Origin: Spirochaetota bacterium | GTDB lineage: Bacteria; Spirochaetota; UBA4802; UBA5550 | Reading direction: 5' to 3' | DNA length: 64,000 nucleotides | Assembly (NCBI GenBank): GCA_963663865.1 | Contig: OY760686.1 | Coordinates: 960,001 to 1,024,000, forward strand | Shown: piece after piece, positions 1 through 64,000 of the stretch | Numbering within the stretch: the stretch's first letter is position 1 | Layout: every line of letters starts with the position of its first letter | Program-made: the position numbers and the translations under genes | The notes under the pieces: generated by a model | Told to the model about the DNA's origin: nothing | Database searches by the model: none | Seen by the model: only the letters and a program-made list of their open reading frames with translations

Positions 1-279
1 CATTATGATGACTGTTTCGGAGAAAAGGTTGTCCTGCCTGAGCATGCGGCACGCATCAATTCCATTTCCATCAGGGAGGTTGATGTCGAGGAGCACTATG
101 TGCGGTTTAAAAGACTTCACGACAACATTGAATTCAAAGAGGTTTCCTGTCAGCTTGAGGTCAAAATCTGTTGACAGGATTGAGGATATCGCCTCGCGCA
201 TGAGCATGGAGTCCTCTACGGAAAGAACGCGGAGCTTATCTTCGGGGCCCGGAGATTGAGGTTCATTGTTCATTGTCAT
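1..279 (-). CDS. Response regulator, N-terminal receiver domain (runs off window start)
   Basis: Not in the ORF track. Manual translation from the ATG at 279 gives MTMNNEPQSPGPEDKLRVLSVEDSMLMREAI...KPHIVLLDINLPDGNGIDACRMLR, with the REC acidic pocket and phospho-Asp (LLDINLPD). Confidence 0.85.
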   Translation of the reverse strand, partial: MTMNNEPQSPGPEDKLRVLSVEDSMLMREAISSILSTDFDLKLTGNLFEFNVVVKSFKPHIVLLDINLPDGNGIDACRMLRQDNLFSETVIIM

Positions 280-328
280 AAACCCGGATTTTAACCTATT
301 GAGCAAGGCCCGTCAAGCCTAAATAGTT

Positions 329-1276
329 TTACTCGAAGTCGAGCTCTGATGACTCTTCTTTCTTTTCATAGAAGACGTAAGAGAGCTCGGCCCCCATTAC
401 AAAGATAAAACATGTGTACCAGAGCCATATCATGAGTATTACAATTGTTGAAAGAGGGCCAAAAATTGATGAGTAGTCGTTTATCTCTGTAATGTAGTAC
501 GAGAAGAGCGTTTTAACGAGCTCGTAGATGAAAGAGGCCCATAGAGCTCCCTTAAGCAGCGATTTCCGGTCGATTTTTTTGGGTGGAACGAATCTGTAAA
601 TAGTGAAGAAGAGCAGAGAATTTATTACAAAATTAGAAAAAGAAGTTAACAGAAAAGGTATTTCGTGCAGGTATTTTATAAAGCTGTTAATCGACGTAAT
701 ATCATTCAGATTCCGTTCGATGAAACAGATTACAGATGTTTTTTTCGCGAGGACAAGTATATTGGAGAGCACTCCAAAAGAAACAACCAGGGAAGCGATG
801 CCCAGAATTATACCGAAGTGTCTCAGCTTCGCTCTCCAATACTTGCGGCCCTGGGTTATCCTGAAGGCTTTCTCAAGAACTCTTTCAAAGATATCGAATA
901 TGAAGCTTGCCCACCAGAATAAAAAGGGCACCCATATGAAGGCAAGATATCTTTTGGAGTAAAGAATTCGGTCGAGCAGACGAGTGATATCGTCGATATT
1001 TACGGCCGGCAGCTGGAGTTTGACGTGGTTCATATAAAAGGCTACCATGTCCTGGGAGTCGAACACATAGCTCATCAGGGATATTACCACAAGCGATGCG
1101 GGTATAAACGAAATTAGAAAAAAGAACGCAAGCGCGCATGTGGAAAGCTCCCCGTCGTGATCGGCGTAGGCCTTTATAATCTTTTGAGGGTACCAGAAGA
1201 AATTGCGCGCTTTGTTAACGGCCTTTCTGGCAAGCTTTACCAGCCCGCTTCTGACTGATGATATTATTTCTTTCAT
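329..1276 (-). CDS. YihY/BrkB-family inner membrane protein
   Basis: Multi-TM protein with ALAFFFLISFIP near the N-terminus and a YSSIFGPL..IVILMIWLWY...GAEL C-terminal signature. Confidence 0.85.
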   Translation of the reverse strand: MKEIISSVRSGLVKLARKAVNKARNFFWYPQKIIKAYADHDGELSTCALAFFFLISFIPASLVVISLMSYVFDSQDMVAFYMNHVKLQLPAVNIDDITRLLDRILYSKRYLAFIWVPFLFWWASFIFDIFERVLEKAFRITQGRKYWRAKLRHFGIILGIASLVVSFGVLSNILVLAKKTSVICFIERNLNDITSINSFIKYLHEIPFLLTSFSNFVINSLLFFTIYRFVPPKKIDRKSLLKGALWASFIYELVKTLFSYYITEINDYSSIFGPLSTIVILMIWLWYTCFIFVMGAELSYVFYEKKEESSELDFE

Positions 1277-1404
1277 CTATGATTCCGGAGTGAAGTGGAT
1301 ATACTGCAATTTTTAATAACTTAACATGAGAGTTCAAGTCTTTTTTTGCGTTGGCGTGAAGTGAGCTCCGGATATACAGGGCCTCTGCGGCCCTGCATTG
1401 TGAA

Positions 1405-2103
1405 TTAGTCGTCGCTTCCTCCCAGCAGGCCTGAACGGATAAGGTAGTAGAGCAGGGTAACAATGGCTGATGCCGCAGCCGCTACATAGGTCATGGCGGC
1501 GGCCCCAAGTACGCTGTTTATTCCTCTCAGCTCAGCAGCTGTGACCAGGCCGCGTGAAGCCAGTATGGATTTGGCTCTTGATGAAGCGTTGAATTCCACG
1601 GGAAGCGTGATGAGCTGAAAAAAAACAACGACGCTGAAAAGGACTATCCCAACCTTGATTAATCCCGCTGCGCCCATAACAAATCCTGCGATAATGATTA
1701 TCCACGACATGTTTGAACCGAAGGAAGCCATGGGAACCATCATGTTTCTCAACATCAGGGGCTGATATGCCTCCCTGTGTTGTATGGCATGTCCTGTTTC
1801 ATGAGCTGCAACGCCAAGTGAAGAAATGCTCGTGCCCCGGTACACATCGGGGGAGAGCCTCACCGTTTTTTTTGCCGGATCATAGTGATCCGAGAGAAAG
1901 CCGCCTGTTTCAACTACATCAACGTAGGAAAGCCCGTTTATGTCGAGAATCTCCCGTGCGACCTGCGCTCCGGTTTTTCCGCCGGAAGTATATTTCTGAG
2001 AGAACTTCTTAAACGTACTTTTCACCTTGAAGGACGAGTAGAGCGAAAGCGCCAAAACGGGCGACATCATTAACCAGTACAGGGGATCCAGTCCAAAAAT
2101 CAT
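1405..2103 (-). CDS. Membrane zinc metallopeptidase (YugP/Zn_peptidase_2 family)
   Basis: Motifs LSDHYDP, VAAHETGHAIQ (HExxH), TLPVEFNASSRA and AAAMTYVAAA. Confidence 0.92.
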   Translation of the reverse strand: MIFGLDPLYWLMMSPVLALSLYSSFKVKSTFKKFSQKYTSGGKTGAQVAREILDINGLSYVDVVETGGFLSDHYDPAKKTVRLSPDVYRGTSISSLGVAAHETGHAIQHREAYQPLMLRNMMVPMASFGSNMSWIIIIAGFVMGAAGLIKVGIVLFSVVVFFQLITLPVEFNASSRAKSILASRGLVTAAELRGINSVLGAAAMTYVAAAASAIVTLLYYLIRSGLLGGSDD

Positions 2104-2197
2104 TATATTCCTCCATCTATTTCAAAACTCAAAATTAAAATGTTCGTATAAAGAATGCTTAATGAGTTAGAATTGTAGTGGAGAAAAATGTTTCATT

Positions 2198-2227
2198 AAA
2201 AAAGCGGCCCTGAGGCCGCCTTTTTTT
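2198..2227. terminator. Rho-independent terminator (bidirectional shape)
   Basis: A-run, GCGGCC-ctga-GGCCGC stem, T-run, directly after the stop of the 2226..3467 gene. Confidence 0.75.
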
Positions 2228-3467
2228 ACCGTTCGTTATCCCACTGGGTGTTGTATTCAAAGTAGCCTGCTGTCACCTTAATTCGGCCGGACTTGTTGCT
2301 GTTAACAGCGTTCATGTAGTATGTACCCTTGCCGAGCTTGTAATCCCTGAAACCCATTTTTTCGCCGGTTGGCGTATAGTCCCAGTTGCCTCTACCGGTT
2401 GATATTTCCTGTGAAAAGTCAGGGTCCCTGTACAGCTTTATATTGAAGTGCCCCTTTTGTGTCGGATCATTTACATACAGCCGGTAGTTAACCTCAGCTT
2501 GCTTTGTGATGGTAAATTTGAAGTAGTTGCTGCCCGAGTTTGTGGTTGAATCGAAGGCTGTTACGGTAACGCTGCTTCCCTTAATCTCGGTCACTGATTT
2601 TGAACCCTGGTTTGAAGGCTCGTCGCCGGCAGCGTTTTCCCGGATTGATGAAGAGTCTTTTTTGATAATGATTTGCATCTTTGCTTTAGTGCGGTCATAT
2701 CTTTCGTGAGCGCCGTTTACAGAGATATTGATGTGGGTGTATCTGGCTCTGTTGCCCGAGAGGAGCTCTCCCACTTTGAGAGTCTTTAATTTTCCCTGGT
2801 AGAGGGTCTTCCAGACCCCTGAAGATGTCCTTCCGTGAGCGGTTACGGTGTTACATCGACCTGAGACGCATTTAAAGGAGAGTTCGTCGTTATCGCCGAG
2901 GGTTTTGAGGTCGAGGGCCCTGTAGTTACCGCCGGTTTTACTTGTACCTGTTCCGAAGTTCTCCACGAACAGGCCGTCAGAGCTGTCCGACTTATCAGAG
3001 CCGGATGGGCTATTTTTACTGACTGTAATTTCCAGTCTGGCCTTTACGCGGTCGTATCTTTCGTGAGCGCCGTTTACTGAGATATTGATGTGAGTGTACC
3101 TGGCACGTTTTCCCGAGAGGATCCTGCCTGCTGTGAGGTTATCAGGCTTGCCTCTGTAGAGCGTGTTCCATACGCCGGATGATGTTCTTCCATGAATTGT
3201 TACGGTGTTGCATCTGCCTGAAACGCACCTGAAAGAGAGCTCGTCGTTGTCTTCAAGGGTGTCCAGGCTGATTGCCGTGTAGGTACCGCCTTTTTTGTGA
3301 ACGCCTGTGCCGAAGTTTTCCACATAGTATTTTTGTGCCTGGCCACGGGCTGAGATAATCCTGTTGGCAGCCTGATTTGCGAAATTGAATCCGGCTTCAG
3401 CCTCCATGTTTAGCATAATAAAGACTGACAGAATTGAAGCTGCTGCTGTTATCCTGATGAGTTTCAT
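2226..3467 (-). CDS. Secreted hypothetical protein with two tandem copies of a ~100-aa domain and a C-terminal beta-rich domain
   Basis: Signal peptide MKLIRITAAASILSVFIMLNMEAEA; GGAGG RBS before the ATG at 3467; repeat VENFGTG...CVSGRCNTVT.HGRTSSGVW...YTHINISVNGAHERYDR occurs twice. Confidence 0.8.
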   Translation of the reverse strand: MKLIRITAAASILSVFIMLNMEAEAGFNFANQAANRIISARGQAQKYYVENFGTGVHKKGGTYTAISLDTLEDNDELSFRCVSGRCNTVTIHGRTSSGVWNTLYRGKPDNLTAGRILSGKRARYTHINISVNGAHERYDRVKARLEITVSKNSPSGSDKSDSSDGLFVENFGTGTSKTGGNYRALDLKTLGDNDELSFKCVSGRCNTVTAHGRTSSGVWKTLYQGKLKTLKVGELLSGNRARYTHINISVNGAHERYDRTKAKMQIIIKKDSSSIRENAAGDEPSNQGSKSVTEIKGSSVTVTAFDSTTNSGSNYFKFTITKQAEVNYRLYVNDPTQKGHFNIKLYRDPDFSQEISTGRGNWDYTPTGEKMGFRDYKLGKGTYYMNAVNSNKSGRIKVTAGYFEYNTQWDNER

Positions 3468-3724
3468 TGAACAATCCTCCATAGCCTGTATGCTTTTAAG
3501 CCAGGCAGTGTTATTGAGCTGTGATTATTTGGGCTGAAAGATTATGCACCCTCTTTCTGAGGTAGTCAAGCACAATAACGCAAAATAAAGCCCGAATGGG
3601 CTTTTTGTGTGGGTGTGTGAATTTTGAAGCCTGTATAAGCGATGAAATGGGGCGGTCAATTAAGTTTGACATTTATTCCCGACAATAATAGTATGTGAAA
3701 TAATCTGAAATATCGGGACAAATA

Positions 3725-5671
3725 ATGAAAAAACATACTCTTTTGCTTCTTTTTCCGTTCTTTATATCTCTTGCATGTACTTCAGGCACAGTTAAGGAAA
3801 ACAGAGCGCCCTCAAGTTCTGCTTCTGAAAAAACGTCACAGTCGGGCACTTCCACAGTCAATGAGTCGTGGGCTTATTACAGCCTCGGAATCGACCTGAA
3901 GAGCAGGGCGCTCGAAAACCCGTCTTCGCCGGAAGCGGTAGAGCTTATGAAGCAGGCCCTTGTTTTTTTCCAGAAGTCTGAGAAGGGCGGCGAGGCAAAG
4001 GGGCGGGTCTACTTTCAGATTTCTGACTGCTGCTACTACCTTAACAGACACGATGAGTCCATAAAATACGGCTGGATGGCAGTCGAACATGAACCTGAGT
4101 TCACGGAGCCTTACAACAGGCTTTATTCCATTTATATGAAGCGGAAGGACATGAGCAGGGCGGCTGAGGTGCTGGAGAAGCTCCTCTCGGTGAAGAAAGA
4201 CAATGCTTACAATATGTACATTCTCGGTGAACATTACTATAAGTATATGCACAATAAGAAAAGGGCCGCAGAGATTTTTCACCGCCTTGTAGAACTATCA
4301 GGAAAGAATCCTTCGGCCGAACCCTACCTTGAACATGCGTATTACTACCTGGGTTATATGGCTTTTACCTCGGGAGAGGCGGAGAAATCGGTTGAGTATT
4401 TTGAGGAGGTCATGAAAAAAAATCCCGGGAATATCCGGGCTGAGTACCTCCTTGCGATACTGTATTACGAGCTATCCCGTTTCAGCGACGCTGAGAGGTC
4501 GGCGCTCTCTTACATCGATTCTGACCCGGATAATATGGGGGCCGCATCAATAGCCGGCAGGGTTTTGTACGTTAAAAAGGACCCGCGCTGCGTAAAATAT
4601 CTGAGGATGGGAGCGTCTCTTGATAACACTGAGGGCATCATCTGCAGGGCGCTGCTCAGCGAGGTCTATGGAGAATACGCCGAGTCCGCGAAGGAGCTTG
4701 AAAATCTTCTTAAAGCCAGGCCGGGAGATGCGGCTGTTCATGCCGCAAATGCAGCCGTCAAAAAGGCAGCGGGTGATTTGGAAAATGCCTGCAAATCCCT
4801 GATCTCAGCAGGGGTCCTGATGTTTGAAGGCAGAGAGTACGACCTGGCACGCTCTTTTCTGACACAGGCGGCTGATATCGACGACGGGGCCGCCGAGCTT
4901 CATTACTATCTGGGAAGAACCTACGAGGAGCTTTCGGCGCTGTCAATGGCCATTCTGAGCTATAAAAAGGTGAACGAGCTCAAACCGTCAGTTGAGCTTA
5001 TCCTCCATATAGGATATCTTTATGGAGTAAGCAGGGATTACGACAGGGCGTACGAGTATTTCAACTCCGCGGCGCTTCAGTCTCCGGAAAGCGCAAAGCC
5101 CTATTTTATGAGGGGGCTTGTTTCCATCTGGAAGGAGGATTATACCACTGCTGAACAGGACCTGCGGAAGGCCATAGACATTGATTCCGGCAAGGATTCG
5201 CACTTCTTCTACCTTGCTGTCGCGCTTGAAAAAAAGTCTGATTTGAAGGGAGCAATTGACGCCCTTGAAAAGGCGGTTAAGATTAATTCTGATAACGCTG
5301 AGGCAAATAATTTTCTCGGCTATCTTTACGCCGATAATTCCATGAATCTTGAAAGATCGCTTGAACTTGTCGGAAAGGCGCTCAGGGCTGAGCCGAACAA
5401 CGGCGCATTTTTGGACTCGATAGGCTGGGTCTTTTACCGCCAGGGCAAGTTTCCTCTGGCGCTCGAAAAGCTTCTCGAGGCGGAGATGAGGCTCGCAGAG
5501 GAGAACAATCCTGACCCGGTTGTCTTTGAGCACATTGGTGATACGTATCTCAAGCTTGGCGATGCAGACATGGCGGTAAAGTACTGGGAAAGGGCCCTTG
5601 AGCATAAAGGCGGAAAGGAAAAAGCCAAACTTCTGGAGAAAATCAATCAGCACAAAAAACAGGAAAGGTGA
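3725..5671 (+). CDS. Tetratricopeptide-repeat lipoprotein
   Basis: Lipobox ISLAC; many TPR units; C-terminal NFLGYLYAD...AFLDSIGWVFYRQG...EHIGD motif. Confidence 0.88.
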   Translation: MKKHTLLLLFPFFISLACTSGTVKENRAPSSSASEKTSQSGTSTVNESWAYYSLGIDLKSRALENPSSPEAVELMKQALVFFQKSEKGGEAKGRVYFQISDCCYYLNRHDESIKYGWMAVEHEPEFTEPYNRLYSIYMKRKDMSRAAEVLEKLLSVKKDNAYNMYILGEHYYKYMHNKKRAAEIFHRLVELSGKNPSAEPYLEHAYYYLGYMAFTSGEAEKSVEYFEEVMKKNPGNIRAEYLLAILYYELSRFSDAERSALSYIDSDPDNMGAASIAGRVLYVKKDPRCVKYLRMGASLDNTEGIICRALLSEVYGEYAESAKELENLLKARPGDAAVHAANAAVKKAAGDLENACKSLISAGVLMFEGREYDLARSFLTQAADIDDGAAELHYYLGRTYEELSALSMAILSYKKVNELKPSVELILHIGYLYGVSRDYDRAYEYFNSAALQSPESAKPYFMRGLVSIWKEDYTTAEQDLRKAIDIDSGKDSHFFYLAVALEKKSDLKGAIDALEKAVKINSDNAEANNFLGYLYADNSMNLERSLELVGKALRAEPNNGAFLDSIGWVFYRQGKFPLALEKLLEAEMRLAEENNPDPVVFEHIGDTYLKLGDADMAVKYWERALEHKGGKEKAKLLEKINQHKKQER

Positions 5672-5677
5672 GAACTG

Positions 5678-6475
5678 GTGTATAGAACTCTTTTATTAAC
5701 GACTATATCCATGCTTGTTTTAAGCGGCTGCGGCGGATCGGCCCCGGTTCGCGCTAATGCTGAGGCCCAGGTCATACAGCCGGAAGGGGCGGCTGAGCTC
5801 ATTCAAAAGATTGAAAAAGCAAACGCCATGGCGCCGAAGAGCTTTTCGGGTGTCTTCAAGGCCGAAGGAACCGCAGGTACAAAGAGATTCACTGCAAACG
5901 CAAAGATACTTTACGAAGCCAGCGGAGACAGGATGTCCCTCAGCTTTACCGACTTCATCTTCAAGTCTCCTATTTCTTCACTTTTCCGGAGCGGCGAGTA
6001 TATTGAAGTCTACTATCCGGCGGAAAGCAAGCTATACCTTGACAGGGTACCGGGCATTAATATCAGAAATTACTCTCCGGTGGATGTTGACTTTGACATT
6101 CTGTATCAGCTGCTTACCGGGAAGGTCCCGCTGATTGCGGACTACACCGTTAAGCAGGCGGCATCAAAGGGGAAAAGTGATATTCTCATTCTCGAAAACA
6201 GCAGGTGGTTTGAGACATTATCTTTTTCAGGAGATTACGCGGAGAGGATAAAGCTGACAGACAAACGAAGCGGTGAAGCCATAGAGCTCTACCTGAGCTC
6301 TCCGGTGGAAAAGGATGGTTCCCGTTTTTACAGGGTGATCAGAATCGTAGCCGCGAAGCCGTCAGCGAAAGTCGACATAGCGTTCAGCTACCTGAAGCTT
6401 AACGGAAAGGTGCCGGCTATAAACCCGATAAGCCGAACCGTCCCCGGAAATGTGAAGGTTGTTAACCTGAGGTGA
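5678..6475 (+). CDS. Lipoprotein, LolA/LolB-like fold (DUF4292-like)
   Basis: Lipobox LSGC; beta-rich; cotranscribed with the TPR gene, a common pairing. Confidence 0.55.
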   Translation: MYRTLLLTTISMLVLSGCGGSAPVRANAEAQVIQPEGAAELIQKIEKANAMAPKSFSGVFKAEGTAGTKRFTANAKILYEASGDRMSLSFTDFIFKSPISSLFRSGEYIEVYYPAESKLYLDRVPGINIRNYSPVDVDFDILYQLLTGKVPLIADYTVKQAASKGKSDILILENSRWFETLSFSGDYAERIKLTDKRSGEAIELYLSSPVEKDGSRFYRVIRIVAAKPSAKVDIAFSYLKLNGKVPAINPISRTVPGNVKVVNLR

Positions 6476-6481
6476 TATCCC

Positions 6482-7354
6482 TCAGATTTCGATACCGATA
6501 AACTTCTTGATTACAACACCTATTCCAAAGGAGACAGCGGCTACACCGATGCTAATTAAGCTCATTTCCGCGAAGCGTTTTTTAAAGTTCAGATCCTTTG
6601 CCACTGAAATGTAGTAGTTAAACAGAAAGATAATCAGAATGGCATTGAACATTGTGATACCGAGACAGACGAGATAGTTGCTGAAAACCAGATATGGAAA
6701 TATCAGTATAGCGACTGTGACGATGTATGCCGTGCCTGTATAGAGGCTCGATTTAAGCGGGTTTGTTCCGCCGTCCTCGGCCTTTGTAGATAGGTACTCC
6801 GATGCCGCCATCGACAGCGAAGCGGCAATCCCGGTAACGAGACCCGCGAGAGCGATCATTCTTGTGTTGGCAAATGCGAGTGTCAGTCCGGCCAGGGCTC
6901 CTGTCAGCTCCACGAGGGCGTCGTTAAGGCCGAGAACAACAGAGCCGGCGTATTGCAGGCGCTCTTCTTCTATCATTTCGATGAGTTCTTTCTCGTGCTT
7001 TTCTTCATCTTCCGCTATGGCCTTGACGCCGGGTATGAACTCGGCAAGCGAGTCGTAGTCAATCTGAGCCTTATCCTCGTCGCGCTCAAGAAGCTTGACA
7101 CCGAAGGTAAGTCCTAAAATCCTTGAAAGCCAGAAGAAGCGGAAAACCTTAATCATTGAGGGCTTCACTTCCACGCCTGTACGGGAGGCCCAGAAGCGGT
7201 AATGAGAGGCCTCTTCTTCGGATATTCTCTTCAGCAGGGCGCTGTTCGAAGGATCCTTTATTTTGTCTGCCAGACGGGCGTAGATGACGCTTCCGGTAAT
7301 CTCATTCTTCTGAGCCCTGAGCATCTGTTTCTTTAGTGGCCGAGTTATTCCCAT
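6482..7354 (-). CDS. Rubrerythrin/ferritin-like + VIT1/CCC1 iron transporter fusion (MbfA-like)
   Basis: EEEASH and DEEKH di-iron motifs; VLGLNDALVELTG and SLSMAASEYLS VIT1 motifs. Confidence 0.88.
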   Translation of the reverse strand: MGITRPLKKQMLRAQKNEITGSVIYARLADKIKDPSNSALLKRISEEEASHYRFWASRTGVEVKPSMIKVFRFFWLSRILGLTFGVKLLERDEDKAQIDYDSLAEFIPGVKAIAEDEEKHEKELIEMIEEERLQYAGSVVLGLNDALVELTGALAGLTLAFANTRMIALAGLVTGIAASLSMAASEYLSTKAEDGGTNPLKSSLYTGTAYIVTVAILIFPYLVFSNYLVCLGITMFNAILIIFLFNYYISVAKDLNFKKRFAEMSLISIGVAAVSFGIGVVIKKFIGIEI

Positions 7355-7365
7355 AATTATAGCTG

Positions 7366-8460
7366 TCAGGCCGATTTGGCCCTGTCCTGTACCATGTTAA
7401 AGAACTCTTCGAAGATGTACTGGGAATCACGAGGCCCGGGACACGCTTCCGGATGGTGCTGCACGGAAAGAATCGGAAGAGTTTTGTGCCTGAGGCCTTC
7501 AACCGTAAGGTCGTTCAGGTTCATGTGGGTCACTTCGATGTCTGTGTTGCTTTTAAGCGATTCATAGTCGGCCGCGAAACCGTGGTTCTGCGAAGATATC
7601 TCAATGTTGCCGCTGGCTGAGTTCTGGACCGGCTGATTGGCTCCTCTGTGGCCGAATTTAAGCTTGTAGGTCTTTCCGCCAAGAGCTAACGCGAGAATCT
7701 GGTGACCGAGGCAGATTCCGAGAGTGGGTATGCCTGCCTTAACTGCTTCCTTCGCCAGGTCTACGCCGTAGGTTACAGCCTCCGGGTCGCCCGGACCGTT
7801 TGAGAGAAACAGCGCGTTGACTCCGTCGTTTAATATGTCCTGGAGCTTTGACTTGGCCGGATACACCCTGACAGCAAAACCGGAAGCATCAAGCAGCCTG
7901 AGAATGTTTCTCTTCACTCCGTAGTCGATAACTCCGACAAGAGGGGAACCCGGCTTTTCGCTGAACACATAGGGCTCCCTGCAGGAAACCCCGCCGGCAA
8001 GGTCAAGGCCCTGCATCGAGGGATGAGCTTTGAGTTTTTCAACGGCGCCTTCGCGATCGAAGAAAATACCTGAGCGCATTGCCCCTTTTTCACGAATGTG
8101 AAGTGTCAGCTTTCGCGTATCCACCCCTTCAATTCCGGGAACCTTTGCCTTTTTAAGGTAGTCCCCGAGAGACTCGGTGGCTCTGTAGTTGGAATAGGTC
8201 TTGCTGTACTCCTTTACGACGAGCCCGGCTGCCTGTATTTTATCTGATTCAACATCATCTGGATTAACACCGTAGTTTCCGATTAACGGATAGGTCATTG
8301 TAATTATTTGACTGTTATAGGACGGGTCTGTGAGAATTTCCTGATAGCCGCTCATGGAAGTGTTGAAAACGGCCTCTCCAAGGGCTTCCCCTTCGTATCC
8401 GAAGCTGGTCCCTTCAAATTCGGTTCCGTCTTCAAGAATGAGGTAGCATTTTTTTGACAT
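7366..8460 (-). CDS. carA: Carbamoyl-phosphate synthase small subunit
   Basis: Motifs FNTSMSGYQEILTDPSY, LSNGPGDP, GICLGHQ, SQNHGF and QHHPEACPGP. Confidence 0.98.
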   Translation of the reverse strand: MSKKCYLILEDGTEFEGTSFGYEGEALGEAVFNTSMSGYQEILTDPSYNSQIITMTYPLIGNYGVNPDDVESDKIQAAGLVVKEYSKTYSNYRATESLGDYLKKAKVPGIEGVDTRKLTLHIREKGAMRSGIFFDREGAVEKLKAHPSMQGLDLAGGVSCREPYVFSEKPGSPLVGVIDYGVKRNILRLLDASGFAVRVYPAKSKLQDILNDGVNALFLSNGPGDPEAVTYGVDLAKEAVKAGIPTLGICLGHQILALALGGKTYKLKFGHRGANQPVQNSASGNIEISSQNHGFAADYESLKSNTDIEVTHMNLNDLTVEGLRHKTLPILSVQHHPEACPGPRDSQYIFEEFFNMVQDRAKSA

Positions 8461-8664
8461 AATTACCCCCTGATATTGGAAGGATTACACTTTTAACCCC
8501 CTGATGTTGTCAATATTAATTAACAAAATTATCCCCGGGCGGCAAAAGGATAAATGTGTTGTAATGATAATAACAACGGTTTAAGCTTGCCGGAATGAAA
8601 AGAGCGCCCGGCCGGTGATTTCTCCTCTAAAAAAGGGGAAATTGGTGCAGGGCGATCAGGGAGG

Positions 8665-11286
8665 ATGGTAATGCCAGGATTTACCCGGGCCACATCGGGA
8701 CTGCCCGGCCTTGATGCCGTGCTGAACGGACTGCAGATGGGGGACAATGTTGTCCTGCAGGTTGACGATATTGCTGATTACGCCACGTTCGTGACGCCCT
8801 TTGTAAGCAGCGCGCTCGACAGCGGAAGACGTGTTGTATATATCCGCTTCGCGGGCCACGCCGAGCTTGTTAAGGACAAAAGAGCAAAGGTCTATGTTCT
8901 GGACGCGTCGAGGGGGTTCGAGGCATTTTCCACTGAGGTCCACAATATCGCGACAGAAGAGGGCCGCGGGGTTTTCTACGTCTTTGACTGCCTTTCCTGG
9001 CTGCTCGAGATATGGGCAACAGACCTTATGATCGGGAACTTCTTTGTCATAACCTGCCCCTATCTATTTGAGCTGAACACAATAGCTTATTTCGCGCTTA
9101 AGCGGGGAGATCACTCATTCAAAACAGTCGCCCGCATCAGGGAGACGACCCAGGTTCTTCTCGACGTATACAATAGCCGGAGCAGGCTCTGTGTCCATCC
9201 GCTTAAGGCCTGGAAGAGGTATTCTCCAACCATGTTCATGCCTCACATTATGGAGGGAGAGGCCTTCGTGCCTATACTCAACAGCGCCGAGGCAGCTGAC
9301 TTCTTTTCATATCTGGCGGATAAAAACCTGTCTGACGGGACGCGTAATCTTGACTACTGGGACCGAATCTTCATGAAAGCCTCGCAGATACAGCAGGAAA
9401 AACCTGAAAGCATAGAGGCATCTGAAATGGTAGATGTTCTTCTCCGCGTGATGATTGGACGCGAGGAGAGAATGCTTTCGCTCGCGGAGCGCTTCCTGAC
9501 ACTTGACGACCTTCTTGAAATACGTAAGAGGATGATAGGCACCGGTTTTATAGGAGGCAAGTCGACGGGCATGCTCCTGGCGCGTGCCATATTAAGGAAG
9601 AACAGCGCCTTTAACTGGAATGACCGCATCGAGATACATGACTCATTTTATATCGGCTCCGACATATTCTACTCGTACATAGTTCAGAACGGCTGGTGGC
9701 GGATGCTGATGACGCAGAAGACCGATGAGGGATACTTCGAAACGGCAGCCGAACTCGGCCGTAAAATGCTGACCGGGACATTCCCTGACGAGATAAGAGA
9801 GCAGTTCCAGCTCATGCTCGAGTATTACGGCCAGGCGCCGATTATTGTGCGCTCAAGCTCTCTGCTTGAGGACGCGTTCGGAAACGCCTTCGCGGGGAAG
9901 TACGAGAGCTTTTTTCTTGTAAACCAGGGCTCACCCGAAGAGAGATACGCCGCCTTCGAGGACGCTGTCAGAAAGGTCTACGCCTCGACCATGTCGCGGG
10001 ACGCTCTTGAATACAGGCTGAAAAGGGGCATGGCTCATCACGATGAGCAGATGTCGCTTCTCGTTATGAGGGTTTCTGGCGTTGTCAGAGGTTCGCTCTT
10101 CTATCCCGATATGGCCGGTGTCGGCCTGTCGAGGAATATATTTCTCTGGAGCGGCAAAATGTCTCCCGAAGCGGGAATGATCCGGATTGTATTTGGCCTG
10201 GGGACCCGCGCTGTGAACAGGGTGGAGTCCGATTATCCGCGCATAGCCGCGCTTGACGCGCCTCTTGTCAGGCCCTACAGCGGACTCCATGAGCTGAGCC
10301 GCTATTCCCAGAGACAGGCAGACGTTTTGGATATTGAACGGAACTCGTTTGAGTCAGTTGACTTAAAAGATCTGTTGGCGGGGGGATATGCGCCCGGGTG
10401 GCAGTATATCTTCTCTGTTGATCCGGCAGCGGCAGAGTTTCTCAGATCACGCGGGCGTGGAGACGAAGAAGCCAGGCTTGTAACCTTCGACGGGCTTCTC
10501 GGGGAGACTGATTTTACGGAACTCATGTCGGGCATGATGAAGGAGCTTGAACTCGGATATGGATATCCTGTTGATATTGAGTTTACCGGAAATTTTGCCG
10601 CTGACGGAAGGCTGATGGTTAACCTGCTGCAGTGCCGGCCGTTTCAGGGGACCGGAAATTCCGGGAGCCAGGTGATTCCAGAAAATATCCCGGCGGAGAA
10701 TGTCTTTATCCGCCAGAACGGCAATTTTATGGGAGGCAGCATCTCCAGACGTGTTGACAGGCTGATACTGGTAGACCCGGCCGCCTACTCGGCTTTGAAT
10801 GCCCAGGGAAAGCACGAAGCTGCCAGGGCCATCGGGAGGATCAACCGTCTGTGCGGGTCTCCGGGAGAAATGAACGTGATGCTGGCGGGTCCCGGAAGGT
10901 GGGGAACAACAACGCCGGCTATGGGAGTGCCGGTGAGATTCTCTGAGATCAATAATGTTTCTTTTATCGCGGAGGTTGCCTACAGACATGGCGACCTTGT
11001 TCCTGATTTGTCATACGGGACTCATTTTTTTCAGGATATGGTTGAGATGGAGATATTCTATATGGCCGTTTATCCGGAGGACGGGGAGTGTGAGTACAAT
11101 CTTTCTGTTCTGGAAGGAGTCCCGGATGTTATGGAGAAGCTTCTTCCCGGGGATTCAGCTTTCGCGGATGTAATCAAGGTCTATGATTTTGGCAAGAGCG
11201 GATGTAAGTCTCTGAGGATTGTCTCTGACGCGGTAAAGAGTTCAATGATATGCTTTTTTGAGGAAAACGCAGGGGCGGCATTATGA
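8665..11286 (+). CDS. PEP/pyruvate-binding (PPDK_N-like ATP-grasp) domain protein with a degenerate N-terminal RecA/KaiC-like domain
   Basis: IGGKSTGM, VRSSSLLED..AFAGKYES, GLGTRAV, PVDIEF and LLQCRP motifs; N-terminal TSGLPGLDAVLNGL; no phospho-His swivel motif seen. Confidence 0.85.
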   Translation: MVMPGFTRATSGLPGLDAVLNGLQMGDNVVLQVDDIADYATFVTPFVSSALDSGRRVVYIRFAGHAELVKDKRAKVYVLDASRGFEAFSTEVHNIATEEGRGVFYVFDCLSWLLEIWATDLMIGNFFVITCPYLFELNTIAYFALKRGDHSFKTVARIRETTQVLLDVYNSRSRLCVHPLKAWKRYSPTMFMPHIMEGEAFVPILNSAEAADFFSYLADKNLSDGTRNLDYWDRIFMKASQIQQEKPESIEASEMVDVLLRVMIGREERMLSLAERFLTLDDLLEIRKRMIGTGFIGGKSTGMLLARAILRKNSAFNWNDRIEIHDSFYIGSDIFYSYIVQNGWWRMLMTQKTDEGYFETAAELGRKMLTGTFPDEIREQFQLMLEYYGQAPIIVRSSSLLEDAFGNAFAGKYESFFLVNQGSPEERYAAFEDAVRKVYASTMSRDALEYRLKRGMAHHDEQMSLLVMRVSGVVRGSLFYPDMAGVGLSRNIFLWSGKMSPEAGMIRIVFGLGTRAVNRVESDYPRIAALDAPLVRPYSGLHELSRYSQRQADVLDIERNSFESVDLKDLLAGGYAPGWQYIFSVDPAAAEFLRSRGRGDEEARLVTFDGLLGETDFTELMSGMMKELELGYGYPVDIEFTGNFAADGRLMVNLLQCRPFQGTGNSGSQVIPENIPAENVFIRQNGNFMGGSISRRVDRLILVDPAAYSALNAQGKHEAARAIGRINRLCGSPGEMNVMLAGPGRWGTTTPAMGVPVRFSEINNVSFIAEVAYRHGDLVPDLSYGTHFFQDMVEMEIFYMAVYPEDGECEYNLSVLEGVPDVMEKLLPGDSAFADVIKVYDFGKSGCKSLRIVSDAVKSSMICFFEENAGAAL

Positions 11287-11345
11287 GACGGGGAAAGGCT
11301 GATTGCTGTCTAATCAGTTTTTTAAACCGGCATGGAGACTTATCC

Positions 11346-11379
11346 TTGACAAAAAATTAACATTAACGAAAAATTCACA
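11346..11379 (+). promoter_or_regulatory. Candidate Pho-box-like direct repeats / -35 element upstream of the phosphate transporter
   Basis: TTGACA(11346)/TTAACA(11357) and TTAACG(11363)/TTCACA(11374), each pair 11 bp apart. Confidence 0.4.
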
Positions 11380-11520
11380 GGTAAAGGGTTCTTTTTTACA
11401 TGCGGCGGATCTGTTTTACCGGCACATTAATAAAGCGTTTCAGGCGAAGAAACATTCTTCTGAGGAGTTTGTGCCGATCCGATTTCGACCGGTATACTCA
11501 TAAATAACGAGAATAATCCA

Positions 11521-13818
11521 ATGAACTTTTTCTCTTTTTCAGGATCGGTTAATGATGTCTACTTCATTATCCTGATTATCCTGTTCGCTCTCGCCATTTC
11601 CGATCTGGTTATCGGAGTATCCAACGACGCAGTAAATTTTCTAAATTCCGCGATAGGTTCAAGATCAGGCTCAAGGCGTCTCATACTCTGGGTTGCCGCC
11701 ATGGGGGTTGTCGGGGGGGCAGCATTCTCCGGCGGTATGATGGAGGTTGCCCGCAAGGGGATTTTTAACCCCGGCGCGTTTGTTTTCTCCGAGCTGATGG
11801 TCGTTTTTTTTGCCGTTATGATAACGGATATCGTCCTTCTTGATCTGTTTAACACTCTGGGTTTTCCTACTTCTACAACCGTTTCTATTGTATTCGAGTT
11901 GATGGGGGCCTCCGTTGCGATGGCAACAGTCAAGATTTTCGCTGCCGGAGATTCGCTGAACACAATGGGGACCTACATCAATACCGACAAGGCCCTTGCT
12001 ATTATAGCCGGTATTCTTTCTTCGGTGATTATTGCCTTTACTGTCTCCCTTGTTGTTCAAAAAATTGTGCGTTTCCTGTTTTCATTCAAATTTGAAATCA
12101 GGCTGAAGTATTTCGGATCGCTCTATGCCGGAATAGCGATAGCGGTTATAACGCATTTTATGATTGTAAAGGGAGCCAAGGGCGCGGCCTTTCTGTCAGC
12201 CGAAAAGGCCCAGTTTCTTTATGACAACATGATTGCTATTATGATTTACAGTATTATCGGCTGGACGGTTGTATTGCAGATGCTTAAAAGCCTGTTCAGG
12301 GTTGATGTTCTTAAGGTTGTTGTTTTGACCGGGACCTTCGCGCTTGCGTGGGCATTCGCGAGCAACGACCTTGTAAACTTTATCGGGGTACCTCTTGCCG
12401 GTTTTTCTTCATTTAAAGCCTGGATTGGTTCAGGCGCGGCACCGGAAACTCTGGGCATGGATTTCCTGTCCGGCCCGGTCAATGTTCCTGTCTACATGCT
12501 GCTTGGAGCGGGCCTTATTATGGCGACAACTCTGTTTTATTCAAGAAAAGCTCAGGCTGTTATGAAAACATCCCTTGACCTTTCAAGGCAGTCCGAGGGG
12601 GAAGAGAGGTTCGCCAGCTGGCCGCTGCCCAGAATCATTGTCGGGGTGTGCGTCAAGGGTTACCAGGTTGTTCAGAAGATCATTCCCGACAGGATTGAGC
12701 GCTTTGTTGCCAGACAGTTTGAGCAGCCTCCCGTAGATCAGTGTATTCCGGTTCACGAGAGGCCGGTGTTTGACAAGCTGCGTGCCGCGACGAATCTTCT
12801 TGTCGCGAGTGTCCTTATTTCTATAGGCACATCCTATAAATTGCCTTTATCGACTACATACGTGGTTTTTATGGTCGGAATGGGTACTTCTCTTGCTGAC
12901 AGGGCCTGGGGAAGGGAGTCGGCAGTTTACCGGATTTCGGGCGTATTCGCTGTTATCGGCGGCTGGTTCATGACAGCTCTGATAGCCTTTACCTGCGCGT
13001 TTATAGTAGCGAGGGTTATTGCCTGGGGCGGGTTCGGGGTAATTATGATCCTGTGTGTTGCCGCGCTTTTCCAGCTTGTCAGAACCCAGAGGATTTTCAG
13101 GCGTAAGGAGAAGGCTAAAAAGGTCTATGAAGAGGATGTGCATGAGCCTTTCTTTAACACCCAGAAGGTGCTTCACAGATGCACGGGCAAGACGATTAAG
13201 GCAATTGATTCGGTAATAAAGATATACCAGCTGTGTTTTGACGGATTCATTAACGGGGACAGGCAGATGCTGAAGGAGGCACTTGCCGAAACCGAGGAGT
13301 TCAATATCAGGGCAAAGAAGCAGAAGGACGGAGTTCTCAAGAATATTCACAGGCTGAATGAAGACTGTGTTGACACGGGCCACTTCTATGTTCAGGTCGC
13401 GGATTATCTGAGAGAGATGGCCCATTCAGTCAGGTACCTGGCCGAGCCGATATACAGCCATTATGACAACAGGCACAAGCCATTTACCTCTGAGCAGGCT
13501 GAGAGAATTACCAAGCTGAGAATGGAGCTTGAAGGCTTCTTCACTAAGGCCAGAAGCATTATTGAGTCAGAGGACTTTGATGAGATTGACAACCTCATCG
13601 ACGAGAGAAATGAGATAATTGCCATGCTGAAAGAGCTGGAGAAGATGCAGATAAGGCAGATAAAAAACAATGAGGTTTCCACAAGGAACTCAATGCTTTA
13701 TTTCAATATTGTTACTGAAACAAAGAACATACTGCTTCATCTGACGAATGCAATGAAGTCGCTGAGGGATTTTATTGTGCTGTCACAGTCGGAAATAACC
13801 CACGCTGAAAAAGAATAA
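11521..13818 (+). CDS. PiT-family inorganic phosphate transporter with C-terminal PhoU-like helical domain
   Basis: GVSNDAVNF, PTSTT, ASNDLVNF and PLSTT PHO4 motifs; long soluble helical C-terminus. Confidence 0.9.
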   Translation: MNFFSFSGSVNDVYFIILIILFALAISDLVIGVSNDAVNFLNSAIGSRSGSRRLILWVAAMGVVGGAAFSGGMMEVARKGIFNPGAFVFSELMVVFFAVMITDIVLLDLFNTLGFPTSTTVSIVFELMGASVAMATVKIFAAGDSLNTMGTYINTDKALAIIAGILSSVIIAFTVSLVVQKIVRFLFSFKFEIRLKYFGSLYAGIAIAVITHFMIVKGAKGAAFLSAEKAQFLYDNMIAIMIYSIIGWTVVLQMLKSLFRVDVLKVVVLTGTFALAWAFASNDLVNFIGVPLAGFSSFKAWIGSGAAPETLGMDFLSGPVNVPVYMLLGAGLIMATTLFYSRKAQAVMKTSLDLSRQSEGEERFASWPLPRIIVGVCVKGYQVVQKIIPDRIERFVARQFEQPPVDQCIPVHERPVFDKLRAATNLLVASVLISIGTSYKLPLSTTYVVFMVGMGTSLADRAWGRESAVYRISGVFAVIGGWFMTALIAFTCAFIVARVIAWGGFGVIMILCVAALFQLVRTQRIFRRKEKAKKVYEEDVHEPFFNTQKVLHRCTGKTIKAIDSVIKIYQLCFDGFINGDRQMLKEALAETEEFNIRAKKQKDGVLKNIHRLNEDCVDTGHFYVQVADYLREMAHSVRYLAEPIYSHYDNRHKPFTSEQAERITKLRMELEGFFTKARSIIESEDFDEIDNLIDERNEIIAMLKELEKMQIRQIKNNEVSTRNSMLYFNIVTETKNILLHLTNAMKSLRDFIVLSQSEITHAEKE

Positions 13819-13823
13819 TAAGC

Positions 13824-13857
13824 AGGGCCGTATCGGATATCAATCTGATACGGCCCT
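13824..13857. terminator. Hairpin between convergent pit and hisD genes
   Basis: AGGGCCGTATCGGAT / ATCTGATACGGCCCT 15-bp stem. Confidence 0.7.
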
Positions 13858-13879
13858 ATTGCTTATCAAGGTATTTTGC

Positions 13880-15175
13880 TTAATCTTCAAACCTGACGTT
13901 TATTGACCCGCCATGCTTGTCGTCAAAGCCCTCGGCTCCGGACATTATATTTACAGGCCCCCGCGCTTCTGAGAGCGCTTCTCGGTTCAGAAGCTGAAAG
14001 GTGGTCCTTCGGATGAAGGTGTCCACCGACGTGCCAGAGCTGAATCTGGCCGCGCCTCCCGTGGGCAGTATGTGGTTTGTTCCCGAGTAGTAGTCGCCGA
14101 CTGAAACCGGAGAATGGTCTCCAAGAAAGAGAGAGCCTACATTCCTTATTCTGTTAAGATATGCCATTGGATTTTTCACGGCGAATTCCATGTGCTCAGG
14201 GGCGTACCTGTTGGAGAACTCAATAGCTGATTCTACGTCAGGCATAACAATGATATCGGAACGCGTAAGGGCCTTCTTTTTTATTTCATGTCTGCCTGCA
14301 CCGGACTCAATATCCTTGATGATTTCTGCCTTTACGGCTTCAGCTTCGCGGATGTCTGTGGTGAGCAGAACAGCGGTTGCCATTTCCTCGTGCTCTGCCT
14401 GTGAAAGCAGGTCCCAGGCAATCCATTTTGGATCGGCTGATCCGTCGGATATTATCAGAACTTCGGAAGGTCCGGCAAGTGAATCAATCTGGATAAGGCC
14501 CAGGCTGAAAAGATATGTCTTTGCCGCTGTGACGTAGATGTTGCCCGGCCCCACTATAATATCCGATGCCGGAATAGTCTCCGTGCCCAGGCCTGCCGCG
14601 GCGATTCCCTGAGCGCCTCCGCTTTTAAGGACACGCGTGACACCGAGCATTTTACAGACCGCGCAGATAATATCAGGAACCATGCCGTCTTTGCCCGGAG
14701 GTGTGATTACGGTGATGTCTTCTGTTCCCGCGATTTTTGCAGGTATAACGCCCATCATCACGGATGAAGGGTAGGATGCCTTTCCTCCGGGAACATATAC
14801 GGCGGCCCGCTCAATGGCCTCGTACTTGACTCCGAGAGTTATTCCGTTTCTGTCGTACTGGATATCTTCCCTCTTTTGTCTTAAGTGGAATTCCTCGATG
14901 TTTTTTGCGGCCGCCGAGAAGGCTGACAGCAGTTCGCCGGGTGTGTTTTGAAAGCCCTTTTCAATTTCATCTGGCGTTGCAGTTATTGAGCTGATATCTA
15001 CACCGTCAAAGCGTGATGTGTACTTTTTTACCGCGCTGTCTCCGTTGCTCTTCACGTCCTGAACGATGGGGGCTACTGTATCTATCATGATTGAGCTGAA
15101 ATCGGTGCCGAAGCGGTTGAACAGACGGTCAAGGTCTGTTTTGTCAAGCTCAGTGTATTTTCTTATTTTGATCAT
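13880..15175 (-). CDS. hisD: Histidinol dehydrogenase
   Basis: Motifs YVPGGKASYPSS, GPGNIYV, AGPSEV, LLSQAEH, APEH and GTNHILPT. Confidence 0.98.
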   Translation of the reverse strand: MIKIRKYTELDKTDLDRLFNRFGTDFSSIMIDTVAPIVQDVKSNGDSAVKKYTSRFDGVDISSITATPDEIEKGFQNTPGELLSAFSAAAKNIEEFHLRQKREDIQYDRNGITLGVKYEAIERAAVYVPGGKASYPSSVMMGVIPAKIAGTEDITVITPPGKDGMVPDIICAVCKMLGVTRVLKSGGAQGIAAAGLGTETIPASDIIVGPGNIYVTAAKTYLFSLGLIQIDSLAGPSEVLIISDGSADPKWIAWDLLSQAEHEEMATAVLLTTDIREAEAVKAEIIKDIESGAGRHEIKKKALTRSDIIVMPDVESAIEFSNRYAPEHMEFAVKNPMAYLNRIRNVGSLFLGDHSPVSVGDYYSGTNHILPTGGAARFSSGTSVDTFIRRTTFQLLNREALSEARGPVNIMSGAEGFDDKHGGSINVRFED

Positions 15176-15314
15176 AAGGCGCCTCCGATATGTCAGAAAA
15201 ATTCTGTTTAACTTTGATATCCGTCAAGTAGTTTTATTTTGTGTTTGCCGCCCGGCGGGGCGACACGCTTTTTGGCAGGGAGCCTGTTCGTCTGTTTTGG
15301 TACTTTGTTTATTC

Positions 15315-15338
15315 GGGACGGTCTCGACCGTCCCCTAC
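15315..15338 (-). repeat. GTAG-type REP palindrome
   Basis: The minus strand reads GTAG-GGGACGGTC-GA-GACCGTCCC, the layout of RAYT-associated REPs. Confidence 0.6.
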
Positions 15339-15386
15339 CTCTGTTTATTATGCGAAGCGCACGTGCTTTTCATTTGCCGCTATGTT

Positions 15387-15665
15387 GCGTGATACACATT
15401 TTTGGAAGGGAGCCTGCATCCATTTTCATGCTGAGAGCGTGGTACTTATTTTGCCGCTTTTTGACCGGCCAAAAAGCGGCGGTAAAAAGCCGTTCCTCAG
15501 GCGCCGGAAAGGCTTAGCTTTTGAAGTTACTCGACCATTGCAGCGCCGTTATCATCATCCTGATGAAACGGCGCCCGGGCGATTTTCATCCGTGAAAATC
15601 GCACTGGTTGAGGTGTTGAAGTAGTGTGCCTGCAGTTTCTTAATTCCGCCATTATGTTCCTGGCG
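15387..15665. repeat. Structured ~280-bp repeat, left copy
   Basis: Colinear with 22707-22985 (roughly 85% identical by eye); several hairpins, e.g. GCCGCTTTTT-gaccggcc-AAAAAGCGGC. Confidence 0.9.
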
Positions 15666-15890
15666 ACGCATCGTAGTCGGCCGCGGAAAAGGGGCGAGTC
15701 TGTCTGAGTCTGCCGGTAGGCAGAGGAGTTACGAGCCCTCCGCAGATGACAAGATCAAGAAAGTTTGTTGCTAATACCAGAAAAGAAATACACACTTGCA
15801 TAAAGAGAAAACGTAACCTATGTCCTGAAACTGGACAAATTAAATATTGTTTTATTAACAATTTATATCAATAATCACAGGAAAAAAATA

Positions 15891-16619
15891 ATGCGTTTTG
15901 TTACTTATGTTATTTTTATAATACTGGCTATTACATTTATACTTTGCATTACTTCAAATGAAGCAATGAGTCAAAATAATATAAACTATGAAATTGGTAC
16001 CGAATGTGAAGTGCCAACTTTAATTCAATATGGAAATATTATACCGGGATTATTCAGCAATACATTGTATTTAGGTATTTCAAAGAATAGAGAAGATTCT
16101 TCTTCGCATGTATTTATGTTAACTTTTAATACTATGATTTATGAACTTGCAAATGTGAGGACAGAATTCGGATCAAGCAGAGACTGGTCTACTGCTGGAT
16201 TTGGTTGGACACCTGCTAATCTTTATTCGTGCGGATATGTTCTCACTGGACATAAATTAGAAAATAGTATAGTCATATTTTCTCCCGGGTTAGGTTATTC
16301 ATATAGCTTTAAAATTTATCAATTTTTTGAAATTTCATTGGGAATAAATTTTGGGATTTCATATGGTTGTGTAGATAAGCCGGAACTGAAAATTTCAGAA
16401 GATGAAGCTGTTGATAATTACAATAATCGATTAAGAGGATATGAGAAAATGAATGGAGTTAATAATCATTATGGATTCAGGAATAATGAAAAAATAAAAA
16501 TTTCATTTATAACAAACTCAATAAGATTGGGTATTAGCATTGGTTATTCTCATTATGTTTTCAGCCAAAATAATTTCAATTCATATGATATTGGGACTTT
16601 TTATTCAATAGTTTTTTAG
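15891..16619 (+). CDS. AT-rich exported hypothetical protein, possible outer-membrane beta-barrel
   Basis: N-terminal signal; alternating beta-strand patterns (GLGYSYSF, LGISIGYSHY); C-terminal YDIGTFYSIVF ending in Phe. Confidence 0.6.
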   Translation: MRFVTYVIFIILAITFILCITSNEAMSQNNINYEIGTECEVPTLIQYGNIIPGLFSNTLYLGISKNREDSSSHVFMLTFNTMIYELANVRTEFGSSRDWSTAGFGWTPANLYSCGYVLTGHKLENSIVIFSPGLGYSYSFKIYQFFEISLGINFGISYGCVDKPELKISEDEAVDNYNNRLRGYEKMNGVNNHYGFRNNEKIKISFITNSIRLGISIGYSHYVFSQNNFNSYDIGTFYSIVF

Positions 16620-16624
16620 TTTAA

Positions 16625-17239
16625 GGGCGGTTTGAAAAACTCAAGAATTAATTGCCAAAATGATTGGGCTAATTTAATGCTGTAATAATTAAATCTGAGT
16701 TTGAGCGAGAATAGACCATGTCAAAACACCGATCACTATTTGAATACGAAGAAAGGATGAATAAGCTGTCAGCGATAGGTGACCCCCTGGAAAAGTTGAA
16801 TGTATTTATTCCATGGGAAGAGATATTTTCTGGAGCTATGGCTAAGATAATTAAGTCAGCCGCCAAAGGTCCAGGCGGTCGTCCTGCGTATAGTTGTGAG
16901 ATGATGCTTAAAGTTCTTATTCTTCAACGTGTGTATAATCTGTCAGATGAGCAGGTTGAATTTCAGGTTAATGATCGTTTGTCATTTCAGAGATTTTTAG
17001 GCTTGGATATCAGTTCTTCCGTGCCAGACTACTCAACGATCTGGAAGTTTAGAGAAAAACTTGTTCACACAAATGCGATAGAAGAGATTTTTAGAAAGTT
17101 GATCAAATATATTGAGAAGCAGGGAATTGTGATGAAGAGCGGATCAATTGTTGACGCGACTTTTGTTGAGGTACCCCGGCAGAGGAATAGCCGTGAAGAC
17201 AACGAAAAGATAAAGAATGACGAGATACCATCTGACTGG
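16625..17239 (+). mobile_element. IS5-family element, 5' part only (transposase 16718-17242 truncated)
   Basis: GGRPAY...LILQRVYNLSDEQVE..VNDRLSFQRFLGL...VPDYSTIWKFRE and IVDAT motifs; likely left end GGGCGGTTTGAAAAACTC after TTAA; ORF cut exactly at the IS3 left end. Confidence 0.85.
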
Positions 17240-17309
17240 TGAACCTACCCCGAAAAAGTGGACACGAAGTTAGGCGAATTTAACGATAATAAACTTAACG
17301 GAGAAACCC

Positions 17310-17612
17310 ATGACTAACAGAAGAACGTATGATCGTCAATTCAAAATTGATGCAGTAAAATTACTGAAAGAGAGCGGCAAAACAGCTTCTGCGGTCGCCG
17401 ATAATCTGGGGATTAAATCTGATCTCTTGTCACGCTGGAAAAAGGAATTTGCCAATGAAACCAAAAAAGTTTTTCCAGGGAAAGGAAATCCGCGAGATGA
17501 AGAAATAACACGTTTGAAAAAAGAGAACGCAGATCTTCGTATGGAGCGTGATATATTAAAAAAAGCAATGGCCATCTTTTCACAACCCGAAAGGAGAAAT
17601 TCGAATTCATGA
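17310..17612 (+). CDS. IS3 transposase OrfA (HTH)
   Basis: RRTYDRQFKIDAVKL...VADNLGI...LSRWKK and LRMERDILKKAMAIF motifs. Confidence 0.92.
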   Translation: MTNRRTYDRQFKIDAVKLLKESGKTASAVADNLGIKSDLLSRWKKEFANETKKVFPGKGNPRDEEITRLKKENADLRMERDILKKAMAIFSQPERRNSNS

Positions 17613-18469
17613 AAAACAATGAATCGATTTATCCGGTGAAGAAGATGGCTGAAACATTTAGAATACCCAGAAGTCAATATTACAAATGGCTGAATTCAAA
17701 ACCTTGCTCTCGTGAGCTTCGAGATCAGGAATTACTTGTTATAATCAAAAAGAGTCATGAAGAAAGCAGAGAAACATACGGCAGCCCCAGGATCTTTAAA
17801 GATATTAAGAAGAAGTGAATCAAAACCTCAAAGAAACGAGTAGCTCGACTCATGCAAAGGAACGATCTTAAAGGTGCACAAAAACGCAAATTTAAGGTTA
17901 CTACCAATTCAGTTCATGAATATCCAGTGGCACCAAACCTTCTCAATAGGCAGTTTGATGTGCAGCAACCCAACACCTATTGGGTAAGCGATATCACCTA
18001 TATATGGACGATGGAAGGATGGCTGTATCTATCTGTTATAATTGACCTGTTCTCTCGAATGATTGTCGGATGGGCAATGGAGTCTCATATGCGGGCAGAG
18101 TTGGTAATTGATTCATTAAATATGGCTGTCACTCATCGCAATCCTGATGATGGATTAATATTCCATTCTGATCGGGGAACTCAATATGCCTGTGATGATT
18201 TTCGAACAGCACTTAAAGGATACGAGATGATTCAAAGCATGAGCCGGAAAGGTAACTGCTGGGACAATGCATGTGCTGAAAGCTTTTTTGCAACATTAAA
18301 GACTGAAGAAGTTTATCGTAGAAAATATAAAACCAGAGAGGAAGCAAGGTCTTACATATTTGAATATATAGCTGTTTTTTATAACAGAAAAAGACAGCAT
18401 TATTTTCTTGACTGTTTAAATCCTGTGGAATATGAAATAAATATGCTCAAACTTAAAAATGTTGTTTAA
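17609..18469 (+). pseudogene. IS3 transposase OrfB (DDE) with in-frame stop
   Basis: 17609-17818 and 17852-18469 are in the same frame, split by TGA at 17816-17818; WVSDITY, HSDRGTQY and DNACAESFF motifs present. Confidence 0.9.
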
Positions 18470-18499
18470 CTATCTGTCCTATAAATCGGGGGAGCTTCA

Positions 18500-19113
18500 T
18501 TTTTACACTGAGGGTGTGAGACCTTTTTTCGTTATTTTTTTTTCGATCCAAAAAGGGGTGTTGCCGAAGGCTTTTGCAAAGCTGTACTTTGCTATACTCA
18601 TTTTCACAGGGAGCCTGTGTGCATTTTCTGTTACTTTCTTTTTTCGATCCAAAAAAGAAAGTAACCAAAGAAAAAGGGATCTCCTGCGCGGAGGGCGATG
18701 GGACATCCATGTCCAAAGAATTAGTCACTGTGAATTAATCCATAGAGTGATAGCTTTATTATGTCAGGCGCCTTCGGAGCCGGAAGGCGCAGCATCCTGC
18801 TGCGCTTGAGTTATTATACATTTTGTCATATTACATAATCATATTGATTTAATCGTCATTAGGTTTCGCCACCCTGTAGAGCCGGCCAATTTGGACGGCT
18901 CTACCTCGCTACGCCCCCCCACCGCGGATGACAAGATGAGGAGAGCCGAAGGTCGGAACATTGGCGGCAGATTTCTTTTGACCACTTTTCTTGCTAAAAG
19001 AAAAGGAGTGAGGAAACTCTGACGAAAAGGCCTAAGCCCCCTCCTGGGCGGCTTAGGCACTAGTTCATCCTGAACGTCGGCGCCAGGGCGATTTGCTTCC
19101 ATGCAAATCGCAC
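18500..19113. repeat. Mosaic of diverged copies of the structured repeat and other palindromes
   Basis: TACACTGAGGGTGTG, CACAGGGAGCCTGTG, TTACTTTCTTTTT..AAAAAAGAAAGTAA, GTAGAGCCG..CGGCTCTAC (18876-18904) and GGCGCCAGGGCGATTTGCTTCCATGCAAATCGCAC. Several of these match motifs at 15.4 kb and 22.4-23.0 kb. Confidence 0.75.
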
Positions 19114-19208
19114 CTTTTCATCTTCTGTTTCGGAATCGGGTATTTTAGTAAAACGTACGGCATCGGGGAAAATTAAAAAAAATTGAATCAGATTAAAAAA
19201 AGTAAAAG

Positions 19209-19268
19209 AACGAAGGATAACGAATACATAACGAACATATAACGAAAATATAACGAACAAAAAACGAA
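19209..19268 (+). repeat. Helically phased array of six AACGAA cores
   Basis: AACGAA starts at 19209, 19219, 19230, 19241, 19252 and 19263. Confidence 0.85.
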
Positions 19269-19416
19269 GGGAAATAGGGCTGTTGAGGGGCTGAAACGCC
19301 CGGAAATGAGCTCTTCGAGCGAAAATCTGGCGGGGAAAGTACAACGTCAGCAATGAAGGGATAGGTTTTTGGGAAGGAGTGGGGTATGTTGCAGGGCGGA
19401 GTTTCTTTTTTTACAG

Positions 19417-19565
19417 GTGGCTTTATGTATCGAAGTTCAATATCTTTATACAAAGCCCATTTTAAAATTTTATCACTGATGTATTCAGGGGCATTATCGG
19501 AACGTATACTTCCAGGTTTTCCACGCAAGACTATGACATGCTCAAGAGATGTTAGTACCCGATGA
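19417..19565 (-). pseudogene. Internal remnant of a second IS3-family transposase
   Basis: Translates RVLTSLEHVIVLRGKPGSIRSDNAPEYISDKILKWALYKDIELRYIKP, resembling the integrase core of the IS407 group. Confidence 0.75.
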
Positions 19566-19772
19566 TAAAGTCATGGTGAGGAAACTGTGAAAACCTCAAT
19601 GAATTATTTAGCTTATCCGGCAGATATTCTAAAGCAATTTATACAACCAGCAATTAAACGAAATTTTTATGCAGTTTATTTTACTTTTTTCAGAATATTA
19701 ATGAATATAGTTTGATTTTTATATGTGTTACCTTCAACGATATTGGATGAAGTTTTTGTGCAGAGAAGGATA

Positions 19773-19779
19773 GTTAGGC
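19773..19779 (+). other. Integron recombination core site (GTTRRRY) starting cassette 1
   Basis: GTTAGGC; 19773-19793 is the reverse complement of 21327-21347 at 20 of 21 nt. Confidence 0.8.
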
Positions 19780-19820
19780 GCAATATTTCACATGCGACAT
19801 TATTGAAATAGAATAAAACG

Positions 19821-21323
19821 ATGAATACATTAGCATTTTTAAGAAATACATCTGGGAAAATAGATCCATTTCGATTTCCAGCAAAAATTGGGGAACTAGC
19901 CCAATTGCTTCTGCTTTATGATAATATTACTATTGTTACTGACAATTTAAACGAATTAACATGCATAATAGAATGGCTTGGAGAGGATGCATTCAATCGC
20001 TTATTACTAAACAAGACAATTAAAATAATATTGATCCCATGGGAATATGCTACTTTTAACCCAAACCAAGATAATAATTCTATTAACATAGGATTATACA
20101 AGCTATTATCAGAAAATATTGATTTAAATTTAGAAAATCTTAATGATAGAAATGAATATTTACATAAAATAATAATAAGAAATATTTTTCAATCTCCATC
20201 ATCCAGTATCTCACCAGATACAATTACAAATATTGCAAATAAATTAGATATTGTTCAATCATCTGATTTTTGTAAATTATTAAATAATAATTCTCATCAA
20301 ATGTTTACTTGGCTCTTCAGCATGAAAGAAACAAGCGACATTCAAGAATATTTTGATCATAATTTTCTATTAACTAAAGCAACTAATTATAGTTCATTTA
20401 ATTCATTGGAAATTAATGAAGAAATTATTACAGAAATTGAATATGACTATATAAAAAAATATTTATCTGGAGATTTAAATAATTTATTATATACTGTAAG
20501 GGAAATATCTATTGCATCATATCTTGATATTGGACATATCAATATATCTGATTTTACACCTTTATTAATGCAAAACATGGTTCATGACAATAAATCAGAT
20601 GTTATATCTCCATTTTTCAATAATATTTTAAATGTTCATGAATTCCCTTTGATTCATGCAGGTATATATAATAAAAGCATTAGTGCTGAAAATGTTTTAG
20701 CAATTAGAAATTCAAAATCTGGTGTCAATTTTAGAAAATGGCTAAGTGAATGTTCATCAACAAATAAAAATCCTGATCAATTAATATCAGAATATGTAAA
20801 ATCAATAACAGACCAAATACCGAAGGAATCTACTAAATTTTCAGTATTTAAACTACTGTCATTAGCATTATTAGGTATTGTCGATTCGGGTTCTGGTTTA
20901 GTACTTTCAATTGCTGATGTATTTCACACAAAAATTAAAAATACTTGGTCCCCAATATTATTTATAAGGGATGATTATGGTAAATTTCTTAATCAAACTT
21001 CATATGACTATCCATCTATACCGATAGATATTTTATTCTTATTGAATTGTGGATTAAGAATATGCAGTTTTGAATATCATGAAGATAATACTAAAATTGA
21101 ATTGTTCAGAGATACTAAAGATAATTTATTCAATATTACTTATGGTAAAAGTAAAGAGGAAATATCGATCTTAAAATCAACTATTCATGAAATTATTGAA
21201 TTGTCTCCTGGAGTAGAATTTTATTTTTATTGTCCATCATGTAACAGTAAAAATCAAATTAAATCCTTAGGAAAACAAACACAAAATATTCGGTGTGGTT
21301 ATTGTAAAAATAAAATTGTGTAA
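19821..21323 (+). CDS. Integron cassette 1: 500-aa hypothetical protein with C-terminal Zn-ribbon
   Basis: Very AT-rich; bounded by GTTAGGC and attC; ends CPSC-x17-CGYC. Confidence 0.85.
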   Translation: MNTLAFLRNTSGKIDPFRFPAKIGELAQLLLLYDNITIVTDNLNELTCIIEWLGEDAFNRLLLNKTIKIILIPWEYATFNPNQDNNSINIGLYKLLSENIDLNLENLNDRNEYLHKIIIRNIFQSPSSSISPDTITNIANKLDIVQSSDFCKLLNNNSHQMFTWLFSMKETSDIQEYFDHNFLLTKATNYSSFNSLEINEEIITEIEYDYIKKYLSGDLNNLLYTVREISIASYLDIGHINISDFTPLLMQNMVHDNKSDVISPFFNNILNVHEFPLIHAGIYNKSISAENVLAIRNSKSGVNFRKWLSECSSTNKNPDQLISEYVKSITDQIPKESTKFSVFKLLSLALLGIVDSGSGLVLSIADVFHTKIKNTWSPILFIRDDYGKFLNQTSYDYPSIPIDILFLLNCGLRICSFEYHEDNTKIELFRDTKDNLFNITYGKSKEEISILKSTIHEIIELSPGVEFYFYCPSCNSKNQIKSLGKQTQNIRCGYCKNKIV

Positions 21324-21340
21324 AAAATGTGAAATACTGC

Positions 21341-21443
21341 GCCTAACAAAGCATATAAGCTGCGTCGCTTCGCTCCTTGGCCTGCGGCACATTTTGCCTT
21401 CATTTCATTACGGCAAAACGTCTTATATGCTTGGACGTTAAGT
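21341..21443 (+). mobile_element. Integron attC site 1
   Basis: R'' GCCTAAC, L'' AAGCATATAAG, L' CTTATATGCTT, R' GTTAAGT; 103 bp, just after the stop codon. Confidence 0.9.
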
Positions 21444-21485
21444 GGCATTGCGAGTTAGTTATCTATTTATTAGGAGTTTGTTATA

Positions 21486-22163
21486 ATGAATACAACTCAA
21501 ATAATTATTGAATTCATTAAAACTATATTTTCTGCGGCAACACTAATTATTGCCATATATGGAATAAATACATGGCGCAAACAGTTGAAAGGCACAAATG
21601 AATTTGAACTCTCAAAGGAAATATTGGAAAATGTTTATAAAGTAAAAAGAGCTTTTGCTTATGTAAGAAACCCTGGAATTTATAAATCTGAATATCCAAA
21701 GGAACTCCAAGATAAATTAACTTTAAATATTGAACAAAAAGCTTATGCAACACAGTACTATTATAGTAAACGATTAGAAATACTTCATAATGAGTTTGAA
21801 AAACTTGAAAATTCATTTTTAAAAGGAATTGTATTGTTTAATATAACTGATGAGATTATTATGCCTTTACGGAAATGCAGAGCATCATTAATAGTTGCAT
21901 TGCAAGATCTTTACGAGTTTACTAAGAATCCTGAATATACAACTTCCGAAAGAAAACATGATGTTTATAAAATCATATATGATAATTTAAGCTTAAATGA
22001 AGATGATAAAGATCAGTTCTCAAAATATATAATAGAAGCAGTTGATTTGATGATTCATTGGTTAAAGCCGATGTTGTTAAAGTCAAAAATCAATAATAAA
22101 GAATTTCAAAATATTCTTAGGAGAACAAGAAGCTTTGAAATTATAATTCACAACGACGTATAA
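21486..22163 (+). CDS. Integron cassette 2: single N-terminal TM hypothetical protein
   Basis: TAGGAG RBS; TM segment followed by WRKQLKG; the stop codon TAA lies within R'' of attC2. Confidence 0.85.
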   Translation: MNTTQIIIEFIKTIFSAATLIIAIYGINTWRKQLKGTNEFELSKEILENVYKVKRAFAYVRNPGIYKSEYPKELQDKLTLNIEQKAYATQYYYSKRLEILHNEFEKLENSFLKGIVLFNITDEIIMPLRKCRASLIVALQDLYEFTKNPEYTTSERKHDVYKIIYDNLSLNEDDKDQFSKYIIEAVDLMIHWLKPMLLKSKINNKEFQNILRRTRSFEIIIHNDV

Positions 22164-22233
22164 CTGCGGCTAAAAGCTACACTCCGGTTCCGGTTTGCTT
22201 CGAAAAAACGTCATTTAGCCGCGTTCGTTGTAC
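22158..22233 (+). mobile_element. Integron attC site 2
   Basis: R'' GTATAAC, L'' GCGGCTAAA, L' TTTAGCCGC, R' GTTGTAC; 76 bp. Confidence 0.85.
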
Positions 22234-22402
22234 GAAAGGCAGAGCGCCAGGACAGTGAAGAGAAAATGAGTTGAGGATAAATATATTTCTTAACACCGCC
22301 TCACAAGAGCGAGCCAAGTCCACTTCGACAGGCTCAGTACCCTCTGTATTTCATAGCTTTCTCCTGAATATTTTAGGCGACAGCTATGTTGACACAGAGG
22401 TG

Positions 22403-22985
22403 TTGCCGTAGGCTTTAACTCGCTCAGCTGTGCAACACGCTTTTTGGCAGGGAGCCTGCCGACCATTTTCACACTGGGAGTGTGGCACTTCTTTTGCCGC
22501 TTTTTGACCGGGCAAAAAGAGGCGGGAAAAAGCCGTTCCTCAGTCGCCGGAAAGGCGGAGTTTCCGCGGGTTTTTGTTCAGCTGCGCTGCGCGACTCGCA
22601 TTTTTGGCAGGGAGCCTGCCTGTCATTTTCACGCTGAGAGCGTGAGACCCTTTTTCTTCGTCACTTTCGTCCGGGTTTTTTGCCGTAGGCTTTAACTCGC
22701 TCAGCTGAGCGACACGCATTTAGGCAGGGAGCCTGCCGTCCTTTTTCACACTGGGAGTGTGGCACTTCTTTTGCCGCTTTTTGACCGGCCAAAAAGCGGC
22801 GGGAAAAAGCCGTTCCTCAGTCGCCGGAATGGCTTGGCCTTTACTGTTACCAAACTATTTCAACGCCGTTATCATCATCCTGATGAAACGGCGCCCTGGA
22901 GATTTTCATCCATGAAAATCTCACTGATTGAGTTGTTGAAACAGTGTGCCTGCAGTCTCTTAATTCCGGCATTATGTTCCTGGCG
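22403..22985. repeat. Tandem cluster of the structured repeat (three GGCAGGGAGCCTGCC units; full right copy 22707-22985)
   Basis: TTGCCGTAGGCTTTAACTCGCTCAGCTG at 22403 and 22680; the hairpin modules recur. Confidence 0.9.
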
Positions 22986-23022
22986 GCTATTTCGACCTCC
23001 TGTCGGCCGTCGGCCCTCTGTG

Positions 23023-26000
23023 TCAACATTCTCTCTCCCTCTTTTCCCAGAACTCATAGAGAATCGGCATGATAAAAAGGGTGAGCAATGTTGAAGTAGT
23101 TATTCCGCCGACAACAACCACGGCAAGCGGCTTCTGTACCTCTGAACCTATACCTGTGGCAAGCATCATCGGCAGAAAGCCGAAGATGTCAGTCAGCGCG
23201 GTCATCAGAACAGCACGGATCCTCATACTTGCCCCTTCTCTGATCAGTGCAGGTCCATGAAGACCGTCACGCCGCAGAGAGTTATAGCAGCTGATAAGCA
23301 CAATGCCGTTCAGGACGGCAATGCCCGATACAGCGATAAAGCCTATTCCGGCTGAGATGCTGAAAGGAAGCCCCATTATCGCCAGATTTATTACTCCGCC
23401 GGCTATGGCGAAGGGTACTCCCAGGAATATTATGAGTGACTGCTGTGTGTTTTTGAAAACGGAATAGATAAGCATGAAAATCAGAATCATCGCTACCGGC
23501 GCTGCAACAGCGAGACGCTTTCCGGCTTTGCTGTAGTTCTGAAAGAAACCCTTCCAGCGTGTAAAATAACCATCGGGCAGATGAAGTTTTTCGTTGAGAA
23601 GCTTCTTTGCTTCTTCGACGAAGCTCTGAGTGTCCCTTTCACCGCTCATGTTGATGAGAACCCCGGCGCGCCGTCTGGACTGTTCCCTGTTAACCTGGAT
23701 ATAAATATCATCAATAGTGAGCTTTGCGACATCAGAAAGAGGGACGGTAAAGTTTTCAGAAACTCCAACTGGTATCGTACCAATGGCGGCAATGTTGTTA
23801 CGGTAGCGGTCAGGAAGTCGTATTTCTATCGGAAATTTCCTGTCCTGATGATAGATGTGCCCTGCCTCGGCCCCGCCGAGGGCTATTCGTACAGTCTCAA
23901 GAACATTTCTTTTTTCAATACCCAGCCTGTTTATCACATCCATGCGGGGCGTAATTTTAAGGAGGGGCGTTTTACCGTTAATTGAGGTCTGCACTGAAGC
24001 CGCACCTGGTAGCGACCTGAGAAGTTCAGCCGCATCCTCTGCAATGTGTTCAAGCTCTTCAAGATCGGAGCCGTAAACGAGCAGTGTGATGTCTGAGTCA
24101 AATCCTTCGATAAGATGATTGAAGCGCATTTGAACCGGCTGGGACATCATGGCCTCCTGGCCTGGCACTGCCTTTCGCAGCTTTTCACTGATTGCATTTT
24201 TTAATTCTTCGAATGTCCTGCGTTTCCCGTTTATAAGAGGCCATTTCTCGACAGGTTTTAGGGTGATAATGCAATCTACATGATCAACTCCAACCGGATC
24301 TGTTGATATCTCAGAGGCGCCAAGTCTCGAAAAAACATCACGGACTTCATCGAATTCCATTATGGCCCTGTCGGAAATTTTCTGCATTTCAACCGACATG
24401 TCAGGTGAAATATTAACCGGACGGATCATTTTGGCCGCAAGGGTGCCTTCCGATAGATTGGGGATAAACTCAGCCCCCATCCTCGAAAAGATTAACGCGG
24501 ATGCTGCAATCGTAAGTATTGCCGTAAGAACAACCTTGAACCGATGCTTGAGGCAAAATTCCAGCGCGGGCATGTACAGCCTCCGGAAAGTCCGCATCAG
24601 AAACGGCTCGCGCAGGTCCGGTTTACCGGAGAGAAATCTTCCGGCGAGGGCCGGTACAACGGTGAAGCTTAATACGAAGGATGAGGCCAGCGCGAAGCAG
24701 AAGCCTGTAGCCATGGGAGAGAACATCTTGCCTTCAATGCCGGTCAGCATGAAGAGCGGGATGAATACGATAATGATAATCAGCTGGCCCAATCCTGCCG
24801 CGCCCCTGATGTTGACTGCTGATTCCCCGACGGTCTCTCTGATCTCAGCTCTTGAAAGAGAGCGTCCCTTCGCGCGTGCCCGCTCCGAGATGCTTCTCGC
24901 GCAGCTGTCCATTACGATGACTGCCCCGTCTATAACAATGCCGAAGTCGATGGCGCCGAGGCTCATAAGGCTGCCGGGAATATTGAACAACTTCATCAGA
25001 ATGAAAGTACCCAGCAGGGAGAGAGGCACAACAAAGGCAGTGATGAGGGCAGCCCTGAAGTTGCCGACAAGCAGAAACAGAAATACTATGACAAGTCCGG
25101 CGCCCATGAGGATGTTCTTTTTTACGGTTTCAAGGGTGCTGTTGACCAGATCAGATCTGCTGTACAGCACATCTATCTCTGTGCCGGCGGGCAGGTTTTT
25201 CTTTATCTCATTAATCTCTTTCGTCACGTTATCGGAAACAGTCCTGCTGTTTTCTCCCTGGAGCATCATGACCGTACCGATTATTGATTCCTCGGCATTG
25301 TGCACAGCTGCTCCGGTCCGCAGCTCTTTTCCGTAATCAACCGTTGCTATGTCTCCAACGGTAATAGTTCTGAAGTTCTGAAGCATCTTAACGGGGATTT
25401 GCCTGATGTCTTCCGGGGATGTATATATCCCCCTTCCCTGAACGAGCAGCTGCTCTGCTGACTGTTGGATGTATCCGCCGGCGGAGTTGTATGAGTTGTC
25501 TTCAACTGCCCGCAAAATGTCGTCAAAGTGAATGCCGTAATGAGATGTCAGTGACGGGTCTGGAGTGACGTGGTACTGACGGGGATATCCCCCGATGGTA
25601 TTTACTTCATTTACTCCCTTGACGCTCATCAACCTGGGGATAATCTCCCATCGGTGAAGTGTGTCAAGTTCCTGAAGCAGGTCCAGTTTTTTCCGTTCGC
25701 TGTCAGGAGACTCCCTTACTCTGAGAGTGTAGTAGACTATCTCGCCGAGGCCGGTCGATATGGGCCCCAGTTCAGGAGACACAGTTTCAGGAAGATCAAC
25801 AGATTGAAGCTGTTCTGAAACCAGCTGGTGCGCCATGTAAATATCGGTCCCATCCTCAAATACAACAGTTACCTGGGAAATGCCGTATCTTGTTACTGAA
25901 CGGACTTCCTCCATTCCTGGAATGGAGTTCATGGCGCTTTCAATAGGGTAGGTGATGTTTGACTCAATTACATCGGGTGTCTGTCCCGCAGCTGCGGTAT

Positions 26001-26151
26001 TTACTGTGACCTGAACATTCGTAATGTCGGGGATGGCATCTATCGGCAATGTTGAGAAAGCCGTTATTCCTGCAGCGGCCAGGAGTATGGTGAACAGAGC
26101 CGGATAAAGAACATTGTCGGTCGATTTTTTTATTATAGTATCAAGAAACAT
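23023..26151 (-). CDS. czcA: Heavy-metal efflux RND permease (CzcA/CusA family)
   Basis: LPIDAIPDITNVQVTV, LGAIDFGIVIDGAVIV, GIAVLNG and RAVLMTALTDIFGFLPM..ATGIGSEVQKPLAVVVVGG motifs. Confidence 0.93.
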   Translation of the reverse strand: MFLDTIIKKSTDNVLYPALFTILLAAAGITAFSTLPIDAIPDITNVQVTVNTAAAGQTPDVIESNITYPIESAMNSIPGMEEVRSVTRYGISQVTVVFEDGTDIYMAHQLVSEQLQSVDLPETVSPELGPISTGLGEIVYYTLRVRESPDSERKKLDLLQELDTLHRWEIIPRLMSVKGVNEVNTIGGYPRQYHVTPDPSLTSHYGIHFDDILRAVEDNSYNSAGGYIQQSAEQLLVQGRGIYTSPEDIRQIPVKMLQNFRTITVGDIATVDYGKELRTGAAVHNAEESIIGTVMMLQGENSRTVSDNVTKEINEIKKNLPAGTEIDVLYSRSDLVNSTLETVKKNILMGAGLVIVFLFLLVGNFRAALITAFVVPLSLLGTFILMKLFNIPGSLMSLGAIDFGIVIDGAVIVMDSCARSISERARAKGRSLSRAEIRETVGESAVNIRGAAGLGQLIIIIVFIPLFMLTGIEGKMFSPMATGFCFALASSFVLSFTVVPALAGRFLSGKPDLREPFLMRTFRRLYMPALEFCLKHRFKVVLTAILTIAASALIFSRMGAEFIPNLSEGTLAAKMIRPVNISPDMSVEMQKISDRAIMEFDEVRDVFSRLGASEISTDPVGVDHVDCIITLKPVEKWPLINGKRRTFEELKNAISEKLRKAVPGQEAMMSQPVQMRFNHLIEGFDSDITLLVYGSDLEELEHIAEDAAELLRSLPGAASVQTSINGKTPLLKITPRMDVINRLGIEKRNVLETVRIALGGAEAGHIYHQDRKFPIEIRLPDRYRNNIAAIGTIPVGVSENFTVPLSDVAKLTIDDIYIQVNREQSRRRAGVLINMSGERDTQSFVEEAKKLLNEKLHLPDGYFTRWKGFFQNYSKAGKRLAVAAPVAMILIFMLIYSVFKNTQQSLIIFLGVPFAIAGGVINLAIMGLPFSISAGIGFIAVSGIAVLNGIVLISCYNSLRRDGLHGPALIREGASMRIRAVLMTALTDIFGFLPMMLATGIGSEVQKPLAVVVVGGITTSTLLTLFIMPILYEFWEKREREC

Positions 26152-26171
26152 GGATTATCCTCATGATGTTG

Positions 26172-26741
26172 TCAGTGTGTGTGCTTTAACGAGGAAGCAT
26201 CGAACGCTGCGACGTGGACCAGCCTCAGTAGAGGACCCCCCTCTGTGACGACGAGGCCTCTGTGCAGCTCGGGGCTTATGCTTGCTGTTATCCGGCCGGC
26301 CCTGTCACAGAGAGGGTGCACGTGTTCAAGCCTGTACCAGCCGTCGATTTGTATGAACACGGCGTGTCTGTTGCGGTACTGTACCACTGAAGATTCCGGC
26401 AATCGGAACCGGTTGCTTTTCAGGCGGCAGCTGGAAAGAGGCACCGAGGACAGGCCGATTGAAGCAGACGCTTCATCGGAAAGCTGAAAGCCCCTCTCCG
26501 GTTCAGCGGCTGTTATGGCCATGCCATCTGCTGTGTGAGAATGGTGCTCATCCTCCGAATGCGGGGAGGCTTCATCGTGCTCTGCATGTATTTCCGCCGG
26601 AGCGGAGACGACATGCTCTTCGGCATGTCCGTGATCATGATCGTGATCATCATGGCTGTGCGGGCCGCATGCAGCAAGAAACAATAGAGCGGCCGTCAGC
26701 GAAATAGCTGAAAGCATTGTTTTTCTATTTTGAGTATTCAT
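26172..26741 (-). CDS. His-rich lipoprotein at the adaptor (CzcB) position; much shorter than a canonical MFP
   Basis: Lipobox LAAC; HSHDDHDHDHGH; LPESSVV and VVTEGGPLL resemble the MFP C-terminal domain; only 189 aa. Confidence 0.7.
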   Translation of the reverse strand: MNTQNRKTMLSAISLTAALLFLAACGPHSHDDHDHDHGHAEEHVVSAPAEIHAEHDEASPHSEDEHHSHTADGMAITAAEPERGFQLSDEASASIGLSSVPLSSCRLKSNRFRLPESSVVQYRNRHAVFIQIDGWYRLEHVHPLCDRAGRITASISPELHRGLVVTEGGPLLRLVHVAAFDASSLKHTH

Positions 26742-27963
26742 TGTGTATCTCCTTCAGTACAGTTCCGTCGATATGCCGGATAGACCAGAGAGCCTCCAGA
26801 GCGGATAGCTCGTTTTCGTGGAATGCCCGCAGCAATTCAAATTCCTGCCGGTGGCTTTCTATCGCGAGCGACGGCGGTATCAGGCCTCTTTGCATGAGCT
26901 GGTGAAGACGTTTGTGCCCGTCTCTGCCGGAATAGGGGAAGGGCAGAGTCCGAGTTGAGTTTATTAAGCTGCTGTAACGCGAAACGGACGATTCTCTTGA
27001 CAGTTTCAGCGTCATCATAAGTGTCTCTTTTTTTATACGCGCCAGTCTGACTCCGGCCTCGGCTTCGGTGCGCTGGCCCTGATTCTGATTGAAAAGGGGC
27101 AATTCGATTGAGAGTGACAGCCCGGCGCTGAAATCGGTTTTGCCGTCCGCGCTATTGTGCCCAACTGACGGGCCAATGGCCAGATCGGGCCAGACGTATG
27201 AATCTGCTATCCGCTTTTCACTGAGTCCGATTTCAATTTTCCGCTCAGCGAGAAGCAGGACGGGACTTTCGGAAATATTAAAGGCTTCCAATTCGGGCCA
27301 CTGGCGCACAGGCACCGGGTAGAGTTCGCTGAGATCAGCGGCTGACATGCCGGCTGCTGAGAGAACTCTCTCTTCGAGTCCCGCGAGCTCTGCCTCAAGC
27401 TGGGCAACGCGGAGAAGGGCGTCCTCGCCGGCTTTATGGTAAATATCACGGCTGATTTCAAGCTCGGGATTCAGCCGGGGCATCCTTGAGTAAAGCGAGA
27501 CCATTCTGCTATATGTCGCGGCGCTTTCCTTAAGAACTTCAATCTCTGCCGAGCGCTGACGCATGCGGTACAGGTCGAGCAAGACCTTCCGCGCGATATC
27601 CTGTTTCCTGATTTCCAGAGAAAGCTCAAAGGCAGCCGATATCTTTCCGGCATGGCTTTTGCGTGCTTCGCGCTTTCCGCCTGTTTCAAGCTGATGCCTG
27701 ATTGAGTATTCTCCGGATATTCCGCCTCCGGAAACGACGCCGAGGACGCGGGAATCAAGTTCGGGATTGGGCATCTGGTTCGCCGATATCTCTCTGGCTC
27801 TGAGGACTTCTGCCCGGGCAGTCATGTCCTTTATTTCAGGGTGGCTTGAAATAACAGCATCAAGCAGGTCGGCTACTCTGAGTAACCGGTCTTGTTCTGC
27901 CGCGCTTGATGCAGCTGGAAGCGCGAACAGCAAGAGCAGCAGTATATTGGCATGTCTGTGCAT
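26725..27963 (-). CDS. TolC-family outer membrane factor (CzcC-like)
   Basis: Signal peptide; PNPEL..., LETGGKREAR and AGLSLSIELPLFNQNQG motifs. Confidence 0.9.
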   Translation of the reverse strand: MHRHANILLLLLFALPAASSAAEQDRLLRVADLLDAVISSHPEIKDMTARAEVLRAREISANQMPNPELDSRVLGVVSGGGISGEYSIRHQLETGGKREARKSHAGKISAAFELSLEIRKQDIARKVLLDLYRMRQRSAEIEVLKESAATYSRMVSLYSRMPRLNPELEISRDIYHKAGEDALLRVAQLEAELAGLEERVLSAAGMSAADLSELYPVPVRQWPELEAFNISESPVLLLAERKIEIGLSEKRIADSYVWPDLAIGPSVGHNSADGKTDFSAGLSLSIELPLFNQNQGQRTEAEAGVRLARIKKETLMMTLKLSRESSVSRYSSLINSTRTLPFPYSGRDGHKRLHQLMQRGLIPPSLAIESHRQEFELLRAFHENELSALEALWSIRHIDGTVLKEIHNEYSK

Positions 27964-28007
27964 GGCATTGCTCCTTAAGTGTCGTTTAATGTGTTTGAAT
28001 GAAGCTT

Positions 28008-28406
28008 TTAAGAGTAAAGGAGCTGCGCAGGGGGGGCCCTGCCTGCAAGTTCGAGGCAGAAACGGGCTGTCTGAGGTTTGATGTTATGAAGAGGAAATCC
28101 TGTTCTGTCGGGGAATGCAGTGATTGAAAGACAGCTGCACTGTATTTGCTGCGTATCAAATTTTTTTAAAGGGACGTCTTTTTTTTCGATCAGGGCAGTG
28201 TCTTTGAGCGCATGTTGAAGGGGAAGTTCAAAGCAGAATCCTGAACCGCAGCAAGTGTCCCTGTCTTCCGCCTGACTGCAGTCCCGGTCCGACCATTCAT
28301 AATCAGATCCATGATGATGAATGTGCACGCCTGCGGCGCCTGCCGCGGCAAAGACGGCAAAGAGCGCGAGAAGCACGGATGATATTAGATTTGCTGATTT
28401 TCTCAT
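28008..28406 (-). CDS. His/Cys-rich exported leader protein with C-terminal RAPP motif (CzcI/DUF2946-like)
   Basis: Signal/TM segment, HIHHH, C..CC..C, and C-terminal LAGRAPPAQLLYS; first gene of the efflux operon. Confidence 0.7.
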   Translation of the reverse strand: MRKSANLISSVLLALFAVFAAAGAAGVHIHHHGSDYEWSDRDCSQAEDRDTCCGSGFCFELPLQHALKDTALIEKKDVPLKKFDTQQIQCSCLSITAFPDRTGFPLHNIKPQTARFCLELAGRAPPAQLLYS

Positions 28407-28588
28407 AAAGGTTTTACTCAGAAGCGACCGTATTATTCTGCGATTTTCCTGTCAAGTTAAACCCAACTAATTTGCGGGGAATAATCTGATAGAATTGAAT
28501 AGACAAAAGAACAATTATAATACAAAATGCGTGAGAGTTTTCGGGGGCCTTCCGGAGATTATTACATTGTGATTGAGGATGATGTCTT

Positions 28589-30031
28589 ATGCCATATAAA
28601 AATCTGTCGGATTTTATTCAAAAACTTGAGGAGATGGGGGAGCTCAAACGGATTACTGCGGCCGTAGACCCTTACCTTGAGATAACGGAGATAGCGGACC
28701 GCACGGTCAAGAAAGGAGGGCCGGCCCTTCTTTTTCTGAATGTCAGGGGATCGGAATATCCTCTGTTGATAAACGCCTTCGGGAGCCCGCGCAGAATGCA
28801 GGCGGCATTGGGTTGCGAGTCGTTTGATGAGATCGCGCTTAGAATTGAGACGCTCCTCAAACTTCAGCCGCCCTCAGGGCTTATGGAAAAGCTCAGGGTA
28901 ATGTTGACACTCAAGGACGTTGCTTCGTATTTGCCGGTAACTGTTAAAAGCGCCCCCTGTCACGACAGTGTCATAACCCAAGGCCCGTTTCTTGACAGGC
29001 TGCCCATTCAGACCTGCTGGCCCGGAGACGGCGGGCCGTTTATAACGCTGCCCCTTGTCTTCACGAGGGACCCTGAGACCGGGGTACAGAACATGGGCAT
29101 GTACCGAATGCACAGGTATTCTGACAGCGAAACAGGCATGCACTGGCAGTACAACAAGGACGGGTCACGCCACTTCAGAAAGTATAAAGAACTGGGTAAA
29201 AGGATGCCGGTATCCGTCGCGCTCGGAGGCGTTCCTTCGGTGACATACAGCGCGACCGCGCCGCTGCCGCCTGACATCCCTGAGCTGCTCTTTGCCGGTT
29301 TCCTTGAGGGAAGAGGGATAAAGCAGGTAAGATGTGTGACGAATGACCTGCTTGTGCCGGCTGAATCTGACTTCGTTATTGAGGGCTATGTTGACCCGGC
29401 AGAGGAGAGAATCGAGGGGCCTTTTGGAGACCACACAGGCTTTTATTCCCCGGCTGATATATATCCTGTATTTCATGTCACGTGTATTACTGCGAGAAGG
29501 GACGCGGTTTACCCGTCAACGGTTGTCGGAAAACCGCCGATGGAGGACTGCTTTATGGCCAAGGCGACGGAGAGGATTTTTCTTCCCGTGCTTAAGATGA
29601 TACTTCCCGAGATACATGATATAGAGCTGCCGATAGAAGGGGTCTTCCATAACTGCGCGCTGATATCCATAAAAAAATCTTACTCCGGGCAGGCGAGAAA
29701 AGCCATTCACGCGCTGTGGGGACTCGGGCAGATGGCTTCAACAAAAATGATCGCGGTATTCGAGGATGATGTCGACCTCAGGGACGGGAGCACCGTGCTC
29801 TGGAAGCTTCTCAACAACGTAGATCCAAGACGCGATGTTATCATAACCGAGGGCCCTCTTGACGCACTGGACCATTCAGCCCCTTATTTCAACTATGGCG
29901 GGAAGGTCGGTATTGACGCGACCAGGAAGACGAGAGAGGAGGGCATGGGACGCGAGTGGCCTGATGAGATATCAATGAGCGATGAGATACGGGCCCTGGT
30001 TGACGGGAGGTGGGATGAATACGGTATTTAG
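28589..30031 (+). CDS. ubiD: UbiD-family (menaquinone/futalosine-type) decarboxylase
   Basis: DPYLEITEIADR, GPALLF, QNMGMYR, EGPFGDHTG and DALDHS..GGKVGIDAT motifs. Confidence 0.92.
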   Translation: MPYKNLSDFIQKLEEMGELKRITAAVDPYLEITEIADRTVKKGGPALLFLNVRGSEYPLLINAFGSPRRMQAALGCESFDEIALRIETLLKLQPPSGLMEKLRVMLTLKDVASYLPVTVKSAPCHDSVITQGPFLDRLPIQTCWPGDGGPFITLPLVFTRDPETGVQNMGMYRMHRYSDSETGMHWQYNKDGSRHFRKYKELGKRMPVSVALGGVPSVTYSATAPLPPDIPELLFAGFLEGRGIKQVRCVTNDLLVPAESDFVIEGYVDPAEERIEGPFGDHTGFYSPADIYPVFHVTCITARRDAVYPSTVVGKPPMEDCFMAKATERIFLPVLKMILPEIHDIELPIEGVFHNCALISIKKSYSGQARKAIHALWGLGQMASTKMIAVFEDDVDLRDGSTVLWKLLNNVDPRRDVIITEGPLDALDHSAPYFNYGGKVGIDATRKTREEGMGREWPDEISMSDEIRALVDGRWDEYGI

Positions 30032-30851
30032 GAAGTTTTCCGAGCTTATCATGATTGAACAGACGATCTTTGCCCTGCCATTCGCCTACACGGGCATTCT
30101 CTTTGCGGGAGGCGCGCCTCTCAGAGTGTGGGTGCTTGTTACCCTCGCGCTTTTTGGAGCCAGGACGGCGGGCATGTCGTTCAACAGGGTCCTTGACGCG
30201 GATATCGACGCCCGAAACCCGAGGACCAGCGACAGGCACATTCCCGCGGGGAAGGTGACCCGCTTCCAGGCCTGGGCCCTCGGCGCCGCCGCCTCCTCTC
30301 TTCTGGTGCTGTCCGCCTGGATGCTCAATCCCCTGTGTTTCGTTCTTTCGTTTCCCGCAGCGGCGATGCTTCTGACATATTCACTGTTCAAGCGTTTCAG
30401 TTCAGCCTCTCACTTCTATCTCGGTCTGGTGGAGGCGGCGGCGCCGATAGGGGGCTATCTCGCGGTGAAGGGCTCATTCGATCTTACTCCCTTCTTCCCC
30501 GGAGCGGCAATCATGTTCTGGATTGCCGGATTTGATATTCTCTACGCGCTCGCCGACGAGGAGTTTGACCGCAGAGAAGGCCTTCACTCCGTACCTGCGG
30601 CGCTTGGACGAAAAGGGGCGCTTGCCGTATCAGCGGCCTGCCATGCCGTATCAGTTGCGGCGCTGATGCTCGGCGGGCTGTATCTCAAGGCCTCTCCGGT
30701 ATATTACGCGGCAGCGGCAGCCGTTGCAGCTGTTTTCGTTCTACAGCACTACAGGACCCGAAGGAAAAGCGGAGATGAACGGGCGATCTTTAGGCTAAAC
30801 CGCCTTGTCGGGCCGCTGATTTTTGCGGGAGCCGCGGCTTCCTCATTGTAG
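30015..30851 (+). CDS. UbiA-family prenyltransferase (MqnP-like)
   Basis: EQTIFALPFAY, NRVLDADIDARNPRT..RHIP and GFDILYAL.DEEFDR motifs; start moved to the ATG at 30015 after GGGAGG. Confidence 0.9.
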   Translation: MNTVFRKFSELIMIEQTIFALPFAYTGILFAGGAPLRVWVLVTLALFGARTAGMSFNRVLDADIDARNPRTSDRHIPAGKVTRFQAWALGAAASSLLVLSAWMLNPLCFVLSFPAAAMLLTYSLFKRFSSASHFYLGLVEAAAPIGGYLAVKGSFDLTPFFPGAAIMFWIAGFDILYALADEEFDRREGLHSVPAALGRKGALAVSAACHAVSVAALMLGGLYLKASPVYYAAAAAVAAVFVLQHYRTRRKSGDERAIFRLNRLVGPLIFAGAAASSL

Positions 30852-31116
30852 AGCTGTCAGTCTGAAAAGCCGGCCGGCTCAGAGACGTGGTCGGTCAGGA
30901 TGTTATCACAAAATATGACATCCAACAGATTATTTGTTCATCTTTTCAGATGTACAGGAGGCACAGGCCTCAGGCAGCTATTAAGCGTGCGGGGAATTAA
31001 GAAAAAACGATACGAATTTGTTATGAATAATACTGACTTTTTCGGATTAATGATGAAACTGCTTGCAATATAAGAATTGATAGTGATAGTATAACCGGGT
31101 TGCGCAGGAGGCCGTA

Positions 31117-32859
31117 ATGAAAGATGGTCTGAGCAGGGATTTGTCGCTCATTCAGAAGTCGCTTGACCTTGAGAACCCGCTATTGCGTTACTATATCAAG
31201 AAACACAGGCTGGGAAAAGAGGACATTGTCGTTCTGGGAGTTCTTCTGGAAATGACCGGCCAGATGAAGAGCGATGTGCGCACACATTACAACATCATCG
31301 CCGAGCAGACCGGGCTCTCCGCGCTTGAGGCCTATCATTCCGTAAATTCTCTTCACCGCAACAGAATCATCGACTCTAAGCCTGTAGGGAATTTCGTACA
31401 CATTTCATTCCGTGAGATTGAAGAGAAGATTGACGAGCTTGAGCTCGCTGCTCGCAATGCGCGAAAGATAAAGCGCATAGAGGCAGAGCTTGAGTACATG
31501 CGTTCGAGAAATTATGTGCCGGGTGCCGAGCTTGAGGACATTATCACTCCGGTTCTCGGAAGAATTATCACCCGCAAAATAGCCGAAGCGCTTTCAGCCA
31601 TAATAAACTACATTAACGCCCGAATTAATAACACCATCAGCTTCCAGATGTGGAGGTGTCGATGGCAGTCAATCCGCACGGGTGTTCCACTTGGGGATAT
31701 AGTGTTCAGAAATTCGCTGCCCTACCTCATTCAGGAGGTGCTGCTTGTCGAGAAGAAGTCATCCATGCTTGTAGCTCACACCGCAAGAGAAGCCGGCCCG
31801 GAGACGGACCGTGATGTTGCCGCGGCGCTGCTTTCCGCAGTAACCGACTACATCCGGACTTCCTTCAGGAAGGACGACGCTGTGCTGAACTCAATCTCGT
31901 TCGGAGATTCAAGCATTATCGTTATTGAGGGAAGAAACGTTTTCGCCGCCTTCGTCGTATATGGGACTCCGGCTTCGGCGTTCTATGAGGACGCGGAGGC
32001 CCTTCTCTCCGCTGTGCATAAGCAATTCGGCCAGAAGATTGCGAGGTTCAGGGGTTCCATGAAGGGACTTGAGGGCCTTCCTTCACTTCTGGCGGAATTC
32101 ATTATAAGGGCAAATCCTATGCCCGATGACGGCGCTGAAAAGGTCTCTTACCGGAACTTGAAGATTGCCGGAGCTCTGGCGGCAGTCCTGGGGATGTGGC
32201 TTGTCGTCAGCGCTGTAATCGGCGCCGTTGCGGATTACCGGATTGAGAAGAGTGCCTATTCAGCCCTTGCGCGGTCGATGCCTCCTTTCAGCTACGATCT
32301 TGAACTGGAAGCCGATGACGGAACAGTTGCCGTGACCGGTACAGTGAGTTCTCCGGCATCAGCTGAAAAGGCGTCAAAGATTTTGTCAGGGGTAGAGTCT
32401 GTAAAGGATGTTGAGAATCGGGCGGTAATCGCTGATTACAGGGCCGCAGAGAAATTCCGGACTGATATTTCCGGTTTCAGTGAGAGAATGGCCGTTTTCG
32501 AGCTTCAGTTCGTCAGAAAAGAGCTTGAAGGAATCGTAATTCAGTTCCAGCCTGGTAATACCGGGCTCGGGGACAATCAGCTTATGCAGGTAAGACGGGC
32601 TTATGAGATTATACGGCATTATCCTCACATATTCATTGAGGTTGTCGCTTTCAACGATCCTGCGGGCGGCTTTGAGCTTAACAGAAGATTGGCAGAGGAG
32701 AGGATGAAGGCTGTAAGAAACTATCTTGTCAATGCCGGCCATCCATCCGGAAAAATAAAAACACTGCCCTTTAATCCAGACATAATATCGGCGGATCCCG
32801 AATACGAGCGGTTCAGGGACGCGAGGGGAATAATGCTCTTTGCGAGGAGTTCAGACTGA
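31117..32859 (+). CDS. Membrane protein: N-terminal wHTH-like, roadblock/longin-like cytoplasmic domain, TM, BON, OmpA-C-like
   Basis: IQEVLLVEKKSSMLVAH..DVAAALLSAVTDYIRTSF; one TM; GTVAVTGTV..VESVKDVEN (BON); FND..G..LNRRLAEERMKAVRNYL (OmpA-C). Confidence 0.75.
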   Translation: MKDGLSRDLSLIQKSLDLENPLLRYYIKKHRLGKEDIVVLGVLLEMTGQMKSDVRTHYNIIAEQTGLSALEAYHSVNSLHRNRIIDSKPVGNFVHISFREIEEKIDELELAARNARKIKRIEAELEYMRSRNYVPGAELEDIITPVLGRIITRKIAEALSAIINYINARINNTISFQMWRCRWQSIRTGVPLGDIVFRNSLPYLIQEVLLVEKKSSMLVAHTAREAGPETDRDVAAALLSAVTDYIRTSFRKDDAVLNSISFGDSSIIVIEGRNVFAAFVVYGTPASAFYEDAEALLSAVHKQFGQKIARFRGSMKGLEGLPSLLAEFIIRANPMPDDGAEKVSYRNLKIAGALAAVLGMWLVVSAVIGAVADYRIEKSAYSALARSMPPFSYDLELEADDGTVAVTGTVSSPASAEKASKILSGVESVKDVENRAVIADYRAAEKFRTDISGFSERMAVFELQFVRKELEGIVIQFQPGNTGLGDNQLMQVRRAYEIIRHYPHIFIEVVAFNDPAGGFELNRRLAEERMKAVRNYLVNAGHPSGKIKTLPFNPDIISADPEYERFRDARGIMLFARSSD

Positions 32860-32887
32860 AGGCGGGACATTTTACAGAGGAGACTGT

Positions 32888-33421
32888 ATGGCACCTGAAT
32901 ACAAGTTCAAGATGGTAATGCTTGGCGATTTTGCTGTGGGAAAGACCAGCATAATTAGAAGGTTTGTCTTTGATGAATTCGGCGATACGTATCTTACGAC
33001 GATCGGGGTAAAAGTGACAAGAAAGGAAGCCGTTTTGAAAAATGGTGCAGGCGCTGACCTTTTGCTATGGGATATCGCGGGAAGCGACAGGTTTAACGAG
33101 GTGTCTCCTGAGTACGTCAAAGGTGCTTCAGCCGGCATAATTGTCGCCGATGTAACCCGCCCCTCAACAATAGACAGCATACAGACCCATGCCGAAATGA
33201 TAGGGAAGAATAACCCGGAAGCCGTGATTGCCGTGGCGCTCAATAAGTCCGATCTTTCTCATGACACTAATTCAGTAATGAAAACCGCCAGGGACATCAT
33301 AGACAAACTCGGCCTCAACTGGTATCCTTCGACTGTCGCCACAAGCGCAAAGACAGGGAAAAATGTCAATGAGCTGCTCATAAGCCTCGCGGAAGCGGCA
33401 GCAGAGTTCGGAGACAGATGA
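32888..33421 (+). CDS. Ras-superfamily (Rab-like) small GTPase
   Basis: G1 GDFAVGKT, G2 YLTTIGV, G3 WDIAG, G4 NKSD, G5 TSAK; start at the ATG at 32888 after GAGGAG. Confidence 0.93.
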   Translation: MAPEYKFKMVMLGDFAVGKTSIIRRFVFDEFGDTYLTTIGVKVTRKEAVLKNGAGADLLLWDIAGSDRFNEVSPEYVKGASAGIIVADVTRPSTIDSIQTHAEMIGKNNPEAVIAVALNKSDLSHDTNSVMKTARDIIDKLGLNWYPSTVATSAKTGKNVNELLISLAEAAAEFGDR

Positions 33422-34533
33422 AACACCAGTTCTCCTCAGAGCTCCATCATCGGTTTGGTTTTTACTACGCCCTGCTTGGACGTGACCTTAAATTGAAACA
33501 CGACGGGCCTGCTCTCAGGGCCTATCTCGGATGTTCCGATGCCCCTGATGAGGAAGACATAAGGGATGTGCTTCCCGAACTGTTCGGCTATGAGAAAGAC
33601 CTCAGGGCCGTTATCAGCGGCGGACGTCAAGAGCTTGAACTGACTGGAATCAACCGTGATGATAATGAGGGTATCTGTTTTAACCTTCACATAATAAATT
33701 ACGAATACAGGGGGCATCCCGCGATAGTCGTTGTTCACGATGTGACCGGCGATGTGTGCGCGATGAGGTCCATCCAGCAGAGCCGTAACGAGGTTATACT
33801 GCTTCAGCATGAACTCATCGACAAGAACAGCGAGCTCGATGCCGCGAACAGAGCCCTTATCGTGAGCCGTGATGAGGCCACGACCCTGAATCAGGAGCTT
33901 GAGGCAAAGGTTGCAGAGAGGACGGCCGAGCTTGAAGCCAGCTACGAGAAGGCCAGGAGGCTTTTCTACCAGACGGTCAACTCCCTGACCCAGGCCCTTG
34001 AGATCAGAGATCCATACACCGCAGGGCATCAGCAGCGCGTGGCTCATCTCGCAGCGGCAATAGCCGAAAAGATGCGGATTGACAGGGACACGGTTGAGGG
34101 AATTTACGTTGCCGGGCAGCTGCACGACATAGGAAAGATATACGTCCCGAGCGAGTTTTTAACCAAGCCCGGAGTGCTGCCCGAAGAAGAATACAATGTC
34201 ATCAAGACACATGCCATTATGGGTTTCGAAATTATCAAGAATATTGAGTTTCCATGGCCTGTCGCGGCGGTTATCCTCCAGCATCATGAGCGCATTGACG
34301 GAAGCGGTTATCCCTACGGTCTTGAGGGCGATGAGATACGCCTTGAATCAAGGATTCTTGCCGTAGCTGACGTCGTTGAAGCAATGAGCACAAACAGGCC
34401 TTACCGCGTCTCGCCCGGGGTGCATGAGGCTATTCAGGAGATAACCTCGTTCAGAGGAGTCAAATACGACCGTGAAGCCGCCGATGCCTGTATTGAGCTT
34501 TTCGAATTCGGCGAGTTCCGCTGGGACGATTAG
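33418..34533 (+). CDS. HD-GYP phosphodiesterase with N-terminal PAS-like domain and coiled coil
   Basis: RDPYTAGHQQRV, LHDIGK, HHERIDGSGYP and ADVVEAM..RPYR motifs; ATGA overlap with the GTPase stop. Confidence 0.93.
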   Translation: MKHQFSSELHHRFGFYYALLGRDLKLKHDGPALRAYLGCSDAPDEEDIRDVLPELFGYEKDLRAVISGGRQELELTGINRDDNEGICFNLHIINYEYRGHPAIVVVHDVTGDVCAMRSIQQSRNEVILLQHELIDKNSELDAANRALIVSRDEATTLNQELEAKVAERTAELEASYEKARRLFYQTVNSLTQALEIRDPYTAGHQQRVAHLAAAIAEKMRIDRDTVEGIYVAGQLHDIGKIYVPSEFLTKPGVLPEEEYNVIKTHAIMGFEIIKNIEFPWPVAAVILQHHERIDGSGYPYGLEGDEIRLESRILAVADVVEAMSTNRPYRVSPGVHEAIQEITSFRGVKYDREAADACIELFEFGEFRWDD

Positions 34534-34535
34534 GG

Positions 34536-36179
34536 CTAAGGTAGAAACCTCTGCGCCATCGGAATTCTCCTGCCTGTCCCGAATGCCTTTCCGGTAATCT
34601 TCAGCCCGGGAGCCGCCTGACGTCTCTTGTATTCGTTAATGTTAACTGTCCTCAGTACACGGTTGACTGTCTCCTCGTCAAAGCCGGCCGCTATAATCTC
34701 CCGTGATGATTTGTACTCCTCAATGTAGAGCTCAAGAATCGCGTCGAGCACATCGTAGGGAGGAAGGCTGTCCTGGTCCTTCTGGTCAGGTCTCAGCTCG
34801 GCTGAAGGGGGTTTCTCAATGGTAGCGGGAGGAATGGTCTCCCGTTCGCGGTTGAGATGTCGGGAAAGCTCGTAGACGACAGTCTTCGGAAGGTCTGATA
34901 TTACGGCAAGGCCTCCGTTCATGTCGCCGTAAAGCGTACAGTAGCCCATAGCCAGTTCCGACTTGTTGCCGGTGGTGAGAAGCAGTCTGCCGGTCTTGTT
35001 GCTGACCGCCATAAGGAGTGTTCCCCGTATGCGTGCCTGGAGATTCTCTTCGGTGATGTCAGGCTCCAGGCCGGCGAAGAGCTCGGAAAGAGATGTGTTG
35101 AATTCATCATAAATCGGTTTGATAGGTATTGTCTGAATTTCAATACCCAGATTATGGGCCAGACGGTATGAATCGTCGACGCTCCCGCGCGATGAGTACA
35201 TTGAGGGCATTGTGATGCCCAGAACATTCTGAGGACCGAGGGCTTCAGCCGCAATAGAAGCGGTCAGCGCGGAGTCAATTCCTCCTGAAAGGCCGATTAA
35301 AGCCTGCTTGAAACCGCATTTGGCGGCATAATCCCTGACGCCGGTTACAAGGGCCATCCTGATGTCCTCGAGGTCATTGAATATCAGTTCAGCCTGCTCA
35401 GAACAGTCCGTATCGGCTATAATAAGACTCTCCGTGAAAGCCCCCGCGTGTGAAGTGATGACGCCCTTTTCGTTTACGTACACGCTGTTGCCGTCAAAAA
35501 TCAGGCTGTCATTTCCGCCGGTCTGATTTACGTATACAAGTCCAAAGGAAAACTCCGAGGCAAGCCGGCTGAGCATTCTGAGCCGCGTCCGGTTCTTGCC
35601 CCTTACGAAGGGGGAGGCTGAAAGGTTTATCATCAGGTCGATGCCTTCAGCGGCCAGAATGCGCACCGGGTCTTCAGGATAGCTCACCTTTTCCATGAGC
35701 TTGTCTCCTTCAACTTCAACGCTGTTCCAGATGTCCTCGCATATTGTTATTCCGATTTTCATTCCTGCGAAATCGAAGGGATGGTGCTCCCGGGCGGGCG
35801 TGAAGTAACGTTTCTCGTCGAAGACATCGTACTGCGGCAGGAGGGTTTTGCTCTGAGTAAAGGCGATATCTCCGTCGTTGATGAAGGCCGCCGAGTTAAG
35901 AAGCATCGGGGTGTTGTCCGGGTCGCAGTCGACATATCCGCAGACGACGGCTATTCCGCGGCACTCTTCGGCAATGGTTTTCAGAGCGCGTATGTTGTCG
36001 GATATAAGCTTTCCGTTTTTCAAAAGGTCCATCGGCGGGTAACCTGTCACCGCCAGCTCAGGAAAGACGGCTATAAGGGCGCCGGCATCCTTTGCCCTGT
36101 TGGCGAAGCTGATGATCTTCCGCGTGTTGCCTTCAATGTCGGCTATAGTCGGGTTTATCTGAGCCAGCGCTATCTTCAT
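34536..36179 (-). CDS. nadE: Glutamine-dependent NAD+ synthetase
   Basis: Nitrilase domain (FPEL, ICEDIW) plus GLSGGIDS, ENLQAR, TGNKSE..GYCTLYGD and KPPSAEL. Confidence 0.97.
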   Translation of the reverse strand: MKIALAQINPTIADIEGNTRKIISFANRAKDAGALIAVFPELAVTGYPPMDLLKNGKLISDNIRALKTIAEECRGIAVVCGYVDCDPDNTPMLLNSAAFINDGDIAFTQSKTLLPQYDVFDEKRYFTPAREHHPFDFAGMKIGITICEDIWNSVEVEGDKLMEKVSYPEDPVRILAAEGIDLMINLSASPFVRGKNRTRLRMLSRLASEFSFGLVYVNQTGGNDSLIFDGNSVYVNEKGVITSHAGAFTESLIIADTDCSEQAELIFNDLEDIRMALVTGVRDYAAKCGFKQALIGLSGGIDSALTASIAAEALGPQNVLGITMPSMYSSRGSVDDSYRLAHNLGIEIQTIPIKPIYDEFNTSLSELFAGLEPDITEENLQARIRGTLLMAVSNKTGRLLLTTGNKSELAMGYCTLYGDMNGGLAVISDLPKTVVYELSRHLNRERETIPPATIEKPPSAELRPDQKDQDSLPPYDVLDAILELYIEEYKSSREIIAAGFDEETVNRVLRTVNINEYKRRQAAPGLKITGKAFGTGRRIPMAQRFLP

Positions 36180-36395
36180 AATCAGCCTCCGTTGCGGTCT
36201 TGAGACGATTATTGAAAAGAGCTCCATCCTGACAAATGTTTTTTAGGGGCAGTAAATCAATATGCTAAAAATCGTTCAGACAGTAAAGTCCGGCCGGGCT
36301 TAAAAAAAATCGCTCTGAAGGTAATTTCATCCGTTAACCCTTTGCCTGAGTAAAGGCCTCCCATGACAGGGGGAAATATCAGACGGAGGATAAAC

Positions 36396-48037: not shown

Positions 48038-49182
48038 AAGAAAGGATTCTTGTTGTAGACGATGACAGTAATCTGCTGTCGGGAATTGAACGGCATCTTA
48101 AAGCAGTTTACGAAGTACGGACAGCACTTAGCGGAGCTCGGGCTCTGGAAATAATTGAAGAGGAAGATGACTTTGCGGTGGTCCTTTCGGATTACAAGAT
48201 GCCGGGTATGAACGGCGATAGCCTTCTTGCCCGAGTCAGGGCTCTCAGGCCGGAGACTGTCAGGGTCATGCTGACCGGCCAGGCTGATATGGAGGCCGTT
48301 GTAGCGATAGTAAACGAGGGGGAGATTTTCCGCTTTCTGACCAAACCATGCCCGCCGGAGCTTCTGAAAAAGAACATCGAAGACAGTGTCAGGCAGTATC
48401 GTCTTCAGATAACTGAAAAAGACCTCATGTCGAGAACGCTTGGGGGAACGCTTCAGGTAATCATGGATTTTCTTGTCCTTTCTAAGCCGCAGGCGTTCAA
48501 ACGCGGCCTGAGGGCACGCGACATGGTCAAGAAAATGCTGCCCTATCTTCAGGCAGAAAACGAGTGGCAGGTCGAGGTCGCTGCTATGCTCTCTCAGATC
48601 GGCTGCATAACTGTTCCCGACGACATAATTGACAGGATATACAGAAATATCCCGGTACCGCCGGAAGATAAGCTGCTCTATCAGCTTCACGCGAAAACAA
48701 GCAGCGATATCATTAAGAAAATTCCCAGGCTCAACGGGGTAGCCTCAATCATTGAATATCAGGAAAAGTATTATAATGGTACTGGAATTCCAAACGACAG
48801 CGTTAAGGGCGGCGATATACCTCTTGGATCAAGAATTCTGAGGGCTGCCCTCGATTATGAACAGCTCAAATCAACCGGAATGACCGCTGATGAAATACTG
48901 GCTGAGATGAAGAAACGCGCCGCCTGGTATGACCCCGCTGTCCTCAAAGCGCTAATTGAGGCAGCAAAGGCCGACGCGGAGGCGGTTAAACTTGTACGCG
49001 TAATGTCCTCGATGGATGACTTGGCTGAAGAGATGCTGCTTGCCGGCGATGTCGTTACAAATACCGGCCTTGTCCTGGGAACCGAGGGGCAAAAAGTCAC
49101 ACGCGCCCTTATCGCGACCCTGAAGAACCACGCCGCAAACGGCCAGCTTGAGGATACCGTGGAAGTGATGGCGCCTGCTTAG
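48034..49182 (+). CDS. Response regulator with degenerate HD-GYP-like domain
   Basis: REC domain, then LSQIG (for HDIG) and YQEKYYNGTGIP (for HHExxDGxGYP). Confidence 0.88.
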   Translation: MKERILVVDDDSNLLSGIERHLKAVYEVRTALSGARALEIIEEEDDFAVVLSDYKMPGMNGDSLLARVRALRPETVRVMLTGQADMEAVVAIVNEGEIFRFLTKPCPPELLKKNIEDSVRQYRLQITEKDLMSRTLGGTLQVIMDFLVLSKPQAFKRGLRARDMVKKMLPYLQAENEWQVEVAAMLSQIGCITVPDDIIDRIYRNIPVPPEDKLLYQLHAKTSSDIIKKIPRLNGVASIIEYQEKYYNGTGIPNDSVKGGDIPLGSRILRAALDYEQLKSTGMTADEILAEMKKRAAWYDPAVLKALIEAAKADAEAVKLVRVMSSMDDLAEEMLLAGDVVTNTGLVLGTEGQKVTRALIATLKNHAANGQLEDTVEVMAPA

Positions 49183-49356
49183 TGGGCGCATCATCCCGAC
49201 GGCACTGATTTTGTTATTTTTCTGCTTGAACACCTGAGGCGTCTTCTCAAAGAATGTAAAAGGTTATTCACTCCGCCCTTAATCAGGGCCGGGCGGTCTG
49301 CCTGCGGAATGAAGAAGCATTAATATCAGAAATGTGAATTATACAAGGAGACAATA

Positions 49357-50466
49357 ATGACAACCGACGATTCAGTCTGGGTAGACTTTAATACCATGGA
49401 ACTCTTCATGAAAGAGGTATTTATACGTCTCGGAGTATCCGATGAGGAGGCGGCTGTGTGCGCTGATGTTCTGATAACATCGGATAAGCGGGGAATAGAC
49501 TCTCACGGAATAAACAGGCTGAAGCCGATCTACTATGACAGAATAAAAGACGGAATACAGAGCGCTAAAACTGAATTTGAGATCGTCAAGGAAGGCCCGA
49601 CGACCGCGGTTGTCGACGGACATGACGGGATGGGGCATGTGATCGGCAAGCGTTCAATGCAGATGGCCATAGATAAGGCAAAGGAGTTCGGAATGGGCAT
49701 GGTTGCCGTCAGAAACTCAACCCATTACGGAATAGCCGGATATTACGCGATGATGGCAGCAGCGGAGGGTATGGCCGGAATTACTGGAACCAACGCCCGT
49801 CCCTCAATTGCGCCTACATTCGGCGTTGAGAATATGCTCGGGACCAATCCCATTGTGTTCGGCTTCCCGACCGATGAGGATTTTCCTTTCGTTCTCGACT
49901 GTGCAACTTCAATAACGCAGCGCGGGAAAATTGAGGTGTACGCCCGTTCCGGCAAAAACATGCCCGAGGGATGGGTAATACGGACAGACGGATCGTCAGC
50001 TACCGATTCCGAGTCTACTTTGAAAGAGCTGGTGGATGGAACTGCCGCGCTGACTCCGCTTGGCGGAATCGGCGAGGACATGGGCGGATACAAGGGCTAC
50101 GGATACGCTACCGTTGTCGAGATAATGTCGGCTGCTCTCCAGAGCGGATCGTATCTGAAAATGCTTCTCGGATTTGAAAACGGGAAGAAGGTTCCTTACA
50201 GGCTTGGACATTTCTTTATCGCGATAGACATCACCCGCTTTACGGAGCTTGAGGAGTTTAAGAAAACGACTGGAGATATACTCCGCCAGCTTCGCGCTTC
50301 AAAAAAAATGCCCGGTCAGGAAAGAATCTACACCGCAGGCGAAAAGGAGCATGAGGCGTGGCTTTACAGGAAGGACAGAGGCGTTCCGATTAACGACAGC
50401 CTGAAGAAGGACATAATCGCCATGCGCGAAGAACTGGGTATTGAGGGATTTGAATTTCCCTTCTGA
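49357..50466 (+). CDS. Ldh_2-family (malate/L-sulfolactate-type) oxidoreductase
   Basis: GIDSHG, NSTHYG, GTNP, DCATS and GYKGYG motifs. Confidence 0.92.
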   Translation: MTTDDSVWVDFNTMELFMKEVFIRLGVSDEEAAVCADVLITSDKRGIDSHGINRLKPIYYDRIKDGIQSAKTEFEIVKEGPTTAVVDGHDGMGHVIGKRSMQMAIDKAKEFGMGMVAVRNSTHYGIAGYYAMMAAAEGMAGITGTNARPSIAPTFGVENMLGTNPIVFGFPTDEDFPFVLDCATSITQRGKIEVYARSGKNMPEGWVIRTDGSSATDSESTLKELVDGTAALTPLGGIGEDMGGYKGYGYATVVEIMSAALQSGSYLKMLLGFENGKKVPYRLGHFFIAIDITRFTELEEFKKTTGDILRQLRASKKMPGQERIYTAGEKEHEAWLYRKDRGVPINDSLKKDIIAMREELGIEGFEFPF

Positions 50467-50560
50467 GCTTTGAGCTTAACCGAATGAATTATCTTGACTT
50501 GAAGTGAGCAATGTGTATTCTCCGGACAGACGGGGTTAACCTGTCCGTCCGGAGGCTGCC

Positions 50561-51259
50561 ATGCTGACACAGAAAAGCTCTGCGCTCAATACCTGCATCA
50601 GAATTCTCGTTCTTTCCATGCCCTTGCTCCTCAACGATTTTTATCTTCCTCTTGTACCGGAAGAGGCAGTACTTCTGAATTTTATTATCGATGTTATTAT
50701 ATATGTTTTCTGGCAGGGTACGGTCATCTATCTTGCGTATCAGGCGGGGTGGTTTGATTTCAGCGACCTGGGGATTAAGCCTGACAGGTTTATCTGCGAC
50801 ATTCTTTATGGCATTATACTCGCGGCCGGTCTTTTTGCCGCGTACCTCCTTCTTGTTCTCTTTACGGGTTATCTGAAAAAGCATGCCGGAATATCTATAA
50901 CCGGTGAATGGCATTATCCAATGCCTGAAAGCTCGCCGCATCTCAGGTTTGCTTACGTGACCTATCTCGCGCTTACTGCCGGACTGTTCGAGGAGGTTAT
51001 CTACCGGGGAATAGTCATTGCCCAGCTGAGAAGGCTTACTGCAAACCGTGCTCTCCTTGTACTCGCTTCAGCATTTGTCTTTACAGCCATTCACTGGTCC
51101 AACGGCCCGCTGACCTGGATCGAGGCCTTTGTTCTGGGGGCCTTCTGGGCCGGGCTTTTCATCCGTACGGGACGCATTATTCCGATAATGACGGCCCACT
51201 TTATTTTTGACTTCGTGACAATATACGGCCTTCACGGGATCATTCTCGGAGTGGGCTAA
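50561..51259 (+). CDS. CPBP-family intramembrane metalloprotease
   Basis: EEVIYRG, FTAIH and AHFIFD motifs. Confidence 0.9.
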   Translation: MLTQKSSALNTCIRILVLSMPLLLNDFYLPLVPEEAVLLNFIIDVIIYVFWQGTVIYLAYQAGWFDFSDLGIKPDRFICDILYGIILAAGLFAAYLLLVLFTGYLKKHAGISITGEWHYPMPESSPHLRFAYVTYLALTAGLFEEVIYRGIVIAQLRRLTANRALLVLASAFVFTAIHWSNGPLTWIEAFVLGAFWAGLFIRTGRIIPIMTAHFIFDFVTIYGLHGIILGVG

Positions 51260-52626
51260 TTTCCCGTTATTTTCTTATAAGGCCTGGTCATGTAGTCTTT
51301 CATGCCCTCTGCCATTTTCCTGTACACAAATGGAATTGAGGTCGCCCAGTAACCGGCGAAGACAGCGAGTCTCTTGAGCATTGAGCGGTTAGGGAAATCG
51401 TACAGTCCGTTTTGCCGGTAGTACCTATGGTCCTGTTTGAAAACAATGCGGAGTCCGGAGTAGACCTCGTCTCTGAAAATCTTTAAGCCTGCTGTTTTTC
51501 TGAACGTTGGCGGTGCAATGTAGGCTGATTCGGAGAACCTTGAGAGCCTTGAGGCAAGCGCGGCCAACTGGCTGTCTATTGCCGCTGAGCTCGAACAGTC
51601 ATCGGTTGCAAATCCGGCGAGGTTGGCCCCCTGGAACTCAGTGTAAGCGAAGAGCATCTCCTGAAGGTTCTGTTCGGCGGAAAGAGGCCCTGATATAATC
51701 CATGCCAGCTGCTTTCCGCTCAGGGATGGTCGGTGGTTATTGAAAAAGGAACGGTCAAAAAAGCACTTCCACAGCGAAGAGAGGTAGCGGTCCTTCATGG
51801 ATCCCGCGAAGACGAGACAGTCGGCAGTCATCACCCTGGATCTGTAAAAATTGGTAAACCCGTCAATGCCGTCATAGACGCAGACTCCATTTTGACCGCA
51901 TTTCATGCAGCCCATGCAGCCGCCCTTGAAGCCGATGTCTGCCAGAGACGCAATTTCAAGTCTTCCTGTAAAGTTGGCAAGGCGGGCAATCATTCTGCCG
52001 GTGTTTCCGTCAAGGCTGTCTGTGATAACGAGGGTGGACGGACCGGAAAAGGGCTTCATCTTTTTTGATGGCTTTCCGGGCCTGTACGAGAAAGCTCTAC
52101 GCGGAAGCGGAGAAGACATGGCCGGTGCGATAAGCCTGTTGTCGGCACTGAAGGCGGCGTTTATGAAGAACTCGGACAGACGCTGCCTTTCTGAAGCACG
52201 GAGCAGGTCGTCCATCCGGGCTGAAAAAGAGCCTGTGACGTTCATTCCAAGGTCCTCGCAGACTGAGCGTATGTAGTTATGGGCGGTGTGGTCGTAAAAG
52301 TGAATTGAGGTTGATAGCGACGCTGAGTACCTGCCCTTAAAGGCGGAGGCGGATTTGTTCTCGAATATGAGCTCAATAAATCGTTTGTACTGAGAGCAGA
52401 CCAGCATGTAGTACAGCGGAAACGCCCAGATAACAAGGCGCGATGATTTCACCGAGCTGATTATCGAGCTGTAGAGTTTTTTGTCGCGCTCAATCTGCTT
52501 TATGCGTGAAGCGATCTGAATAATATCAAAGTCATGCTCAGGAAACTGTTTTTTTAAGAAAAGCACATACTGCATGGTGACGCTGTTTTCACCCTTGGGA
52601 CTGCCGGCCAGCACTGTAATTTTCAT
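51256..52626 (-). CDS. Tandem flavodoxin-like / iron-sulfur flavoprotein oxidoreductase
   Basis: N-terminal GSPKGENSVT; second domain with CMGCMKC.....C. Confidence 0.85.
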   Translation of the reverse strand: MKITVLAGSPKGENSVTMQYVLFLKKQFPEHDFDIIQIASRIKQIERDKKLYSSIISSVKSSRLVIWAFPLYYMLVCSQYKRFIELIFENKSASAFKGRYSASLSTSIHFYDHTAHNYIRSVCEDLGMNVTGSFSARMDDLLRASERQRLSEFFINAAFSADNRLIAPAMSSPLPRRAFSYRPGKPSKKMKPFSGPSTLVITDSLDGNTGRMIARLANFTGRLEIASLADIGFKGGCMGCMKCGQNGVCVYDGIDGFTNFYRSRVMTADCLVFAGSMKDRYLSSLWKCFFDRSFFNNHRPSLSGKQLAWIISGPLSAEQNLQEMLFAYTEFQGANLAGFATDDCSSSAAIDSQLAALASRLSRFSESAYIAPPTFRKTAGLKIFRDEVYSGLRIVFKQDHRYYRQNGLYDFPNRSMLKRLAVFAGYWATSIPFVYRKMAEGMKDYMTRPYKKITGN

Positions 52627-52655
52627 GATTTCTCCTATAATACCGCTGTTCAGGT

Positions 52656-53216
52656 TTAATCTATAATGTCCTCTTCGATTACTGTGCTGTCGGTGATGTC
52701 AATTATTCGGACAGTGCGGTTTTCGAGAATGGCTATGGTGGCTTTCCCGTCCGGGCGCTTGCTCATTGACGGAGAGCCGGGATTAAGGAAAAGGGTGCCG
52801 CAGTCTTTGTACATTTCAGCTATGTGGGTGTGGCCAGTAATGAAGAGGTCAGTTCCATACCTCGCGGCCAGGCCTTCGCGCATCTCGCGTGTTGTGGAGT
52901 GTCCGTGGCAGACGAGAATGCGCAGCCCGTTATCGTATATATGGGCGAATTCCGACTCAATGGGGAAGTCGAGCACCATAGCGTCCACCTCGGAGTCGCA
53001 GTTCCCGCGGGCGGCGATTATGGGCACAGGGCATGAGTTGAGAAGCTTCGAAAGGGAACCCGGGCCGTATTCATCGGGTATGCTGTTGCGGGGCCCGTGG
53101 TAGAGGATGTCTCCCGCGTGAAGAATCAGGCCGCAGTCACTGAGATAACGGCTGAATACGCGCTTCCAGGTTTCTGCGCAGCCGTGAGTATCGCTTATTA
53201 TACCGGTTTTCATCAT
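52656..53216 (-). CDS. yfcE: YfcE-family metallophosphodiesterase
   Basis: ISDTHG, HAGDILYHGPRN, RGNCDSEVD, GHTH and NPGS motifs. Confidence 0.9.
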   Translation of the reverse strand: MMKTGIISDTHGCAETWKRVFSRYLSDCGLILHAGDILYHGPRNSIPDEYGPGSLSKLLNSCPVPIIAARGNCDSEVDAMVLDFPIESEFAHIYDNGLRILVCHGHSTTREMREGLAARYGTDLFITGHTHIAEMYKDCGTLFLNPGSPSMSKRPDGKATIAILENRTVRIIDITDSTVIEEDIID

Positions 53217-53348
53217 CCCCCCTGATAATAAATACACTATCGGGGGCAGCCGGGGAGTCAAGGAAAAAGCGTGATTAATAATTGGTTGACTGAATCGTAA
53301 AAATCGGCTAAAAAGGGTTAATGAGACTCTCATTATAGGGATTTTTTT

Positions 53349-53660
53349 ATGGATGAATTCAACTCAACGCTCGATTTTGTGACGGAGGACGGAAGGCCCG
53401 TGTACGGTGATGTCACTGTTTACGCGCTTTCAACGTGCGGTTTCTGCAAACGGGCCCTGGCGTTTTTACGGGAAAACGGAATCAGGTTCAGATATGTCTA
53501 TGTTGACAGCATTGAATTTGAGGTTAAGAAGAAGCTCAAACAGGCCCTGAACGATACATACGGCAAGAGTGTTGGTTTTCCCTATCTCGTTATTGACGGC
53601 AGGGAAGCCCATGTCGGTTTTTCCGAAAAGGACTGGAAGGAGATATTTAAATTACTGTGA
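53349..53660 (+). CDS. Glutaredoxin-like (NrdH-type) protein
   Basis: YALSTCGFC active site and FP cis-Pro motif. Confidence 0.88.
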   Translation: MDEFNSTLDFVTEDGRPVYGDVTVYALSTCGFCKRALAFLRENGIRFRYVYVDSIEFEVKKKLKQALNDTYGKSVGFPYLVIDGREAHVGFSEKDWKEIFKLL

Positions 53661-53691
53661 CGGGAACAAAAACGGCAAAGGAGCGCCGCTT

Positions 53692-54018
53692 ATGAACAGG
53701 GAAAAAACTGCTGAAGATGTTATGCGGTTCGTCCGGATGACAGCGGATAAACAGGGCTGGAAGCTCAATCCGGACGCGGAGTTTCTGACGATGATCGTTG
53801 AGGGGCTTGCCGTCAACTATAACCGCTACGGTTATTTCGCCTGTCCGTGCAGAGACGCGGACGGCGACAGGGAGCTCGACGGCGACATTATATGCCCCTG
53901 CGAGTACTGCCGGCCGGACCAGGCCGAGTTCGGGCACTGTTACTGCGGGCTGTATCTGACTCCGGATTTTTTTGCATCAGGGAAAGCCCCCGCGTCTATA
54001 CCGGAGCGGCGTCAATAA
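53692..54018 (+). CDS. Ferredoxin:thioredoxin reductase catalytic-subunit-like protein
   Basis: CPC...CPC...CYC motifs; start moved to the ATG at 53692 after AAGGAG. Confidence 0.92.
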   Translation: MNREKTAEDVMRFVRMTADKQGWKLNPDAEFLTMIVEGLAVNYNRYGYFACPCRDADGDRELDGDIICPCEYCRPDQAEFGHCYCGLYLTPDFFASGKAPASIPERRQ

Positions 54019-54188
54019 GGCGGCAGTTCAGCTCGTTCTGAATGTGTCTAATTTTGCATGTTTTATGAATAAATACTGGAAAATTATGGCACTCTTGCTG
54101 ATTGTGTCACAGTATCGGGCGATGCAGCGATACCGGCCGCTTTAAGGGCTGTGAGTCATAAAACAATAAACTTAAAGGAGTTAAACGT

Positions 54189-55181
54189 ATGATTAGCTAC
54201 AAGGAAATTGGTCTTGTCAATACCAGAGAGCTTTTTAAAAAAGCTGTGGCCGGCGGATATGCTATCCCGGCTTATAACTTTAACAACATGGAACAGCTTC
54301 AGGCGATTATCGGGGCCTGTGTTGAGACATCTTCGCCGGTCATTCTTCAGGTTTCTTCAGGTGCCAGAAAGTACGCGAACCAGACTCTTCTCCGCTACAT
54401 GGCGGAAGGCGCTGTTCAGTATGCGAAGGAGCTCGGAAAGGAGATTCCCATTGTGCTTCACCTCGATCACGGTGATACCTTCGAGCTATGCAAGAGCTGT
54501 GTTGAAACAGGATTCTCTTCTGTCATGATTGACGGATCTCATCACTCTTATGAGAAGAACGTTGAGCTGACCTCTCAGGTAGTTGAGTACTGCCACAAGT
54601 ACGATGTTACTGTCGAAGGAGAACTTGGGGTTCTTGCCGGAGTGGAGGACGATGTTGTAGCCGAGCATTCAACCTACACACAGCCTGAAGAGGTTGAGGA
54701 CTTTGTCAAGAAGACAGGAGTTGATTCGCTTGCTATATCAATCGGAACCTCTCACGGGGCGCACAAGTTTAAACCCGAGCAGTGCACAAGAAACGAGAAG
54801 GGCATTCTCGTGCCGCCGACACTGCGCTTTGACATACTTGAGGCAATCGAGAAGAGAATTCCGGGATTCCCGATCGTGCTTCACGGATCATCTTCAGTTC
54901 CACAGGATCTTGTCGAGATAATCAACGCCAACGGCGGAGCGCTCAAGGATTCAATCGGTATTCCGGAAGAGTGGCTCAGAAAGGCCGCTTCGTCTGCTGT
55001 ATGCAAAATAAACATCGACTCAGACGGACGTCTCGCCATGACTTCAGCCATCCGCAAGGTGTTTAAAGAAAATCCAGCTGAGTTCGACCCGCGAAAGTAT
55101 CTTGGGCCGGCAAGAGACGCCCTCAAGGCGCTCTACATGGAAAAAAACAAGAACGTTCTTGGTTCAGCCGGAAAGGCATAA
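54189..55181 (+). CDS. fba: Class II fructose-bisphosphate aldolase
   Basis: LHLDHG, SVMIDGS, VEGELG, GTSHG, VLHGSS, KINIDSD and FDPRKYL motifs. Confidence 0.97.
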   Translation: MISYKEIGLVNTRELFKKAVAGGYAIPAYNFNNMEQLQAIIGACVETSSPVILQVSSGARKYANQTLLRYMAEGAVQYAKELGKEIPIVLHLDHGDTFELCKSCVETGFSSVMIDGSHHSYEKNVELTSQVVEYCHKYDVTVEGELGVLAGVEDDVVAEHSTYTQPEEVEDFVKKTGVDSLAISIGTSHGAHKFKPEQCTRNEKGILVPPTLRFDILEAIEKRIPGFPIVLHGSSSVPQDLVEIINANGGALKDSIGIPEEWLRKAASSAVCKINIDSDGRLAMTSAIRKVFKENPAEFDPRKYLGPARDALKALYMEKNKNVLGSAGKA

Positions 55182-55208
55182 TAAACATCAGCAAAACAGC
55201 TTAATCGG

Positions 55209-55242
55209 AGGCGGCCCTCACATGGGACGCCTCTTTTTTTTT
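55209..55242 (+). terminator. Rho-independent terminator after fba
   Basis: GAGGCG..CCC/GGG..CGCCTC stem followed by a T-run. Confidence 0.75.
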
Positions 55243-55438
55243 GGGGGGGGGGATAAGGCCAGCCGTCGGCCCTGCGCCTGCGAAATAATCGTCATTAATT
55301 CGATGATTAAGCTGTACGCACATGCCCTCAGTTCCTCAAAAAAAGGCTGGACATGCCTGAGCGCTGAAACATTCTGAAGATTCAGGGGTCTAATTCCCTT
55401 AAATTAAAGCTTTTGAATGTTCGAATGAGGATATTATC

Positions 55439-55858
55439 ATGAAAAAAACTGCTTATGCTGTCCTTTTTGCCTCGGCGCTATTTTTCTCCTTTTCCGGAAT
55501 GGATTGTGAAGACGGCGGCGGAATCGAGCTCAGGGTTGTAGGAACAAACGGCAATTTTACCGGATACTACATCATAGACGGCGGCGGAGAACATCATTTT
55601 TCCGGGGAAGACCAGGGGAGCGGGTTCTACAAGTTCAGCGAGAAGCTCGGAACCTTCGATTATGTCGATATATCTGTAACCAAGTCTGTTTCCGAGTCTG
55701 CCCTGGATGTTTATCTCTATGATATCAACGGCGATCTTATAAAGAAAGAGAACAACTCTTCGTGCACGGCTGGAGCCAACAGCACTACTACATGCGATAA
55801 CAGCGTTGACATGAGCTACACCTACAAGGTTAACGATACATCAAGCAGCACCGAGTGA
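55439..55858 (+). CDS. Small exported (possibly lipo-) protein, hypothetical
   Basis: GAGG RBS; signal peptide followed by Cys; beta-rich mature part. Confidence 0.7.
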   Translation: MKKTAYAVLFASALFFSFSGMDCEDGGGIELRVVGTNGNFTGYYIIDGGGEHHFSGEDQGSGFYKFSEKLGTFDYVDISVTKSVSESALDVYLYDINGDLIKKENNSSCTAGANSTTTCDNSVDMSYTYKVNDTSSSTE

Positions 55859-56079
55859 TGTGAGGGGATGAATATTTTTCGTCCGATTCGGAGATAAAAT
55901 CTGTAACAAAGACGGGGCTTCCCCGACAAAAATAGTGCGGACCGGACAATTGGTCTGCCTCGGTATAAAAACTGACCCGGGTTCCCCGGGTATATTTTTT
56001 AGCTGTAAGCGTTTTTGTGCCGGCAATGAGCCGTTCAGGGGCTTGCCGGGCGCGGGAACGCTATAACATGGAGAGGGAA

Positions 56080-57063
56080 ATGGACTACAAGGAAATTGAA
56101 AAGCTTACAGAAAAGGTGAATGAGACAAACGGCTTTATCAATACTCTTAAGGAGGAGATATCAGGCATAATAATAGGCCAGGAAAAGCTTCTCGACCGGA
56201 TAATCATATCCTACATCTGCGGAGGGCACATTCTTCTCGAAGGACTGCCCGGATTGGCAAAGACCCTTTCAGTGAGGGCCTTTGCGAGGTCAATAGGCAC
56301 AGCCTTCGCCAGGATTCAGTTTACGCCGGACCTGCTTCCGGCCGACCTCATAGGAACAAGGATTTACAATCCGAAGGAGTTAGACTTCTTCACAAAAAAA
56401 GGGCCCATTTTTACGAATATACTTCTGGCTGACGAGATCAACCGGGCCCCTGCCAAGGTTCAATCGGCTCTGCTTCAGGCCATGGAAGAGAGGCAGGTGA
56501 CTATAGGTGATGAGACCTATGAGCTTGAACAGCCCTTCATGGTACTTGCCACAGAAAACCCGATTGAACAGGAGGGTACATATCCTCTGCCAGAGGCCCA
56601 GCTTGACAGGTTTTTCATGAAGGTACTTGTGAGCTATCCGGGAAAGGAAGAGGAAAAAGCGATAATATCAGATTACGGCAAAATTGACCTTGAGCGCGTC
56701 AAGACAGTAACGACGGTTTCAGAGCTGAAGGAAGGCAGGTCGGTTGCTGATTCAATATATATGGACGAGAAGCTGGTTGACTATATTGTTTCCATAGTAG
56801 CTGAAACCAGAACGCCTTCGAGGAAGGAGCTGAGGAAGTACATCGATTTCGGGGCCAGTCCCCGTGCTTCCATTTCGCTTATGAAGGCCTCCAAATGCGT
56901 TGCCTTCATGAAAGGAAGAGGCTTTGTAACCCCGGACGATGTTAAAGAGATCGGCGCCGATATTCTCAGGCACAGAATCATTCTCTCTTACGAAGCGGAG
57001 GCCGACGGAAAGAGCCCTGACGACGTAGTCAGGATGCTTTTTGACTCAGTGGAAGTGCCGTAA
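56080..57063 (+). CDS. moxR: MoxR-family AAA+ ATPase
   Basis: EGLPGLAKT, RIQFTPDLLPAD, DEINRAPAKVQSALL and YPLPEAQLDRF motifs. Confidence 0.96.
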   Translation: MDYKEIEKLTEKVNETNGFINTLKEEISGIIIGQEKLLDRIIISYICGGHILLEGLPGLAKTLSVRAFARSIGTAFARIQFTPDLLPADLIGTRIYNPKELDFFTKKGPIFTNILLADEINRAPAKVQSALLQAMEERQVTIGDETYELEQPFMVLATENPIEQEGTYPLPEAQLDRFFMKVLVSYPGKEEEKAIISDYGKIDLERVKTVTTVSELKEGRSVADSIYMDEKLVDYIVSIVAETRTPSRKELRKYIDFGASPRASISLMKASKCVAFMKGRGFVTPDDVKEIGADILRHRIILSYEAEADGKSPDDVVRMLFDSVEVP

Positions 57064-57073
57064 AGTACGATTT

Positions 57074-57964
57074 ATGAGCGGAGAGCAATCAGGAATGGAT
57101 ACAGCAACAGAAACAGATAAATCGCTCAGACCGGCCGCGGCCATTCTCAGAAAGATACGGCTTCAGACCGGACGGAAGATAAGTACCATGTTCGTGGGTG
57201 AGTATCACTCCGCTTTCAAGGGGACTGGGCTCAACTTCGAGGGAGTGCGCGAGTACCAGTACGGTGACGATGTGCGAAGCATCGACTGGAACGTATCGGC
57301 GAGGCTGGACCATCTGTTTATAAAGGAGTTTACGGAAGAGAGAGAACTTTCGGTGGTTTTCATGGTCGACGTTTCCGGTTCATCCGGATTTGGTTCAGCC
57401 AGGAGAAAGCTCGATGTCATTCACGAGGCCGCCGCGCTTTTCCTCTACCTTTCTCAGATGAACAATGACCGTGTTTCGGTGCTTCTGTTTTCCGACAGGG
57501 TTGAAAAGTACCTGAGGCCGAGAAAGGGCGGCAAGTTTGTTCTGAAGGTGATTGATGAGATGCTCAGGTGCCGCCCCGAAGGGAAGGGCACTGACATCGG
57601 AGCGGCTTGTGAGTTCGTGAGCAGGGTCCAGAAGAAGAGAAGCGTTGTGTTCCTCATATCGGATTTTCTTGAGAATGGGGATAATTACAGGCTGAGGCTG
57701 AAACATCTTTCAAAAAAGCACGACATTATTCCCATTCAGGTTTCCGACCCCCTTGAAAGGAGGGGAACGCATTTCGGTCTTACGGAGTTTCTCGACCTTG
57801 AGACAGGCGAGGTTTTTCTTTCAGATTCCCTGCCTGACGATCTTGCTTTCCCCGAGCTTCAGGACTTCAACAGCATTAAACTGACAACAGCCGAACCGAT
57901 TGAGCCGGCTGTTATGGCGTTTTTTGAACGGCGGAACAGAACCAAACTGATTAAGAACAGGTGA
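57074..57964 (+). CDS. DUF58 (vWA-like) protein
   Basis: VREYQYGDDVRSIDWNVSAR, EERE, DVSGS and ISDF motifs. Confidence 0.93.
   Translation: MSGEQSGMDTATETDKSLRPAAAILRKIRLQTGRKISTMFVGEYHSAFKGTGLNFEGVREYQYGDDVRSIDWNVSARLDHLFIKEFTEERELSVVFMVDVSGSSGFGSARRKLDVIHEAAALFLYLSQMNNDRVSVLLFSDRVEKYLRPRKGGKFVLKVIDEMLRCRPEGKGTDIGAACEFVSRVQKKRSVVFLISDFLENGDNYRLRLKHLSKKHDIIPIQVSDPLERRGTHFGLTEFLDLETGEVFLSDSLPDDLAFPELQDFNSIKLTTAEPIEPAVMAFFERRNRTKLIKNR

Positions 57965-64000: not shown

Follow-up and report, generated by a model that had tools for sequence, protein, structure and literature searches.

The question raised by this locus is whether a short, apparently exported leader peptide might control the translation of a heavy-metal efflux operon by stalling the ribosome that makes it. 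We have studied this in a window of 64,000 nucleotides from a Spirochaetota bacterium (assembly GCA_963663865.1, contig OY760686.1, positions 960,001 to 1,024,000 of the forward strand). All coordinates refer to this window, and the features described lie on its minus strand. The answer that emerges is that the leader probably stalls its own ribosome, unfolds the mRNA and switches the pump on.

The leader is an upstream open reading frame (uORF) of 132 aa (28406-28008) with CutF-like architecture, and is the first gene of a four-gene unit. An intergenic gap of 44 nt separates it from the putative regulated gene, which encodes a TolC/CzcC-like outer-membrane efflux protein of 412 aa (27963-26725; PF02321, E 1.5e-12). 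This protein has 956 relatives in a representative library, and a tblastn search with it against plasmids gave no matches. The third gene (26741-26172) encodes a short, His-rich, probable lipoprotein of 189 aa that occupies the position of the membrane-fusion protein CzcB. It has no Pfam match; its top ESM Atlas cluster has CzcB_C in 78% of members, and its counterpart in the Bdellovibrio locus L001 has 166 aa and 24% identity. The final gene (26151-23023) encodes a CzcA-type heavy-metal RND pump of 1042 aa, with a TIGR00914 score of 1071 bits against a cut-off of 701; compared with solved structures, it scores higher against ZneA (556 bits) than against CusA (498 bits).

A candidate sigma-70 promoter was recognized by consensus match at 28427..28460, and it can be read in two overlapping ways. 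A scan places it at 28460-28432 with 9 of 12 positions matching, and direct reading of the sequence gives TTGACA (28455-28450) and TACGGT (28432-28427) separated by a 17-nt spacer. No intrinsic terminator was found between the leader and tolC, the single hit lying within tolC on the other strand. Pfam detected no metal-responsive transcription factor among the 45 longer and 40 shorter ORFs scanned in the window, the shorter ones being taken from 14-42 kb with the exclusion of 3 short ORFs inside operon genes. The preliminary description had stated that no such regulator lies nearby, and for the ORFs scanned this holds; as support for a mechanism it is weak.

That description had also drawn attention to a signal sequence, the sequence HIHHH, clusters of Cys and a terminal RAPP. 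The last three are present in the ORF as described. The signal sequence is a hydropathy-based assignment: aa 1-26 (28329..28406), a putative export signal or membrane anchor, have a basic start followed by a hydrophobic core with an 11-aa hydropathy maximum of 3.0. The leader ATG has no canonical Shine-Dalgarno (SD) core upstream. Right after the hydrophobic segment comes G-V-H-I-H-H-H (aa 26-32; 28311..28331), which may provide periplasmic metal ligands. In all, the leader has His at positions 28, 30, 31, 32, 65 and 107, and seven Cys at 43, 52, 53, 58, 90, 92 and 117. The cluster C43, C52, C53, C58, H65 (28212..28280) lies 60-82 residues ahead of the stall site, and is plausibly exposed in the periplasm during a stall. 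The putative arrest motif RAPP occupies aa 123-126 (28040-28029), so that the two Pro residues are P125-P126 of 132, and is followed by the tail A-Q-L-L-Y-S given in the preliminary description. Among the 366 stop-to-stop ORFs of at least 60 aa in the window, the leader alone has R[AG]PP within its last 15 residues.

A direct homologue search with 140 candidates returned one close homologue, P0001, with 89% identity. This protein keeps RAPP, the His cluster, every member of the C43-H65 cluster and C90, and has lost C92 and C117. The leader matches no Pfam or NCBIfam family above cut-off. Its ESM Atlas look-alikes are DUF6769 clusters (score 0.96, 156-161 shared features), which serve as a lead only; membership of this Bacteroidota family (PF20558) was rejected, as there is no Pfam match despite the Atlas similarity. 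Homology to the other czc leaders described below was likewise not established. Leader-built HMMs reached a best E of 0.046, and the sole stretch aligned by hhalign was GVHIHHH, with a probability of 7%, so that no significant sequence similarity was found. G-x-H-x-H occurs at the equivalent position in five other leaders (L004, L018, L032, L044 and L068), and the H31 column is invariant in alignment A3.

The end of the leader contains a sequence complementary to the ribosome binding site (RBS) of the next gene. The anti-SD GCUCCUU (28023-28017) begins 5 nt beyond the last Pro codon, which ends at 28029, and is the exact complement of the SD AAGGAGC of the outer-membrane factor gene (27976-27970), itself 7 nt before the ATG at 27963. 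These coordinates, first given in the preliminary description, check out. Three further base pairs can be formed at 28026-28024, and the extended duplex has a calculated free energy of −13.4 kcal/mol. The helix is predicted with a pair probability of 0.81-1.0 in all eight folding windows examined. The local fold is less exceptional (z = −1.9; 9 of 200 shuffles equally good). The helix closes an unstructured A/C-rich loop of 40 nt (27977..28016; 10 C, 2 G), a possible 30S standby site or Rho loading site. By itself, the 7-mer carries little weight. In six of 35 window genes, the 100 nt upstream contain a perfect complement of at least 7 nt to the RBS region, and when the peptide that follows RAPP is recoded synonymously, the same 7-mer reappears in 6.5% of 20,000 draws. 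The pairing is therefore significant only through comparative data.

The ribosome was placed on the mRNA by setting the P-site to the first Pro of PP, following the toeprints of ApdA/ApdP and CruR. In RAPP peptides, the stall leaves residues three and four of the motif in the P- and A-sites, and gives toeprints 15-17 nt past the first P-site base (PMC7897499 and passages of PMC12992588). By analogy with the toeprints on CruR, ApdA and ApdP, the P-site Pro codon of the leader is predicted to be 28034-28032. Counted from the P-site codon, the anti-SD then occupies +12 to +18 (+9 to +18 with the extension), with the ribosome edge at about +15 to +17; on this geometry a stalled ribosome would cover about four of the seven anti-SD bases plus the 3-bp extension. 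Forcing bases to be unpaired as far as +12 reduces the helix probability to 0.13, and as far as +13 to 0.01. The predicted drop in the cost of opening the RBS is 0.2-4.2 kcal/mol, varying with the 3′ end of the folded segment, and is 2.9 kcal/mol when the 3′ end is at +13. The gain is modest because two backup sequences re-pair with the freed SD. One is a weak 5-nt complement just past the leader stop (28005-28001), which appears when the main anti-SD is blocked. The other is provided by Leu codons of the TolC signal peptide (27938-27932); it forms a duplex of −9.7 kcal/mol, and captures the SD in constrained folds that reach at least 40 nt past the start. The earlier proposal that a ribosome stalled at RAPP covers the anti-SD and frees the RBS is supported by the predicted loss of the helix at a block to +12 or +13. 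Coverage of the anti-SD would be partial, and the liberated SD can be recaptured. The stall-and-unmask model fits the geometry of the locus and is supported by it.

With a single homologue from the leader search, the leader offered no way of assessing conservation, and loci were fetched with CzcA instead. We assembled a panel of 80 genome loci, the best 80 of 337, selected by CzcA similarity and independently of leaders. One is 50% identical to the CzcA of the window and the other 79 are 36-43% identical; the panel therefore represents the wider CzcA family rather than close orthologues. Ten loci are cut by contig ends, and 70 have upstream DNA. Among these best 80 of 337, 56 of the 70 loci have a PP-ending leader directly ahead of the first efflux gene: an ORF on the same strand that is 96-165 aa long, begins with a hydrophobic segment and contains PP among its last 15 residues. 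These loci are drawn from Bdellovibrio, alpha-, beta- and gammaproteobacteria, a planctomycete and Bacteroidota. Nearly all of the 56 are enriched in His and Cys. Most end in xRPP, xQPP or xEPP, with exact RAPP in four. Sixteen belong by Pfam to DUF6660, a Bacteroidota family that the window leader does not match, and 39 have no Pfam match; DUF2946 gave one sub-threshold hit among the 56 and none above cut-off.

Of the 14 leaderless loci with upstream DNA within the best 80 of 337, seven have an ECF sigma factor adjoining the pump, and five of these factors are CnrH-like with a CnrX-type gene. A scan of 26 leader-bearing loci found a metal regulator near the leader in two, although only the one or two longest upstream ORFs were considered and small regulators could escape. 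These are a MerR gene in L001 and a Fur-family gene in L015. The Bdellovibrio locus L001 is the most closely related to the window among the best 80 of 337, with a leader and the MerR gene divergent from it. The missing transcription factor has accordingly been dropped as an argument for the mechanism.

The pairing itself was analyzed in 34 non-Bacteroidota SD-using loci together with the window. The remainder of the best 80 of 337 comprised 21 Bacteroidota loci with czcA first, no SD detected at their starts and gaps of 82-304 nt; a duplicate (L037); and the 24 loci without a leader call (10 at contig ends, 14 with other upstream genes). Start codons were chosen by a rule that weights SD strength, with one manual change (L010). 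The stall site was taken as the last PP, which is uncertain for sphingomonad leaders bearing two PP motifs, and the first operon gene of L016 and L021 may be miscalled. The distance from the first Pro to the downstream start is 65-85 nt in 27 of the 35 loci, and 71 nt in the window.

Pairing between the segment +7..+22 and the SD region of its own locus has a mean energy of −10.3 kcal/mol. Against the SD regions of other loci the mean is −7.1, and windows further upstream in the same leaders give −6.3. The segment pairs better with its own SD than the cross-locus mean in 30 of 35 loci, and none of 20,000 permutations matched this. A sliding pairing profile peaks at an offset of +10, with −8.7 against −4.4 to −7.0 elsewhere. 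When a single locus was drawn from each of 12 lineages, excluding the window, the median p was 0.002, the floor of 500 permutations; three control segments subjected to the same lineage-level test gave p of 0.08-0.46. In 18 of the 34 loci, ensemble folding places the partner of the SD core within +7..+18, with different sequences in six lineages (10 sphingomonads, 3 hyphomonad-type, 2 Burkholderiales, Cellvibrio, Methylophilus and Micropepsaceae). The pairing is absent from this interval in the other 16, including Bdellovibrio L001, where the modelled ribosome leaves the predicted structure unchanged. With a ribosome occupying the mRNA to +15, opening the RBS is predicted to become at least 2 kcal/mol cheaper in 27 of the 35 loci, and in 23 of 35 when 60 nt of downstream mRNA is included. 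Conservation of the pairing, the check suggested in the preliminary description, holds across unrelated lineages. As the register is conserved between lineages, the anti-SD of the window sits where a conserved one would be expected.

How does this compare with known systems? In the cutFOG operon of Rhodobacter capsulatus, cutO is under the control of CutF and of an anti-SD stem-loop (Ozturk et al. 2023, PMC9973294), and according to a 2025 preprint from the same authors copper-induced stalling on CutF melts the stem-loop (10.1101/2025.02.05.636593). In PMC9973294, CutF-like proteins were retrieved by jackhmmer from 29 SSN clusters and had to be small, to end in PP, to have a Sec signal peptide called by SignalP and to be encoded beside another gene on the same strand; CusC/CzcC/SilC-type outer-membrane factors are reported there as the most frequent downstream neighbours. 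The leader is within the limit of 150 aa, its PP lies not more than 15 residues from the C-terminus, and an outer-membrane factor gene follows after the short gap. The calculations also place an SD-sequestering helix within reach of the stalled ribosome, at a probability of 0.8-1.0. With CutF it shares a small uORF with a putative Sec export signal, putative Cys/His ligands, the C-terminal PP, a short intergenic region and a predicted anti-SD helix over the SD of the next gene; in CutF the helix is opened by stalling, with induction of a detoxification gene. Unlike CutF, the leader lacks CxxxC and has RAPP in place of PPP, its target is a CzcA-type divalent pump rather than a multicopper oxidase, and its anti-SD lies inside the coding end and closes the unstructured 40-nt loop. 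Counting against our main reading, the Pro motif of CutF did not by itself stall a LepB fusion, according to part of PMC9973294. Judged from its sequence, the leader is a member of this architectural class and would work like CutF, with no detectable homology to a named family.

In its motif, the position of that motif and its putative export signal, the leader also appears to fit the RAPP arrest-peptide class of ApdA, ApdP and CruR. CruR of Bordetella pertussis represses an importer through Rho once copper relieves its stall (Roy et al. 2022, PMC9426467, in the parts drawn on). It arrests at RAPP in vitro, and RAPP supports arrest in varied contexts (passages of PMC12992588). The leader shares with CruR a RAPP a few residues from the stop, a putative export signal, the first place in a metal operon and a C>G bubble, and differs in having no CXXC or 45-residue spacing and a gap of 44 nt instead of 162 nt. 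Membership of DUF2946 (PF11162), the family of CruR, was rejected: apart from the C-terminal RAPP, the leader gave no Pfam match even at E of 1, and has neither a CXXC nor any Cys around residue 77, some 45 residues ahead of RAPP. Like ApdA, ApdP and SecM (PMC7897499), the leader would arrest in the RAPP manner, its P- and A-sites both occupied by Pro, and unmask an SD as SecM does; those peptides regulate Sec components according to the state of secretion, whereas the leader precedes a metal pump and has His/Cys clusters. It resembles the RAPP/RGPP uORFs catalogued by Fujiwara et al. (2025, PMC12992588) in being putatively secretory and shorter than 300 aa with RAPP near the C-terminus. Within the portion of the source data of that study used here, RAPP uORFs precede TolC-family genes in 530 cases (5.5-fold over AAPP, adjusted p 7e-136), RND adaptors in 620 and CusA/CzcA in 50; the end of the present leader did not turn up among the entries of that portion. 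The words efflux, TolC and stem-loop occur 0 times in its main text, and the passages available leave efflux targets and anti-SD geometry undiscussed. CzcI of Cupriavidus metallidurans is likewise a small periplasmic gene directly before czcC; it is reported to act on pump activity and, unlike the leader, has no C-terminal Pro motif (according to parts of PMC9973294 and PMC10127602).

A rival mechanism, of CruR type, would have the stall govern mainly Rho-dependent termination, in the C-rich end of the leader and the intergenic loop, with the anti-SD secondary and metal lengthening or relieving the stall. A C>G bubble at about 27940-28240 has a C-minus-G value above that of 99.5% of window positions and includes the 40-nt loop, cruR-bfrG has such a bubble and is controlled by Rho (PMC9426467, in part), and 27 of the 56 leader ends from the best 80 of 337 fall in the top decile of C-G skew for their own locus. 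This skew, uncorrected for codon content, may simply reflect Pro, His, Ser and Thr codons, and the shorter gap departs from the cruR-bfrG arrangement. If metal relieved the stall, an efflux pump would be repressed, the opposite of what is expected, and the conserved register of SD pairing points to control of initiation. We regard a primarily Rho-based mechanism as unlikely. That the anti-SD is a chance product of Gln-Leu-Leu codons would agree with the background frequencies given above, and with the second SD complement, which also arises from Leu codons. Set against this, its position coincides with the cross-lineage peak at +10 to +19, and it is the best partner of the SD among all of the leader and coding windows tested in the locus; a chance origin is highly improbable.

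It might instead be supposed that coupling is constitutive or monitors Sec, and involves no metal sensing. The helix would then open for every ribosome that is translating the leader, pausing on it or terminating there; RAPP would set a basal level or report Sec activity in the manner of ApdA/ApdP, and metal would act through a transcription factor whose gene lies elsewhere. The anti-SD is inside the last codons of the leader, where a terminating ribosome would cover it too; the MerR and Fur-family genes beside the leaders of L001 and L015, and the loss of two of seven Cys from P0001, point the same way. The His/Cys enrichment of nearly all the panel leaders counts against metal-free coupling, the regulated genes are metal pumps and not parts of Sec, and both CutF and CruR need their Cys motif for the metal response (passages of 10.1101/2025.02.05.636593 and PMC9426467). 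Such coupling is quite unlikely. It is very unlikely that the functional unit is the mature exported protein, which would bind metal in the periplasm as CzcI does and act in trans to quench or assist the pump, with RAPP and the helix incidental. The leader does match CzcI in gene position, size and His/Cys content, and CzcI of C. metallidurans, encoded before czcC, is reported to quench CzcCBA (PMC10127602, in part). What is conserved, however, is the PP end and SD pairing at a fixed distance, and not the mature sequence; RAPP is strongly avoided in proteomes (part of PMC12992588), and sections of PMC9973294 describe CzcI as having no C-terminal Pro motif. A cis arrest role and a CzcI-like trans role can coexist.

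Our preferred explanation, held with reasonable confidence, is that the leader is a cis-acting, co-translationally exported, CutF-like arrest peptide that gates translation of a czcCBA-type pump. Its component claims differ in strength. That this is a real regulatory leader with a functional SD-sequestering helix we consider, roughly, very likely; that stalling at RAPP opens the helix is likely, if somewhat less secure; and we lean, with some reservation, toward metal binding by the nascent chain as the signal that induces the pump. In the free mRNA, the anti-SD in the last leader codons is predicted to pair with the SD of czcC/tolC and to keep initiation low. A ribosome reaching RAPP would pause with the first Pro in the P-site, as do tested RAPP peptides. 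Its entry channel would then occupy +12 to about +15 and the helix would break, longer dwell giving more pump. During the stall, residues 26-65 may be exposed in the periplasm, and metal on this exported His/Cys segment would probably prolong the stall, as for CutF. The pump type makes a divalent inducer (Zn, Co, Cd or Ni) more likely than Cu(I). Rho-dependent polarity on the C-rich stretch could conceivably sharpen the off state, and the locus, with its exact RAPP, simple 7-10 bp helix and C-rich loop, might combine translational and Rho control.

The preliminary description had offered this mechanism for the locus, and our analysis supports it; it was already published for CutF, and the efflux context is the commonest for CutF-like genes, which reduces the novelty of the locus. 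The class, the mechanism and the link to CzcC/TolC are in print, and the locus is a clear new example, not a new mechanism. The new element, a modest one, is the comparative evidence that czc operons of several lineages hold the anti-SD in a fixed register relative to the stall site. A literature search, with most subscription journals outside its scope, found no report of this fixed register, and no leader of this kind ahead of an RND pump that had been tested by experiment.

Divalent-metal pumps are usually described as being under transcriptional control. The register evidence supports carrying the CutF mechanism over to them from a single copper oxidase. A wider reading, on which we are close to evenly divided and tend slightly to doubt, is that stall-gated SD unmasking at a fixed register is a widespread default for divalent-metal CzcCBA pumps across several phyla and largely an alternative to CnrYXH-type ECF sigma control, with sequence-unrelated His/Cys nascent-chain leaders reading periplasmic Zn, Co, Cd or Ni, and not Cu. 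Counted from the stalled Pro, which would lie about 75 nt from the start of czcC, the register would be +10 to +18. Should such control be confirmed, translation would be the step at which many czc operons sense metal in the periplasm, and the existence of a nascent-chain sensor of zinc, cobalt or cadmium could be tested directly.

The leader carries a putative signal sequence. Cleavage of this behind Ala25 would leave a mature protein that starts with Gly-Val-His (28329-28311, - strand), a tripeptide of the form Xaa-Xaa-His, as in ATCUN sites for Cu or Ni. There is no canonical Shine-Dalgarno (SD) core before its ATG (start region at 28406), and the 5′ UTR would be only about 14 nt if the candidate promoter is used; on these features of the sequence, translation of the leader may be weak. 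In this it may be like cruR, the copper-operon leader of Bordetella pertussis, for which weak translation is reported (PMC9426467).

The leaders of other lineages differ in their C-terminal ends. Those of seven sphingomonad loci (L033, L035, L040, L047, L048, L050 and L056) end in two PP motifs (APPxxPP), and the register of the anti-SD matches the second PP. Among the 80 loci gathered by CzcA similarity (the best 80 of 337), 21 Bacteroidota loci (L023, L031 and L066, for example) have leaders that end in WQPP or FQPP, 16 of which belong to DUF6660. The gene that follows is czcA, often with a TolC fusion. It lies 82-304 nt away, and no SD is detected at its start in the 21 loci; the mode of control there must, judged from sequence, be other than SD unmasking, i.e., release of the SD by a ribosome stalled at PP.

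The TolC-like protein of the window belongs to a subfamily with about 950 relatives. The adaptor (membrane-fusion protein) place in the operon is occupied by a miniature His-rich protein of 189 aa (26172-26741, - strand), with a counterpart of 166 aa in the closest locus, L001 of Bdellovibrio (5487-5987 of that locus). Their likeness to CzcB is limited to its C-terminal domain, and neither is long enough to be an ordinary membrane-fusion protein. In the TM4 region of the window CzcA (23023-26151; around residues 401-416) Asp stands just after the DFGxxxDG segment, as in L001 CzcA, whereas ZneA and CusA have Glu at this position, which is presumably part of the proton relay.

Downstream of the pump, 16718-22163 (+) is probably a mobile island. 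It holds fragments of transposases and integrases (DUF772, HTH_Tnp_1, rve) together with a pair of orphan genes that look AT-rich (19821-21323 and 21486-22163, both +) and have no Pfam match above the cut-off. Divergent from the leader, across a common intergenic region of 182 nt, are genes for an MqnD-associated, UbiD-family menaquinone decarboxylase (TIGR03701) and a UbiA/MqnP-like prenyltransferase (28589-30851, +). Beyond these lie genes for a BON/OmpA-domain protein, a small Ras/Roc-like GTPase and an HD-domain protein, in that order (31117-33421, +), and a 1439-aa ORF (36363-40682, +) for which a Pfam search gave nothing at E 1e-4.

Seven of the 14 leaderless czc-like loci among the best 80 of 337 (L020, L022, L043, L051, L059, L073 and L080) have an ECF sigma factor gene immediately upstream, which in five is CnrH-like and accompanied by CnrX-type genes. 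This adjacency suggests that leader control and ECF control mostly substitute for one another in czc-like loci.
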